A program made the translations under genes and the position numbers. Below the pieces are notes generated by a model. That model saw only the letters and a list, made by a program, of their open reading frames with translations, was not told the DNA's origin and ran no database searches. This document shows positions 1-64,000 of a DNA stretch of 64,000 bases, piece after piece. The DNA is taken from the IMG/VR virus record IMGVR_UViG_3300027708_000032, positions 64,066 to 128,065 of that record. One strand, 5' to 3'. This DNA is from a virus. Each line of letters starts with the position of its first letter. The stretch's first letter is position 1.

Positions 1-3000
1 ACGCCCCATTGTCCAAATACTTTAAAGAGATCCTGAGATTTTCTCTTAACATCTTCTATTTCTTTAGTATAGTATACTGGTATTTCTTTTCTAAGATCAC
101 CTGTAAGTTCATCTATATTACTAAAGCCCTGATCTGATTTTACTTTTAAGTCATCTAATATTTTACCAGGATTAAACTCAGTGCCAGTAAGAATACTAGG
201 TATAAATCTTGCAGAAAATCCATCTATCATACCAAGGTCAGCAGCACGTCTTGTAAGCTTCTGAAAATACTCATAAGCATCTTTAACAGGTTTGTTTACA
301 TATTCTCCTTTAGAATTTTTCTGATAGATAAACTTATACTTATCACTATGCCATTTAGCAGCAGGTTTAATAAATGTATTATACTTATTTATATAAGCAA
401 AGTCATGTTTGCTACTGTGTTTTTCTTCCCATGCTAATAAAGCTTTATCACGTTTTATTTTTATCTTTTCGTCTGTTCCTGGATAACGTTCTTCTAAAAG
501 TTTAATCTGCTCTAAACGTGCAGCAGTGTATGCAGCTTGATCAAAATCAGTGTTAGCTTTAAACCATCCAAAGTCATTATTTTTAAGAGCAATATCTCTT
601 TGTTTAAAGAAGTCTTTAGAGTATATGTTTAACAAATTACCATTCCATTTTCCTTCATCATCAAACTCTAGTAAATACTGAAACATATCTGTGCCAGACT
701 TACCATTAATAGATGCCCATTCTGTGTATGCTTTTTCTATATCTTTAAGTTCATCAAGATTAGTTAGTACATTTCGATCACGTATACCCTGAGCTTTTCT
801 AAGAGTCTTATAAAAAGTTTGCATAGCAGCAGTATCAAGTGTAGATGTAGATCTAAAGTTACGCTTGAACCAATCCATAGATTTTTCAGCATTAAGTAAT
901 GTATTTATACCTTCTGATCTAGCATAAGCATCAGCTAATTCATTTCTTCTTTTTACTAATTTACCTAGCACGTAAGTAGAATTACCTATCATATCTTGGA
1001 ACTGATCCTTAAGACCTTTTAGATATTCTGTAACAGTGGGTTCTTTGGAAGCAGTTATTTGTTTGTTTATTTCTATAAGCTGTTCTTGAAGATAGTTTTG
1101 AGACTGAGCATAAACTCTCATGGTTTTTATAGCCTCTCCTATATCATAAATAGTAAACTCATTAGCATCTAACTTCTTTTTGTACTTAGTTAGTTCAAAC
1201 AAACCATTATCTACAAAAGAGTTTATATCTTTTCTAACCTGAAGATCTCTTATGGTTCTAGCAAGATCATTTAGTTCTTGAGACTTAAGATTCTTTTCAG
1301 AAGCTTTTACTTTCTTACTTGATAGTATATCATATATAGCATTAAGCTTAGTAATCAAACTATCTAGATTTTCATCACCTGTACTTTCATATAACATAAC
1401 TACAGGAAGAAGATAATTCTTGGTATCTGGTGTCTTAGCAGGGTCAGCATTTCCTATCTCTATACCTGTAAGATTTTTTAACATTAACCCACCCACTTCT
1501 CTACTGTAAAGATATTCTGTCTTAATAGGAATGGCTCTAAGCTTATTAAACTTACTAAACCCATAATGCTTACTTAGTATTTTTTTATACTGTTCCATTT
1601 GGATTCTGTAAGCAGGAGCTTTAAACCACTTAAGTTCATCTTGATCTTTACCAATCTCTTGAGACTTCCAGTCATAGATATCTACAGAACCATCAGGTAG
1701 TATAACAACAAGATCTATTGTACCAGCAACATTCTTTTCAGGATCGTATATCTTAACCTCTGCTAAAAATCTAGTTTTAGGATCTGAGTATTGTTTAAGT
1801 AGATCAGTGAAGTATGTTTCTAACTTCTGATATACATCAGTAGTGGTAGATATATTTTTTTTAGTTACAGCTGTAGCTCTACGAATACCCTTTTCATCAA
1901 AGTATCTTCTAATGATATCTTCCATGTCCTTGTGTATCTTAGTACCTTCATCAGCTTTAAGACTATCAATCATCTTCTGACGCTCTGATCTATTATCTGT
2001 AGGGAATCTTTCTTTATACCATGCATCTACATACACAGAGTTAACACTTCTACCTTTTCCTTCTTTGTCTACAACAGGTTTACCATCTACATTATATATA
2101 TGTTTCTTCTCCCCCGTGGCAGGATCTATATTATCGTCCAGTTTAATTTTATCTTGGTCAGCTATAAGTTTGTTTGTAGAATACTCAGGAGAGTTAACAT
2201 TGTTAGCTTGGAGAAACTCTTCATCAGATAGTTGTTTCTGTGTATCTAGCTGAGATGTGTCATTTGTGGTAATACTTTCTGCAGCAGTTTGGAAAGGATT
2301 AGTGGTAGCTACGTTAAATACTTTCTTTATAAAGTCCCACACTTTATTCCACCATTTCTTAACTGTGTTTATTTTATCACTAACTTCCTCACCTGTCTCG
2401 TTCTTTATTATATGAGCCATGATGAGTTTACCTATAGCCTCTTTCTTAAGCTTATCAAAGTTTATAGTACCATCTGCGTTACGGTACATCTTAATATCTT
2501 TATACTCATCAACTGTCTGCTTGTATATCTTGTATCCAGTTATCTGGTTGTACATCTCTTTGTATAAAGCATTCTCTGTACCAAGCATCTCTACAAAAAA
2601 GTGAGCAGCCTCTTCAGAGAGTGTAGTAATATCAGCTCTGCCTTCTACCACTTGTATAATCTTATTAAGCATATCAGCCTTAGCTACAGCATCTAGTACA
2701 TTACCAGCTCTGTCTCTAATCTGAGATAGTGTTTGTATGTTCACACCAACAGATGCTAAGAAGTTTTTTATCTTACCATCTATTTGTTCGTTAGATTCTT
2801 TAGGAGATTGTTGTTCTTTCTGAAAAAACTCTCCACGCTGTTCTTCACTATACTCACCTCTAGCTTGTTCTGCGTCCTGAAGGTTACGAGCTTCATCTAT
2901 AAGTTTATTCTGTTCATCTTGTTTATACTTTGTAAAGTATGTATCTACAAGTTTATCAGAAGGATCTATAAAGAAGGATCCTTTTTCTCCTTCTTTAATA

Positions 3001-3164
3001 ACAAGATCTTTAAACTCTGCATTAACTTCTGCAATAGCTTTAGAAGCTTTGTTAGGATTAGCAAAGTAGCCAGCTGTATCTTGTACAGTGGCTCCTCTAT
3101 CAGTAAGTTTATTTCCTACTTTATCTATTATATCTTTCTTAATATCTAATGAACATTTACTCAT
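1..3164 (-). CDS. Giant virion/cargo protein, partial (runs off the left edge, >1054 aa), with a degenerate zincin-like segment and a RecB-type PD-(D/E)xK nuclease domain
   Basis: Not in the ORF track because no stop lies in the window. ATG at 3164-3162, 2 nt after the TAA of the 5424-aa gene. Manual translation at several points stays in one frame: MSKCSLDIKK..., TLSEEAAHFFVE (~2590-2625), DEGTKIHKDME (~1920-1952), VAGTIDLVVILPDGSVDIYDWKS (~1662-1730), YRIQMEQYKKIL (~1575-1610), ...KSQDLFKVFGQWG at the edge. Confidence 0.9.
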   Translation of the reverse strand, partial: MSKCSLDIKKDIIDKVGNKLTDRGATVQDTAGYFANPNKASKAIAEVNAEFKDLVIKEGEKGSFFIDPSDKLVDTYFTKYKQDEQNKLIDEARNLQDAEQARGEYSEEQRGEFFQKEQQSPKESNEQIDGKIKNFLASVGVNIQTLSQIRDRAGNVLDAVAKADMLNKIIQVVEGRADITTLSEEAAHFFVEMLGTENALYKEMYNQITGYKIYKQTVDEYKDIKMYRNADGTINFDKLKKEAIGKLIMAHIIKNETGEEVSDKINTVKKWWNKVWDFIKKVFNVATTNPFQTAAESITTNDTSQLDTQKQLSDEEFLQANNVNSPEYSTNKLIADQDKIKLDDNIDPATGEKKHIYNVDGKPVVDKEGKGRSVNSVYVDAWYKERFPTDNRSERQKMIDSLKADEGTKIHKDMEDIIRRYFDEKGIRRATAVTKKNISTTTDVYQKLETYFTDLLKQYSDPKTRFLAEVKIYDPEKNVAGTIDLVVILPDGSVDIYDWKSQEIGKDQDELKWFKAPAYRIQMEQYKKILSKHYGFSKFNKLRAIPIKTEYLYSREVGGLMLKNLTGIEIGNADPAKTPDTKNYLLPVVMLYESTGDENLDSLITKLNAIYDILSSKKVKASEKNLKSQELNDLARTIRDLQVRKDINSFVDNGLFELTKYKKKLDANEFTIYDIGEAIKTMRVYAQSQNYLQEQLIEINKQITASKEPTVTEYLKGLKDQFQDMIGNSTYVLGKLVKRRNELADAYARSEGINTLLNAEKSMDWFKRNFRSTSTLDTAAMQTFYKTLRKAQGIRDRNVLTNLDELKDIEKAYTEWASINGKSGTDMFQYLLEFDDEGKWNGNLLNIYSKDFFKQRDIALKNNDFGWFKANTDFDQAAYTAARLEQIKLLEERYPGTDEKIKIKRDKALLAWEEKHSSKHDFAYINKYNTFIKPAAKWHSDKYKFIYQKNSKGEYVNKPVKDAYEYFQKLTRRAADLGMIDGFSARFIPSILTGTEFNPGKILDDLKVKSDQGFSNIDELTGDLRKEIPVYYTKEIEDVKRKSQDLFKVFGQWG

Positions 3165-3166
3165 TA

Positions 3167-6100
3167 TTAACAGCTGTTTTGATTGTTATTATCAATAGAT
3201 GGAAAACCTTCTGGTTGTACATTTGTATTTCCAGGAACCCAGATACCTGTTTCATCTTGTCTTATATATCCTTTACTTGTAAGATACTTAGCTAATGCAA
3301 CTTCTCCTATATTATAACTTTTTGTGTTTTCTATATGTGCTGCTGTATCCATTATGAACTTAGCACCAGCTGCAATAGCTTTGTCTATATTTTTATAAGC
3401 AAACTGTAACACTCCATTTTCTACAGGATTAACTCTACCACCACGAGATCCATTACTACTTACATATATTAAATCTGAAGAGTTATAAACACCAGTGTTA
3501 GCTAAACCATATTGATCATAAAGTTTCTTGTAGTTATCTGTGCTACTCTTAACAGAACCTTCACCTATATACTGAGTGGCTTGTCTTGTTTTAAACTGTT
3601 CTTTAGGAAGATATTTCTTAGCTGTTTCATTTATAACCTCAGGCATTCTGTTAGTTATATCTTGTTTCTGAGCTTCTGTAGCTTGTTTAATATTTGATGC
3701 TGCTGTAGTTTCTAACTTATATGCACTAATATCATACATGTGTACCATCTCACCTCTCATTAAGTTCTTACCTGCATACTTAGCATCTTTCTTAAAGTTC
3801 TCCCATGTACCATATCCTTCTTTCTTAGCAAACTCATCTTTAGTGTAAGAGATACCATCACCCACTATATTATTTTCTTTCATCTGTACTAAGCCAAGAT
3901 ACTTTATAGAAAACGTGTTACCTTTTTCTGTTCTATACACACCATCTCCTTTATAAAAAGTTTTATGGTATGTGTTACTACGCACTGTGGCAGATGCTGT
4001 ACCTTTTAATACCCAGTCTTCTATTACATTAAGTTTAATAGATCCCTTTGCAGGGTCTGCTGATACATTCTGTTCTGCCATCTCATCTGCAAAAGACTTA
4101 CCTTTTTCTGTTTTTACTTTATTAGCAAATACTTTAGATTGTACAGTGTTTAAAACATCATTCTTTTTTAATATAGATTCTGCAAACTCATCAGGACTAA
4201 CCTCTATCATATACATTCCATTTCCTAGTTTATTAATAGGTACATAACTATAGTATCCTTTTTCATTAGGTTCTCCCACACGTTCATAAAGAGTGTAACT
4301 ATTTATCTTATCCCACATCTTTTTCTTAGCATACTCTTCACGTAGTTCTTTATCATTAGAAACTTCTTTAGAAAGTTGTTTAACCGTTACAAACTCTCCT
4401 TTATTACGAAAACTTTCTACATTTGGAAATTCAGGATCATGTATTAGTTTATTTTCATCATACTCTTCTTCAGACCTATCTAAATCTTTTAATCCTACTA
4501 CATCTACAAACTTAGCATTTTTATAATTATTCTGATGGAACTGTCTCCACACTGTATCGGGATCCATAGAGTTAGAATCATCTGTCATAAAACTATCTAT
4601 AATATCATGCACTCTTTCTGAATACAAAGATATAGGCATTATCTTACTGAATGATATAGGACTCTGTTGCACACCAGACTGGGCCATTAAAAATATACTA
4701 AGATTATTTACAAAGCTCTGAAGATATTTATCTTGTTTCTTATCTGCTATTTCTTTAAGCTGTTCTAAAGACTCCCCCATAGAGTTCATCTCAAACGAAG
4801 TCAGTCTTGTGTTAAACAGTTTGATATTGTCTGTATCTTTAGTGTCTGAATTTATTACAGCAAATAAGTTTTGAAGAGCTTTATTATCTGGATATAGTTT
4901 TTGGAACTCTTTTAATTGTCTACCTATAGAGTTAGATCCTGTAAATAAATTTTTATAGTAACTATAAACACTTATATACTTACCAGAAGGAGCCTTAAAC
5001 TTAACAGTGTGTAAAACGTAGTTAAGAACAAAGTTTTGATAACGGTTTAATAAATCTATCTTATCATCTTTACTCATGAACTCATCATTCAACACTACAT
5101 CAAACATTTTATCCATTACAGCTTTACTCTTAGGGTGAGCTGTTATAAAAAAGTCTTTAAACATTTTAGGAACATCATCTTTAATATCTTTCATTTTTCC
5201 TAAGAATGTATTCTCCATAACTCTCTCTAAAGAGTCTGCTGTAACAAACCCATCTTTTTCAGCTTGTCTATATGCAGCTTCTTGTAAACGGTTCTCGTTT
5301 ATATTTTTAGTTCTGCTAGTATCATAAGAGATAGCCTTAATAAAGTTACCTAAGAGTCTACCCTGGTCTTCATACTTTTGATAGTCTTGTAAAAGCTGCA
5401 GCTGTTTAATAGCTTCTTCTTTAGTTAGATTGTATGTACCATCTTGATTGGTAGGTTTAATCATATTTACAAGTTCATTAGTCTTGTACATATCTACAGG
5501 ATCTAATGTTCTTAAAGCATTATCTATAGCTTCTATAATTTTTCTTTTTTTCCATGCATACTGAGATGTTAGAGCACTTTGGAAAGTATCATTTCCTTTA
5601 AATGTATTTTTAATAAACTTATCCAGTTCAGGAAAAGCTTTCATTAAGAACTGTTCCATAGCAAGATATCTAACAGTAGACTTAGATAGTTCAGCACCAT
5701 TAACCTTATTTATTAAAGAGTTGTTCTTAGATAGTTCTTTAAAATAAGTTTCAATAATAGGCTGAGTGTGTAGGTATGCTATATCATCCACAGTTACACC
5801 AAGCTTCTGTAAGTAGAACCATACGTTTGCTGTATTTAGTGTAAGGTTAAGATCAAATATAAATGGATCCTTAGCAGCATCCACTGCAGCAGTCATAGCT
5901 TCAGATAAAAGTTCAGAAATCCACTTGTGTCCTTTGTCCTCTATAAGGTTAAGCATATACTTACCTTCTGCAGTGTTAGAGTCAAACTTAATGTTTATGG
6001 CTACAGGATTACCATTTTTGTAGTACACTCCGTTTAGTTCTACATCACCGTACTGAGAAAGACTATGAGATGTAATCTGTAAAGCTATCACACCTACAAG

Positions 6101-9100
6101 CTTCTTACCCGTTATATAACGCTCTCTAACTTCAGTCATGTTTTTCCACTCTGACATAGCTGTCATATCTAGATCAGCAGGTGGAAGATTCTTAAGCTCA
6201 CGTATTTTAGTAGCAATAGCTTTAAGAGTGGCAGCAGCATTTGGTACAACCATCTGACGGTAGTTATCAGGGTGACTAAGAATATTACCCATAAGTTCTA
6301 TCAATCTATTCTGACGAGCCTTCTTGCTATTTTGTTCTTCTATAGGAAGTTCTTTAAACTCTTCTAAACTAGGTAATCCTCCTACACGAGCAAGCTCTTT
6401 TGTATACTCTAGTCTTTGTTCTTTAAGAGATTTTAAAAACTCATCTCTTGTTTTTTCCAGGTTATCTTCTTTCCAGTTTTCCCATTTACCAAGGGCATCA
6501 TTAGCTCTATCAGCTAAAGAATTTAACTGTTCATCTGTCCAAGCATTTATCTGACCATATACATCTAACATAGCCTCATGATACTGGATCATCTGCATAA
6601 GTGTAGGAGCATATTTAGCATCAGAGTTAGCTTGAAGAAGACGTTCAGCCACTGCTTTATTTTCTGCTACAGATAATATACCCTCATCTTTTAAATCATA
6701 GAAGGGTTGTTTAATAGACAGAGGAAGAGTTTTAAATAATTTAAGACCTTCAGCTTTATATCTACTTATGGTATCATCATTACTCTTGGTCTCATTAGCT
6801 ATCTTAAATATTTCATTTTTAGCATTTTCATACTGATCATCATATTGCTGTCTAGCGTTATTAAACTTTTTAAATATATCATCCTTGTTACTACCGTACT
6901 TTTCTTGAAGACTAGTTCTTTCACCTGAATATCTTTCAAGAGTTTTAACATAACTCTTAGTATCAGAGTCAACACTCTCATTAATAAAACGAGTGTATCT
7001 GTCTTCCACCTCAGCATCAGATGTGCTATACTCAATGTATGTAGGCTTACCTGATTTCTTATCTATATAATAGTTAGCTAAGAATAAGTTTAGCTTATCT
7101 ATATCAAAATCCGAACCAGCCTTAGCCACAATCTCAGAAGGAACAACAATCATGTCTCCCCATTGTGAGTCTAAGAAACCAGCTATTCTAATACTATCTA
7201 TAGAGTTAAGAGCCTGTGTAGGAATACGGAAACCAATAGCTTGAAGTAATCTTGGATCTAGTTCTGATAATTTAATTTCCTCACCTTCTTTGAATACATC
7301 TTTAAAAAAGTTAGGAACCAAAACTTCCATGTAAGGTTTCTCTTTCGTGTAGAAGTTAAGATCTGCAGAAACCATCTTAGCTGTTTTACGTTGAGCTTTT
7401 GTAAGTTCAGATCCTTTAACTGGAGCTACATACTTACTATTCTCTTTGTACGTAAACATTCTATCACTAGTCTCAAACATTGTAGCAGGAACCTGAACAG
7501 CTGCTTTACCATGCATAGTCTGAGCAAGTATTCTACTATCTACAATAGAGTTTAGAATGTTATCAAGCTTCTCACGTACAGGACTAGCATCAAATCTATA
7601 CTGTACTCTTTGAACACCTGTATTAGCATCTGTCATAACCTTGAGCATATCCAATACATTATCTGGAAGATCTCTACGTTCCATCTCGGACTTAAGAGTA
7701 TCCATCATTCCGTTAAGATCATCTGTAATATACTCTTCACCCACCTGACGTAATCCTAAGTCTTTAAGAACACCTCTAAACTCAGTGGCTGTAAGACTAT
7801 CTATTAATCTATTATACTCTTCTGCAAATGCTCTAAGTTCTGTATTATCTTTTGAAATATTACTAAGATTGATCTTTCTCATCTGACTACCAAAGATAGT
7901 GCTGTCTTTACTATACGCAGCCATCTCTACCTGGAAGCCATAATACTTAGTATACATCTCTTGTATAGGAGGAGCTTCTTGATTAAATGCACCGTTCTCA
8001 TCATACAAAGGTTGTATAGTTCTTGTACCTTCTTCTTTAGTCTTTGATTTAGTAACAACACCCACTTTCTGTCCAGAAACAAAACCTACAATATCAACCT
8101 GATCTGTCTGAGCTTGTAAATACTTACCAAGCATATTACGTTTATCAACCACTCTAGACCATACAAGAGGAACAACTGAATGCTTAAGCATACTTGTATG
8201 AGTTAAACCTTTAGTATTTTGATATCCAAACCCTTGAGGTTTTAACACTTGTAGTATAGCTTTAGGTTTTGGATTAGCCATTACAGCTTTAGCATTATCA
8301 ATCTCATCTTGAGTGTATGTCTTAGCAAACCCTGGAACATCATACATAGGATGTTTAGGATTAGATCTATCTACTATTTCATTAGCATTTTCCCATTGAA
8401 GAAGAGAATCTTGTTCAGATAATAACTTACCACTTAAGAAGTGCATGTCTCTAAAGAAGTCAGGCATAATATAAGCACCACCATCAGCTTCACTAGCATT
8501 AATATATCCGTCTATCGTTGTACCTTTTCCACCTACTATTTCACTTACAGTACCGTCATCATTAAACTCTGCACCTATAAGTTTCTCTATAAGTTTTTTA
8601 TCTTTCTTAGTAATCTCTTTATTAGCACTTTCATATGTAGCTTTCATACTAGCATATATCCCTTCTGCTATATTGTTTAAGTACACAGACACAGACTCAG
8701 GATCTTCATGAGTGACAAACCTAAATGTATTAGTACGTTCTTTACCATCAAAACGTGACATATTACTATCCATCCAACCTAGATACTGAGAGTTCTCAGT
8801 GATAGCTTGCTTCTGAGAGTTAATACCTGATGAACGTTTAGCAAGTTCTTTACCATACAATGCAGGGTGTCCAAACAAAAGTTTGTGCTGTTCAAACACT
8901 GCCATCTGTCTATTAGTTGTTATAAATGTAATCAGCTTCTTAAAATCACGAGCAGGTATAGCACCATCTTTATACGGAAACTTTTCACCTAAACCATCAA
9001 GCTGTTCTTTAGAAAACATATTAGTCTTGTAAATGTTTGCAACCCTATCATACTTAACTAATCCTAAATCCTGTAACCATTTAATATTTTCTTCAACTTT

Positions 9101-12100
9101 AGCATTAGCATAGTTTACTATTAGAGTTGTCACTATATCACTATCTGCAAACTGTTCTTCTGATATTTTACCAGCCATGTAATCTGCAAATAACTTTTTA
9201 ACTGTCTCATTGCTATCCACTTTAATGATCTCTCTGAAGTTACCAAGTTTAACAACATTATCAGAATAGTTCTTTATTTTATACTTAGTATTACCACTTT
9301 CAAATAGTGCTGTTCTAAGTTCATCTTTTAATCCTTCTTTGTATAGATCTACAATCTCTGGTGTCTCTGCAACAGAACCAAGCTTAACATCACCAAGCTT
9401 TATAAAGTGTCCAAAGTTTAAACCAAACTCACTAGACTTATCTGAGTTGATGATTGTAAAATATGTACCATCTAAAATATGATATATCTCTTGTACCACT
9501 TTATCAGGGAACTCAAGTCTATCAGTACTTGTTCCTACGGACTCTGACTCACTAGAAATACCTAATATATATCGGTATTCAAACTTAGCATCTTTTAATT
9601 TCTTACCCGTACTATCAAACAAAGGACCATCCTTCTTAAGAAGATGTGAACCTACTACATATGGATTAAGTTTAACTTCTCCTGTTTTTAAATCTACCTG
9701 ACCCAGGTGAGGATTAGATGCTATAAAGTCTGTAAGATTATCTACTGCTTTAAATGAGTTAGCTATATAACTCACTGCAGATGGTTGTGTAATACTATAT
9801 TGTTGTTTACCTTCTGCGTTACGTGTAGATAGAATAGTTTCATCTCCTGTAAACTTCTGCTCTACGGCAATCAGATTATTTATACGACCATTTACAATTT
9901 GTTTACCAAACAAGTCGTCAAAGGTTCTTATAGTACCATCATCAAACTTAGCTTTAATAGCTGAGAAGTCTTTAGATATTTGACTAGCTCCTGCTTCTAA
10001 TACCACTTCTTCATCTGTAGCACTAAATTCAAAACCTAACTTTCTAAGACTATCTACCATTTGTAATGGACTAGTAACACTCATTATTTTAGCATACTGC
10101 TCTGATAAAGTATTAAATACTATCTCTGCATTAGCATTGATGTAGATCATAGGACCCTTTTTAAAGTCCTCTTCTGAACTACCATAAAATTCTTTAGCGT
10201 TATATTTTATATTATTCTGCCAGTCTTCTCTAATACGTCTAGCATTTGTAGAGTCAAGAGTATTATCAGAATATATAACACCGTTTTCTCCAACAATAAG
10301 TTTATGTGGGCTGTTTCTATTATTACTAAATGAACTTTCAAAAGCTACTAACAATGCTACTTCATCTTTGTTAAGAGAAGTAATATCTCTTTTAGTACCA
10401 TTTAAATCTTCATAGGCTAGTCTTCTTTTAAGACGAGCTATCCACTCATACCCCACTTTATATCTTCCGTTCTTTTTAAACCTGTTGTCTAACTTTTCAA
10501 ACATCTGATCCAGTGCAGATACTTCTTCAAGTCTTTTGGTTTTAGGATTGTATTTAGTAACAGCCACTGTACTATGTAATTCATTATGTAAGAGGTTAAG
10601 CTTACGAGCATAGTCTTCTAGTATAGGTAGGCCAAGTTCATTACGTCTGTTAGTTGTAATACCATTATCACTATATTCATCAGAAGGTAAAGACGCAATA
10701 AGAAGTTTAACTTCTGCTTTGGTCATATCTCTAGGATCAATAAACATAGCTTCTACAATACCCAATCTATCATTGCGTTCTATTTCCTCAGCAGCCATTG
10801 TTTCTTTAACCTCATCATCTATTTTGTTCTTTACATCTTTAAACTCTAAACCAAACTGACTTATATATTTTTTAAATAGGTCTCTTACTTCTGTATTTAT
10901 AGAGTTAACTGCTAGTAGCTGATTTAACATATCAGGAATAGATATCAACTGATTATTAATAGCTTCTTGATTAAAACCTAATTGGGATAGATGATTAGAA
11001 ATAAAGTCTTTATTTTCATCAAACCTATCCATTACATTATTAGCAACACCAGCATATAACTGATTAAATAATAAAGGCTTGCTACCATCAAACAAAGCTT
11101 TAATATTATTTTCTCCTGCATATAAATCTATAAAGAACTGAGCAGCCATACCTTCCATTAACTTCTGTGTAAACTCTGCATTTGTACCTGTAAGAGTGGA
11201 ACGGAATGCAGGCATCTGTGGCTGTACATTTTCTACCTCTTTAGCATTAGCAAACTCACCTGCTGCTATCTTACGGAACATTTCATTTATAGCACTATTC
11301 TCAGGTTGTGCAGTTGTTATACCAAATGCTTCTTGTATATACTTCCAGATACTTTTAAAGAAGTTCAATATCTTACGAAACAATGTATTTCTTACTGGAG
11401 AGTTTTCTTTAACCACACCTTTATCACTTCTTATGTAAGGAATAAACTCTTCAGCCAACATTTCTTTTACATCGTATGCTGTAGCTTTAGAATGATCTTT
11501 AGTTTCTCCTGTAAAGATGTTTGTAAACTTACCTGGTCTATTTCTAAACTCTTCTATTAATTTCTCTTGGTCTTTAGCAGTAAGATAACTATTCCATACA
11601 GCTTCAAATGCTTCATGGAAACCTGTACCAGCTCCAGCATTCTGATAAATCTGTATTACACCTTTTATAAATTTACCCATAGCTCTACCATCAATAAGAT
11701 CATTTGCTATTTCTAAATGAATCTGAGGAAGTATTCTAGCTAATGTTTTTTTAAACTCTTCTATGTTTTCTTTTTCTTTAACTAGTTGTTCTAAATATAG
11801 ACGATGATGTCCATTATCAGAAGATGTAGTTTTATTACGTGAGTTTAATAATTGTAATGCTGCTTGAGCTGCTGCAGTTATACTTGCAGGATCAGAAGCT
11901 TGTACTACTGGTTCTGTTTGTGTAGGCTTACCTTCTAAAGCAGCTAGTTTAAATACTTTATTTTCAAAATCTTTTCTATCAAAAGTCTCACTGAATTTTT
12001 CACCATCAGGATAAGTTACTTCAACTTCTACAGTATCAGCTGTAGTACTTAAAACTTTAACTTTAGTTCCTTCATAAGATTCTTTTGAAGCAGCTTTATA

Positions 12101-15100
12101 ATCAATAATAGGAGTTGCAGTTTCTCCTTTTGGATGATCTACTGTAAGCTCTTTATTTTCTATTACATACTCAACTCCAATAACTTTAGTATCTATAGAA
12201 ACAGGAGCTGTTTGTGTAGCAGTAGGAGTTTTATATTTTTCAGATATAGCAGCTTGTAATATCGGTACACTATATAAACCACCAGGAACACTTCTAACAT
12301 TTTTTGAAGGATCAACTGATGTAAGATTAAACTCTCCATTTCCAAAGTCACTAACTTTAGCTTGGATTATACTACCGTCCTCAGCAAATGCTGATACAAT
12401 ATCTCCATTCTTTAAGTTCTTAAGAGCCTCTAGTTCAGATTCTTTTGTAAGAGCAGTAGCTACAGGTTGTGCAGCTGTAGTTTGTTGAGCTGCTGCTTGT
12501 GGAGCTGCAGCACCTTCTGTACTTATAAGTGTATATCTTTTTTTAAGTGCAGCAATTTCTTCATCAACTAGTTGTTTAATATCTGGTTTACTTATTTCAC
12601 TATATCTTTCAATGTATCCTTTTAGAGGACCTGCATAAAAATCATTTAGAAACTCTTCATCTTGAACAACTATTTTATTATATAGGTCATCATCATACTT
12701 TGCACCATTTGTACGTTCTACTTTAGTGACTACAAACTTCTCACCGTTCCACTCAGCAAACACATTAAGCATACCTTGTTTGTCACCAGGTACACGACTA
12801 AACACAACAGTCTTTCCTTTTACTAATGGAACCTTTACTGGACTATCAAACACTTGGTTTGTTGTAGATGTTGTTTGAGTGGTAGTTACAGGAGCAGCCA
12901 CAACAGCAGCAGGAGTAACACCCATTAACTTATCTAATGCTTCTTTAGCAGATTGTTCAGTGTTATAATGAATAGTGTTTCCTTTCCAGCTAAATGAATA
13001 ACTTGGAAGTCCTGACTCAGGATCTATATCTTTTGCTATAGCAGGTCTTGTTGCAGCGAGAGTATTTGTTTGTGTAGTAGCAGGAGCTGGTTTCTGTCCA
13101 GCAGCTTCTTCTTTGGGACCTTGGAATTTTAAATATACATTCTTAAGCTGTGGATCATTTATGTTTTCTACAGCACTGTATGGTACTATGTTAGTGTATA
13201 CAACAGGAGTGTGACCTTTTACTTTATCTGTAAGAAGATATTCTAAGTAGTTATTAAACTTCTTATCTTCTACAATTTTACCATCTACCACTTTAGCTGT
13301 AGAGAACTTATCATTCTTACGCTTACCACTAAGCATAGTGTTATTTACATTGTGGTACAGTCCGTTTAATATTTCATCTTTAGCTGCAGTGATAGCATCT
13401 AAGTTTAACTGACCATCCACTTCAAACATATATTCTTTACCACGTATAAAGAACAATCCTCCACTTATATAAAACTGATTCTTGCTTGCTGTCTCACCAG
13501 CGTCAAGCTGACTAAAGTGTACAAGCCCAGCTATATAAGACATAGCTAAGTCATACTGGTTTGCTTCTTGATTAGTAAGCTGAGTGGTAAGTCTTACAAG
13601 TTGTTCAGATGTAATTTTTCCATCTGAAAATAGTTCATTAAGTTTTTCTTTACGCTCGTCTGACAAAGGATTTCTTCTTCCGTACATGGGAAGCATGGCT
13701 AACAAAACATTAAACAAGTTTTCTTTTTCTTGTTCTTCCATTTGTCTGTTATACACTTGAAATTCTGTATCAGACTTAGAACCGTTTTCTGCTTGTTTAG
13801 TTTTAATTATAACAAGTCTACCTGGTTTAATTCTTCTATTACCACTATTCTTATTTGTTACTACTTCTAACACTATCTTAGATCCATCAGGATGACGTAG
13901 ATCAGAAAAGTTAGGATTGTTTTCTATTAGTCTTCCTTGTAATGAAAGCTCCTGTGGTTTGTTAGTAGCTACATCTAATGGTTCTCTTTTTTGTTTACCC
14001 TTAGACTTCTCCGTTACTTTAAGATGTACAGCTTCTTTGTTCTTAGTCTTGTTAAGAATATCTGCTCTGAATCCTCTGAACCTTTTAACTTCATTAAGTA
14101 TTTCATCATCAGACATTCCTTTAGTAGTAAATGGTGATGATGCATCTTTAAGATAGTTAAGAACTTGTTCATCACTGCCTTCCATAATAGTTACATTATT
14201 AGGCATAGATGTATATACAATAGTATCCTTAGTAGGGTTGTCTAGTATCTTACCATCTACACCTACATACTGAAACTTATCACCAACCTTTTTTACAAGA
14301 ACAAGTTTAATATCATCCTTAACAGCTACAGTTTTTCCAAACTCATCATAAGACTCTATAGTAATACCAAACTCATCGTTAGCTTTAGATACAGGCATGA
14401 AATAATATGTACCATCTAGTGCAACTGTTTCAGAAAATCTAAAGAACCTAGCAGCCTGAGGATTAGTAGGTGTAGGATCACTATCATTCCAGTAGTGTCT
14501 GTCTGCAGTTTTAAATAATCCACCTTCATTTAATAAAGGTTTATCTACATCACTAATAAATATCTTATCGTTCTCATCATCTGTTACCACTTCTTCATCA
14601 CTCATGATATCACCAAACTCTGAAAACTCTTGAGCTGCTTGTTTGGTAATAGCAGTAACTCCCTTATTTGTTTGTGTAACAAGATTAATAGCAGCAGCTT
14701 TTTGAAACCCTTCTGTAATAGCTGCTTGTAAATCTTTTAAGAATTGTAAACGAGAGTTTAAATCTTTAAGTTCTATTATCTGTTCTTTAGCTAATGTCAG
14801 TCTATCAAGTTTGTCTTGAAGTTCTGCCATACGATTTAAGATATCAGACATGTCTTCTTTAGCAAACTTATATTCTGTAAGAGCAGCTAAAGCTTGCATT
14901 ACTTCTTTAGACATCACTTGATTAATGATAGCTTCCCCAGGTTCTATGAGAGACTTAAGATTTTTCTTTATACCTCCTATGAGTGTATTTATCAGATCTA
15001 TCTTTTCATAGTCAGGATTATCTTTCTGTTCTTCTTGATTTCTTAGAGCAACAAGGTTTTTAGATAGTCTACCTAAAGACTTATCACTCATATTGTCTGT

Positions 15101-18100
15101 TCTAAAAATGGTGTTAATAAGATCATCATACTTTACAAAACGAGAAAGAAGTTTCTCCATCATCTTGATAGAGTCATAAACTATATTTAGTTTTTGTGTA
15201 AGAGCTTCTTGTTCTATTTCTACACCAAGAATAACATCATCTAATTTTTCTTCAGGTACTCTTGTACGTAATTGATTACCTTCTGCTTCATTTACAGCTT
15301 CTTGTTGTTCACCGTATATAGTTCCACTCTCATCTCTTAAGAATGGTTCTTTATTAGTTTCTAATTCAGCAAGACCTTCTGTATATACTTTCTTAGCTTC
15401 TTTTAAAGCTTCAAGTTCTTTTGTTACATCTGCTTTCTCTTGTTCAAGTTTAGCAGCTAGTTCTTTAGCAGCTTCTATCTTTCCAGGAAACTGAGCTATG
15501 ATTTGGTTGTATTCTGTTCTTGCAGCATTAGCAAGCTTAGAACGTTTGGTTCTAAGGTCTGCAATATTTTCTTCAGCTATCTGAAGGATAACTTGCATGT
15601 CTTCTACACTCTGTCTAAGATCAGCTATTTGCTTATCTATTTCTTCAGATCTCTTCTGACGTAAACCAACTTTGTTTTCTTGCTCCTGGATTAAAAACTT
15701 AAGAGCATCCAACTGCTGTTGATAAACTAAAGCCACTCTTTGTTTACGAGCTAGCTCTTGAGCTTCAGCAACTGTAGGAAGAACATTTAATTCTAATGCA
15801 GCTTTACCACTAGCATCTTTCTGAGCATACTTTTTATAATATGCCATGTTAAAATCTACACTGGTTTCTTTATTTGTAACAGGATTGGTGTATTTAAGTT
15901 TCAACACCCACTTGTCATTTTCTTTTACAAGATCTAGTCTAGCAGAAATAGTAATACTATTATTAGTATAATCTCTCTTAGCATGAACACCTGTTATGTT
16001 ATGAAGTGTACCTGTAGTTTTACTAACATTTATTCTTAATATCTTATCTCTGTTTTCAAAATATATTTTTTGATCAGGTGTTAGTTTAGTAAAGTTTGTA
16101 ATTTTACCAGCAAGTTCTGCAAACTCTTCCATCTGATATGTTACAGATTCTGGATCATTGTTTACAGTGATGGTCACTGTATTACCTTCAACATCTATTT
16201 TATTAATTTTAATAATATCCTGATCATACGTAGTGTATATCTTTTTATCCTTACCCACTCTTTTTGTAGGAGTGGACTCTGTAATAAACTTATTACCTTC
16301 TATTAGTTCTACATCACTTTCTACACCATTCTTATCTTTCACTTTAATAGTAACTCTTGTAGCATTTGGATTCTCAGCTTGTACTGTAGTAGCAACAGCT
16401 GCTGCTTCTCCTGTAAGACCTTTATCAGCTTCTGTTTTAGCTTTACGAGCTTCATCTATTGTATCAAACACTTCTATAAGAGATCCATCTGGATTATATA
16501 AAGCATGTACATCGTGTATACTAAGAATAAATGTTTTACCATCACCGATAGTTTTCTTAACATGTTCAGCACCAGCCATGCCAAGAAGTTCCATGTATGC
16601 TTTACTAGCTCCCATAGTCATTCTTTCATGAAGCTTCATAAAGTTCTCAGGATTGCTAAGCATGTTTATAGCTTCTACGTGAGAGTTATGCTTTTCATGT
16701 AGTTTTATATAATCTATAAAGTCTAAGAAATGATCTTCTGTATCTTGTTTATCTACAGATAACTCTCTACCGTTTTGTTTATTCTTAGATGCTAAGTATC
16801 CTGCAAAAGCTCTGTAAGATTTATCTACAACAGCTTCATTAAGAAGCTCACCTTTAGATGCTTTCCAGTCATTGATATGTTTAAGCTGTTCTTCTTTTAT
16901 AGCAAGACTATCTTCAAGTTTTTGTCTGTCTTCTTTAGTAAGACCTTCTAACTTTAATTGTTCTTTGTTAAGTTTAATCTCTGCCGTTAGTACACCAACC
17001 TCAGCAGTCATGTTCGTTTCTGATCCCATGATATGGAATGCATCTGCAAGAGAAGCTCCTAAGTTTTTGTTAGATGAAACTTTACGGAATATGTTTGTAA
17101 TACGATCAAGAGCATCTGTAGCTTTAAATTCATTACTAGCCAAATGTTCTATCATATCATCTAGAACTTTCTTTTTTATTAGCTCATTCATGAAAGCTTT
17201 GGTTCCAGGTTTAAATCTGTTAGGGTTAAATTTATTACCATAACGTTCCTGAAGTTTATTCCATGTCTTAGTATAAGAGTCTATAGCTCCTACCACTTTA
17301 TCTGTGTAGTCTTCTACAGTCTTTTTATTTTCACTTGTATACTCTGCACCAACAAAAGCTTTTTCAAACTCTTCTTTGGTCATATGTTTACCATAAGAAG
17401 TAAGAGTATCTTTTAATCCTTCATAAGTATTATTACGTATAGATGCAGCTATCATTTTATCAAGCATAGCTGTACGTATATTTTCATACACAAACTTATC
17501 TTGATTTTTAGCAGCAGCTTCTAAAGCAGTGGATCCTTCCTTTTGGAAGTTAAGATTTTTTACAGCTTCTTGGAATGCTGCAGATGGATCTTTAGCAAAT
17601 GCATTAAACTCTGCATAGTGTTTACCAGCTGCTCCTTTTTGTGTTTCTTTATTTTTAAAGTATTCTGTCTTTTGTTCTGCAGTCATGCCAGAAGTTTTCT
17701 GCATGTCTGTTATCTTTTCACTACCATACTTTAAAGCTCTACCACCTAATGCAGTGGGACCATGTAATATAAGTCCTGTAAGAGCACCAGACATAAATGT
17801 CTTAACGCCCTGCATGTTAAGCTGTGATGCTACTGCTCTTTTAAAACTATCTCCTTCTGGTTGATAGTCAGGGTTAATAGATACGTTGTATGCATTACGA
17901 TAGTAGTCTTGGAAGTATACATTAGAACCTTCTTGTAAAAGTTCTTGTATACCTTCAGTTATTTCCATCTTAGCCATACTTTTAAGAAGAGAAATACCAG
18001 CTACTTCAAATGCTTTTGCTTTTCCAAAATCAGCCGCTACTTTTTTAAATGCTCCTACACCACCTAATATTCCTGTTTCATAATAATGAGGAACAAGTTT

Positions 18101-19441
18101 ATCAGTACCATTTAACCTACCTACCACTTTAATCCTATTTTCTACAGCTTCATCTAAACCATATTTAGATAAAATCTGATTCATCACTTTACTGTTCTTA
18201 AAGATGTTATCAAACTGAATACGGTTTGATATACCAAGAATAGCAGTGTTGAAATTAAAGTTTCTATCAGCAGCCTCCATGGCCATCTTGTTCATATTTT
18301 CTATAGCATCTGCATCAGGTCTTTTACCATTAAGATCTACATAGTCTTGGTATAGTTTAGAATACAAATCTGAATATGTACCAGCAGCTTCCATACGAGC
18401 TTCTGTAAATGCAAAGTTAGCCTCACTAAGAGTTCTCTTTACGCCACCTACACCCACTTTAGTTAAATCCCATGCAAGCTCAGCTCCACCTATCCCTGCT
18501 ACTTTAGCAGCTCTATATGTCTCAGCTAAGTCTACACCTATATCAATAACAGGAAGTCTTTTACCTACACTTAGCATAAAGTCTTTAACCATGTTATCTT
18601 CTTTCCAAATATCACCAAGTTTTTTAAGAGCTTTAAAGTTTTTAGCAGCATCAAAAAACTCTTTAGTTTTTTCTCCAACTCTTCCTAAACGTGTAATATT
18701 TGCAGCTGTTTCTATATCTGATGCTGTTTCTAAAGCAGCTGCAGCAGGAGCACCAATACCAGTAGCAGTTAATCCAGCCTCTATAGCTTTAGTAATAAGT
18801 TGTTCAGATAACATACCACCCATAGCACCTACAGTAAAACCAGATTGCTGTAAAAAGTTTCCCCATGTTTGACGGTTCCAAAATGTATTCTCCCCTTCTT
18901 TTGTAGCATAGATGGGGTTTTCATTCATGATGTCATTCATAGACTTGTCTAGCTCTAACATAGACGTAGCATCACCATGAAGTTTATCCCAGTCCCATGT
19001 TACTAAAGCATCAAACATTCTACCAAAACCTTTCCAGTTATCTACAAAACCATTAGCTGCCAGTTTTCTCATTCCAGTAAAACCATTAGACATAACTTCT
19101 CCCCATGATTGGTTCAGTCCATATCTTTCTTCATTAGAACCATCTAGTTCAATACCAAGTTTTTGAAAGTCAGGAGAAGATCTATATCTTTCTACATTCA
19201 TAGCTTGAGCATCAAAACCTATAGGACGCATCTGCTGTTCTAAAGAAGGAGCCTGTGTATTTATTTTAGTAAGAAAGTCACCCAATGGGTTAGAGTCACC
19301 ACCTCCAAATCTGTTTAGATCATACTTATACGTAGGAGTTGTATAGTTAAGAGGTGTTATAGATGAAAGACTTTGTGGAATTTCTTTAACCGCAGGATTA
19401 CCAATTATATCTTGACTAACTTGGCTGTTATATTCAGGCAT
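3167..19441 (-). CDS. Giant virion-packaged two-barrel RNA polymerase (crAss-like vRNAP), 5424 aa
   Basis: GFRIPTQALNS...SEIVAKAGSDFDIDKL at ~7080-7240 matches the catalytic DFDID motif of crAss-like virion RNAPs. Also EADGGAYI (~8475-8495), a zincin-like GFHEAFEAVW...EMLAEEF segment, long coiled coils and N-terminal hydrophobic Gly/Ala stretches. Confidence 0.9.
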   Translation of the reverse strand: MPEYNSQVSQDIIGNPAVKEIPQSLSSITPLNYTTPTYKYDLNRFGGGDSNPLGDFLTKINTQAPSLEQQMRPIGFDAQAMNVERYRSSPDFQKLGIELDGSNEERYGLNQSWGEVMSNGFTGMRKLAANGFVDNWKGFGRMFDALVTWDWDKLHGDATSMLELDKSMNDIMNENPIYATKEGENTFWNRQTWGNFLQQSGFTVGAMGGMLSEQLITKAIEAGLTATGIGAPAAAALETASDIETAANITRLGRVGEKTKEFFDAAKNFKALKKLGDIWKEDNMVKDFMLSVGKRLPVIDIGVDLAETYRAAKVAGIGGAELAWDLTKVGVGGVKRTLSEANFAFTEARMEAAGTYSDLYSKLYQDYVDLNGKRPDADAIENMNKMAMEAADRNFNFNTAILGISNRIQFDNIFKNSKVMNQILSKYGLDEAVENRIKVVGRLNGTDKLVPHYYETGILGGVGAFKKVAADFGKAKAFEVAGISLLKSMAKMEITEGIQELLQEGSNVYFQDYYRNAYNVSINPDYQPEGDSFKRAVASQLNMQGVKTFMSGALTGLILHGPTALGGRALKYGSEKITDMQKTSGMTAEQKTEYFKNKETQKGAAGKHYAEFNAFAKDPSAAFQEAVKNLNFQKEGSTALEAAAKNQDKFVYENIRTAMLDKMIAASIRNNTYEGLKDTLTSYGKHMTKEEFEKAFVGAEYTSENKKTVEDYTDKVVGAIDSYTKTWNKLQERYGNKFNPNRFKPGTKAFMNELIKKKVLDDMIEHLASNEFKATDALDRITNIFRKVSSNKNLGASLADAFHIMGSETNMTAEVGVLTAEIKLNKEQLKLEGLTKEDRQKLEDSLAIKEEQLKHINDWKASKGELLNEAVVDKSYRAFAGYLASKNKQNGRELSVDKQDTEDHFLDFIDYIKLHEKHNSHVEAINMLSNPENFMKLHERMTMGASKAYMELLGMAGAEHVKKTIGDGKTFILSIHDVHALYNPDGSLIEVFDTIDEARKAKTEADKGLTGEAAAVATTVQAENPNATRVTIKVKDKNGVESDVELIEGNKFITESTPTKRVGKDKKIYTTYDQDIIKINKIDVEGNTVTITVNNDPESVTYQMEEFAELAGKITNFTKLTPDQKIYFENRDKILRINVSKTTGTLHNITGVHAKRDYTNNSITISARLDLVKENDKWVLKLKYTNPVTNKETSVDFNMAYYKKYAQKDASGKAALELNVLPTVAEAQELARKQRVALVYQQQLDALKFLIQEQENKVGLRQKRSEEIDKQIADLRQSVEDMQVILQIAEENIADLRTKRSKLANAARTEYNQIIAQFPGKIEAAKELAAKLEQEKADVTKELEALKEAKKVYTEGLAELETNKEPFLRDESGTIYGEQQEAVNEAEGNQLRTRVPEEKLDDVILGVEIEQEALTQKLNIVYDSIKMMEKLLSRFVKYDDLINTIFRTDNMSDKSLGRLSKNLVALRNQEEQKDNPDYEKIDLINTLIGGIKKNLKSLIEPGEAIINQVMSKEVMQALAALTEYKFAKEDMSDILNRMAELQDKLDRLTLAKEQIIELKDLNSRLQFLKDLQAAITEGFQKAAAINLVTQTNKGVTAITKQAAQEFSEFGDIMSDEEVVTDDENDKIFISDVDKPLLNEGGLFKTADRHYWNDSDPTPTNPQAARFFRFSETVALDGTYYFMPVSKANDEFGITIESYDEFGKTVAVKDDIKLVLVKKVGDKFQYVGVDGKILDNPTKDTIVYTSMPNNVTIMEGSDEQVLNYLKDASSPFTTKGMSDDEILNEVKRFRGFRADILNKTKNKEAVHLKVTEKSKGKQKREPLDVATNKPQELSLQGRLIENNPNFSDLRHPDGSKIVLEVVTNKNSGNRRIKPGRLVIIKTKQAENGSKSDTEFQVYNRQMEEQEKENLFNVLLAMLPMYGRRNPLSDERKEKLNELFSDGKITSEQLVRLTTQLTNQEANQYDLAMSYIAGLVHFSQLDAGETASKNQFYISGGLFFIRGKEYMFEVDGQLNLDAITAAKDEILNGLYHNVNNTMLSGKRKNDKFSTAKVVDGKIVEDKKFNNYLEYLLTDKVKGHTPVVYTNIVPYSAVENINDPQLKNVYLKFQGPKEEAAGQKPAPATTQTNTLAATRPAIAKDIDPESGLPSYSFSWKGNTIHYNTEQSAKEALDKLMGVTPAAVVAAPVTTTQTTSTTNQVFDSPVKVPLVKGKTVVFSRVPGDKQGMLNVFAEWNGEKFVVTKVERTNGAKYDDDLYNKIVVQDEEFLNDFYAGPLKGYIERYSEISKPDIKQLVDEEIAALKKRYTLISTEGAAAPQAAAQQTTAAQPVATALTKESELEALKNLKNGDIVSAFAEDGSIIQAKVSDFGNGEFNLTSVDPSKNVRSVPGGLYSVPILQAAISEKYKTPTATQTAPVSIDTKVIGVEYVIENKELTVDHPKGETATPIIDYKAASKESYEGTKVKVLSTTADTVEVEVTYPDGEKFSETFDRKDFENKVFKLAALEGKPTQTEPVVQASDPASITAAAQAALQLLNSRNKTTSSDNGHHRLYLEQLVKEKENIEEFKKTLARILPQIHLEIANDLIDGRAMGKFIKGVIQIYQNAGAGTGFHEAFEAVWNSYLTAKDQEKLIEEFRNRPGKFTNIFTGETKDHSKATAYDVKEMLAEEFIPYIRSDKGVVKENSPVRNTLFRKILNFFKSIWKYIQEAFGITTAQPENSAINEMFRKIAAGEFANAKEVENVQPQMPAFRSTLTGTNAEFTQKLMEGMAAQFFIDLYAGENNIKALFDGSKPLLFNQLYAGVANNVMDRFDENKDFISNHLSQLGFNQEAINNQLISIPDMLNQLLAVNSINTEVRDLFKKYISQFGLEFKDVKNKIDDEVKETMAAEEIERNDRLGIVEAMFIDPRDMTKAEVKLLIASLPSDEYSDNGITTNRRNELGLPILEDYARKLNLLHNELHSTVAVTKYNPKTKRLEEVSALDQMFEKLDNRFKKNGRYKVGYEWIARLKRRLAYEDLNGTKRDITSLNKDEVALLVAFESSFSNNRNSPHKLIVGENGVIYSDNTLDSTNARRIREDWQNNIKYNAKEFYGSSEEDFKKGPMIYINANAEIVFNTLSEQYAKIMSVTSPLQMVDSLRKLGFEFSATDEEVVLEAGASQISKDFSAIKAKFDDGTIRTFDDLFGKQIVNGRINNLIAVEQKFTGDETILSTRNAEGKQQYSITQPSAVSYIANSFKAVDNLTDFIASNPHLGQVDLKTGEVKLNPYVVGSHLLKKDGPLFDSTGKKLKDAKFEYRYILGISSESESVGTSTDRLEFPDKVVQEIYHILDGTYFTIINSDKSSEFGLNFGHFIKLGDVKLGSVAETPEIVDLYKEGLKDELRTALFESGNTKYKIKNYSDNVVKLGNFREIIKVDSNETVKKLFADYMAGKISEEQFADSDIVTTLIVNYANAKVEENIKWLQDLGLVKYDRVANIYKTNMFSKEQLDGLGEKFPYKDGAIPARDFKKLITFITTNRQMAVFEQHKLLFGHPALYGKELAKRSSGINSQKQAITENSQYLGWMDSNMSRFDGKERTNTFRFVTHEDPESVSVYLNNIAEGIYASMKATYESANKEITKKDKKLIEKLIGAEFNDDGTVSEIVGGKGTTIDGYINASEADGGAYIMPDFFRDMHFLSGKLLSEQDSLLQWENANEIVDRSNPKHPMYDVPGFAKTYTQDEIDNAKAVMANPKPKAILQVLKPQGFGYQNTKGLTHTSMLKHSVVPLVWSRVVDKRNMLGKYLQAQTDQVDIVGFVSGQKVGVVTKSKTKEEGTRTIQPLYDENGAFNQEAPPIQEMYTKYYGFQVEMAAYSKDSTIFGSQMRKINLSNISKDNTELRAFAEEYNRLIDSLTATEFRGVLKDLGLRQVGEEYITDDLNGMMDTLKSEMERRDLPDNVLDMLKVMTDANTGVQRVQYRFDASPVREKLDNILNSIVDSRILAQTMHGKAAVQVPATMFETSDRMFTYKENSKYVAPVKGSELTKAQRKTAKMVSADLNFYTKEKPYMEVLVPNFFKDVFKEGEEIKLSELDPRLLQAIGFRIPTQALNSIDSIRIAGFLDSQWGDMIVVPSEIVAKAGSDFDIDKLNLFLANYYIDKKSGKPTYIEYSTSDAEVEDRYTRFINESVDSDTKSYVKTLERYSGERTSLQEKYGSNKDDIFKKFNNARQQYDDQYENAKNEIFKIANETKSNDDTISRYKAEGLKLFKTLPLSIKQPFYDLKDEGILSVAENKAVAERLLQANSDAKYAPTLMQMIQYHEAMLDVYGQINAWTDEQLNSLADRANDALGKWENWKEDNLEKTRDEFLKSLKEQRLEYTKELARVGGLPSLEEFKELPIEEQNSKKARQNRLIELMGNILSHPDNYRQMVVPNAAATLKAIATKIRELKNLPPADLDMTAMSEWKNMTEVRERYITGKKLVGVIALQITSHSLSQYGDVELNGVYYKNGNPVAINIKFDSNTAEGKYMLNLIEDKGHKWISELLSEAMTAAVDAAKDPFIFDLNLTLNTANVWFYLQKLGVTVDDIAYLHTQPIIETYFKELSKNNSLINKVNGAELSKSTVRYLAMEQFLMKAFPELDKFIKNTFKGNDTFQSALTSQYAWKKRKIIEAIDNALRTLDPVDMYKTNELVNMIKPTNQDGTYNLTKEEAIKQLQLLQDYQKYEDQGRLLGNFIKAISYDTSRTKNINENRLQEAAYRQAEKDGFVTADSLERVMENTFLGKMKDIKDDVPKMFKDFFITAHPKSKAVMDKMFDVVLNDEFMSKDDKIDLLNRYQNFVLNYVLHTVKFKAPSGKYISVYSYYKNLFTGSNSIGRQLKEFQKLYPDNKALQNLFAVINSDTKDTDNIKLFNTRLTSFEMNSMGESLEQLKEIADKKQDKYLQSFVNNLSIFLMAQSGVQQSPISFSKIMPISLYSERVHDIIDSFMTDDSNSMDPDTVWRQFHQNNYKNAKFVDVVGLKDLDRSEEEYDENKLIHDPEFPNVESFRNKGEFVTVKQLSKEVSNDKELREEYAKKKMWDKINSYTLYERVGEPNEKGYYSYVPINKLGNGMYMIEVSPDEFAESILKKNDVLNTVQSKVFANKVKTEKGKSFADEMAEQNVSADPAKGSIKLNVIEDWVLKGTASATVRSNTYHKTFYKGDGVYRTEKGNTFSIKYLGLVQMKENNIVGDGISYTKDEFAKKEGYGTWENFKKDAKYAGKNLMRGEMVHMYDISAYKLETTAASNIKQATEAQKQDITNRMPEVINETAKKYLPKEQFKTRQATQYIGEGSVKSSTDNYKKLYDQYGLANTGVYNSSDLIYVSSNGSRGGRVNPVENGVLQFAYKNIDKAIAAGAKFIMDTAAHIENTKSYNIGEVALAKYLTSKGYIRQDETGIWVPGNTNVQPEGFPSIDNNNQNSC

Positions 19442-19474
19442 ATCTTATTTATTACTATGTAAATATAAATTATT

Positions 19475-22400
19475 TTATTGTATCTGTTGGTACTGTTTCC
19501 AAAGATCAGTATACGCATCTCTCAATGATGGTTTTGGTTTAGTAACATTACTAATTGTTGTAGAGTTTTTTCCAAAAACAGCTATAGCACTTTGCTTTAA
19601 ACCTTGTACAAAAACTTCTAAATCTGTTGTAGGTGGAAGTACCCTATATGTAGTATAGTCTTCAGAGATAGAAGGGTTTAAAGGATCTACCATTTTTGTT
19701 GTATACCCTCCAGGTGCTTTAGGATCTGGTGTAACAACTTCTACAGCAGACTTATAATATATTTTTCCTGTACCGTCTTTGTACATATCATATTTAATAC
19801 CAAGTTGTTCTTCAATAGGATCACTTTTTACATGTTGTTGTGGTCCCTGACTTAATAACATATCATAGTAACTAACGTTAGCAGCTGTAGGAAAACCTTT
19901 CACTGTTTCATTAGGTCTAAGCTGAAGTACTATTCCTTCTCCACTATTAGCATATGCTGTAAACTGAGACGCATATTTCTTTTGTTCATCTGCTGTAAAC
20001 AACTTTTGTATATCATCTAAAGAATATTTAAGTTTTACTTCTTTAGCTGCAGGATTATATTGACCAATCGTATAAAGAGTAACACCTGTTAAACCTGCAC
20101 CAGGTGATTGAGAAAGTCTAGCTACTAATTTGTTTGCAAAGTCTTTAGCCTCATCATTGTCTGAGAAATTTACAATAGGACTATCGTTAACCATTTCATA
20201 TTTTAATCCTGGTCCTAATATATCTGCAGCTACAATATCACCCATGTCCTGTTTTTCTTGTTTAGTATCAGAACCGTATGTAATAGCTTTACCCATGTTT
20301 CCTGTATTGAAAACATTTGTAAAGTTTGTTTCTATCATAGAACCAGCTTTCTTTAAAGCTGTATCCATTTTAGTTTTTATATCTTTAGACTCTCCGTATT
20401 TGTTTACTAATGCTGTAAAGTCATATGCATTATTAGCATCTTCGTAGAAATACTTTTTTTCTTGAGCAGGAGCATTACTAACAGCCATACTAGTAGTTCC
20501 CATAGTGTACGGTGAGTATGCTGAAATCCCACTACTTCCCGTAGGTGTATAGTAAGACTTAAGATCAAGCGTACCATTTAAATACTTAGCAGCAAGTTGT
20601 TGTGGTATGCCATATTCACTAGTAATATGTTGAGTGTTCAACATAGTAAATGTACCATCAGCATTTTTCACTCTAACTTCTTCATAACCAGGTTGAGCCA
20701 TCTCTGCATTCAGAGCTCTATCAAACTCTTTTTCTTTAGCATATAGATCATTTAATTTACTCTGATTACTTTTTAATGTTAAATAAACCTGAGCTTCACG
20801 CATAGCTTCTGCTCTAAGATCTGGATTAGTACGATTAGCATTAGCTAATTTAAGTTTATCTTCCATGTCTTTTTCTATCTCAGAAGATAGTGTAGACATT
20901 AATGTAATAGGTCCTGTAATCTGATTTTCGTTCTGAATTTTACCAGCATCTTTTAATCTTTTTACAACAGACATGAATGCAGTTTTATAAGCAGGGTCTT
21001 TAAAATTTTGACTAGCTAATGCTGATTTTATTATAGCAGCTTCCGTAGGTTGTATATAACTTCCTACAATGGCTGCACCTTCTGTTTGGAATAATTCAAA
21101 CTGACCTGTTATAGCTTGATTCTTTTGATCAAATATAAACTGTTTAGTAACCCCAACTTTATCTGTAGTTGTTGCTATAGATGCTTTAGCAACATCTACT
21201 GTAGGAACATTATAGTTTACATTAACAGCATCTTTTTCTTTTAGATCATTAATACTATTATTATTAATATCACTATAAGCTCCTCCTGTACCAGTACCAT
21301 CACTATCTGATCCATCTCCACTTTTTCCTTTAGCAGCAATCTCCATCTGTTTTACAATAATATCATTCTGATTTTTCTCATGAGCTAGTATAGCTTGTTG
21401 TTCTAACTCTTTACCTTTCCAATACCCTTGATCAAATTCTACTTTAGTAGACTGATTAGATGCTAGTATTCTTGCAGTGTTACTTATTTCTGTTCTTCTA
21501 TATAAGTTTGTAAAGAAGTTAGAAGGATCTCTAGATATACCCTTCTGAGCTTCTATGTATGTGTTAGAGTTAGGATTTTTCCAGTCTTCTATTTCTTTTA
21601 GATTGTCTTTCTGATTATCCTTTAACATCATTATATCAGACTGCAACTTTGCAATAGTTTCTATATTAGCTGGATCATTCTTAGCCCACAAATCATCTAG
21701 TTGTTTTTTTAACTTAGTGGCTCTTTCTCCTATGTTTACATTATACTTTTCAAGAGATGCTATCCAACTACCCTGATGATATTCTAATATATGTTTCTTA
21801 GCTTCTTCTTCAGACATCTTTATACCCTTAGCCTCATAATCTTTTTGAATATTCTGAATAGCTTCCATAGCGTGATACTGTCCTGTCAGCTGATCTTGAC
21901 CTTGGTATTTAGCACCTCTAAGCTGTTGTGCTAATTCTTCAAATGTCATCACTGTACCTGGACCGTTAACATAAGTTTCTATTCTACCATTACGTGTAAC
22001 AGTGTTTGTTATTTTATAATCATTATCCTTTATAAACTCCATAGCCTCTTTAGTAAGATTATAAAAAGGTGTCGACTTAATAATAGCTTGATCATAAACA
22101 CTCATGTCTCCTTTCTTAGCTCCTTTAACTTTCTGCATTGCATTCTGCATAAGAGCTATCGGTATAGTACTAAACTGATCTCTTATCTTTTCATCTTTAG
22201 AGTTCTGCATAGCATACTGTGATTGCATTTCTGCTGTCTGCTGTCTTGTCCAGTTATAATCACTAACAACATCTTTATCATCCCAGAAAGGAGAGAATAC
22301 GTTTATAGCACTATTAACATTTTGCTGAAGAGATAAGTCACTACCTGCTATTTTCTTAATCTGTTCCTGAGCATTTTTAACATAAGCATCCCTAGATTCT

Positions 22401-22585
22401 TTATTAGCATCTTTAGTAAGGGGTGCATTTAAAACACTACTATACGCAGCAATGGATTTTGACATACCCTGTTCAAAGTTCTGGTTCTTTTTGTCAAGAA
22501 CATATTTCAGAAAACTAAAGTCTGGGGTATACAGGATTGGCACAGTGGCCGTATTGTATGTATTATATTGAATATCTGCTGGCAT
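19475..22585 (-). CDS. Putative ejected internal virion (cargo) protein, 1036 aa
   Basis: Long helical ORF directly upstream of the vRNAP, the position of cargo proteins in crAss-like genomes. No catalytic motif recognised. Confidence 0.6.
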   Translation of the reverse strand: MPADIQYNTYNTATVPILYTPDFSFLKYVLDKKNQNFEQGMSKSIAAYSSVLNAPLTKDANKESRDAYVKNAQEQIKKIAGSDLSLQQNVNSAINVFSPFWDDKDVVSDYNWTRQQTAEMQSQYAMQNSKDEKIRDQFSTIPIALMQNAMQKVKGAKKGDMSVYDQAIIKSTPFYNLTKEAMEFIKDNDYKITNTVTRNGRIETYVNGPGTVMTFEELAQQLRGAKYQGQDQLTGQYHAMEAIQNIQKDYEAKGIKMSEEEAKKHILEYHQGSWIASLEKYNVNIGERATKLKKQLDDLWAKNDPANIETIAKLQSDIMMLKDNQKDNLKEIEDWKNPNSNTYIEAQKGISRDPSNFFTNLYRRTEISNTARILASNQSTKVEFDQGYWKGKELEQQAILAHEKNQNDIIVKQMEIAAKGKSGDGSDSDGTGTGGAYSDINNNSINDLKEKDAVNVNYNVPTVDVAKASIATTTDKVGVTKQFIFDQKNQAITGQFELFQTEGAAIVGSYIQPTEAAIIKSALASQNFKDPAYKTAFMSVVKRLKDAGKIQNENQITGPITLMSTLSSEIEKDMEDKLKLANANRTNPDLRAEAMREAQVYLTLKSNQSKLNDLYAKEKEFDRALNAEMAQPGYEEVRVKNADGTFTMLNTQHITSEYGIPQQLAAKYLNGTLDLKSYYTPTGSSGISAYSPYTMGTTSMAVSNAPAQEKKYFYEDANNAYDFTALVNKYGESKDIKTKMDTALKKAGSMIETNFTNVFNTGNMGKAITYGSDTKQEKQDMGDIVAADILGPGLKYEMVNDSPIVNFSDNDEAKDFANKLVARLSQSPGAGLTGVTLYTIGQYNPAAKEVKLKYSLDDIQKLFTADEQKKYASQFTAYANSGEGIVLQLRPNETVKGFPTAANVSYYDMLLSQGPQQHVKSDPIEEQLGIKYDMYKDGTGKIYYKSAVEVVTPDPKAPGGYTTKMVDPLNPSISEDYTTYRVLPPTTDLEVFVQGLKQSAIAVFGKNSTTISNVTKPKPSLRDAYTDLWKQYQQIQ

Positions 22586-22633
22586 TATATTAATAATTTA
22601 AACAAAAATTTTGAAAGTTTAAAACTAAACTTG
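22586..22633 (-). promoter_or_regulatory. Candidate phage promoter/operator motif upstream of the 1036-aa and vRNAP genes
   Basis: Minus strand AAGTTTAGTTTTAAACTTTCAAAATTTTTGTTTAAATTATTAATATA, closely similar to the element at 40252-40299. Confidence 0.5.
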
Positions 22634-22639
22634 TTAGGT

Positions 22640-25600
22640 TTACTTTAAGTAAGGATTGTTCATAACATATCCACCATACTTTTGTACTGTAGGTGTAGGT
22701 GTTTTAGTTACTTGTTTATTCTTTTTACGATCTTGATCATACTCATAATCTGTAGTGTATCCTCCACCATTACCATTTATTATACCTAAAGCAATTTTAG
22801 GATCAGTACCATCTGCTACATACTTTTTATATAGAGCATATCTTCTATCAGCTTCTGTTTGAGAATAAGCATCAGGATTTTTTAAGTTATTAAAATATGC
22901 AGCACGAGCTTCATCAGAATTAAATCTTAAGTCTTGATCCCATGGATTGTAGTAGAAGTATGGACTAGTGGCATTAACACCAGCTAACATTGCAGCATTA
23001 GTATCAGCTTGGTTTTTGGCTGCAGCTATTCTATCATATCCTTGTCCTAAAGCTTTAAGATACTTAGATTCATTACCCTGATCTTCTTGTCTAGATGATA
23101 AAGCATTCTGAGCATTATACATAGCAAACTGATTAGCCATAGCAGCATCTTGAGCAAGTTTCTGATTATACCCTGTTACGTTATAATCATTAACACCTTT
23201 AATATCTTGAGCAGCACCTTCTCCAGTTCTACCTGCAGCTAGTGATGAGTTAGCCATATATGCTTGAGGAGCACCGTATTGTTGTAAATCACCATTAACC
23301 ATATTAAACTGAGCTTGTCTTGTAGCTACATCAAATCTAGGATCTCTAGCTACAAATGGAGAAAACTCAGCATTAACATTCATCCTTGGAGCTATGAATC
23401 TTTTTATAAGAGCAGCGTTCAAATTAGCAGCACCAATATTACGTACATCTTGTCTCATTCTTCCATAAGGAACATCTGAACCAACAGGTGTAAATTCATT
23501 AGGTTTAGTTTCAGTGGTAGAACCTGTAGGTTGTTTACAAGCAGCTTGAGCTTCTGCATCAGTAGCATAGTATGTCTGACCTGGAACTTTAGAAGCGTCA
23601 TCTACTGCTGACACTACACCATTAACACATTGATATACAGGAGGAAGAGGTGTAGGAGTTGGACCAGCAGGTGTACCTGGAGTTACTTGAACTACAGGAG
23701 GAGAAGGAGGAGTTTTAAATTTTTCTAGTTTAGGAAAACGATAGTCATATAAAGCATCATTAAACTGATTAAACAACTCATCATCTGTAAACTGACTTTT
23801 TGTTTTTCTTAATTTTTTAGCAAGCCTTAATCCTTTATTTGTTAAAGGTACTTCGTTAAGATAATTTACAAGCTCTGCTTTAATATCATTATTTCCACCA
23901 GCTTGTTCTATTATCCATTTTTGAAGTTTATCAATATTTTCAGGTCCGTTATATCCAAACTGTTTATAATAATCTGAAATTTCTTTTACGTCTTTAAAGT
24001 TTTTAACATTAGGAGTAGAGCCAACAGTATTAGCTGGAACATTTTGAGAAGATGCAGAAGTTCCTTGAGCTGGTGTAGTAGTTTGAGCTGGTGCAGCTTG
24101 TGTATTATCTGTTTCATCTTCCCATTTTATCTTACCAGCAGCATCAACAGTCCCCATAGTTTTTCTACCATCTGCATATATGTATTGTGATCTACCATTT
24201 TTAAAATGGGTCATTTTTGTTCCATTACCATATATAACTATAGGTGTACCATCAGACGTTTTTTTAATATCTACAATGGTTTCTGCAGCATCAACCATTT
24301 TAGAAGTTCCATTTGAGTATTGTATTTTTACTCTACCATTAGGAAATATAGTATCAATTTGACCATCAGGATATTTTATAATAGTGGCCGCACCTTGTTT
24401 ACTAATAACAGCATTAGCATATTTATTATAATATATAGGATCTGCAGAAGTTCCACCAAGTGCAAATGTTTGAACAGGAGCATAACCACCATAGGCCATC
24501 ATACCAAGATCTTCAGGAACATACCCACCTTGAGCATAATACCCTATACCACCACCATATCTCTGCATAGGAGGCATTTGTTCCATACCTTCTTGCATAG
24601 GAGGTTCTTGTTGACCTTCCATCATTTCTTCTTGTGGACCTTGTTGCTGAGGTTCTTGTCCTTCAGGATATTCTTGTACACCATTAGGTTCTTCACCACC
24701 TGGCTGAGGCATCTGTTGTTCACCTTGTTGTTGCTGCATCATTTGCTGCTGTTGTTGTAAATACTCACCAGCAATCTGTTGACCTAACTGAGTGTCTACA
24801 ACCTTTTCTGCAATCTCAGGAATACCTTGAGGGAAACCTTTCTTAGATTCTTGTATAAGAGCAAGGTATCCAAGTTTAGCTTCATAGTTTTCTATCATTC
24901 TTTCAGCTGTTCTCTTTTGTACAACATCTGATTGAGGATTTTCTAACACACCTCTATACTTATTTACATCATACTTCTTAGCAATCTCAGCTGGAGTGTA
25001 TCCTCCTTTCTTAGCTGTCATACCAAAGAACCTTAGAATTTGTTCATCTTTAATCATCATCTTCTTAGTGTCAGAAAATATAAAACTTCCTTCTGGTACT
25101 TTAAGTGGTGTGCCTCCATTAGTATGACGCTCACCACCAATCTGCATATGTTCATTCTGACCATCTCCATTAATATCACCGTATACAGTTTCACCTCTTT
25201 CAGCTTCTATATTAGCTTCTTCTCTTGGAACTGGTCCAATAGTTTTAGAAGATTTATCATATGGGTTCTTATTCATAGGAGCATATACATCTCTATGACC
25301 AAGATTTAAAGCATAAGCAGATTGACCACCATATGCCATTTTTTGGTTAGGTCCTGATACAATACGTATTTTCATAGTTTTATTATTATTTTGTCCACCA
25401 AATTTTCTAGTTTGTATATGTAAATGAGGACCACCCCATACAGGTTGACCTGCAGGTCTTTGTCTTTCATCTAACACTTTATATCCTCTTCGTTCTGCTT
25501 CTTGTATAAAATCTGCAATTTCTTTATCACTTTTATTACGTGTTCTAACATCCATAGCATTTCCTGTATAATGCTTACTACCAACATTATGCTGACCTTG

Positions 25601-27076
25601 ATTAGTAGATGTTATATCAAAATTAAACTGATTAGCAAAATCAGTAGCTCCAGATAAGAAATCAGAAGTAGCTACAGGATTATCAAGTTTAAAATATTTA
25701 TCTTGAGCCTTTTTAAGATAACCTCCCCAAGTTATAGCATTTCCATAATCTGCTCTTGGAACCATATTAAGAACTTTAGTATCACCTGTTAAATACTTTT
25801 CAGCATATTCAGGATAGTACCAAGCACCAAATATAAGTGAACCATACTTAGGAAGCATTTCTTCTACAAGTTTTCTAGCAACTTCTCTTTCAAAGTTTGG
25901 ATCAGTGTTATATTTATTTTCAAACTCTCCTATTGACATCTGACCTTTAAAATTCTTTTCATAAATACCTTGTCTAGTTCCAGATGTTATCCCCCATCTT
26001 CCCATAGCAGAAGCTCTTTGACCATTAGGACCAACAAGATTTGTTTGGTTACCTATAGCAGATTTTTCATTAGATGCTAAAACATCTAACACTTTATCTA
26101 CATTCATTTGTGGGGCATCTAAGAAAGTAATTTCATCAGGAGTGATTACAGTATTTTTATTATACTTTCTATCTGCTGGAGCAAACTTATGATTAACTGA
26201 AGAACTAGATGTTGGTGCTGCTGATGTTGAAGGAGCACCAGCTGATGTAGGCATACTTGTAGGCATAGGAGAATACTCTGCAGCGGGGATCATTTCTGAA
26301 CTCATCTGCATAGGTTGAGCATGAGGCATTAGACTATCATACTGTCCACCACCTGCCATGTATCTTCCTATGGGTGCAGAGAAAGGATTGGTAGCCATAC
26401 CCTCACTTTTAAAACCTGTGTTACGTGGATCAAATAAACCAGAGTCCATAACATGCGTAAAGTTTCCTAGTCTAGTTTGTCTAACAGGAAGAGAGTATTC
26501 ATTTAAGTCTAACATTCTTCTTTTACGCTCACCTTGTTTTCCTGTAGTATTCTGTTCTATCTGAGATGATATTAATCTACCAGTATTCATTAAAGGATTA
26601 AGAACAGCCTCATTAAAAAAATATGCTTTATTTAAAAGGTTATTTTTTGGTCCTTCTGGTACACACTGTTTAATTTTTTCACTCCATCTATATCCTTCAG
26701 CACAAGTATGACCAGAAGTATCTGGTTTAACTCTAGACTGATCCATTGGATTAGATGGTGTTCCTTCATTACCTGTAGTTTTCCAAGGGTTGAGAGACAT
26801 CCCCATAGATTGTTTTCTATTTCTTTCTCCAACAGCTGCAGAAAGACTAGAAAAAGAAGGATCATTAATTATTGGATCCATTATTTCTTTATTATCCCAA
26901 TAGTCATTATCTGTTAAATCTCCAGACTTAACTGCACTATGTGTAATAGGATCCCAATATCCATCTACACACTGACCACTTTCTTCATCCCATACTTGAC
27001 CTTCTGGACAAGAATCAGTTGTCATTCCTAATTTAGCCTTTGGTAACTTTCTCTTTCCTGTAATACGTATTTTCAT
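22640..27076 (-). CDS. Cargo/ejection protein with putative lysozyme-like and peptidase M15-like peptidoglycan hydrolase domains, 1478 aa
   Basis: GSKHYTGNAMDVR...GPHLHI (H-x6-D...HxH, M15-like). SNEKS...ASAMGRWGIT...GAWY (lysozyme/transglycosylase-like). EAERGETV...GGERHTNGGTPL...SFIFSD block. Many YGG/xxGG motifs and a Gln-rich tract. Confidence 0.7.
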   Translation of the reverse strand: MKIRITGKRKLPKAKLGMTTDSCPEGQVWDEESGQCVDGYWDPITHSAVKSGDLTDNDYWDNKEIMDPIINDPSFSSLSAAVGERNRKQSMGMSLNPWKTTGNEGTPSNPMDQSRVKPDTSGHTCAEGYRWSEKIKQCVPEGPKNNLLNKAYFFNEAVLNPLMNTGRLISSQIEQNTTGKQGERKRRMLDLNEYSLPVRQTRLGNFTHVMDSGLFDPRNTGFKSEGMATNPFSAPIGRYMAGGGQYDSLMPHAQPMQMSSEMIPAAEYSPMPTSMPTSAGAPSTSAAPTSSSSVNHKFAPADRKYNKNTVITPDEITFLDAPQMNVDKVLDVLASNEKSAIGNQTNLVGPNGQRASAMGRWGITSGTRQGIYEKNFKGQMSIGEFENKYNTDPNFEREVARKLVEEMLPKYGSLIFGAWYYPEYAEKYLTGDTKVLNMVPRADYGNAITWGGYLKKAQDKYFKLDNPVATSDFLSGATDFANQFNFDITSTNQGQHNVGSKHYTGNAMDVRTRNKSDKEIADFIQEAERRGYKVLDERQRPAGQPVWGGPHLHIQTRKFGGQNNNKTMKIRIVSGPNQKMAYGGQSAYALNLGHRDVYAPMNKNPYDKSSKTIGPVPREEANIEAERGETVYGDINGDGQNEHMQIGGERHTNGGTPLKVPEGSFIFSDTKKMMIKDEQILRFFGMTAKKGGYTPAEIAKKYDVNKYRGVLENPQSDVVQKRTAERMIENYEAKLGYLALIQESKKGFPQGIPEIAEKVVDTQLGQQIAGEYLQQQQQMMQQQQGEQQMPQPGGEEPNGVQEYPEGQEPQQQGPQEEMMEGQQEPPMQEGMEQMPPMQRYGGGIGYYAQGGYVPEDLGMMAYGGYAPVQTFALGGTSADPIYYNKYANAVISKQGAATIIKYPDGQIDTIFPNGRVKIQYSNGTSKMVDAAETIVDIKKTSDGTPIVIYGNGTKMTHFKNGRSQYIYADGRKTMGTVDAAGKIKWEDETDNTQAAPAQTTTPAQGTSASSQNVPANTVGSTPNVKNFKDVKEISDYYKQFGYNGPENIDKLQKWIIEQAGGNNDIKAELVNYLNEVPLTNKGLRLAKKLRKTKSQFTDDELFNQFNDALYDYRFPKLEKFKTPPSPPVVQVTPGTPAGPTPTPLPPVYQCVNGVVSAVDDASKVPGQTYYATDAEAQAACKQPTGSTTETKPNEFTPVGSDVPYGRMRQDVRNIGAANLNAALIKRFIAPRMNVNAEFSPFVARDPRFDVATRQAQFNMVNGDLQQYGAPQAYMANSSLAAGRTGEGAAQDIKGVNDYNVTGYNQKLAQDAAMANQFAMYNAQNALSSRQEDQGNESKYLKALGQGYDRIAAAKNQADTNAAMLAGVNATSPYFYYNPWDQDLRFNSDEARAAYFNNLKNPDAYSQTEADRRYALYKKYVADGTDPKIALGIINGNGGGYTTDYEYDQDRKKNKQVTKTPTPTVQKYGGYVMNNPYLK

Positions 27077-27088
27077 ATTAGTATCTTA

Positions 27089-28066
27089 TTAGTCGTTTAC
27101 TATTTCATATGTATATCCACCTGCTTGTAATTTCTGTAACATAGCTGGGTCAGCATCGTACACTCCTCCTATTACAACACCACCTTGAGCCATGCCGCCA
27201 CCATACATCATAGCACCATATGCAGATTGACCGTATGAAGGTACGAAAGCTCCACCATTATTAAAATATTGACCTGCAGTAGACGTACCACTATAACCAT
27301 CTTCATAAGTTCCAGGGTTAGGGTTCTGTCCACTTACACCACCATAAGCATATATTTCCATTGCTCCTTTTCCTGTTGTTTGTAGCATTACTTTTCTTTC
27401 TCTTTCTTTTTGTCTTTCTGGATCATCTATACCTTTAAAATTTGGATCTACAGGTGGTGTATAATAAGGATTGGTAAAAGGAATATTTTGTACATTGCCT
27501 TCAGTGTCATAATACTTATTCATAAAAGTAGCAATATTACCTGCTTCTTGACTAGGAACACCTTTTTTTACTAAGTTACGTGTAAATTTATCATAAGTAT
27601 CTCCATTATTTATTCTTGGAATACCGTATGTATTTTTATACTCAGGAATATACTGTTTAAAATGTTCCATGTTGTAAGGAGCAGTTTGATAAATTTCAGG
27701 TGTAGGTGTAGCTGGGACATTAAAAAAACTTCCATTTTCAAAACCTCCACCAGTAGCATACATACCACCACAGTTATAACATGGTTGTCCTCCCATACGT
27801 TGCATAGGAGCAGCTTGTTGTTGTGGAGCCATTTGTTGTTGGCTCTGAGCACCTTGTTGTACTTCAGCTACAATCTGTTGTAAAGCTTGTTTCTGAGCTG
27901 TAGGATCTAGCTGCTGTAATTGTTGTATAATCTGTTTAGGATCTTGTCCTTTCATTTGAGCATACATCTGTATGATCTGCATTAGCTGTTGTTGCTGTTG
28001 ATCAGCTGTTCCACCTGCTGCCATTTGTACTTGAGCATCTGCTGGGTAATCGTAAAAACTGTACAT
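27089..28066 (-). CDS. Gln/Gly-rich putative internal virion protein, 325 aa
   Basis: ORF track. Poly-Q helical N-terminal part and repeated (M/Y/F)xxGG motifs shared with its neighbours. Confidence 0.6.
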   Translation of the reverse strand: MYSFYDYPADAQVQMAAGGTADQQQQQLMQIIQMYAQMKGQDPKQIIQQLQQLDPTAQKQALQQIVAEVQQGAQSQQQMAPQQQAAPMQRMGGQPCYNCGGMYATGGGFENGSFFNVPATPTPEIYQTAPYNMEHFKQYIPEYKNTYGIPRINNGDTYDKFTRNLVKKGVPSQEAGNIATFMNKYYDTEGNVQNIPFTNPYYTPPVDPNFKGIDDPERQKERERKVMLQTTGKGAMEIYAYGGVSGQNPNPGTYEDGYSGTSTAGQYFNNGGAFVPSYGQSAYGAMMYGGGMAQGGVVIGGVYDADPAMLQKLQAGGYTYEIVND

Positions 28067-28071
28067 GATAA

Positions 28072-31000
28072 TTATATTTTAATATTATTTAAAGCATTTT
28101 GTAAACCTTCTATTGATATAGATCCACCATTCTGAAATTTATACCCACCATATCTCATACGTTGTCCACCATATCTATGAGATGGAACACCTGATGTATC
28201 TAAAGCTAGTCTTATTTCTTCTGGTGTTAGTGGAGCATTTATACTACTGTCTATATTTACTGGAGCTGCATAACCACTAGTATCTGCATATTGGTTCATA
28301 GAAGTATCTATAGTAGGATTGCTATAAAAGTTAGTATCAGAAGGAGTTACATTATTAGTTGGACTATTACTAAATGGTTTAGTAGGTGGTGCTGAGTTTG
28401 ACATAAGTTTATTCAGACCATACATACCTAAACCTATACCTCCAAGTACGCCTGCTCCTTTAAGAACTGGTTTAACTACCTGACCAAATCCATTTCCTTT
28501 TTTTGGAGGTGTAGCTGGGGCTGCTTGTCCTGTATTTTTTTCTGTAGTAGATGGTGGAGGAGTAGGATCAGACTGTGCTCTAGCTTTATTAAGATTTTCT
28601 TCTAATGTTGAAACTGGTTTTGGAGTACTAGTTTGTGCAGGTGTTGTAGTTTGTTGAACAGGTTCTGTTTTAGCAGGAGTAGTAGTTTCTTTAGGAAGTG
28701 TAGCACTATACTTTTCTTGTACTTTAGGAATATCAGCTTCAGAAGCATGAGTAAGAGTCCTCTGACCTTCTTCCATCATCATAATTTCTGTAGGGTTATC
28801 TTTATTTACAAAATATGTATTATTATTATGTACAATCTCAGCTTGATTTTCAAAAGGATAGGTACGTTCAACTCGTGGACTTACCTCAGCTTCTGGAGTT
28901 ACGTTAGAAGGTTTAGGTTTATTTTCTAAATTATTAAATAATACTTCATCTCCAGAACCTCCAAACATTTCATCAAAAGCACCATATGCTTTATTAATAA
29001 GTTTCTTAGTTCCTCTAATAGGATTAAACCCAGCTTGAGTGACACCAGGTGTAGGTTCAGCACTAAGTCCTTTAAAAGGACTACCTATTCCTAGCATTCC
29101 AATATCTCCTACAAAGTTTAAAGCTCCTAATGCATTTTCTCCAAAACTATTATCTTTAGAGTAATAAGCATTCTCTCCTTTTCTTGGATTATTAGGTCCT
29201 ACAGAATTAACAAACGTAGCAAGTCTAGATGATGCTGGAATAATACCAATACCAGGTGTCATGTTAACAAATGTATTAGCTCCTATTACACCTGCATTAA
29301 TATCACCAGATGGTGTAAGACTAGCAAATGTTTGAGCAAGCTCAGTGTTTTTCATAGCCTCTTGTCTTCTTATTTCTGCAGCTTGTCTCTGTCTCCATGG
29401 TTCATCACCATATGATCTTCCCACTGTAGCTTGTTGTTGGTTAGGTTGAAGTTGTTTATATCTTGCTTTAGCAGCTATTTCATGAACATCATTCAACATT
29501 CTAGCTCTTCTCATATTTTCTGCAGCTTGTACAGTAGGTCCTACTTGTGTTTGAGTAGGAGGGTTCCACCCATTAGGTATACATGTCCCCAATATAGGAT
29601 GTCTATCAAAGCCTGGACCACAACCATCTGTAGTTTGTCCACCTGGACCATATTGATCTATAGAACCACCATATTTGTTCATAGGATTACTAAACATGTT
29701 AGTAAGTGTTTGACCATATCCAACTGGTTTTTGATTATTTAAAAATAACTGTCCTGATCTGTTATTAAAGAAAGTTCTAAAGTTTTCAACATCTTTTGGA
29801 TTAGTAGGTTCATAACCTAATTTACGCATTAGTCCTCTCATCTCATCTCCAAACTCTCTACTGTTAGAACTTCTAAACCACTCATCTATAGGATGCTGAT
29901 CAGATGGATTTTTTTCCATACCTCTAACCATCTTTCCTGATTGTTGTCTAAGCTGTTGATCCTGTAACATTTTTCTATACTGGTCAGGACTAATTCCATA
30001 ACTACCTGCTTCATCAATACCTTCTGCCATAGCTTGAGCCATTTCTTCTTCAGTTAATGCTAAAGTAGAAACTTTTTTTCCTAATCTATTTCTTAAAGCA
30101 TTAATACCTATACCTGCTCCTGTAAGATTATATGCTGCATCAAGACCTCTTGCAATATGTCCTAGTCCTTTATCAAATCTTTTAGCATTAGGTGTTAAAG
30201 GTTGTCCTTGAAAACCTCTATTTGGATTTATTCCTACTATGGTGTTCTGATCATTCAACTGAGTGTTTGGATTATTCTGTACAAACTGTTGTTTCCTTTG
30301 TTGATTAAGTCTTTGCTCATCTAGTGTTTGCATTCTAGCTGGTCCAACAGAAGCTTGGTTTTGAACACTTTGTCTAAATCTTAAATCATTTAGCATTTCA
30401 GCATTTCTCTGAGGAACACCTGCAGATGTAGATGAGCTAACATTAGGAGACTGTGTAGCAAACACTGTAGAGCCTGCTGTATATCCTGGAGGACAATCTA
30501 TTGTATTACCAAACATGTCTTTACATAGAGCACCTCCGTTAACATACTTTCTTAAGTTCATAGCCGATGTTGTAATTCTACCACCCATTTCATTAAATTT
30601 TGGATTAAAATAATCTAGTTTTTTTGTATATGCATTCCCACCATATTTTTTATTATTAGCCTGTACATATTCTACAGAAGCTATTGAAGAAGTTGGTTTA
30701 CTATCAAATAAGTTATCCATAGGTTTAGTATTTCCTTCAATATACTCTTCATTTAATATGTTATTAAAATCTTCTTCAGTTAAACCAGCTAGTAATGTAC
30801 TAGCTTCTGACTTATCTCCTTTCTCTTGACTACCTCTATATGCTCTTGAACCTACAAACCTATCATTTATTAATTTCCAAGTTTCATAATCATATATATA
30901 AGGAAATGTATGTTGTTTACCATCTGGTGTTGAATATGTAACACTATACTTTGATGGTGTTTCTTTATATTTAACTTCTTGTTTAGCTTCTTGAAACTCT

Positions 31001-32694
31001 GGAATATACTGGAAAGTACTAGTATCAATAAGATTTCCTTTCTCATCATAATGTTTACCATCTATAGAATAATTTGTAATAGCAACTGGATTAATTGTTT
31101 GATTTCCACTTATTACAGAAGCTGAGTTATCAACAAAGTCATTAGCTGCTTTTGAATCAAATCCTTGTTTAACTAAATTTTCTTTATACTGCTCCGTAGT
31201 ATATCTTTGAGAAGGAGTATTATTATATTTAGTAACTCGTTTAGCAACTTTTGGTTTATCCTTATAAGATTTATCAGTATTTGCTAATCCAGCATTTTGA
31301 TTAAAGTCAGTAACTGTTTTCTGATTAGCACTATTAAGATTAGCTTCTTGTATATTAAGTCTTGAATCAACTGCAGCATTAGTACTATCAGATGCAAGTT
31401 GTAGTCTTCTATTGTATTCATCTTCATCTGAAGTAACAAAAGGAGCAGGTCTTAGTACACATTTTTTTGATAGAGTATCCCAATACATATTTGTTGGACA
31501 TGGTCCTTGTCCACCATCATCCATTCTTTTTATACCACCATACCTACCCATATCTAACGCCTGTGTACCATCATTCTTTACATACTTATTTAACATGTCT
31601 GCTATAACTTTTGGGTTATTTCCAAACTGCTTCATCCATGTTTGTATAAGATATGGTGTATAGTTTTCTTTAGTATGGTCATTTATATATTTCTTATCAC
31701 TATACTTATTTATATATGGCATAATATTTTTCTCATCCCACACTTGTTTAGGATTAATACCCTCACTCATTCTAAACATATTTATTACACCAGATGGTTC
31801 TGGATTATTTTGTGTTCTCACTCTATCAGGATTTCCTGGGTCATATCCAGAAACACTTCTCCACCATGATAAAGGTTTACCTTTTTCATCAATATTTTTA
31901 ACACGTTGCATACCCATCATCCAGTTACGCATAGATGGTTCTAACCCTGCAACTTTAGCTGGAACAGGTCTAAAGAAACCTCTGTTCTCCTGTGGATTAT
32001 TATAATCTAAAGCATGTGTATATTCATGAGCTATTACTTCTGGAAGAATACCAAGACCATCAGCATTAAAGTTAGGATCCTTTGGATCTGTTAGATATAT
32101 GTTTTTACCCCCCTCTACAGGAAAATATGCAATCTGATCATGAGCTTTATTATCAGAACCTGATGCAAACTTATAGTTTAAATCATTAAGAGTTTTTAAT
32201 CTTGCTGTAGCTACATCTTTAAACTGAGGAAGTTCTGCTCTTCCTGTATACCAGTTCCTTAAAAACTCTTTGGCTTTAGCTTCATTTGCAACTACATCAT
32301 CACCTGGTCCACCTTCATCAAACCTAGGCATACTACCACCTTGTTGCATCTTAATCATTCCTCCACACTTATGACATGTCATAGGATCAGAGCCACCATC
32401 TACGGCTTTCCATGACCATCCACAATTAGAACATGTCACTGTTCTACTAAGAAGTCCTCCACCATTAGCCATTCTAGGAGGAGCATAACTATGATACTCA
32501 GGAAACATTCCACCACCAAACTTTTCTTTAGGTAAACTGCTTTTAGCTTTACGAGTTATGTGGCTAGTCTTATCTTTATTAGCCTCTATAATCTGACTTA
32601 AATTAGGTTTACCATTTCTATCAACAGGTCCTCCCTTCTTAGCCTTAGGAAGCTTAGAATTATAAAAGTTTTGTAAGATAGAATCCTTTCTCAT
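28072..32694 (-). CDS. Mosaic putative cargo protein with Zn ribbon, HExxH zincin domain, Cys repeats and a C-terminal hydrophobic helix, 1540 aa
   Basis: CSNC...CHKC, EVIAHEYTHALD (~32005-32040), CPTNMYWDTLSKKC and GAGVLGGIGLGMYGL. Modules are separated by xxGG motifs. Confidence 0.65.
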   Translation of the reverse strand: MRKDSILQNFYNSKLPKAKKGGPVDRNGKPNLSQIIEANKDKTSHITRKAKSSLPKEKFGGGMFPEYHSYAPPRMANGGGLLSRTVTCSNCGWSWKAVDGGSDPMTCHKCGGMIKMQQGGSMPRFDEGGPGDDVVANEAKAKEFLRNWYTGRAELPQFKDVATARLKTLNDLNYKFASGSDNKAHDQIAYFPVEGGKNIYLTDPKDPNFNADGLGILPEVIAHEYTHALDYNNPQENRGFFRPVPAKVAGLEPSMRNWMMGMQRVKNIDEKGKPLSWWRSVSGYDPGNPDRVRTQNNPEPSGVINMFRMSEGINPKQVWDEKNIMPYINKYSDKKYINDHTKENYTPYLIQTWMKQFGNNPKVIADMLNKYVKNDGTQALDMGRYGGIKRMDDGGQGPCPTNMYWDTLSKKCVLRPAPFVTSDEDEYNRRLQLASDSTNAAVDSRLNIQEANLNSANQKTVTDFNQNAGLANTDKSYKDKPKVAKRVTKYNNTPSQRYTTEQYKENLVKQGFDSKAANDFVDNSASVISGNQTINPVAITNYSIDGKHYDEKGNLIDTSTFQYIPEFQEAKQEVKYKETPSKYSVTYSTPDGKQHTFPYIYDYETWKLINDRFVGSRAYRGSQEKGDKSEASTLLAGLTEEDFNNILNEEYIEGNTKPMDNLFDSKPTSSIASVEYVQANNKKYGGNAYTKKLDYFNPKFNEMGGRITTSAMNLRKYVNGGALCKDMFGNTIDCPPGYTAGSTVFATQSPNVSSSTSAGVPQRNAEMLNDLRFRQSVQNQASVGPARMQTLDEQRLNQQRKQQFVQNNPNTQLNDQNTIVGINPNRGFQGQPLTPNAKRFDKGLGHIARGLDAAYNLTGAGIGINALRNRLGKKVSTLALTEEEMAQAMAEGIDEAGSYGISPDQYRKMLQDQQLRQQSGKMVRGMEKNPSDQHPIDEWFRSSNSREFGDEMRGLMRKLGYEPTNPKDVENFRTFFNNRSGQLFLNNQKPVGYGQTLTNMFSNPMNKYGGSIDQYGPGGQTTDGCGPGFDRHPILGTCIPNGWNPPTQTQVGPTVQAAENMRRARMLNDVHEIAAKARYKQLQPNQQQATVGRSYGDEPWRQRQAAEIRRQEAMKNTELAQTFASLTPSGDINAGVIGANTFVNMTPGIGIIPASSRLATFVNSVGPNNPRKGENAYYSKDNSFGENALGALNFVGDIGMLGIGSPFKGLSAEPTPGVTQAGFNPIRGTKKLINKAYGAFDEMFGGSGDEVLFNNLENKPKPSNVTPEAEVSPRVERTYPFENQAEIVHNNNTYFVNKDNPTEIMMMEEGQRTLTHASEADIPKVQEKYSATLPKETTTPAKTEPVQQTTTPAQTSTPKPVSTLEENLNKARAQSDPTPPPSTTEKNTGQAAPATPPKKGNGFGQVVKPVLKGAGVLGGIGLGMYGLNKLMSNSAPPTKPFSNSPTNNVTPSDTNFYSNPTIDTSMNQYADTSGYAAPVNIDSSINAPLTPEEIRLALDTSGVPSHRYGGQRMRYGGYKFQNGGSISIEGLQNALNNIKI

Positions 32695-35600
32695 TATCTG
32701 TAAGATTGTAATGTTTTTTGGTTAGATATTTTAAACAGCATCTTTACATCATTACTAATAGTTTTTCTAAGAAACACTCTGCTTACATTATGTCTAAACT
32801 TTTTACGTTGTAATGTATCCTTAGTATAATTAACAGCAGTGGGGTTTATGTTATATTGATAGCCATTTGCTTCTGTTATGAATAGTGGTACTTCAGCATT
32901 AGTATACTCACCACGGTCTTTTGTAATATCCCAGAACTGGTTGAATCTGTATTTGTTTTCCTCTTTAGAGAACTGTATATCTATAGAGTCAAAGTTTATC
33001 TTAGGATACTGTAACAAAGCTAACGGATTATTCTTAGTTTTAATCTGTAAGTTAAGTATTCCTGATATCTGTTCAGAGTTGTATATTATAGCTTGGTCAA
33101 AGTTCTCATCTAGGATATGAAACTTATCTCTACACTCATTCTTTATTTTATAAGCCTCTAGTAAGTATTCTATACTTCTCATAGAAACTACACTTTGTCC
33201 AGTGCTAGATACAAACTCTATTTCAAATGGATAGTCTACACCATAAAAGTTACAATAGCTAGTACATGTTACATTGTGTTTCCAAATGGTTCTGTTTTTT
33301 ACAGACATAAAATGTTTCTTACCTGGAACTAAGAATGTAGGTATCCAGTCATGGAAACTAATAAATGTTTGAGCTTTAGGATCATACGATATAGTCCAGC
33401 TAGCATCTTCAAAATATCTAGTGTCAGTGAACTGTATCTGAGTTCCTTTATAGTAAAAGTTTCCATCATCGTCAAATGTATAATCAGATCTTAATGGTCT
33501 ATAATCCTTCTTACTAAAGTATACTATTTCATTAGTATTATCATATATAGTTTGTACACCTACACCAGCTAATGGATTATCAAATAAAAGATAGTCAGGA
33601 TATACTTTAAGAAGTTCTGATGGTAGATATCTTGCAAACCACCACTTCATTCCATTATTAGATATCTCAGCAAGTTTTCCCATGTAGTTAAATATCTTAC
33701 CCTGGTTCTGACTCACCCAAAATACACCGTGCAACGTATTAATAGCAGAAAATTTATTTTGACAAGATCCATATTCATAAGCATCATCTACATTTACTAC
33801 AGATTGAAGCTGTTTATTATTATCAAACAGCTTACCATCACCCACTGTAATCTTAGTGTTTGTACCATCCATCTGAAGTTCTTCTACACCCATGAAAGAC
33901 ATTGGGCTTGTATACCTCATCATAAATAAAGCACCCGTCTTGTTGATAGACTTTATAGAAGTTATTTCAGAATCAAAGTCATAATAGTTATTAGCTAAGA
34001 AAACTCTCCAACTATCTTTCTTAGACTCATACTGTTGTGGTAGAGAGTAGATGGCTCTTAATGGTTTGTATACATAACATGCTGCTTGTACTAATGGATC
34101 ATAATCCCTTGGTAGTAAGTCTCCCCATGTTATACCACTATTAAATAATTTAGAAATACTTAAAGAATAATCATACTTATAGTAGTTACCGTTTTTAATA
34201 ACATCACTCCTAAACATAGAGTTAATATCTGTATACCCGTATGGATCATAGTGACGCTTTCCTGTTTCATCTTCCCAATCTCTATATGCTAAGTTTATTT
34301 CACTCTCACAAAAGAAGTCTCTAACACCAGAATTAAAAAGATAGAAGTGTCCACTGTTTACATACCACTTATTAGTTTTAGTAGATTCGTTTACTGACTT
34401 ATCTAAACTTCTATGTTCACTAGCTTGGTCTGCAAACAAACCAATATATTCTATTGAGTTAATCCAGTATCTAGGATAGGGAAGATTAGGGTAGAGAGTG
34501 TAGTCAAACTGTGTACCATCAGGTTCATCCATTAACCATTGTTTAAAAAAGAACATTGTGTTCTTTTCAGTAAATCTGTTTATATAGGTATCTCCACTAA
34601 AAAATACAGAAGAACTTACTCTAGCTGCTTTTATAGGAAAAGATGGTTGAATGCATTCAGATATAGAAAACTGTTTTACAGATTCAAGCTGGCCATACTG
34701 AGATCCTACAGCAAGCTTTAGTGCTCCATAATGAGATGATATAGTGGATGTAATATTTCTATTTAATACAGCTGCAGATTGGCCCATGCTAAATCTACTA
34801 GTATCAGCAACAGTAGAGTTTTCAAATGTTCCATCTGTTCTAATAATTACATACTGGCTACGCATAACATTGTTAACCAAATAATCCTGCGTAAACTGAT
34901 TAAGAGAAGAACCTACATATCCTGTATTAGTAACTTTTCTACGTCTGTTCCCTTCTACAGAACTTATCCCTGTATCATAAAATCCATGAGAGTTATATTG
35001 TGTAGCATATTGTCTATATGGTATAAGAGACAACACCATATCTAACACTTGTTGCTTTTGAACTTTAGATCCAAAGAATGCACTATATGCTGTATTAAAA
35101 ATAACGTTAGCTGCTGCAGCTGCAACTTGTAATGCTGTTCCCAATCCTCCTTGAACACCTTCAGCTAATACTTTACCAACACCTGTTTTAGTAGCAGGTA
35201 AATCTTTTTTTGAATTAGCTGATATAATTTTATTATAATCACCAACAAGTGTAGCTGCTGCTTCTACCACTGTAATAGCTGTTACAAATACATCTATAAT
35301 AGTATCAAGCTTATTACTTATCTGTTTAAACTTAGGATGTAAATAAGGTACAGAAAAACTACCTGTTGATGTACCACTAAGTTGTTGATAAAGCCTCACT
35401 TCATTTACATTAAGATAGACATTAGTAAATGTAACTTCAGGACTATGAAAAGAAAATACATCTTTTCTGTATGTAGAAAGTTGAGATGATCTAGGATTAT
35501 CATGAGCATCTCCGTTTAAACCATTTTGTTCTTCAGAAGTTAAGTATACATCTGGTCTAAGATCATTGTATGGATAGTTTTGGTATAGTCCTTTAACCGT

Positions 35601-37271
35601 ATCATTCTCAGGAATTTTATATTCCCTCATGTTGTTAAACAACCCTTTGCCAAGAATGGACTTATTACCCTCACGAGAACCTCTGAGGATTTCGTAACCT
35701 ATGATACTATCAATAGGATTACCATCTTGATCTAAAGGGTGACTAATATTATCAAACTGTACACCAAGTAATACTATAGTGTTGTTTATAGGATTGTATG
35801 TATTTAATATAGCATCCACTGTTTCATCAGGCATCTTATGATGTCTAATAGGTTTACCACAAAGATTACCCCATATATCAGGTCTGTCTGCAGGATAGAG
35901 TTCTTCACTCTGCCAATATCCCATAGCACCTGTAGCAACAACTACACCTCCGTCAGAAAGTGTACTAGTATTTCTATTTATAACATTAGCTGTGTTAGTA
36001 ACCTGCCAGGTTTTTACTTGAACACCTGAAGACATTTCAAAAGCATCTAACCCACTAGCATTAGTAATATCAGCGTTAGAAGATTTTCTACCTGGTATAT
36101 GATAAGACTCTGAACGCTCACCTGTATTATATATCCATCTTATAAAAAAAGGATACTGCTCATCTCTCATGTATGCAGCATTGTTTCCTCCTTTTACATA
36201 ATAGTCAGCAGGATATTCTACAGCCACCCATCTAGTTTTAATAAGGTTAGCTTGTTTTTGATAGTTGAACTTAAACTTACTATGAGTGCCCACTCTAATA
36301 AGATAGTTATTAACAGAATATATTGCATCTGTTTTTTCTATAGCTTGTGTTCTAAGAACAACTTCACTTAACGGTACAGCATAAAGTTCAGGATCCCATC
36401 TATCTACATAGATTGTACCCTGCACTGTAGAATAATAACCTATACGTTTACATATAGTTTGAGAGTTTATATTACTTACTATAACAAGTTCAAACTCGTC
36501 AAACCTATCATCTATTTCTAAAATTTTAACTTCTAATGCAGAGCTTACATTTTGATATGTAAATAATCCCTGCACTTCTGATAGTCCTATATAGTCTGTA
36601 ACTCTCACTTTGTTTATAGTGTACGCTATAACAGCTTGGTAAGATCCATTAGGTAAACTACCTGTTACATTAGACTTGTTAAGTTTTATACAAGGATGTT
36701 TTATAAGTTGAGCCATTCTTATAGCTTCACAATCTAATGCCGTTGTATATGTTCTTTGTATACAACCTGCCACAACTTTATCAGTGTATTTAAATGGAAC
36801 ATTATCTATATCCATAGTTCTACTAGGATTAAGAGCATCATCCCAATAGATTATTCTTTCACAGTCATATCTGTATCTAAAAGCAGCTGTAATTAAGTGT
36901 GACCTTTTAAAGTTTAAACATGGGTCGTTTACAATCTTAGTGTATGAACATTGTGACTCATCAAAGAGTCCTATTTCTGAACTAACGTCATCTGTAGTGA
37001 ATACCACCCATTGATCATCATATGTATGAACACACCCAATAAGATCATAAGGTAGAGTGATACATTTTATATTAGAAGGTTCATTTCCTATAACCCCTAC
37101 TTGACCATCATGAGAGTTGTTTACAGCATTACGTGCATGCGTATATAATCCCTCTCCTACAAAGGTCTCGTTATAGTCCTTAAGCATACCTTTACTAAAT
37201 GTATTAGTGGTACCGCTTTGGCTAGCTGTACTATCAGTAGTATCATCTGATGTTCTTCTTTTCTTAGCCAT
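32694..37271 (-). CDS. Tail stabilisation / nozzle (muzzle) protein, 1525 aa
   Basis: N-terminal FSKGMLKD...YTHARNA pattern, beta-rich composition, size, and position after the ring proteins and before the cargo genes all fit the crAss-like tail stabilisation protein. Confidence 0.75.
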   Translation of the reverse strand: MAKKRRTSDDTTDSTASQSGTTNTFSKGMLKDYNETFVGEGLYTHARNAVNNSHDGQVGVIGNEPSNIKCITLPYDLIGCVHTYDDQWVVFTTDDVSSEIGLFDESQCSYTKIVNDPCLNFKRSHLITAAFRYRYDCERIIYWDDALNPSRTMDIDNVPFKYTDKVVAGCIQRTYTTALDCEAIRMAQLIKHPCIKLNKSNVTGSLPNGSYQAVIAYTINKVRVTDYIGLSEVQGLFTYQNVSSALEVKILEIDDRFDEFELVIVSNINSQTICKRIGYYSTVQGTIYVDRWDPELYAVPLSEVVLRTQAIEKTDAIYSVNNYLIRVGTHSKFKFNYQKQANLIKTRWVAVEYPADYYVKGGNNAAYMRDEQYPFFIRWIYNTGERSESYHIPGRKSSNADITNASGLDAFEMSSGVQVKTWQVTNTANVINRNTSTLSDGGVVVATGAMGYWQSEELYPADRPDIWGNLCGKPIRHHKMPDETVDAILNTYNPINNTIVLLGVQFDNISHPLDQDGNPIDSIIGYEILRGSREGNKSILGKGLFNNMREYKIPENDTVKGLYQNYPYNDLRPDVYLTSEEQNGLNGDAHDNPRSSQLSTYRKDVFSFHSPEVTFTNVYLNVNEVRLYQQLSGTSTGSFSVPYLHPKFKQISNKLDTIIDVFVTAITVVEAAATLVGDYNKIISANSKKDLPATKTGVGKVLAEGVQGGLGTALQVAAAAANVIFNTAYSAFFGSKVQKQQVLDMVLSLIPYRQYATQYNSHGFYDTGISSVEGNRRRKVTNTGYVGSSLNQFTQDYLVNNVMRSQYVIIRTDGTFENSTVADTSRFSMGQSAAVLNRNITSTISSHYGALKLAVGSQYGQLESVKQFSISECIQPSFPIKAARVSSSVFFSGDTYINRFTEKNTMFFFKQWLMDEPDGTQFDYTLYPNLPYPRYWINSIEYIGLFADQASEHRSLDKSVNESTKTNKWYVNSGHFYLFNSGVRDFFCESEINLAYRDWEDETGKRHYDPYGYTDINSMFRSDVIKNGNYYKYDYSLSISKLFNSGITWGDLLPRDYDPLVQAACYVYKPLRAIYSLPQQYESKKDSWRVFLANNYYDFDSEITSIKSINKTGALFMMRYTSPMSFMGVEELQMDGTNTKITVGDGKLFDNNKQLQSVVNVDDAYEYGSCQNKFSAINTLHGVFWVSQNQGKIFNYMGKLAEISNNGMKWWFARYLPSELLKVYPDYLLFDNPLAGVGVQTIYDNTNEIVYFSKKDYRPLRSDYTFDDDGNFYYKGTQIQFTDTRYFEDASWTISYDPKAQTFISFHDWIPTFLVPGKKHFMSVKNRTIWKHNVTCTSYCNFYGVDYPFEIEFVSSTGQSVVSMRSIEYLLEAYKIKNECRDKFHILDENFDQAIIYNSEQISGILNLQIKTKNNPLALLQYPKINFDSIDIQFSKEENKYRFNQFWDITKDRGEYTNAEVPLFITEANGYQYNINPTAVNYTKDTLQRKKFRHNVSRVFLRKTISNDVKMLFKISNQKTLQSYR

Positions 37272-37623
37272 GTTTTATTTCAAGCTTCTTTTTTTCTATA
37301 AACTTGTACATCACACCTGTTATATGCCCACATAACCAAGACTGAGCTTCTTCATCTGTTATTCCTCTATCCTCTGTTATTCCGACCACTGCATGGTATA
37401 TCTCGTGAGCTATTGTATTGTGACTTAAATATTTATTATCTATCAATAAAAAATACTTACTAATATCTGTTGTTATAAATACTCCTTCATCTTCACTTTC
37501 TTCACCTGCATCTATCTTATATTTTTTGTATATTTTCTTAGACTCAGCCTTTAACTGATCAGTTATAATTATAACCAATGCACAACTATAAGTTTCCAAT
37601 TTTATAGTGGCCGTAGCTTTCAT
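37264..37623 (-). CDS. Small zincin-like metallopeptidase-fold protein, 119 aa
   Basis: TIAHEIYHAV followed by DEEAQ (HExxH...E). Confidence 0.65.
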   Translation of the reverse strand: MKATATIKLETYSCALVIIITDQLKAESKKIYKKYKIDAGEESEDEGVFITTDISKYFLLIDNKYLSHNTIAHEIYHAVVGITEDRGITDEEAQSWLCGHITGVMYKFIEKKKLEIKHG

Positions 37624-38501
37624 TAATAATCATTAAATGATTTAAACATATTGTAATACTTATGGTACATTGCTTTTCTATTAAGCTCCCAGTTCTTTTT
37701 CATTTCTGCAAAGTCTGGAGTGTTTACAATAGTAAGAGCATTGTTACGTGCACCACGTAGTCTTTGTTCTACCAACTGTAACTTCTGTGTTACATCCTCA
37801 CCATTAATATACAAGTTCTCTAAAAGACGTTGTTTAATAGCATACTCATAGTATTCATTGATCATTGGATGGTCCATAACTAATAAGTTACCTTCTTCAT
37901 CTTCAAGAGCACCTTGGTATGATATATATAGTTTACCTTCTACTAAATTAGTATATATGTAACCATTCTTAATATACCCTACATTATCATTATCATTAAG
38001 AGCATCTCTTCTACCAGTGTCTGTAGCTATTCTAATTCTATCAAATGTTTCATATATTCTAGTTTCAGTCTTACGTTTCTCTACCACCTGCACATGTATA
38101 CTTTCACCATTCTGACACTCTACGCTATATGTAGCTTCACAACAACAATCTACTTCTGGCTTATAACATTTAGGACATTTTTCTGTAGGTCCCTTTCCAA
38201 TGATAACGTTCTCGGTCTCTCTACCTGCCATAGATTTATATGTAACTTTATATGTGCCAGTTAAGTAGGCATAGTTTAATACATAAAAATCATCTGGTAA
38301 TTTTACCTTTTTATTTTCTACATCAAGTAGTACTTCTTTAGTTCCATGAATACGTAGACCAAGATCATAATTTACACGCTGAGCCACTTTAATAAGTTGA
38401 GCAGGTTCAATTAAATTCTCATTATTATATATCATAAAGTCTGTACCAACCTCTTGAAGAAGCTCGTCAAACGTACGATACCTAATTTCTGTATTAGCCA
38501 T
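37623..38501 (-). CDS. Tail tubular / ring protein, 292 aa
   Basis: KVKLPDDFYVL and YIKNGYIYTNLVEGKLYISYQ...YYEYAIK patterns typical of crAss-like ring (tail tubular) proteins. Located just upstream of the nozzle gene. Confidence 0.65.
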   Translation of the reverse strand: MANTEIRYRTFDELLQEVGTDFMIYNNENLIEPAQLIKVAQRVNYDLGLRIHGTKEVLLDVENKKVKLPDDFYVLNYAYLTGTYKVTYKSMAGRETENVIIGKGPTEKCPKCYKPEVDCCCEATYSVECQNGESIHVQVVEKRKTETRIYETFDRIRIATDTGRRDALNDNDNVGYIKNGYIYTNLVEGKLYISYQGALEDEEGNLLVMDHPMINEYYEYAIKQRLLENLYINGEDVTQKLQLVEQRLRGARNNALTIVNTPDFAEMKKNWELNRKAMYHKYYNMFKSFNDY

Positions 38502-38985
38502 TATTTTTAATTATATGTTTACAATAAAATAATAGTTCGTCTAAAGTCATATTTAATTTCATTTTATTAATTATACAACAAACAAGTTGAATATTATCTT
38601 TTATATAGCCTTTACTAGAATCTATTCTATCTATTGATATATTTGTATTATTATGTCCATTATATAATACATATGTCATTGGAATATTTGATATAGCACA
38701 AAGACCATTTTGTTTATTATATAGTTGTTCTAAATATAAAATATCAAAATCTAATGGTACATTATATTTTACTCTTTTATTTTTTATTCTTGTTTTTAAA
38801 TCAGTAAATCTTTCAGTTAATAATCTTGATAAACTTTCTTTAGGTTTTCTTTTTAAATAATAACTTTCTTCTCTGCATTTTTTACAATGACTACTACATC
38901 TGCTTAATGCTGCACCACTGTAATGAAAAAATTCTGTAGTTGCTGGTAAATCATTTTTACACTTATTACATCTTTTAGTATTCAT
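38494..38985 (-). CDS. HNH-type (endonuclease VII-like) putative homing endonuclease, 163 aa
   Basis: N-terminal CNKC...CKKC Zn finger, then GLCAISNIPM...ISIDRIDSSKGYIKDNIQLVCCIINKMK. Visibly more AT-rich than its flanks and overlaps both neighbours. Confidence 0.8.
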   Translation of the reverse strand: MNTKRCNKCKNDLPATTEFFHYSGAALSRCSSHCKKCREESYYLKRKPKESLSRLLTERFTDLKTRIKNKRVKYNVPLDFDILYLEQLYNKQNGLCAISNIPMTYVLYNGHNNTNISIDRIDSSKGYIKDNIQLVCCIINKMKLNMTLDELLFYCKHIIKNNG

Positions 38986-39659
38986 TAGCGTGCTATGTTT
39001 TGTTTATCAGCTGTAGGATCAGCTGGAATCTGAAACAAACCCATCATATCTTTCATCACCTGACCTTCTAGTTCTCCTAATAAATAATCAGGTACATTAA
39101 AACTTTGTTCTTGTTTAACTATACAATTATCTTCATCACATGTATACTTACTAATATCATCTTCAAATATTCCTTCTATACGTACAGCCTCCCATTCTAA
39201 ATTTGGAAAGTAGAGATAGTCATTAAGAAACCAGTAGTATTTAGTTTTATTAAACCTGTAATTTTTAGAATTAGCTATACCTATGTATATACTAGGAAGA
39301 ATAGGTTGTAATTCTTCTGACCCATCAATAGAACTAATAGTTCTAATAAGCGGTCCAAAGTATCCTTGAAGGAACACAGGAAGTTTATCTTTAGTACGTT
39401 TTATTTTACAATCAGATCTTATACCAGTGCAGCATGCTTCCACCTTATCTATTTCTACAAGCTCTACATAATCCATTGTTTGAATAACACCAGAAAAAGC
39501 CATAAGCTTATTCTTAGCATCCTCACGTTTCATTAACCACTTAGCATGCTTAAGAACAAATGTATATATCATACGATCAGTCATAAAACTATCTTGACGT
39601 ACACCTTTAAACTGTATACGCAATCTTGATACAACATCTCCTATAGTATTTTTAGCCAT
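38985..39659 (-). CDS. Ring/connector structural protein, 224 aa
   Basis: TIGDVVSRLR N-terminus and YYWFLNDYLYFPN...VRIEGIFED pattern. Position next to the IHF-like gene as in crAss-like tail modules. Confidence 0.55.
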   Translation of the reverse strand: MAKNTIGDVVSRLRIQFKGVRQDSFMTDRMIYTFVLKHAKWLMKREDAKNKLMAFSGVIQTMDYVELVEIDKVEACCTGIRSDCKIKRTKDKLPVFLQGYFGPLIRTISSIDGSEELQPILPSIYIGIANSKNYRFNKTKYYWFLNDYLYFPNLEWEAVRIEGIFEDDISKYTCDEDNCIVKQEQSFNVPDYLLGELEGQVMKDMMGLFQIPADPTADKQNIAR

Positions 39660-39660
39660 G

Positions 39661-40245
39661 TTAATCTAATTTAAATTCGTCATAGTCTTTAAGAAGATCT
39701 ATTGTTTCTATCTTTCTATTATTTTCTGACTTATGCTTTCTAAATAACCTACTCACCTTTATCATATTATCCACCTGTATATATTTCTTCCACTCTTTAG
39801 GATATGTCTGACCTACAGTTCTTGTAAAGTCTCTCACTCCTTTGAACCCCCAGAGCTCATGATTTTTAAACCTGTATTTATTTTCATAATTGGTATAAAA
39901 AATCTTAGCCATAAACTGATCAGATTCCCAGTTTTGATTTTGTAAGACAAGCCCATACTCAGATGATTTTTTAAAGTCTACATTACTCTTCTTACGTGGA
40001 CAGCTTCCTATAAAAAGAAAACCAAGTTGTTCTGGCAGCTGTACACCATCTCTCTCCTTTACAACTGTATTCCATATCATACCATTAAAACTTGTAATGA
40101 TCTCTTTAAACTTTTCTAAAGACACATCTGCATGCTTAGGGTTATCTTCTATAAACCTTTCATAAAAATCTGAGTTTGTCAGATTTAGTTTTTTAGGTCT
40201 ATACCTAGGAGCATTAAGATCTGGTTTCTTACAAGCTTTGGCCAT
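39661..40245 (-). CDS. HU/IHF-like DNA-binding protein, 194 aa
   Basis: FKEIITSFNGMIWNTVVKERDGVQLPEQLGFLFI resembles the HU/IHF helix plus V-x-L-x-x-x-G-x-F strand. Basic protein; crAss-like virion modules carry an IHF-like gene here. Confidence 0.6.
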   Translation of the reverse strand: MAKACKKPDLNAPRYRPKKLNLTNSDFYERFIEDNPKHADVSLEKFKEIITSFNGMIWNTVVKERDGVQLPEQLGFLFIGSCPRKKSNVDFKKSSEYGLVLQNQNWESDQFMAKIFYTNYENKYRFKNHELWGFKGVRDFTRTVGQTYPKEWKKYIQVDNMIKVSRLFRKHKSENNRKIETIDLLKDYDEFKLD

Positions 40246-40251
40246 ACACTC

Positions 40252-40299
40252 TTATATTATTAATTTACGAAAAATTTATGAAGTTTCCCACTTAAACTT
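40252..40299 (-). promoter_or_regulatory. Candidate phage promoter/operator motif upstream of the IHF-like/tail operon
   Basis: Minus strand AAGTTTAAGTGGGAAACTTCATAAATTTTTCGTAAATTAATAATATA. Confidence 0.5.
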
Positions 40300-40306
40300 T
40301 AATAGT

Positions 40307-41494
40307 TTAAACAGTATATATAAACTCTGATACTTTACCCTTCTCTACATCATGCACTTCCATGAGAGCTTGACGCTTAGAGCCTACAAACTTATTATGG
40401 TAATGCCAGTAGTCAGTGGAGCATAAACTAGGTAAGTGCTTAATAGCAAAACCATTATGTTCATTTTCTGTTATATACTCTGTAGTTTTCTTAGAATGGA
40501 AATGTCCTGTGTAGCATGTACGATATTTGGTCTTTCCCCACGACATAGGAAATTCTGTAGCATAAACTAAAGGTGTGTTTTTCTTAGTAACATCTCCATG
40601 TTCAAAAGCAAAAAAGTTATGGCCACAAACCACAACTTTTCTTTCTGCATATTCTACGTCAAAATAAATGCTATAATCTTCATGATCAAAACATTTAGAT
40701 AGAGCATGAGCTAGATGATATGAACTTAGTCTATCATGATTACCTGGTATATAGACAACATGTAAGTTTTCACAGAATTGTTTAATGTAACTTACAGACC
40801 AATAGAGAGCATTGAATGCTTCCGTGTATGCGTGCTGAGCTCTCTGATGGTTATCTAGTGGTGTGCCTGATGTGGTAGTACCAGAGAATGTATCCATGTT
40901 AAGAAGGTCACCACCTATTACATAAACTATCTTGTGTAGCTTATGAGACATAAAAGCTCTCTGAACTAAGTTAGTTATAGATTGTTTAAAGTGATGGAAT
41001 ATCCACTGGTTATCTTCTTTACCAAAGTGTAGATCCTGTGTAGATAATACACCTATACAATCCCTATCAAACTTTTCATTTATAAATACTTCTCCAATTG
41101 GTTGATACTCAGGTTTAAAGTTAGCTATCACCTCAGCTAATATATCTATAGGTTGATGCTTAAGAGCACTCACCATAGCTGATACCATCCAACCACTATA
41201 TGTTTCTTTGTTCCAGTAACTACTGAGCTTCCATTTAGTAGTATCTATCTTTAAAAGTTCTATGATTTCTTCAGATGATCGTGGTTCAGAAACAAGAATA
41301 CCTTTTAGTTCTGCGGTTCCTTCATCTAGGTTTTCTTTCCACTCTATAATTTTATTGGTAGGTTTGGGGGGAGAGTTTTGTACTTGAGCTTTTAAACTTT
41401 TGTATTCATCAAGAGAGAGACCTAAGCGTGAGGCACAATAGTCATCAGATTTTTTCCATCTAATGCTACTGTAAACCTGATTTAATAAATTCAT
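40307..41494 (-). CDS. Calcineurin-like metallophosphoesterase with possible N-terminal HTH, 395 aa
   Basis: Complete motif set DLHFG, GGDLLN, PGNHD, EHGD, GHFH. Confidence 0.85.
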   Translation of the reverse strand: MNLLNQVYSSIRWKKSDDYCASRLGLSLDEYKSLKAQVQNSPPKPTNKIIEWKENLDEGTAELKGILVSEPRSSEEIIELLKIDTTKWKLSSYWNKETYSGWMVSAMVSALKHQPIDILAEVIANFKPEYQPIGEVFINEKFDRDCIGVLSTQDLHFGKEDNQWIFHHFKQSITNLVQRAFMSHKLHKIVYVIGGDLLNMDTFSGTTTSGTPLDNHQRAQHAYTEAFNALYWSVSYIKQFCENLHVVYIPGNHDRLSSYHLAHALSKCFDHEDYSIYFDVEYAERKVVVCGHNFFAFEHGDVTKKNTPLVYATEFPMSWGKTKYRTCYTGHFHSKKTTEYITENEHNGFAIKHLPSLCSTDYWHYHNKFVGSKRQALMEVHDVEKGKVSEFIYTV

Positions 41495-41555
41495 GGGTTT
41501 AGGGTTTACAAATTAAACTAAAAGTTTTTAACATTTTATTAAAAACTTATCCACA

Positions 41556-41590
41556 TTAAAAGTAGTCCCCAGCGTAGACACGCCAGGGAT
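41556..41590 (-). terminator. Rho-independent terminator-like hairpin ending the glycosyltransferase operon
   Basis: Minus strand CCCUGGCGU-GUCU-ACGCUGGGG forms a 9-bp stem with two G.U pairs (it pairs fully only on the minus strand), followed by ACUACUUUUAA. Lies just downstream of the 223-aa gene stop. Confidence 0.6.
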
Positions 41591-41622
41591 CTTGTTATTG
41601 GAGGAACCAACAAACCTCCTTT

Positions 41623-42294
41623 TTATTTTTTTTCTATTTTTTCTTTATTCATTCTAGACCACACAGCATCAGGATATTTATTATCAATACTATCTAAATA
41701 ATATTTTTCTTCTTCACTTATAGTAGCAGGATCTATATACCAAGGAACATGTCTACATGCAAAGTCTCCACCTATTCTAACACTTTCATATCTATAACCT
41801 GCAGCTTTAGCATCAAATGAAAATGTCATATCTGTAACTGCTTTGTAAACATTTTCTTCTTCTGTTGGATACCAGCAAACAGATTGATGATGTGTAATAT
41901 GTTTCTTTATATCGGTTTCAGGTACATCATCTAATCTTAAAACAAGACTTGGTTTTCTATTATATTTCTTATAATAGTCCATCATTATTTCTTGCCAGTT
42001 AGATGGCATGTTAGGATTAAGCTCAAGGTCAGCATCCGAGTATACATAAAAATCTTCTGTACATTTAGAAGCATGTCCACTATAAAAAAATGTCCATGGT
42101 CCTAAGTTATTCTGCTGCTTTATAATATTTACGTCATCTTTTATTTCATCATACCATTTTAGCAATGGCGGATATGTAGAAGCATTATCTATTATGTTTA
42201 TTTTAGCATTTCCATTTAACCTAAACAGATCCTCCACCATCTTTTTAGTGGTGGTAAGCCTATTCATATTAGTTAAATATATTGGATAGTTCAT
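41623..42294 (-). CDS. GT-A fold glycosyltransferase (GT2-like), 223 aa
   Basis: INIIDNASTYPPL, NNLGPW and YVYSDADLEL (DxD). Confidence 0.75.
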   Translation of the reverse strand: MNYPIYLTNMNRLTTTKKMVEDLFRLNGNAKINIIDNASTYPPLLKWYDEIKDDVNIIKQQNNLGPWTFFYSGHASKCTEDFYVYSDADLELNPNMPSNWQEIMMDYYKKYNRKPSLVLRLDDVPETDIKKHITHHQSVCWYPTEEENVYKAVTDMTFSFDAKAAGYRYESVRIGGDFACRHVPWYIDPATISEEEKYYLDSIDNKYPDAVWSRMNKEKIEKK

Positions 42295-42301
42295 TATAAA
42301 T

Positions 42302-42841
42302 TTATTTTTTAAATAAAAATATTACATCATCATACCTACCTTTAACACCTCTTAGATCTATTATTTCAAAAGGGTATCCAAGTTCTTCAAAATGTTTTTT
42401 ATCTAAATCAACATTCTGAATATCTTCTACTATTACCATACCACCTTCTAAAATATTAGGGTAAAACTTTTTTACAAAGTCTAACTGATCTTGTAACATA
42501 TGAGAACCATCATCTAAAGCTATTTTAATTTTCATACCAGTTATTTCTTCTGAAGTAACTTTATTTATATCTTTTACAATATAATTAGTTCTGTTATTGA
42601 AAGTATTAGGTATTGCACTATCCATTATATCATACCCATAAATAATAGCTTTAGTAAAATAATCTCCAAATAAACGGATACTACCTCCTTCTCTAACACC
42701 CACTTCTACAAAAACTATATCCTCATCTTTATAAGGTTTAAATAATTTTTCATAAGTTTCTAAATATGAATGAGCAGTGTTTTTATCTGTTTGATAATAT
42801 GAATAACCTCTAGAATTAAACAGCTCAGTAAGTGTTTGCAT
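42302..42841 (-). CDS. Class I SAM-dependent methyltransferase (probable sugar O-methyltransferase), 179 aa
   Basis: TDKNTAHSY, FVEVGVREGGS, YGYDI, IALDDGSH and GGMVIVED. Confidence 0.85.
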   Translation of the reverse strand: MQTLTELFNSRGYSYYQTDKNTAHSYLETYEKLFKPYKDEDIVFVEVGVREGGSIRLFGDYFTKAIIYGYDIMDSAIPNTFNNRTNYIVKDINKVTSEEITGMKIKIALDDGSHMLQDQLDFVKKFYPNILEGGMVIVEDIQNVDLDKKHFEELGYPFEIIDLRGVKGRYDDVIFLFKK

Positions 42842-43607
42842 TATGTATGGTTTTTATATTTATAATTTTTCCATTAGCTATATCATATGTAGCATCTTTA
42901 TGCAAAAGCATTTCTTGTTTAAGATGTTCAACATCTAGTTTAGTATTTCTAGTTTCACCTATTCCACCCTTATGACTTATTTCAAACGCAAACTTTTCAC
43001 ATGGTACCGTCATAGGAGGATTAAAATGAAAGTAGGTATTTATATAGCTCTCATCATTTACACCAGGTTCATACGGTATTTTCTTATCTTCTATCTGCCA
43101 CTCTCTAAGAGTTTTGCAAAAGTCTACCACTCTATCTTTCTTACCACCAAAGAATGCTCCATAGTGATATGTATATGGTAGTTTACTATCTAATGGTACA
43201 TAAGCTTTAGACTTTTCAAACCTGTCAAAACCAGCACCATTTTTTAACCAGTCTCTATTACCATAGTGTTCTCCACCTACCATGTCTCCAAGAAACCAAT
43301 CTGCAGTAAAGTCTCTAGACACACTAGTATCAGCATCAAAGTAGTAGAGATAATCACTATCACAATCTGCAAGATCTACTATGTTTCTAAACTTATCATT
43401 TGTAGCATCCACCCAACTAGTATGATGAGCAGGATGATACTCTACCTTTATATCATCAGATATATAAGCAGCAGGATCTTCATCTGAAAAAAAGTAAAAC
43501 TTAATTTCAGACTCTCCTTTATAATGATGCATAAACTTTTTAATAAATCTAACCCCTAGAACGAAGTAGGAGTTAGTAGCTAGTATTACTATTCCTATTT
43601 TAGACAT
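42825..43607 (-). CDS. Glycosyltransferase family 6 (ABO / alpha-1,3-galactosyltransferase-like), 260 aa
   Basis: KIGIVILATNSY, DYLYYFDAD (DxD), YHYGAFFGG and NDESYINTYF are hallmark GT6 motifs. Confidence 0.85.
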   Translation of the reverse strand: MSKIGIVILATNSYFVLGVRFIKKFMHHYKGESEIKFYFFSDEDPAAYISDDIKVEYHPAHHTSWVDATNDKFRNIVDLADCDSDYLYYFDADTSVSRDFTADWFLGDMVGGEHYGNRDWLKNGAGFDRFEKSKAYVPLDSKLPYTYHYGAFFGGKKDRVVDFCKTLREWQIEDKKIPYEPGVNDESYINTYFHFNPPMTVPCEKFAFEISHKGGIGETRNTKLDVEHLKQEMLLHKDATYDIANGKIINIKTIHNANTY

Positions 43608-44512
43608 GATGTTTGTTTGGTTTTTATAATTTCTTGAACGTAGTTAAAAGAGCAGAAGTTTGTATTAAATGCTTGGTTTTCTATATCTGCATATGGTAGC
43701 TTGCTCATGTATGCACCCTTGTAGAAAAGATCTTTTCTGTCTGCTGTTACGCCAGCATTGTGAAAGATGGGATGCTTATCATAGTCTGATATATGAGAAG
43801 TGGCCCATGAGAATGAAAGCTTATCAGAAACTTTTACAACACCTCCAAAGAACCATAGGTTCCATAGTACAGCCCACATATCAGCACACCATATCTGTAG
43901 TGCATGAGGTGGGTTATCTTTTTTAATCTGGTCATTAACCATTCTAAAAAGATTTTCAGAGTCATAATACACTTTCTTCCAAAACTCTACAGGAATATTT
44001 TTCATGAGATACTGAGCTCCACCACTTTCTTTCTCATTAAGAACTACATGTTCTTTGTTTACATTCACTATAGATGTCATTAAATCTAGATAGTGCTCTC
44101 CTTTAGAACGTATATAGTTAGCACCTATGTAACTGACAGTATCACTTACATAGTTTATCTCATCTTGTAATAGTTCACTAAAGTCTATAGGTTTGCTAAA
44201 AATAATATCACAGTCATGGTAGAATACTGTTTCCTTTGCTAGTTCAGGATAACGCAGCCAATGCTGGTGCAGAATATGGGGACGTATACTAGAAATATAC
44301 CCTGGTTTAACTCTTTCATCTTTGTAAAAGAAAAATCTAACAGTGTTATAATTAGCTGCTAGCTTAGTCCAATTTTCTGGAATCTTTCCTGAATAACCAG
44401 CTACTATTTCTATATTATTAGGATTAACTCCATTTTTAATAAAGTTGTTAATCATAACCTCCACCTGCCAAGTATAGTAGTCTATAGCAGGTTGTGCACA
44501 AATAAATCTCAT
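43595..44512 (-). CDS. GT-A glycosyltransferase resembling peptide O-glycosyltransferases (GT95 HPAT / GT96 SGT-like), 305 aa
   Basis: YYTWQVEV, YISSIRPHILHQHW, VFYHDCDIIF (DxD), GGAQYLM, WCADMWA and IFHNAG resemble, by eye, the Y-x-x-W-Q / NKP / D-x-D / W-x-x-EMY / IxHY motifs of plant HPAT/SGT enzymes. Confidence 0.6.
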   Translation of the reverse strand: MRFICAQPAIDYYTWQVEVMINNFIKNGVNPNNIEIVAGYSGKIPENWTKLAANYNTVRFFFYKDERVKPGYISSIRPHILHQHWLRYPELAKETVFYHDCDIIFSKPIDFSELLQDEINYVSDTVSYIGANYIRSKGEHYLDLMTSIVNVNKEHVVLNEKESGGAQYLMKNIPVEFWKKVYYDSENLFRMVNDQIKKDNPPHALQIWCADMWAVLWNLWFFGGVVKVSDKLSFSWATSHISDYDKHPIFHNAGVTADRKDLFYKGAYMSKLPYADIENQAFNTNFCSFNYVQEIIKTKQTSCLK

Positions 44513-44539
44513 ATGTTGGTTTTAGTTTGGTTTTATTTT

Positions 44540-46165
44540 TTAACAAGCTACATCAACTAATACAATACTTGCTCCACTTACTCCTCCAGCATCATCAAGG
44601 AATACTCCAGTAAATGTTATAACTCCTGGTGCAGTTATTTGTACACAAGTTGGTGTACCATTGGAATCTGTTAATATTACAGAACCATGAATATCAAAAT
44701 TATTTATAGTTACTTCAAAATCATATAAACCATTAGGTAATGTAATAGTACCATCTTGTAATGATGTAAGAGGGTATGTTCCAGCATCTAATGGTAAAGG
44801 TAATCCTGAACCTAGATCAGTTATTGATAGTATTTCCATACCATAAGTAACATCTGAATTTTGAATATGCATTATAGTAACAGTAGGATTAACTGTAGTC
44901 GTTGTACTAGTGGTTGTTGTTATAGCAGGATCAGCTGTTGTTGTTGTCGTTGTAGTAGGCTCTACAGTTGTAGTTGTAGTTGTAGTAGGTTCTATAGTAG
45001 TGGTCGTTGTAGTAGGTTCTGCTGTTGTGGTTGTAGTAGTTGTAGGTATTTCAGTGGTAGTAGTTGTAGTAGTAGGAATATCCTGACATACATATTGTGT
45101 ACCAACTGGAACACAATCTGGACCTTCTATAAATGAAGTAATACAATTTGCACCAATAAGTGGATTAGAACCACAAACTGTATAAGATCCTCCAGGAGGT
45201 AAACTTGGTACATATTGTAATATACCATTACAATCATTATATTTAGCTGCAATTGGATCAGAATAAACAGCACATGTGTTAAAGAAGGTTATGCAATGAC
45301 AGTTAGGAGCTGGATTAGGAGCAGGACAAGCTACACCAGGTGTAACTGTAACACCAGCTATTGTAGGAATAGAATCTAAACAAGCACAGATTTCTGCTGT
45401 ATTATTTAAAGGATCTCCAAGTACAACAACACCGTTAGGATCAGGTAGACCTGTCAAACAATCTGTAAATGGAACTGTTACATCAAAACCAGAATTGTTA
45501 GTAACAGTATATGTAGCACACTCACATAAGAATGGAGCAAATGGACTAGCTGTTGTTGTAGTAGTAGTGCTAGACGTAGTACTTGTTGTGCTAGTAGTTG
45601 TAGGACATAAATCTAATGCATTAACTACACCATTGATCATTGTAACCACTCCTGGCTGACCACCAATAATATAATAACCATTTGGTACAAGTGTACAATC
45701 TGTAGTATCTCCATTATATATAACAGATCCATATGATAAAGAAGAACCTTGTGCAGTTATACCTGTTAATGTATTTCCACCTGGATCAGCTAGATATTGG
45801 TTATATGCATTACAAGCATCTACAAGATTAGCATTAAAGCTTACACCATTTATAGCAGTATTAAAATTATAGGTAGTCAATCCTGTAGGTCTTACACATA
45901 CAGTGGTAGTAGTTGTGGTGGTAGTTGTACAAGGGTCAAGCTGTGCAATAATAATATTAAGAATCTGTGTTACAGTGCTACCACTTGTTATACCATAACA
46001 TGTTAAGTCTGGTCCATTGTATATAATACAATCAGACTGATAAGCTTCTTCACATATTATAGCATCAGGGCACAACGTTGTTGTGGTTGTTGTTGTAGTA
46101 CCCACCTTAGCTGGAGGACAACAACATGGTAAGTTATAGTATGAATTATTGCAACCGCACGCCAT
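44540..46165 (-). CDS. Cys-rich, mucin-like poly-Thr protein, 541 aa
   Basis: Several Thr runs including EPTTTTTT repeats between Cys-rich globular segments. N-terminal C...YNGPDLTC domain. Confidence 0.8.
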   Translation of the reverse strand: MACGCNNSYYNLPCCCPPAKVGTTTTTTTTLCPDAIICEEAYQSDCIIYNGPDLTCYGITSGSTVTQILNIIIAQLDPCTTTTTTTTTVCVRPTGLTTYNFNTAINGVSFNANLVDACNAYNQYLADPGGNTLTGITAQGSSLSYGSVIYNGDTTDCTLVPNGYYIIGGQPGVVTMINGVVNALDLCPTTTSTTSTTSSTTTTTTASPFAPFLCECATYTVTNNSGFDVTVPFTDCLTGLPDPNGVVVLGDPLNNTAEICACLDSIPTIAGVTVTPGVACPAPNPAPNCHCITFFNTCAVYSDPIAAKYNDCNGILQYVPSLPPGGSYTVCGSNPLIGANCITSFIEGPDCVPVGTQYVCQDIPTTTTTTTEIPTTTTTTTAEPTTTTTTIEPTTTTTTTVEPTTTTTTTADPAITTTTSTTTTVNPTVTIMHIQNSDVTYGMEILSITDLGSGLPLPLDAGTYPLTSLQDGTITLPNGLYDFEVTINNFDIHGSVILTDSNGTPTCVQITAPGVITFTGVFLDDAGGVSGASIVLVDVAC

Positions 46166-46185
46166 TTTATTTATATTTTAATGTT

Positions 46186-47043
46186 TTAAAAACAACTACC
46201 TAAATCTATTATTAAACCTGTAACATCAACTCTATATACAGTATCATATGAATCTAGTGACATTCTATATAAACCAGGATTTACTGGTGTACCATATGAA
46301 TCTGCATATATATAACACCCTAGCCCTACTGTTTCACAGTTACTATACACTTCATATTCTTGACCATAACAATCATACATATTAAAAGGAGATGGCCTAC
46401 CTGTAGGAGATGTAGTAGTAGTTGTAGGTAGTGGTGTAATATCATTTATAACACCTGCTTTAATATTATAACAGTTAAAGCCATCTGAATAAGTACCATC
46501 TATTACTACACTTGTAAGATATGGATCAGCATATAATGTATTACAAGGAGGATTTAGGGTTAATGAGAAACATCCTGAAGGTAAATAGTATGTTGTAGGA
46601 TTGAGTAAAAACTCTTCTCCTGCTGTAATACAAGATGTTGAATTAGTAGTTCCACCATACCCTAATAATATAGGAACACCAGGAGCAGTGGTTGTACTAG
46701 TCGTTGTACTAGTAGAAGTTGTGCTTGTAGTAGTTGGTTCTAGTGTTGTAGTACTTGTCGTTGTAGATGTTGTAATAGGTTCTAATGTAGTGGTAGTTGT
46801 AGTAGTAATGATATTTAAAAAGATGTCTAAACTAACTGGACAATCTATAGCAGTAGATACCACTCTTATAGTAACAGCATCATTAGGTACATTAATAGAT
46901 ACAAACCCAGCCAAAAGCTGAGCTCTTGTAACACCTGTTTCAAAAGGACCTGTAACCACTCCTGTATTATCTAGAGAATAGAAGTTAAAGGGACCTGTTC
47001 CAGGACCTATTGTACTTACTGTTATGATTGCTGTTTGTGCCAT
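46186..47043 (-). CDS. Mucin-like poly-Thr/Ser protein, 285 aa
   Basis: Ig-like N-terminal segment, TTTTTTTTLEPITTSTTTSTTT... tract and Cys-containing C-terminal domains. Confidence 0.8.
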   Translation of the reverse strand: MAQTAIITVSTIGPGTGPFNFYSLDNTGVVTGPFETGVTRAQLLAGFVSINVPNDAVTIRVVSTAIDCPVSLDIFLNIITTTTTTTLEPITTSTTTSTTTLEPTTTSTTSTSTTTSTTTAPGVPILLGYGGTTNSTSCITAGEEFLLNPTTYYLPSGCFSLTLNPPCNTLYADPYLTSVVIDGTYSDGFNCYNIKAGVINDITPLPTTTTTSPTGRPSPFNMYDCYGQEYEVYSNCETVGLGCYIYADSYGTPVNPGLYRMSLDSYDTVYRVDVTGLIIDLGSCF

Positions 47044-47053
47044 TTATATTCTA

Positions 47054-50000
47054 TTAAGGAGGACTAGTGGTTGTACTAGTGGTTGTTGTTGTTGGTAAAT
47101 TAGAACAATTTTGTGTTATCACTGCACCACCAGATATTTCATATACTGTTGTATAAATTGCATTTCCTGTTATTCCAACTCCAGTATAACAACCATTAGC
47201 ATCTAAAAGTGTTTCTATTTTATAATTATTTAAAGCATCTGCTGTATTAGTAATAGTAGCTCTATAAAAATGTCTATATGATCTAAGAAACTTTGAAACA
47301 TTACCTGGATATGAATCACGACACCATCCTGTTGGAATAGTTGACGTACCAAAAACACTATAAATACTACCCCAAGTTGCTGCTACTATATAATCTTGTA
47401 TCCATGCAAACATTGGATTTTGTAAAGTTGGAGCAGTAAAAGCCCATTGTATACCATATGATGAACCAGTAACTTTTATATATGTTGTGTAGCTATAAGC
47501 AGGACCTGATGTATTAATAGTGTTAGCACCATTATGATCAGAAACTCCTAAAGTTCCACAATTAGTAGCAAGACCTGAACTTCCTGGACATAATGAAGGA
47601 GTAATATAACCATAAGCTATATTAGCAAGTGTTAATGATATTGTTTTAGTAGCATTATCAAAGTTTACAAATGTTCCATAGTGAAAAATGAAATCTTTAT
47701 TAATAATAGTATCACCAGGAGTGTTGGCTACTCTCACTCTAAATACTACATATTTATAATAATCTATAGTAGTATTAGAAGGAAGAGTAAATGTTCTATT
47801 AGATGGATTATATCCAGGAACATGTATAGCCATTGCTGTAAAGTAGTCATTATAATATGAATCATAATCTGCCTGTTGACTAAATACATATGTATATGTT
47901 ACGTTACCAGTAGTTCCTGTTTTACTAATAGTATAACCACCTGCTGCTAATATATTAGTATTACCAGTATTTCCTACATTACTGCTTCCACAACTTGCTT
48001 GATTTCTTAAATAAGTCCTAATATTTAGTGTAGAAGATGTCCAAGTATATCCACCATATTGACCATCATAATATCCATAAACACCAATATATTTCATTAA
48101 ATCTGATGAAGCATTAGTATCTTGGTTAGCACCAGTACCTGTTATAGCAGGATATTGAGCAAACTGCATATCTAATGTATATCTACAAGCATTAGTATCA
48201 TATGCTAAAGTAGGATGACATACATCTAATATTGGTTTTGTATAATTTAAACTAAAGGATGCTAAACACTTCATAGATAAATCCCAGTTAGTATTAGCAT
48301 TAGCAGGAGCATTATATGAAGCTGTTATTGTAATTTTTATATAATCACCAGGAGTATATGTAAAAGGTGTTAAATTAATTACATCTTTGTAACTTTCCCT
48401 TTTTACTAATTTAGGTGTTACTGTATAGTTATCAGTAGCATTATCAGTACCTATAACTAAATCATGCATTACAGTTTCAGTTGCACCACTTACATATGAA
48501 AACTTAAGTCTATCAGCTATGAGATAACCATTAAAAAAATACGCAAAATACTGTACAGTACCGTCTAGATCAAAGGCTATTGTCTTAGAAGCTTCTGAAG
48601 CTAACTGAGTACCATTTTGATAAGCTACTAAATGCGTATAGTTACCAGTAGTAACAGTACCATTAGTGCAATTAAAGTTTTGTACTAGTATAGGTGTAAG
48701 ACATGTAGCAAGATCCGTTGCAGAGTTATATCCTGATCTAGGAGTAGATGTATATGTAATACCACCTATTGTTGCATATCTAATAACTGGCACCCAATAC
48801 CCTGCAATAACAGGAATAGTATTGGTTCCTGTAAGAGGATGAGCTGTACCAACTGCTGAACCAAACAATGCAGCACCAGCTGTTTTACCTGTTACAAATT
48901 GTACAGTACCTAATGGATCAGTTAATTGATCTTTTCTATACCAATCTATTACATAATCACTTATAATACATGCTCCTCCTACTGGAGAAAAAAGATCTCC
49001 TACATTAATAAAACCAATAGGATTTGGTTCTTGACTAAGAAATGAAGGAGTACAATCTGTACACTTGTTAAAATTAGGTATAGTGGTGGTAGTACTAGTA
49101 GTGCTAGTAGTGGTACTAGTAGTGGATGTCGTACTTGTAGTAGACGTAGTACTAGTTGTAGTAGTAGGTGCTAACGTAGTAGTACTAGTAGTGGACGTTG
49201 TTGACGTAGTACTAGTTGTCGTTGGTCTAAGTGTTGTTGTACTAGTTGTACTAGTTGTGGACGTAGTACTACTTGTTGTACTCGTAGTACTAGTGGTGCT
49301 AGTAGTAGTAGGAGCCAATGTTGTGGTTGACGTAGTACTTGTCGTAGATGTCGTAGTAGGCGGTGCTGTAGTTGTACTTGTAGTAGATGTAGACGTTGTG
49401 CTAGTAGTAGTTGGTCTTGCTGTAGTCGTACTGGTGGTACTTGTGGTAGATGTAGTTGTTGTAGGAGGAATGGTTTGTATAGCACAAACATTATCTATAA
49501 ACATATAATAAACACCATCCCCAGGTCTACTATCTACACCATATATAGAAAGGTATCCATTTCCTGTACATGTTAATGTAACATCTACAAGAGTGTTACC
49601 TATAACATTCTGAATAGCACTAGCTGTTGTACCTGCATAAACTCTTATACTTTTATTATTTAAAAAACCAGAGTTTATAATAGTAAGATCTAATGTTATT
49701 CTATATGTAAATCCTACAGTTAATACATTTTGACCAATATAACCACCTGTTGTACCACCATTATAAGCAGCTCTACCTGCATCCCATACCCAATCAGATG
49801 TAGCAGCACTAGGAAGAGCAGTTTTACCTACTTCCCATTGTGATAAATCTGTATCAAAAGATGGGTTATTAAACTGGTTAATACAATTTCTAAGTGGGTT
49901 AAGAGTTGTACTAGTTGTTGTACTACTTGTTGTAGTAGGAGCAGCAGTGGTTGTGCTCGTGGTAGATGTTGTACTGGTACTAGATGTAGTTGAAGTACTA

Positions 50001-50755
50001 CTAGTAGTAGTTATTGGAGCAGCTGTAGTTGTTGATGTAGTGCTAGTAGTAGATGTTGTACTGGTTGTAGTAGGTGTAGTTATACAAGCAGCATCACCAC
50101 AAAATCCCTTACGACCAGTTAAACCTAAAGGTGTAGGGTTTTCAAGATATGCTATTGTAGTTATAGACTGTGTACAAAAATCAATATACTCACCATAATT
50201 TAAAGTAACTAAAACTCTTCTATTATTACAATCTACATATCTAAACGAATAACTAACACCTTCTAAATTACTACCATTAACCATTGTCCAACAACCACAA
50301 GGAGGTGCAGTGGTTGTAGATGTAGTGCTCGTTGTTGTTTCTGGTGGAGCCGTAGTAGTAGACGTGGTACTAGTAGATGTAGTGGATGTCGTTGTACTTG
50401 TAGTGCTTGTTGTACTTGTGGTACTAGTCGTACTGGTAGTGGATGTTGTAGATGTTGTGGTTGTCGTAGATGTTGTAGTAATATAATAAGTCTCGGCTGT
50501 ACCACCTACCAACTGACAACAAACCTCTGGAGGAAAGTATACAGCAAGAATGTTTAGTAACACACTCATTAATGATTGACCATTAGTAACATTTATACAT
50601 TCATGATCTGGTCCTGAATAAGTTACACAATCAATATCTGGCTTTTCTTCACATGGATCAATAGGCTGACAAGTAGTAAGTCCTGTAACACCTGGTGGTG
50701 TACAGAACATACATGGGTCACATGTTTTAGAAGCAGTATTACAATTACAAGCCAT
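47054..50755 (-). CDS. Large mucin-like Thr/Ser-repeat protein with Cys-rich and possible carbohydrate-binding-like domains, 1233 aa
   Basis: Three long TTS-repeat tracts. FNNPSFDTDLSQW begins a jelly-roll-like domain. N-terminal CVTYSGPDHEC domain. Confidence 0.8.
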   Translation of the reverse strand: MACNCNTASKTCDPCMFCTPPGVTGLTTCQPIDPCEEKPDIDCVTYSGPDHECINVTNGQSLMSVLLNILAVYFPPEVCCQLVGGTAETYYITTTSTTTTTSTTSTTSTTSTTSTTSTTSTTTSTTSTSTTSTTTAPPETTTSTTSTTTAPPCGCWTMVNGSNLEGVSYSFRYVDCNNRRVLVTLNYGEYIDFCTQSITTIAYLENPTPLGLTGRKGFCGDAACITTPTTTSTTSTTSTTSTTTAAPITTTSSTSTTSSTSTTSTTSTTTAAPTTTSSTTTSTTLNPLRNCINQFNNPSFDTDLSQWEVGKTALPSAATSDWVWDAGRAAYNGGTTGGYIGQNVLTVGFTYRITLDLTIINSGFLNNKSIRVYAGTTASAIQNVIGNTLVDVTLTCTGNGYLSIYGVDSRPGDGVYYMFIDNVCAIQTIPPTTTTSTTSTTSTTTARPTTTSTTSTSTTSTTTAPPTTTSTTSTTSTTTLAPTTTSTTSTTSTTSSTTSTTSTTSTTTLRPTTTSTTSTTSTTSTTTLAPTTTTSTTSTTSTTSTTSTTTSTTSTTTTIPNFNKCTDCTPSFLSQEPNPIGFINVGDLFSPVGGACIISDYVIDWYRKDQLTDPLGTVQFVTGKTAGAALFGSAVGTAHPLTGTNTIPVIAGYWVPVIRYATIGGITYTSTPRSGYNSATDLATCLTPILVQNFNCTNGTVTTGNYTHLVAYQNGTQLASEASKTIAFDLDGTVQYFAYFFNGYLIADRLKFSYVSGATETVMHDLVIGTDNATDNYTVTPKLVKRESYKDVINLTPFTYTPGDYIKITITASYNAPANANTNWDLSMKCLASFSLNYTKPILDVCHPTLAYDTNACRYTLDMQFAQYPAITGTGANQDTNASSDLMKYIGVYGYYDGQYGGYTWTSSTLNIRTYLRNQASCGSSNVGNTGNTNILAAGGYTISKTGTTGNVTYTYVFSQQADYDSYYNDYFTAMAIHVPGYNPSNRTFTLPSNTTIDYYKYVVFRVRVANTPGDTIINKDFIFHYGTFVNFDNATKTISLTLANIAYGYITPSLCPGSSGLATNCGTLGVSDHNGANTINTSGPAYSYTTYIKVTGSSYGIQWAFTAPTLQNPMFAWIQDYIVAATWGSIYSVFGTSTIPTGWCRDSYPGNVSKFLRSYRHFYRATITNTADALNNYKIETLLDANGCYTGVGITGNAIYTTVYEISGGAVITQNCSNLPTTTTTSTTTSPP
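49080..49465 (-). repeat. Degenerate Thr/Ser coding repeat (TTS)n
   Basis: About 125 codons, almost all Thr/Ser, with recurrent AGTACT/ACTAGT hexamers; broken by ARP/APP/LAP/LRP spacers. Confidence 0.9.
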
Positions 50756-50768
50756 TTATTAGTTTTTA

Positions 50769-51362
50769 TTAAGGTGCTGGTGGTAAACTATTATAACAAG
50801 GATCTACTATAGTATATCCTGTTTGTGGTAAACAATCTGCCTGTAGTTCACCATATATATAAATGTATCCAGTGTTATCTGCATTTCTCACTTTAAGAAT
50901 AGGAAAGTCTGTTCCTAATACTTTAAGAATATATGATTGTTCAGAGTTAAATTCAGGAATACTATTATTTCCAGAATAACTTATTTTATATCCTATTACT
51001 TTAATTCTATCATCTCCTAAATCATTTACCATAGATACAAAACTTTTACCTGTTATTGGAAAATTTATTTCAGATACTGTAATTGTTTCTGAACCTAATA
51101 TTAATGCACTAGTTTTATAATTATTACTAGCAATCCCTTTCCAAAATAATATATAACAACTAGCTGGAAGTTCTGTAATAGTGAGGCATCCAGATGATGC
51201 TGTAAGATCACCACTAAGTGTCGTATATGTAACACTTGTTGCAGTATCTTCTATGTAAAAACTTCCTATAGAAGTCTCTATAGTATATGGTGTACCACTT
51301 ATAGTGTAGTTAATTCTTATTACACCTGATGTTCCTGAAACTGTTATTAAACAAGCAGCCAT
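50769..51362 (-). CDS. Hypothetical beta-rich structural protein, 197 aa
   Basis: ORF track; tightly packed in the operon. Confidence 0.6.
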   Translation of the reverse strand: MAACLITVSGTSGVIRINYTISGTPYTIETSIGSFYIEDTATSVTYTTLSGDLTASSGCLTITELPASCYILFWKGIASNNYKTSALILGSETITVSEINFPITGKSFVSMVNDLGDDRIKVIGYKISYSGNNSIPEFNSEQSYILKVLGTDFPILKVRNADNTGYIYIYGELQADCLPQTGYTIVDPCYNSLPPAP

Positions 51363-51381
51363 TTATATAAATTTTAAAGTA

Positions 51382-51954
51382 TTAAGTTAAAGGACAAGTT
51401 GGAAGACCAGAATAACCATTCATACTTGCATATGTTACAAATTTAAAATAACCTTTAGCATCTGTAGGAGGAGTTATTCTATTAGCAGTTGTATTAACAA
51501 CTAATTCTAAATTATTAGCTATTGAAGAAATAGTAGTTATTAATATATAATTAAGTGTTCCAGTATGAAAATCATTATTTGTACTACTATAATCTACAAA
51601 TGCTACACCTGGAATATTTAAAATTTCATTTTTTAAAGCTGTAGGATCATTAAATCTACCAGGATCCCATGATCCAAAACTTGTTGAAAATGCAGTGTAT
51701 ACACCATTTAAAACATAACCGATTAAAGAAGGATCACCTCCACCTTGAGCTTCCCAATATTGTCTATTATTTCCATCATCTGCTGCAATAGGAATAGGGC
51801 ATATATAACAACCTAATTTTTGTAAATTATCTGTATTAGCACAACCATTTTGTGAAGAAAATATATCTGGATTAGATAGACTAACAATAGTAGCACCTGC
51901 AGGTAGAACATAACTATCACCAGGAGCTAATGTTAATGATTTATAAACTGGCAT
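51382..51954 (-). CDS. Hypothetical beta-rich structural protein, 190 aa
   Basis: ORF track; tightly packed in the operon. Confidence 0.6.
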   Translation of the reverse strand: MPVYKSLTLAPGDSYVLPAGATIVSLSNPDIFSSQNGCANTDNLQKLGCYICPIPIAADDGNNRQYWEAQGGGDPSLIGYVLNGVYTAFSTSFGSWDPGRFNDPTALKNEILNIPGVAFVDYSSTNNDFHTGTLNYILITTISSIANNLELVVNTTANRITPPTDAKGYFKFVTYASMNGYSGLPTCPLT

Positions 51955-51966
51955 ATTATTAATTTT

Positions 51967-53238
51967 TTAAATACTATAAACTACGGTTAATATTTCTCCT
52001 GTTGTAGAAGTATTGCTGATTGTACAACAATCTCCAAAGTATGGTATTACGCTTACATTCAAACACTTAATACAAGTGATATCATCATTAGTAAAACATG
52101 CATTAGCTGATATTGTAAGACCTGTTGTGACATCTACACCGCCAAGTGTTGTAACATCAAAACTGTATAATGGATTAAGAGTAAGATCATCTAACACACC
52201 GTCATGAATGGTAGGGTCAGCATCTCTTAACTTAAGACCAACAGTAGTAGCAATGTTACCCAAACCATCTGTAAGTGTAAGTACTGTTTCTCCACCACAG
52301 TCATAGAAGCCCATAGGAAGGGTTGTTCCTGTAAAGAATAATCTAAGAGTGTTCTTATCTATCCACTTGTAACTAATCTTGATTATTACATTTTCACAAC
52401 TAACTTGACAACATGTAGTGAGTATTAGATTAACAGCTGATCTTATATCACATACAGTGAGCCATAAGTTTTGTAAGTTCTGAGCTAGTGTTGTAGGAGT
52501 GTTAACCCAACCTGTAATAGCAGACATGGTCTGTTTAGGATTAACCAATTGTTTAGTAGATCCTGTTACGCACACTACACTTGGAGCATATGAGCTTGTT
52601 AACTGTGATGTACTACCTAATACTGTTTTATAACTACAGAACTCACCTTCTAAGTTTTCTAACACTACATCTATATCTTCTATAGCTCCTAATAAACAGC
52701 TAGACACTGATAATGTAGGGGTAGTAGCATTTTGTAAATTGATTACATCTTGCTGTAGTTGAGCTATATTTTGAGTGTTTGTATTTATTTGAGCCCATGC
52801 ATTACATAGCACAGTGGCTATTCTTTTAACTAAGTCACTAAGTACTAATGATGTAAGAACACCACCAGTTATTTCTGGACAATAAGTTGTAAGATCAATA
52901 GTAGGTTCTACATATGGAGTGCCTGGGTTAGGAATATTCTTTACAATATCAGAAAGACAGCATACTTTATTAACTAATAATGTTAGTATGTTAGTAAGTG
53001 TTTTCTCTGGCTCTGGTGTAGTCTGACATACTTGTACAAGACATGTTAAATCTATATCAGTAAGTCCTAAGTCTGCTTTAAGCTGACATACTTCTACAGC
53101 TGTTTTATAAACCACATCAGAGATACTATCTCCTTTACAAAGATTTATACAAGGTAAATCTGGACCCTGCCATACCACACAATTAGAGGATATGGGAGAA
53201 CAGTTTTCTTTATTTGAGTTAGACCTGATTGGTACCAT
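51967..53238 (-). CDS. Cys-rich fibre-base/adaptor-like structural protein with a short coiled coil, 423 aa
   Basis: CVVWQGPDLPC domain shared with the mucin-like proteins; INTNTQNIAQLQQDVINLQN heptads. Confidence 0.6.
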   Translation of the reverse strand: MVPIRSNSNKENCSPISSNCVVWQGPDLPCINLCKGDSISDVVYKTAVEVCQLKADLGLTDIDLTCLVQVCQTTPEPEKTLTNILTLLVNKVCCLSDIVKNIPNPGTPYVEPTIDLTTYCPEITGGVLTSLVLSDLVKRIATVLCNAWAQINTNTQNIAQLQQDVINLQNATTPTLSVSSCLLGAIEDIDVVLENLEGEFCSYKTVLGSTSQLTSSYAPSVVCVTGSTKQLVNPKQTMSAITGWVNTPTTLAQNLQNLWLTVCDIRSAVNLILTTCCQVSCENVIIKISYKWIDKNTLRLFFTGTTLPMGFYDCGGETVLTLTDGLGNIATTVGLKLRDADPTIHDGVLDDLTLNPLYSFDVTTLGGVDVTTGLTISANACFTNDDITCIKCLNVSVIPYFGDCCTISNTSTTGEILTVVYSI

Positions 53239-53258
53239 TTTATTAATTTTTAACTAGT

Positions 53259-53290
53259 CTATATTATAATATACTAAATTTTGAAGAGTT
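53259..53290 (-). promoter_or_regulatory. Candidate phage late promoter upstream of the mucin-like/glycosyltransferase operon
   Basis: Minus strand AACTCTTCAAAATTTAGTATATTATAATATAG; GTATATTAT core shared with the 60.9 kb and 62.25 kb elements. Confidence 0.5.
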
Positions 53291-53302
53291 ATCCAATTTA
53301 TT

Positions 53303-54409
53303 TTATCCCACACCACCACATCCTAGAAGAGATTGTACACTTGGAGGGTTTGATAGTATTGGTCCTGTACTTCCACTATTTGTACTATTAGGCCCTATAT
53401 ACCAGGTGTTAGTTGTAGGAGATGCTGTAAAACTTCCACCAAATGTAATATAATCAGAAGAAGATACTACATCCCTACCTAGCTTATTTACAAAGTATCC
53501 TCCTAATGCTCCTCTTTGTATACTAACTGGATTTCCTGGAGTTCCTTTTACAATGAACCTATAAAAGTTATTTGTACTAAATCCTGTAAACTGGATACCA
53601 TGACCTGCAGTAGATGTATTATCTATGAAGTTTACAAATGTATTACTACCACTTGTTATAACAAGACCAGTTCCTGCTCCTCTTGCTATTTCTAATGTAT
53701 AAAAAGAATGCCCACCACTATTAAAACTAAGATTACTTGTACTTGAATTAGTTAATAGTACTCTACTTTGTTCAGCATTAAATGTTAAATTTGTTATTGT
53801 ACTAGTACTCCAAGGAACTGTACCAGTTAATGTCCAAGTACCACATCCCATATAAAGAGCTCTTACATTAGAGTTATTACTACTAAATGAAGCAGCAGTT
53901 ATATTTGCACAATTAAAAGCTGTTAAAGTTCCTGCTGTTAAAGTTAATGTACCTGAGATAGTTACATTTGCATTAATAATCACAGCATTAGCAGCTACTA
54001 TATTAAAATTACCTACTGCATTCAAAACATCTAAAACTTGCCAAACACCAGCTCCATTATTAAATGTTACTGAATTTAAAGATTTACCATTAAGAGTTAT
54101 ATATCCTCCAACACCTGAAGTAAATGTAACTCCACCTGTCCAACTCTGAGTCATACCTGTAGAAAAACGTAAAGCTACTCCTGTTACTGTTCCTGTACTA
54201 GATCCTGTTATAGTTTGATTATTTCCTCCACTAAGTATACCTGTATATCCATTAAAATCAATACTATTAAAAGTGTAAGTTGCATTTATGTTACAATCAG
54301 CTGAGTTATTAAACACAAGGTCATCTGTTGCTGTAGGAACAGCAGCAGGACTCCAATTGGAAGCTACGTTCCAGTTAGCAGTTGTCCCAACCCATGTTTT
54401 AATAGCCAT
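53303..54409 (-). CDS. Beta-helix / adhesin-like fibre-associated protein, 368 aa
   Basis: KTWVGTTANWNVASNWS...VPTATDDLVF start and Gly/Thr/Asn-rich beta-solenoid composition. Confidence 0.6.
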   Translation of the reverse strand: MAIKTWVGTTANWNVASNWSPAAVPTATDDLVFNNSADCNINATYTFNSIDFNGYTGILSGGNNQTITGSSTGTVTGVALRFSTGMTQSWTGGVTFTSGVGGYITLNGKSLNSVTFNNGAGVWQVLDVLNAVGNFNIVAANAVIINANVTISGTLTLTAGTLTAFNCANITAASFSSNNSNVRALYMGCGTWTLTGTVPWSTSTITNLTFNAEQSRVLLTNSSTSNLSFNSGGHSFYTLEIARGAGTGLVITSGSNTFVNFIDNTSTAGHGIQFTGFSTNNFYRFIVKGTPGNPVSIQRGALGGYFVNKLGRDVVSSSDYITFGGSFTASPTTNTWYIGPNSTNSGSTGPILSNPPSVQSLLGCGGVG

Positions 54410-54415
54410 TATACT

Positions 54416-55114
54416 TTATTTATAGAATATATTAATAACAAGATCATTTAAAGCTACAGCAGTAGCATCACTATCTGCAAGTCCTGTTACAGTGGTAATA
54501 GCTATACCTGTAGAAAAAGCTAATCCATTAGGAAAACTTACGTTTGTTGCAGCAAGACCAGGAATAACTATACTATAGAATACACTTGATCCAGCTGTAG
54601 GTGTACCAGCTGTATTATGAAAAGCTACCTTTCTAGCATTAGCATTTGAGTTATAAATATACCATCCTGTTACCACTCCTGCAGAAGCTTTAATGTTTGT
54701 AGCATTAACTGATGCTGCAGACACTAAGTGATATGTAGTATCACCACCTGTAGCAGAAGATACAGATGTTACATATAAAGGATTGGAAGAACTCACTGCA
54801 GACCCACCTTGATAATTCTCAGCTGCTGTTTTAAGGTTTGTAGCTGTAGCTTGTGTAGCAGCAAAACTTGTATTAGTTATAGAACCAATAGCATTAGATC
54901 CTGTAGCTAATGCTGGAAGAGAAGCTAATGATACAGGTTGAGTTGCTTGATAAAAAGTTCCAGTTACTGCTACAGAAGCAGCAATGCTCACTGGCTGTGT
55001 AGCTTGGTAAAAGGTTCCTGATACAGGTACAGCTGCCTGATCATTAGCTATTACAACTGGTGATGAGTTAGCACTACTTGCTGAACCATTTGGATTTTGA
55101 GGATTATATGCCAT
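54416..55114 (-). CDS. Fibre/decoration-like protein with GTFYQATQPVS repeat, 232 aa
   Basis: Two copies of GTFYQATQPVS; Ala/Ser/Thr-rich. Confidence 0.6.
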   Translation of the reverse strand: MAYNPQNPNGSASSANSSPVVIANDQAAVPVSGTFYQATQPVSIAASVAVTGTFYQATQPVSLASLPALATGSNAIGSITNTSFAATQATATNLKTAAENYQGGSAVSSSNPLYVTSVSSATGGDTTYHLVSAASVNATNIKASAGVVTGWYIYNSNANARKVAFHNTAGTPTAGSSVFYSIVIPGLAATNVSFPNGLAFSTGIAITTVTGLADSDATAVALNDLVINIFYK

Positions 55115-55118
55115 AGTC

Positions 55119-58100
55119 TTAAATTATATTCCAATTAGTACCATCACTTACCAAAGTGAGAGATACATATTGTCTAGTTATAGTTATTGGTGAAGCACTA
55201 CCATCTATTGTTCCAGCTGTAGTTGCTATAGATACAGTGTTTGTTCCCACTCTTTTTATAGTGTATAAATTAGTATTTCCTGCTGCTGCTGGAAGTGTAA
55301 CTGTTGTAGTTCCTGATACAAGATAGACGTAGTCTGTATTAGCTGTAGATCCAGCTGCTGTATTTGAATTTACTGAAGATACAACTCTTGTAAAACCAGT
55401 TACAGTGCCCCATGTTGGAGCACTAGTTCCATTTGATATAAGAACTTGACCTGAAGTACCTGCTGCTGTAGATGCTAATGCAGAAGTAGAAGATCCATAC
55501 ATTATACCACCTTGAACAAAAGGTGATGATTGACCTGTACCACCTCTATTATATGCAATAGTTGTACCATTCCATTGTGCAGAGGTTATTGAGCCACCAT
55601 AATTAAATGTATTAGTAGACCAAGATACATTACTTGGTGCTTGATCATGATAGTCCCAACTACCAGCTGCAATAGCATTATCTAATAATGTAACTGTTGT
55701 GTATGCCCCTGAAGGTATTGATACTATTAATGTATTACTATTATTATTAACAGTAATAGCCCCACTAGTTTGATTATTATTAAATGAAAAAGATGTTCCT
55801 TTTGCTAGTGTAGTTGCATCAGGTAGTTTAAATGTTTGTCCACCTGATCCTGTTATTACATAATCTGGAACAGAAGCTTTTGTTAATACAATTTGAGTTC
55901 CTGATGCAGCAGTATTTAAAAAACCTGTAATTAATGAATTAGCTGTTATATTATTATCATCATCTAATGTAGCACCTGAGTTTTGTATAAGTTTACCTGT
56001 AGTGGTATCAAATCTTACAATAGCATTATCTGTAGCTGAAGATGGTCCAACTACATCTCCTACACTCCAAGTTCTATTAGCTGTAAGATCTTGTGTTGTA
56101 CCATTAATTGTTAATGTTCTAGCATTTGTTACTGGTGTATATCCAAGAGCTGTAGTTACATCAGATGATGTTATACTTGTAAGATATGTATTTGTATCTA
56201 AACTAAATGTACCTGCTGCAGTCATTTTAACAAAAGGAGTTCCTGATATCCATGTGGGATAATTTGCTACAGCAAAAGTACCTAATCCTAAAGATGTTCT
56301 ACCTGTAGCTGCTACTAATCCTGTTGCTCCACCATCCCATTTATTTCTATCTGTATATGCTGTATCCCAATTAGTTGTATTATCAGTGAGATATGATATT
56401 GTACCTGCTGTAGATTTAACTATACCTGTACCACTTAAAGCAGCCTGCTTACCATTCCATGTAGAAGCTGAAGCTATTCTACTATCTGCAAGTGTGCCAG
56501 CCCATGTTATAGCATGAGCTGTTCCTGAGGATACTATTGTGATATTGGTGTCATCAGTAAATGTCTGTGTTGCTCCTGATAGTCCATTAAGAGATGTTAT
56601 ACCTCCTCCACCACCAGGGATAGCTTGTGTACTAATAAAACCATTGTTATCTGTAACCACCATCTGTGTTCCACCTCCTGCTAGTGTTTGAAAAGACACT
56701 CTACCATTTGCATATATATTAAATATATTTTGGTTTGAGCCTGCAACACCACCTGCAGAATCTCTTTCTATAAAATTATATCTTATAAAATTATCATCAG
56801 CAACAAAAGCAGGACTAAACTGAAACTCAAACCCTGGAAAATAACCATTATCATCAGTAATATTTGTAGCACCTAATACTATAGCTGAACCTCCTGCTCC
56901 AAAAGTATTTACAGAAGTGTACACACCAAACTTGGTATCTCCATTTCTTTCTATAATACTTTCCTCATAAGGGAAACCCATGCTTCCACCACCATCACCA
57001 ACATGCAATCTTACTTGTGGATTACTATTACCTATACCAACTCTTTGTGTTGGTGTTAATACTAATAACTTTGATGATACATTCCAACTTTGTCCTGCAG
57101 GAGCTACACCAAATATTAAAGGCCAACCAGCACCACTTGGATATGCATCTGTATGTATATAATGAGCTTGTGTAGTATTATCTCCTACAAATAATAATTG
57201 ATTTTTTTGTTGGTTAGCTATAAACTGAAAATCATAACCATAACCAGCAGGATTACCATTAGGTACAACCACTATAGCTGTACCTGTATCAGTGCTTGTA
57301 GCTTGAAAAGTAGCATAGTCCAATCCAAAAGCATTTACAGAACCTCCTAATTTTACATAGGACAAGTTCAAATAGTTTGGAGAACTAATAGTTAAGTCTC
57401 CATTTATATATCCTGCTCCATTAACATGTAAAGGATATGTAGGTGTATTAGTTCCTATACCAAGATATTTATTAGTATTGTCCCACCACAAACCATTATC
57501 TCCTATTATAGAAGAACTTGTATCCCAAAATGCCACTTGTGTAGCTGAACCAGTTCCTGTAATAGGATTGGTAAGTAAAGGTTGATATGAAGTAGTATCA
57601 AGAGTAAATGAACCAGCTGCATCCATTTTTACAAATGGTGTACCTGTAGTCCATGCAGGATAATCTAAAGTACCCCAAGTACCAACAGTTGGTATAGTGG
57701 GGAAGGTCTGCCAAGTCTTGTCACCTCTCCAATATTGACTAGTAGTTCCAGCTGTAATAGCTGGTTCTTTACTATTAAATGTAGTCCAATTTGTAGAAGA
57801 TAGATAACCAGCTTGTGATCCACTGGCTTGTTGTATAGTTATGTTAGGAGTGGTTCCTCCTGAAGAGAATAGTGGAGATGTTGCTGTTACAGCTGTTACT
57901 GTACCTGTTCCTACAGGAATAGTTATATTACCATCTGTTCCTGCTGGTTGACCATTTACAGATAGAGCAAATGTACCTGAAGCATCAGGAATATTTATTA
58001 ATATATCACTTGTGTTTGTTTGTTGAAGTCTTGTTTTAAATGAAGTAAATGGACTTGTACTTTTAGAAAATACTATTTGATCATTAGCTGTAGCTGTAGC

Positions 58101-59516
58101 ATTTTTTCCAATTAATGTTACATTATTGTATATATTTCCATATGCTGAATAATAACCTAATGATATTACATCATCACCAGTATTACTATAACCAGAACTT
58201 GTACCAATAGCAATTAAATTATCTCCTGAATTAGTATTTGCTACATTATTACCAATAGCAATTATACTATCTCCTGAATTATTAGTTGCTGCTCCATAAC
58301 CAATACCATAGCTTTGAAAACCAGAATTAGAACTTCCTGCATTAGGACCAATAAAAAGACCAATCTGTCCAGTATTATTATAACCAGCATTAGAACCAAT
58401 ACTAACTACTCCAAATCCTGAATTATTAGCTGCTGCATTATCTCCTAATGCAATAACATATTGACCTGTATTTCCTAAACCTGCTCCTGTTCCTTGAAAA
58501 TTATTTCCATTAGTAAGCTCATGATTAAAATTAAGAACTTGTTGTAATGTAGGAATAGGTATAGTAGCTGATGTAAGATAACCAGCTGGATTAGTAGATA
58601 GAGGATAGTATAAAAAATCAGCAGCTGTCTGTGTAAGATAACTTGATAAATCAGAAGTTAATGCAAATGTTCCACTCTGACTAGGATAGCTTAATACAAA
58701 ACTACCAGAACTATTTCCAATAGCAATTTCATTTGTATAATAATCAGCAGTTAAAACAGGATTAGCAAAATCTTGAAGTGTTATTACATTAGTATTAATT
58801 GAAGCAGATACACTATTTACAGTATCAAATATCTGAATACCTGGAGTAGTACCATATAGTCCTGTATTATCTAATATAATCTGACCACTTGTATTAGATA
58901 ATGTTATTGAATTAGTTGTACTAGCTCCTTGATCAGTAACTTGCTGAAGATTCTGTGACACTCCACTTATTGTAATGTTACCAAGTTTATCTGCAAAATT
59001 ACCATTTACTGATAATGTTAATATACCAGTTGCATCTGGTAAACTATATGTTCTAAAGTCTGTTAAACCAGTTGGTTGAAATAAACCATATACAACATTT
59101 GCAGGATCATTTACATTATTTATATATAATCCTGTATTATCAAGATGTACAAGTGTACGATATGCACCATCTGTAAATGAAAAACCATCTGTAGTATCTA
59201 TATTAGCATATGTTCCATTAGCACTATCATATACATAGAGACCTCCCATATATATGGGGTCTGTAGTAATATTACCTACTGTGGTTACTTCTTGTAATGT
59301 TGGAATAGTTATACTACTGGCTGCATTCCATTGTCCACCATCCCAGAAAAAAGGAGTGAGAAGATCTATATCATACACCTGATAACCTTTATCAGCTGTA
59401 GATAGTCCTCCACCTAATGTAATTCTATCAGCTGTAGTAATGTTGTGTAGCCTACTATTAAATAGTTGGTTAGCTTTTAGATCTACATCATGGAAGTATT
59501 CTTTTACTTGAGGCAT
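55119..59516 (-). CDS. Long tail fibre / receptor-binding protein, 1465 aa
   Basis: TLQEVT/NLQQVT/TLQQVL repeats, Hep/Hag-like (A/I)IG repeats, LGIGTNTP and VGIGNSNP fibre motifs, and a C-terminal TVTLPAA...YTIK...LVSDGTNW domain. Confidence 0.8.
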   Translation of the reverse strand: MPQVKEYFHDVDLKANQLFNSRLHNITTADRITLGGGLSTADKGYQVYDIDLLTPFFWDGGQWNAASSITIPTLQEVTTVGNITTDPIYMGGLYVYDSANGTYANIDTTDGFSFTDGAYRTLVHLDNTGLYINNVNDPANVVYGLFQPTGLTDFRTYSLPDATGILTLSVNGNFADKLGNITISGVSQNLQQVTDQGASTTNSITLSNTSGQIILDNTGLYGTTPGIQIFDTVNSVSASINTNVITLQDFANPVLTADYYTNEIAIGNSSGSFVLSYPSQSGTFALTSDLSSYLTQTAADFLYYPLSTNPAGYLTSATIPIPTLQQVLNFNHELTNGNNFQGTGAGLGNTGQYVIALGDNAAANNSGFGVVSIGSNAGYNNTGQIGLFIGPNAGSSNSGFQSYGIGYGAATNNSGDSIIAIGNNVANTNSGDNLIAIGTSSGYSNTGDDVISLGYYSAYGNIYNNVTLIGKNATATANDQIVFSKSTSPFTSFKTRLQQTNTSDILINIPDASGTFALSVNGQPAGTDGNITIPVGTGTVTAVTATSPLFSSGGTTPNITIQQASGSQAGYLSSTNWTTFNSKEPAITAGTTSQYWRGDKTWQTFPTIPTVGTWGTLDYPAWTTGTPFVKMDAAGSFTLDTTSYQPLLTNPITGTGSATQVAFWDTSSSIIGDNGLWWDNTNKYLGIGTNTPTYPLHVNGAGYINGDLTISSPNYLNLSYVKLGGSVNAFGLDYATFQATSTDTGTAIVVVPNGNPAGYGYDFQFIANQQKNQLLFVGDNTTQAHYIHTDAYPSGAGWPLIFGVAPAGQSWNVSSKLLVLTPTQRVGIGNSNPQVRLHVGDGGGSMGFPYEESIIERNGDTKFGVYTSVNTFGAGGSAIVLGATNITDDNGYFPGFEFQFSPAFVADDNFIRYNFIERDSAGGVAGSNQNIFNIYANGRVSFQTLAGGGTQMVVTDNNGFISTQAIPGGGGGITSLNGLSGATQTFTDDTNITIVSSGTAHAITWAGTLADSRIASASTWNGKQAALSGTGIVKSTAGTISYLTDNTTNWDTAYTDRNKWDGGATGLVAATGRTSLGLGTFAVANYPTWISGTPFVKMTAAGTFSLDTNTYLTSITSSDVTTALGYTPVTNARTLTINGTTQDLTANRTWSVGDVVGPSSATDNAIVRFDTTTGKLIQNSGATLDDDNNITANSLITGFLNTAASGTQIVLTKASVPDYVITGSGGQTFKLPDATTLAKGTSFSFNNNQTSGAITVNNNSNTLIVSIPSGAYTTVTLLDNAIAAGSWDYHDQAPSNVSWSTNTFNYGGSITSAQWNGTTIAYNRGGTGQSSPFVQGGIMYGSSTSALASTAAGTSGQVLISNGTSAPTWGTVTGFTRVVSSVNSNTAAGSTANTDYVYLVSGTTTVTLPAAAGNTNLYTIKRVGTNTVSIATTAGTIDGSASPITITRQYVSLTLVSDGTNWNII

Positions 59517-60151
59517 TATGATAAGTAGGCTTTACCAGTAACAGCTGTACTGAATGTTAATGTAATTGAGTTATTATCTATTACGGTAACAGTACCATCT
59601 ATGTTTACACCAGCACCATCTACAGCCCATACGTTAGGTACATATCCTAAGTTGTGACTGATTAACCACACTGTAGCTGGTACTATTTGATCATGTATAA
59701 ATGATGCTCCACCATTTGTACCGTAGTTGTTAGTTATACTAACTGCAGGGTTTACATTAATACGTGTAACACATCCACCAGAGTTAACTTCTATGATGTT
59801 AGTAGAAACATTTTGTGTAGCATAGTTCATACCTATAGATCTAGGTCCAGTACTACATCTCTGTATTTGGTATCTACTAACGTCACACCATGGTGGTCTG
59901 TATTCACAAGTTTCATCTGTAGTAGGGTAGTATACAGGTAACCAACCCATATGGTTGATACTAACCTGAGTGAGAGCCTCTCCATCATCATGAGCTTGGT
60001 ATTCTACTATCTGTTTACGAACTTCATCAAGCCATAGTTTTCTTTCCTTTTTACAAGACTGAATACCATACTTAATTTTACGCATCTCGTTGTACACAGA
60101 GTCTGCAAAGTTCTTATCATATTTTAGTTTATCAAATAGTAGATTTCTCAT
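59516..60151 (-). CDS. Structural protein with a C-terminal fibre-tip-like domain, 211 aa
   Basis: C-terminal VWLISHNLGYVPNV...DNNSITLTFSTAVTGKAYLS pattern common in phage fibre proteins. Confidence 0.6.
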   Translation of the reverse strand: MRNLLFDKLKYDKNFADSVYNEMRKIKYGIQSCKKERKLWLDEVRKQIVEYQAHDDGEALTQVSINHMGWLPVYYPTTDETCEYRPPWCDVSRYQIQRCSTGPRSIGMNYATQNVSTNIIEVNSGGCVTRINVNPAVSITNNYGTNGGASFIHDQIVPATVWLISHNLGYVPNVWAVDGAGVNIDGTVTVIDNNSITLTFSTAVTGKAYLS

Positions 60152-60154
60152 CTG

Positions 60155-60298
60155 TTAAGGTTTCGGATTAGCCTTACTGTTGTTTGTTAAAAACTTCTCG
60201 TAAGCTGGTAGACAACTTGAACACACTTGTTTACCATCTGATGCTGTACGTTTTTGACAACCGCATGTAATAGCTGCTTTACAATTTGGACAATTCAT
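60155..60298 (-). CDS. Small Cys-rich (Zn-binding-like) protein, 47 aa, below the ORF-track cutoff
   Basis: MNCPNCKAAITCGCQKRTASDGKQVCSSCLPAYEKFLTNNSKANPKP*. Fills the gap between neighbours and has an A-rich leader. Confidence 0.75.
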   Translation of the reverse strand: MNCPNCKAAITCGCQKRTASDGKQVCSSCLPAYEKFLTNNSKANPKP

Positions 60299-60317
60299 AG
60301 TAGTTGGTTTTATTTAT

Positions 60318-60860
60318 TTAACATTCTTCTGTAAACTTCTGTAATCTTTTTTGTGCATAGAAGAGTAGTTCTATTCCTTGATCAGGACTGTTACATTCTT
60401 CTACCTTCACTTTAGCAGCATCTATAAAAGATTTAATCATTCTAAGTTCTGCTAAATCTTCTTTTACATCTGGCTCTGGTTCACACGCTACTAGTTCTAA
60501 TTTACAAAGCTCGTGAAAATATTTATTCAAAGTTTGACAAACTCTTAAATAATAATATTCTACAAACACTTTATCATTAGGACTAACTGAATATCTAACT
60601 ACATATATACCATCAGGAATAACTTCACTAGTTGTACCACAACCAGATGTTTGTAATCCTAATGTACATGCATTAAGAATAAGATTAAATCCTGGAAGAG
60701 CATCTATAACAACAGGTTCATTAAAACCTGGTGATGTTATTTCTAACTTACCACATGTTACAGCCAAGTCTTCTGTATATATACTTGTATCAAATATTCT
60801 AAATACTTGACAGTTATTAGTTTCTGGAACTTCTAAACTTAATTGGTGTTTACTAGCCAT
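60318..60860 (-). CDS. Structural protein (possible tail hub / fibre attachment), 180 aa
   Basis: IPDGIYVVRYSV motif and position downstream of the probable auxiliary capsid gene. Function inferred from synteny only. Confidence 0.5.
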   Translation of the reverse strand: MASKHQLSLEVPETNNCQVFRIFDTSIYTEDLAVTCGKLEITSPGFNEPVVIDALPGFNLILNACTLGLQTSGCGTTSEVIPDGIYVVRYSVSPNDKVFVEYYYLRVCQTLNKYFHELCKLELVACEPEPDVKEDLAELRMIKSFIDAAKVKVEECNSPDQGIELLFYAQKRLQKFTEEC

Positions 60861-60902
60861 TGTATAAACTTTATAGATTTAGGGAAATATTATACACACC
60901 CC

Positions 60903-60934
60903 CTTAATAATAATATACCATATTTTACAGACTT
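60903..60934 (-). promoter_or_regulatory. Candidate phage late promoter just downstream of the terminator
   Basis: Minus strand AAGTCTGTAAAATATGGTATATTATTATTAAG. Confidence 0.5.
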
Positions 60935-60938
60935 TTCC

Positions 60939-60975
60939 AAAATAAAAAAGAGGGAGACTTTTTACATCTCCCTCT
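60939..60975 (-). terminator. Rho-independent terminator after the 401-aa gene
   Basis: Perfect 9-bp inverted repeat AGAGGGAGA (60949-60957) / TCTCCCTCT (60967-60975), followed on the minus strand by a U tract. Confidence 0.85.
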
Positions 60976-60996
60976 AATTATATAAGAAACTATAGA

Positions 60997-62202
60997 TTAG
61001 TAAGTTTCTAAAGCAATAGCATTAGTACCTTGAGCTAAATTAGCTGCAGCTACTACGAAGTTAGTTATTGCTGTAGTAGTATCTCCTGCTTCTACCCAAA
61101 TTTTTAACAAATACTGATCATTGTCAAATGTACCACTAGGGTTGTTAAAACGAGGAACATTATGCAAGATTAACACTTGATCATAGTAACCATTTCTGTC
61201 AATGTTAGCCAAACCTGGATTTTGCTCAATCTCTCTCATCCTTAATGATTCTACTCTAGAACTATCAGGATAAGCTTCTTGTCTGTAACGACCATCTAAG
61301 ATCATTTCACGAAGAACAGTTTCACCAACACCTTGAGCTTGAACAGGAGGTTGATTTTCTGTTTCAACAAAACACTGAACATTACAAGGATTACCAGTTT
61401 CATCTGTCATAGATGTATAAATACGAATTGGTTCCAAGTCATATTTATCTGTAGGAGTGAAAGTACAGATACCAAATTTAGTATCCAAGTAAGCCACTTC
61501 CATAATAAGACAAGATTGATCAGTTGCAGCAGTTCCTGATGTAGGATCAAAAGTAGAAACATAAGCATCCAAATCAGCTATAAAAGTAGCAATATCAGCT
61601 TGTGATGTAGAAGCTTGAGAAGCTACTTCAACACCATCCCAGTCATTAACAGTAAGTTTCAAGAACTGACTAGTAATAGGATTTTGTACAATTTGCTTAG
61701 CCCAAAGGATAGTTACAATTGTAGGATCTACAATAGTTTGAACATCTGGATCTGCACAACATCCTGTGTAAGCATCTAATGTACGGTAGATGTTATGAGA
61801 CAAGAAACGTAAAGCAGGTGAACCTTTAAGATCAATACGTAATCTATAAGTGTCATTACACTTTAAGTTACATACACAAACTTGTTTAATTTGGTTTGCA
61901 GCTGTTACAGAATTAATCTTGATTACACGACTAATGTAAGCAGGATTAATAGCTTTAGACTTTACTGACTCTTGGTAACCACCATGAAATGGACCAATTT
62001 TGTCACTAGTTGTTTTAAACCAAGAACCTTGAGCCAAGATAAATGGAGTGGCAGCTGTAGCAGATGCAATAGCAGCAGAAGTTTTAGGATTAAAGAAACC
62101 AAGTTGCCCTGCTGTAAGATCAGCAGTAGTACCTGTAGTTCTTAACGTAATGTTTCCAGCAACGGGTAAAAACGTTTTCTGGAAGGCGTGATTAAAATAC
62201 AT
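60997..62202 (-). CDS. Abundant virion structural protein, probably auxiliary capsid protein, 401 aa
   Basis: Has its own upstream promoter-like motif and a strong terminator. TADLTAGQLGFF N-terminus; position after a ring gene as in crAss-like capsid modules. Confidence 0.55.
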   Translation of the reverse strand: MYFNHAFQKTFLPVAGNITLRTTGTTADLTAGQLGFFNPKTSAAIASATAATPFILAQGSWFKTTSDKIGPFHGGYQESVKSKAINPAYISRVIKINSVTAANQIKQVCVCNLKCNDTYRLRIDLKGSPALRFLSHNIYRTLDAYTGCCADPDVQTIVDPTIVTILWAKQIVQNPITSQFLKLTVNDWDGVEVASQASTSQADIATFIADLDAYVSTFDPTSGTAATDQSCLIMEVAYLDTKFGICTFTPTDKYDLEPIRIYTSMTDETGNPCNVQCFVETENQPPVQAQGVGETVLREMILDGRYRQEAYPDSSRVESLRMREIEQNPGLANIDRNGYYDQVLILHNVPRFNNPSGTFDNDQYLLKIWVEAGDTTTAITNFVVAAANLAQGTNAIALETY

Positions 62203-62247
62203 AGTAAATAGAATTTAGGGGTTTATAAATAAATAAAAAAATTTGTT

Positions 62248-62275
62248 CTATAATATAATATACAAAATTATTTCA
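62248..62275 (-). promoter_or_regulatory. Candidate phage late promoter upstream of the 401-aa structural gene
   Basis: Minus strand GAAATAATTTTGTATATTATATTATAG. Confidence 0.5.
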
Positions 62276-62729
62276 AAAATAACAATTTATATTTTGTAGA
62301 GTCTATAAGACTCTTCACTTCATCTAACTGATTAACAATCTCACTATGAGGCATAATAGATTGTAAAGCTGCAGTCTTTTCTTTTAACTTTCTAAGATAG
62401 TCAATAGTTTCTTCTACTGAATTTAATTCAACAGGAGCTGTATTAGGCATTTCTAAAAGCTTTTCTTCAGCACCTTGGAATTGTTCTACCACTGAATCAG
62501 CGTGATCACCAATCTCATCATAAAATTCATTAAGAGCTTTATGAGCTGCAAATGAACCTAAACCTGTTACCTTAAGATGAATCTTATGAATAGTAGTTAC
62601 AGAGTTTAGTAAGTCTTGTGCTAAAGCTGCTGTTTGTAAGCACACTGCACAAGTTTCAGCTTGAGGCATCATAGCAGACATGCTTGCAGTACTAACTGAA
62701 AAAATTCCTGGTTTTTGTAAAGATCTCAT
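62268..62729 (-). CDS. Dps/ferritin-like four-helix-bundle protein, 153 aa
   Basis: HKIHLKVTG...FAAHKALNEFYDEIGDHADSVVEQ matches the Dps pattern H-W-x-V-x-G...F-x-x-H...D-x-x-x-E. Confidence 0.75.
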   Translation of the reverse strand: MRSLQKPGIFSVSTASMSAMMPQAETCAVCLQTAALAQDLLNSVTTIHKIHLKVTGLGSFAAHKALNEFYDEIGDHADSVVEQFQGAEEKLLEMPNTAPVELNSVEETIDYLRKLKEKTAALQSIMPHSEIVNQLDEVKSLIDSTKYKLLFLK

Positions 62730-62734
62730 ATTAT

Positions 62735-63433
62735 TTAACTATTTGATTGTACGTTTTGTTGTTCTCTCTGATACTGAGTGACAGACTCTATATCTCCTGC
62801 TAAAATACTAACAGCTTCATCCACTATAATCTCAGCTATGTCATCATTAAACTCACACTCTTGGTCTGCACCAAATGTTATACCAGTTGCAATGTTTATA
62901 CAATCTTTAAACTGAACTTCTAAAGGCTTTCTAAAATATATAAGATGACATTCTGAAATATCAAACTTATTATCTGTATATACCTTAAGTGTATTGTTCA
63001 TTAATGTAGCCACTGTCTCAGCCCACTCAAAGTTTGGCTGCTTATCTTTATTATCTAATATAACAGATATGTTAGCTTCTTCTACTTCGTACACCATCAT
63101 CCTGCGTGCAGGACAACATTCTTTTTGAGCAAATACATCTGTACGTACATAGTGAAGATAGTTATCTGGTAAAGGGGATTGGTAGAAAATACCCTTCTGT
63201 GTCATCTGTAATAGTTCGTGTTTCATTAATCTCTGAAGATCGTCCACCAAACCACTACTTTGCTCAGCTCCCTCTTTACGAATATTAATACCATACATTT
63301 GTCTTCTAGTCCATGAAAGTTGTGCTTTATTAAAAGCTTCTGCTATCTGCCAACACTCTAAGTTATCATAGTCAAAAGAAGCTAGTTTATTAAGCCTCTG
63401 TTTAACTTTTATTTGTAATAGATTATTGTTCAT
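62735..63433 (-). CDS. Head-tail ring/adaptor protein, 232 aa
   Basis: RLNKLAS...IAEAFNKAQ...LPDNYL...YFRKP...EIIVDEAV pattern of crAss-like ring proteins near the capsid gene. Confidence 0.65.
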   Translation of the reverse strand: MNNNLLQIKVKQRLNKLASFDYDNLECWQIAEAFNKAQLSWTRRQMYGINIRKEGAEQSSGLVDDLQRLMKHELLQMTQKGIFYQSPLPDNYLHYVRTDVFAQKECCPARRMMVYEVEEANISVILDNKDKQPNFEWAETVATLMNNTLKVYTDNKFDISECHLIYFRKPLEVQFKDCINIATGITFGADQECEFNDDIAEIIVDEAVSILAGDIESVTQYQREQQNVQSNS

Positions 63434-63434
63434 A

Positions 63435-63683
63435 TTAGCATTTCCATTTTCTTAGTGACTTGTTAATCCTGCTGTTAGGATCTCTAGCTGTCTTGGCAGA
63501 TGTAAGTTTAGCTTTCATACCCGACATCCTAGCACAGAATGACTTTTTTCTAGACCCACCTTCTGGCTGAGGAGCTTTTAAATTAGCACCATGAGCTTTG
63601 TTATAAGAAGCTCTACCTTTAGCATTTAATCCTCCACTAGGATTCTTGCCTTCTTTACGCTGCCATGCTGGACTCTTTGCCAT
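63435..63683 (-). CDS. Small basic conserved phage protein (DUF6321-like), 82 aa
   Basis: WQRKEGKNPSGGLNAKGRASY...SFCARM...SLRKWKC. Confidence 0.7.
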   Translation of the reverse strand: MAKSPAWQRKEGKNPSGGLNAKGRASYNKAHGANLKAPQPEGGSRKKSFCARMSGMKAKLTSAKTARDPNSRINKSLRKWKC

Positions 63684-63686
63684 AGT

Positions 63687-63989
63687 TTAGCATTTTTTAG
63701 ATTTCATAGATCCACCCATTTTCATTTTAACAGATCCACCTTTTTTCATTTTAGCACCTGCTATTCTATCAGCTGCTGTAGGTTTTGGATTATTATCTAC
63801 TCCTGCTTTTACAGAAAGCATACCAAATGAAGTAGAACCACCTTTTTTCATATATCCCATTTTTTTAGCAGCTTTTTTATCAGCAGCCATATCTTTTTTA
63901 GAACCTTCTTTACTATGAGATCCTTTAGCATCCATTTTTTTATCATAAGAAGATTTCTCATAAGCAGCCATTCCCATTTTCTTTTTCAT
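63687..63989 (-). CDS. Lys/Met-rich basic low-complexity protein, 100 aa
   Basis: Very high Lys content with MKKGGS twice and MKMGGS. Confidence 0.65.
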   Translation of the reverse strand: MKKKMGMAAYEKSSYDKKMDAKGSHSKEGSKKDMAADKKAAKKMGYMKKGGSTSFGMLSVKAGVDNNPKPTAADRIAGAKMKKGGSVKMKMGGSMKSKKC

Positions 63990-64000
63990 GTTATTTATTT

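Follow-up and report, generated by a model that had tools for sequence, protein, structure and literature searches.

Known systems of virion and surface glycosylation

The glycosylation of mycobacteriophage virions is, to our knowledge, the only published precedent for the system that we propose, and O-glycosylation of the virions of Che8, Corndog and Myrna was reportedly described by Freeman et al. in Cell Host Microbe in 2023. According to PMC12619734, the glycosyltransferases (GTs) of these phages modify virion proteins, the glycans are attached to the C-terminal ends of capsid and tail-tube subunits, and they shield the particle against antibody recognition; PMC12582341 also mentions virion glycosylation in mycobacteriophages. 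The locus analyzed here would share with these systems the use of phage-encoded GTs for the phage's own, in our case putative, virion proteins. It differs in belonging to a crAss-like phage whose host is probably a member of the Bacteroidota, in having a 305-aa protein of the family phrog_4417 as its constant enzyme, and in its candidate acceptors, which are long linkers of up to 131 aa inside fibre-like proteins and not short C-terminal tails.

Three other systems offer partial parallels. In the serine-rich-repeat adhesins of Gram-positive bacteria, glycosylation is initiated by a GT-B pair, GtfA/B, GT8 enzymes such as GlyE act afterwards, and an accessory Sec system exports the product. The resemblance would lie in several cytoplasmic enzymes that together O-glycosylate the very long Ser/Thr-rich repeats of a surface fibre, and GlyE, with Z 13.2, is itself among the fold matches of the 305-aa enzyme; however, our locus has neither a GT-B enzyme nor an export system, and the carrier would be the phage particle. 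The plant and algal enzymes HPAT (GT95, PF23452) and SGT1 (GT96) place the first sugar onto peptide hydroxyls, as we propose for the 305-aa enzyme, but the acceptor here would be runs of Thr/Ser and not hydroxyproline. Chlorella virus PBCV-1, a eukaryotic giant virus with atypical N-linked glycans, decorates its own structural protein by means of virus-encoded cytoplasmic GTs, and a domain of its A064R protein matches the fold of the 305-aa enzyme (2p6w, Z 11.0), but there the acceptor is not a Thr/Ser tract.

The 260-aa protein of the locus retains the catalytic-site Glu of the GT6 family, which comprises the ABO transferases, alpha-1,3-galactosyltransferase, BoGT6a and the P-SSM2 protein. 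GT6 genes are present in Prochlorococcus phages, including cyanophage P-SSM2, but the 260-aa protein matches the phage GT6 proteins at only 25-30% identity, and it has D-x-D where BoGT6a of Bacteroides ovatus has N-x-N. In the literature, we found no description of a GT6 gene that follows a poly-Thr gene and the gene for the 305-aa enzyme, no paper describing the pairing of this enzyme with poly-Thr proteins, and no glycan, glycoprotein or virion proteome for this phage or for other phages with the phrog_4417 family.

We consider it likely that this part of the late module of a crAss-like phage encodes a cytoplasmic O-glycosylation system for the linkers of virion fibres. Three fibre-like proteins with long poly-Thr linkers are encoded directly before four sugar-adding and sugar-methylating enzymes, and the first of these, the 305-aa enzyme, travels with poly-Thr tracts in many unrelated phages; a sugar coat on parts of the phage's own particle is therefore very probable.

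Layout of the gene unit

The window is a stretch of 64,000 nucleotides from a 128,065-bp genome rated 100% complete. Ten co-directional ORFs called on the minus strand fill positions 41623-53238, in agreement with the tightly packed unit and the gene order given in the earlier note, and their coordinates overlap by 13 nt between the 305-aa ORF and the GT6 gene and by 17 nt between the GT6 and methyltransferase genes. The module is situated inside the structural block, between the portal and capsid genes and a crAss muzzle gene. The previous assignment of this phage to the crAss-like group is supported, as a distant (Crassvirales-type) member.

Both ends of the unit had also been proposed. The closing hairpin is present on the minus strand at 41566-41589 (10 pairs, 6 of them G-C, followed by a T-rich tail), within the 128-nt gap 3' of the last enzyme gene, which encodes the GT2-like protein, and this placement in an intergenic gap is suggestive of a terminator, although terminator-like sites are not above the shuffled expectation (5 in 13 kb vs. 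4.8). The promoter-like motif at the other end (53295-53266, minus strand) is not supported: it fits only 9 of 12 sigma-70 positions, no better than chance, and sigma-70-like sites are not enriched (57 found vs. 68.3 expected). Genes on the same strand go on upstream with similar spacing, so they set no 5' limit to the unit.

Threonine- and serine-rich proteins

Translation confirmed the exact lengths noted earlier for three Thr/Ser-rich proteins (1233, 285 and 541 aa), all encoded on the minus strand and regarded as candidate glycan acceptors from their ORFs and tract maps. In the fibre-like 1233-aa protein (47054-50755), tracts of 61, 62, 131 and 14 aa link small Cys-containing globular modules and a C-terminal domain of 659 aa. 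In the 285-aa protein (46186-47043), two tracts (44 and 11 aa) separate three small globular modules, and the Cys-rich (5.5%) 541-aa protein (44540-46165), whose gene is directly upstream of that for the 305-aa enzyme, has five tracts of 12, 13, 22, 50 and 13 aa. Taken together, the tracts of the three proteins comprise 433 residues (271 T, 73 S, 31 P and 15 A), of which 344 are candidate S/T residues. The S+T content of the proteins is 33%, 29% and 27%, respectively, and that of the enzymes and giant ORFs is 8-15%; across the 128,065-bp genome, a comparable content is not seen in any further ORF of 150 aa or more, and the 5424-aa ORF contains one 11-aa run in the tract count for the window.

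None of the three proteins belongs to a recognizable family in Pfam or PHROG, and the globular pieces of the 1233-aa protein, searched separately, match no Pfam family. The N-terminal ~75 aa of the 1233-aa protein recur at 37% identity (E 1.6e-5) in the 541-aa protein and occur also in short tract-free proteins of relatives, and the N-terminal module of the 285-aa protein has homologues in related loci. From the gene position and from an N-terminal module shared with a conserved fibre-like protein, we infer that the tract proteins reside on the virion, where the tracts would be the sugar acceptors. The DNA repeats that encode the tracts are imperfect, with 62-81% matches in most arrays and 86-90% in two short ones, and all four Thr codons are used, which indicates that it is the protein sequence of the tracts that is maintained. 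ACC and ACG account for 56 of the 271 Thr codons inside the tracts vs. 8 of 193 outside.

The 305-aa enzyme and its partners

The 305-aa glycosyltransferase (43595-44512, minus strand) is a member of the unnamed family phrog_4417 (E 9.5e-71) and has no Pfam family. Its structure, predicted with high confidence (pLDDT 97.8), shows the GT-A fold seen in retaining enzymes of the GT8/GT24 type, with a DxD motif at D100/D102, and among family members D102 is invariant and D100 nearly so. The best fold matches are retaining GT-A enzymes with Z 13-14.7 (Skp1 alpha-galactosyltransferase 14.7, glycogenin 14.6, UGGT 14.3, GlyE at the lower end), LgtC is also matched, and several of these enzymes act on proteins or on protein-bound glycans. 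We propose that the 305-aa protein may be the initiating peptide O-glycosyltransferase. As a general observation, GT-A folds are common, and likeness of fold does not give the acceptor.

The GT95/GT96-like label previously attached to this enzyme has no HMM support for this protein, and the likeness comes from a language model. PF23452 (GT95) is matched neither by the 305-aa protein nor elsewhere in the genome, nor in five cultured phages with a 305-aa homologue, and it is matched by 2 of 51 family members, both at E 0.09. Among the 30 nearest named ESM-Atlas clusters, 21 fall within the PF23452-bearing set (scores 0.97), and two clusters carry PF23452 on 10% and 58% of their members. Ten long phrog_4417 members that we scanned include fusions to GT6 (2), GT2 (3), a DXD sugar-binding GT region (2), Methyltransf_24 (1) and radical SAM/SPASM (1). 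The fusions to GT6, GT2 and methyltransferase, together with the co-occurrence of enzyme and tracts presented below, uphold the central proposal of the earlier note, O-glycosylation of the adjacent tract proteins with the 305-aa enzyme as initiator. Such support does not extend to its promoter, its GT95/GT96 membership, its order of extension, capping and methylation or its suggested roles (shield, adhesion, glycan bait).

The three partner enzymes are encoded on the minus strand. The 260-aa protein (42825-43607) had been assigned to GT6, and it scores above the Pfam cut-off for PF03414 (41.5 vs. 25 bits), although far under that of the NCBIfam subfamily (74 vs. 250 bits). It conserves the DxD motif together with the Glu, and among solved structures BoGT6a (4ayj, E 1.7e-10) comes closest to it, with D-A-D aligned to N-A-N and D-E-S conserved. 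The 179-aa protein (42302-42841) is sustained as a SAM-dependent methyltransferase by phrog_21658 (E 2.5e-16) and by PDB entries 3ssm (E 1.5e-8) and 8ia9 (demethylmacrocin O-methyltransferase, E 5.3e-7), but its Methyltransf_24 and TylF matches are under the Pfam cut-off; judged by sequence, it is kin to macrolide deoxysugar O-methyltransferases. The 223-aa protein (41623-42294), described before as GT2-like, is itself below the PF00535 cut-off (21.5 vs. 23.3 bits), but 3 of its 5 homologues match that family at E<=0.01. D-N-x-S and D87-x-D89 are conserved among these homologues, a GT-A fold is probable, and sequence search gave no solved relative.

This tailoring cassette varies between loci. 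At 101 ORFs in positions +1 and +2 downstream of 305-aa homologues we found GT2 (15), Gly_transf_sug (7), GT6 (6), Methyltransf_24 (4), FkbM (4), GT25 (2) and APS kinase (2), and in 7 of 80 loci a homologue of the GT6 protein comes immediately after that of the 305-aa protein.

Linkage of the enzyme with tracts across phages

The earlier note had suggested examining co-occurrence across related phages, and the outcome agrees with its proposal. The 305-aa protein served as the query by which 80 IMG/VR loci were collected. With a tract defined as at least 20 aa of S/T, the same-strand ORF directly upstream (-1) of the homologue carries tracts in 61 of 80 cases, compared with 14 of 77 at position -2, 10 of 75 at -3, and 3 of 676 at all downstream positions together. 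A tract ORF is found somewhere at the locus in 74 of 80 cases; 19 of 80 loci have no tract of this length at -1, and 6 of 80 have no tract ORF anywhere in the examined stretch. Once the tracts are masked, 9 unrelated groups can be distinguished among the 61 carriers. Many of the loci are near-copies of each other, so these counts overstate the number of independent events.

In all six loci examined in cultured phages, proteins next to the homologue bear poly-Thr runs: the major head and major tail proteins in Enterococcus phage phiFL1A, the major tail protein in VPE25, the major head protein, a small head-module protein and the major tail protein in Lactobacillus phage PLE3, the tail tube in Clostridium phage phiCTP1, and proteins adjoining the homologue in Iacchus and Chryseobacterium phage MA9V-3. 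No second GT is annotated near the homologue in phiFL1A, which fits a peptide-directed initiating enzyme. Within the phage's own lineage (72 rows with the neighbouring exonuclease and at least 7 kb upstream), tracts are present in 15 of 15 rows with the enzyme vs. 3 of 57 without it, where absence means none within 10 kb. Enzyme presence changes only four times on the exonuclease tree, two of them forced by supported branches, which is too few for a sign test.

Alternative explanations and proposed mechanism

The tracts could instead be unmodified flexible linkers, with the cassette acting on host surface polysaccharide, LPS or capsule, or on a lipid-linked glycan, for example to block superinfection or to alter the dying cell. 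GT2, GT6, GT25 and Caps_synth-type enzymes usually make polysaccharides or LPS, and BoGT6a, the nearest solved GT6 relative, is from a Bacteroides bacterium. We nevertheless regard this explanation as unlikely, as unmodified linkers leave unexplained the excess of tract genes upstream over downstream of the enzyme, the short poly-Thr tails borne by non-homologous head and tail-tube proteins of just those cultured phages that carry the enzyme, and the loss of tracts in 54 of 57 lineage relatives without the enzyme. In addition, no signal-peptide-like N-terminus was seen by eye on a crude hydropathy scan of the enzymes, which is not a predictor.

It is improbable, in our view, that the tracts receive their first sugar from a host or other phage enzyme and that the 305-aa enzyme extends or recognizes the glycan. 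Its best fold matches include UGGT, Skp1 alpha-galactosyltransferase, GlyE and LgtC, which act on existing glycans, and no peptide-binding feature was identified in it, but it is the sole enzyme constantly linked with the tracts and the sole GT annotated near the tagged proteins of phiFL1A, while its partners differ from locus to locus. Modification of phage DNA against restriction, with an incidental Thr-rich neighbourhood, is very improbable: GTs that decorate phage DNA are well known (PMC12619734) and a preprint deals with DNA hypermodification, but the case is weakened by the absence of any thymidylate-synthase/hydroxymethylase-family gene from the 100%-complete genome (control genomes gave matches), the genes belong to the late structural block and not to the replication block, the methyltransferase resembles sugar O-methyltransferases, and the tract linkage would be left unexplained.

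Under O-glycosylation of the phage's own fibre linkers, the late module would produce three tail-appendage-like proteins with globular modules joined by long poly-Thr/Ser linkers, together with the enzymes that would glycosylate these linkers in the cytoplasm of the host, either ahead of assembly or while it proceeds. The 305-aa enzyme, as a metal-dependent retaining GT-A transferase, would add the first alpha-linked sugar from a nucleotide-sugar donor to Thr/Ser hydroxyls of the tracts. The GT2-like and GT6 enzymes would then lengthen the glycan, the latter possibly by transferring Gal or GalNAc in alpha linkage to an acceptor that carries galactose, and the MycE/TylE-like methyltransferase would O-methylate a sugar; this order of the later steps and these sugar identities are inferred. 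The products may be stiff, extended, hydrophilic and protease-resistant spacers that keep the globular modules at a distance from the tail.

A further protein of the unit provides context and is not a demonstrated part of the system. This Cys-rich, fibre-like protein of 423 aa (51967-53238, minus strand) has no tracts, and its model, with a pLDDT of only 71, shows long helices and, at the C-terminal end, a weak FN3-like sandwich. Across the lineage, the first ~330 aa of the protein are conserved and its C-terminus is variable, and it has a short Cys/G-P-D motif in common with the two larger tract proteins.

Association of the 305-aa enzyme with threonine-rich tracts

The 305-aa protein encoded at 43595-44512 (minus strand) is the proposed initiating peptide O-glycosyltransferase of this locus, and across phages its homologues are found beside proteins with long Thr/Ser tracts, so that the pairing of tract genes with a glycosyltransferase, which the earlier note had drawn from this one stretch, recurs well beyond it. 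When IMG/VR was searched with this protein, 333 of the 341 candidate stretches held up on confirmation, and the analysis was carried out on 80 loci. ORFs with S/T tracts of at least 20 aa occupy the position directly upstream on the same strand (position -1) in 61 of the 80 loci, position -2 in 14 of 77 and position -3 in 10 of 75, whereas all downstream positions taken together hold such an ORF in 3 of 676 cases; these counts include many near-duplicate loci, which were left uncollapsed. A tract ORF is present somewhere in 74 of the 80 loci, and the 61 tract carriers, once their tracts are masked, fall into 9 unrelated groups.

Homologues were also found in 77 records of cultured phages, most commonly those of Lactobacillus (23), Enterococcus (21), Staphylococcus (11) and Lactococcus (8), with a single record from Chryseobacterium. 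Proteins beside the homologue carry poly-Thr runs in all six of the cultured-phage loci examined, and in five of the six these proteins include annotated head or tail proteins. The enzyme family and the poly-threonine tracts occur together in phages of both Bacteroidota and Gram-positive bacteria.

Within the window's own lineage, represented by an exonuclease marker, tracts lie upstream in all 15 rows that have the enzyme versus 3 of 57 rows that lack it, again with near-duplicates uncollapsed, with the window's own row added, and with 8 of 80 marker-bearing loci (less than 7 kb of upstream sequence) and 1 further locus left out. The exonuclease tree contains only four changes of enzyme presence, and an independent-pairs test on it had 2-4 usable pairs, at which significance is unreachable; four changes are too few for a formal test within the lineage. 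One close relative, the IMG/VR locus L097, carries Thr/Ser tracts on an ORF at 2-997 and has no 305-aa homologue in its 10 kb, and its sister locus L096 has both; the enzyme may lie beyond the 10-kb stretch of L097, or this locus may be a true exception.

Architecture and composition of the tract proteins

The three tract proteins of the window, of 1233 aa (47054-50755), 285 aa (46186-47043) and 541 aa (44540-46165), all on the minus strand, show an arrangement of beads on a string in a sliding-window map. The largest has tracts of 61, 62, 131 and 14 aa, between and around which are placed a 90-aa N-terminal module, modules of 73 and 143 aa, and a 659-aa C-terminal domain; two tracts (44 and 11 aa) occur in the 285-aa protein and five, of 12-50 aa each, in the 541-aa protein. 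Counted over the window, the tracts total 433 residues, with 271 Thr (63%), 73 Ser (17%), 31 Pro (7%) and 15 Ala, in agreement with the description of these segments as mucin-like Pro/Thr/Ser tracts, and their S+T content sets the three proteins apart from every other ORF in the genome. The Pfam Mucin matches (16.4 and 17.4 bits, where the cut-off is 34.7) are sub-threshold and compositional. Apart from these and one weak match of the 285-aa protein to a tail protein (phrog_14018, E 0.0041), the tract proteins and their ten globular pieces have no family in Pfam or PHROGs, and the same two databases gave none for the neighbouring proteins of 190, 197, 232, 368, 423 and 1465 aa.

The DNA repeats beneath the tracts are imperfect, all four Thr codons are in use, and the rare codons ACC and ACG make up 56 of the 271 Thr codons in the tracts (21%; 44888-45079, 46681-46812, 49076-49468, 49898-50083 and 50303-50485 in window coordinates) versus 8 of 193 outside (4%). 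This indicates that the composition of the tracts is maintained at the protein level and not by recent slippage. The excess of ACC and ACG may itself reflect a diversification of codons that limits slippage or recombination. Plus-strand ORFs that lie over the tracts (for example 49065-49508) were rejected as genes, being antisense artefacts of the repeats.

The first 75 or so residues are shared by the 1233-aa and 541-aa proteins (50486-50755 and 45935-46165; 37% identity) and are Cys-rich, and sequence comparison also finds a short Cys/G-P-D motif common to these two proteins and the Cys-rich, fibre-like 423-aa protein (motif at 53140-53238, minus strand; E 8e-4 in a single comparison). In relatives that lack the 305-aa enzyme, the module sits on short, tract-free proteins of about 217 aa (for example 6717-7373 of locus L116). 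The module may serve for the docking of exchangeable fibres. Many cysteines are invariant, an unusual trait in proteins of cytoplasmic synthesis. The model of the 423-aa protein (51967-53238) is of moderate confidence only (pLDDT 71) and has no PDB match at E<=0.001, the nearest being FN3 domains (E 3.9e-3) that align with its C-terminal sandwich; the predicted fold speaks neither for nor against a tail-fibre identity.

Family and fold of the 305-aa enzyme

By sequence, the 305-aa protein matches phrog_4417, a family of "unknown function" (E 9.5e-71), and has no Pfam family at E<=0.1 (Glyco_transf_8 and its relatives included), no NCBIfam match, and no match among solved chains at E<=1. Of 3394 candidates, 3101 proteins belong to its family at E<=0.001; the family has 856 clusters at 50% identity, and among the 120 members listed not one carries a Pfam domain or is informatively named.

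An AlphaFold model built on an alignment of 51 diverse members has a pLDDT of 97.8, and both Foldseek and VIA-align assign it to the retaining GT-A glycosyltransferases of the GT8/GT24 type, which upholds the reading of this protein as a glycosyltransferase. The matched structures are the Skp1 alpha-galactosyltransferase (6mw8, Z 14.7), glycogenin (1zcu, 14.6), LgtC (1g9r, 14.5), UGGT (6fsn, 14.3), WbbM (6u4b, 13.9) and GlyE (5gvv, 13.2), over 211-243 residues, and Foldseek also matched 7zle (E 8.6e-8). In the family alignment, D102 of the DxD motif is invariant and D100 nearly so. Among ten long members of the family there are fusions to GT6 (two), to GT2 (three), to a DXD sugar-binding glycosyltransferase region (two), to Methyltransf_24 (one) and to radical SAM/SPASM (one). 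The last of these, P0125 (658 aa), joins the 305-aa domain to a radical SAM and a SPASM domain, an unexpected partner for a glycosyltransferase.

The narrower claim that the enzyme is GT95-like did not hold at the level of profile searches, as the HPAT model PF23452 has no match to the 305-aa protein at E<=0.1. The same model found nothing at E<=10 in the genome and nothing in five cultured phages with a homologue, searches that are weak tests because the control genomes were silent too, and it matched 2 of the 51 family members at E 0.09. No solved GT95 structure is among the fold-search matches. Among named Atlas clusters, 21 of the closest 30 belong to the PF23452-bearing set, with scores of 0.97 that derive from language-model features and carry neither alignment nor E-value. 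We regard kinship to GT95/HPAT as a lead and not as membership.

Partner enzymes and the variable cassette

The three genes that follow the 305-aa gene encode a GT6 enzyme, a methyltransferase and a GT2-like enzyme. The assignment of the 260-aa protein (42825-43607, minus strand) to GT6 was confirmed (PF03414: 41.5 bits, E 9.5e-11, with the cut-off at 25), and 72 solved GT6 chains match it at E<=0.01, the best being BoGT6a. In the HMMER alignment to BoGT6a, a D-A-D of the metal-binding DxD type stands opposite the N-A-N of the latter and the D-E-S motif is kept, the Glu of which we take to be the catalytic-site residue. The activity expected from the family would be a retaining alpha-1,3 transfer of Gal/GalNAc onto a beta-galactoside. 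The NCBIfam model NF041524, for a subfamily of family 6 glucosyltransferases, scored 74.1 bits, below its cut-off of 250.

The 179-aa protein (42302-42841, minus strand) is, as had been proposed, a SAM methyltransferase, with kinship to sugar O-methyltransferases of known structure (3ssm, which we take to be MycE, E 1.5e-8; demethylmacrocin O-methyltransferase, 8ia9, E 5.3e-7), a match to phrog_21658, and sub-threshold Pfam scores for Methyltransf_24 (18.3 against 26.3) and TylF (14.5 against 23). These macrolide deoxysugar O-methyltransferase relatives fit a predicted methylation of a sugar. For the 223-aa protein (41623-42294, minus strand), the GT2-like label stands on its GT-A signature motifs (the N-terminal, nucleotide-binding D-x-x-S and DxD) but not on its profile score, which falls below the PF00535 cut-off (21.5 against 23.3 bits). 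In five homologues, D36 and S39 of the D-N-x-S motif and D87 and D89 of the D-x-D motif are invariant; three of the five match PF00535 at E<=0.01 (best 3.9e-5), and one homologue is a fusion with an FkbM methyltransferase. A profile of the 223-aa protein found no solved relative.

Downstream of the 305-aa homologues in the IMG/VR loci L006-L085 the cassette is variable. A Pfam scan of the ORFs at positions +1 and +2, covering 101 of 122 distinct ORFs (21 were omitted by hand as opposite-strand, cut by a contig end or near-copies), gave GT2 (15), Gly_transf_sug (7), GT6 (6), Methyltransf_24 (4), FkbM (4), GT25 (2) and APS kinase (2), and these positions also hold further methyltransferases and three TcdA/TcdB-type glycosyltransferase domains. 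Judged from gene order and domain content, a tract protein and the 305-aa enzyme would form the constant core, and the tailoring cassette behind them would vary, that of the window being among the fuller ones. The APS kinases and methyltransferases hint that other phages may make glycans with sulfate or with varied methylation.

Organization of the locus

The virus record is one contig of 128,065 bp with 34% G+C and a CheckV completeness of 100%, the window is its second half, and all large genes of the window lie on the minus strand. Ten tightly spaced ORFs cover 41623-53238: in the order of transcription, proteins of 423, 190 and 197 aa with no known family, the Thr/Ser-rich proteins of 1233, 285 and 541 aa, and then the 305-aa enzyme, the GT6 enzyme, the methyltransferase and the GT2-like enzyme, whose genes are separated by a 13-nt overlap, a 17-nt overlap and a 7-nt gap, going by their coordinates. 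A terminator-like hairpin (41589-41566, minus strand) follows the last enzyme gene. The tight packing of the unit described in the earlier note is thus borne out, but its promoter-defined start is not: same-strand genes run on upstream, and therefore the 5' boundary of the unit is not fixed. The promoter-like motif near 53.27 kb is a 9/12 match to a sigma-70 consensus and is at chance level (57 sites found against 68.3 expected), in a scan that covered promoters of the sigma-70 type. A megablast comparison of the whole region with cultured phages gave no match.

Proposed pathway, alternatives and relation to known systems

We propose that the cassette would O-glycosylate the tract linkers in the cytoplasm, with the 305-aa enzyme initiating on Thr/Ser, the GT2-like and GT6 enzymes extending the glycan, and the methyltransferase capping it; we infer the sequence in which the later steps run, which sugars are used and where on the virion the products lie. 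If the enzymes acted on a polysaccharide instead, the linkage of the family to the tracts would be left unexplained. Modification of DNA by the same enzymes is less likely, as no thymidylate-synthase-family gene was found in the genome.

Going by our literature searches and by papers that cite the work (PMC12619734, PMC12582341), mycobacteriophages are the only phages whose particles have experimentally demonstrated sugar coats, and mycobacteriophage virion glycosylation is the nearest known system. Both it and the window have glycosyltransferases encoded among structural genes, beside Ser/Thr-rich segments of structural proteins, which in the window are candidate acceptors. Insofar as those sources describe it, the mycobacteriophage system is set apart from the window by its enzyme family, the order of the phage, the phylum of the likely host and the architecture of the acceptors. 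The locus points to a different and unnamed enzyme family, whose thousands of members are nearly all unannotated. Our literature searches turned up no paper that describes this family, phage acceptors made of poly-threonine, or virion glycosylation in crAss-like phages, a result that any enzyme families listed in Freeman et al. 2023 may qualify.

If the 305-aa protein is an O-glycosylating enzyme directed at poly-Thr, many phage genes now labelled "hypothetical" would gain an explanation and crAss-like phages could bear mucin-like glycoprotein fibres, with a bearing on phage stability, immune recognition and adsorption; a Thr run and its writer would also offer a compact tag for glyco-engineering. 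A bolder picture, which we consider very improbable, is that the glycosylated poly-Thr linkers do more than space or shield: they would mimic mucins, with blood-group-like alpha-Gal/GalNAc caps and methylated sugars, and act as a ligand for glycan-capture proteins of the Bacteroidota host (a reversed adsorption, in which a host lectin binds a phage glycan), and that, more broadly, the 305-aa family and the poly-Thr run form a portable pair of tag and writer for any phage structural protein.

Phage identity and host

The phage is crAss-like, as had been assumed: a gene downstream of the cassette (32694-37271, minus strand) encodes a 1525-aa protein that scores 106.1 bits (cut-off 27; E 2.1e-30) against the Crassvirus muzzle family PF25731, and the TerL shows about 25% identity, across 84-90% of its length, to the terminases of crAss-like phages that infect Bacteroides and Flavobacterium, with Cellulophaga phages in the tally. 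The terminase, portal and major head protein are encoded in the other half of the genome, and together with the muzzle gene they place the cassette in a structural block of the Crassvirales type, within its tail part. A 571-aa phage protein of locus L171 has at its C-terminus a type IX secretion sorting domain (G000:C1:43951-44184, minus strand; PF18962, 35 bits, cut-off 27), which fits a Bacteroidota host.

Downstream of the muzzle gene are giant ORFs with almost no cysteine, namely a 5424-aa ORF (3167-19441) and, beside it, ORFs of 1000-1600 aa (3-3164, 19475-22585, 22640-27076 and 28072-32694), all on the minus strand; a PHROGs search of three of the giant ORFs gave no match, and their position would suit crAss-type ejected cargo or virion RNA polymerase proteins. 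A 352-aa ORF that lies immediately upstream of the terminase gene (L002:11293-12351, minus strand) has no NCBIfam match but matches a PHROG glycosyltransferase family weakly (E 2.4e-4); it may represent a fifth sugar enzyme, encoded apart from the cassette.
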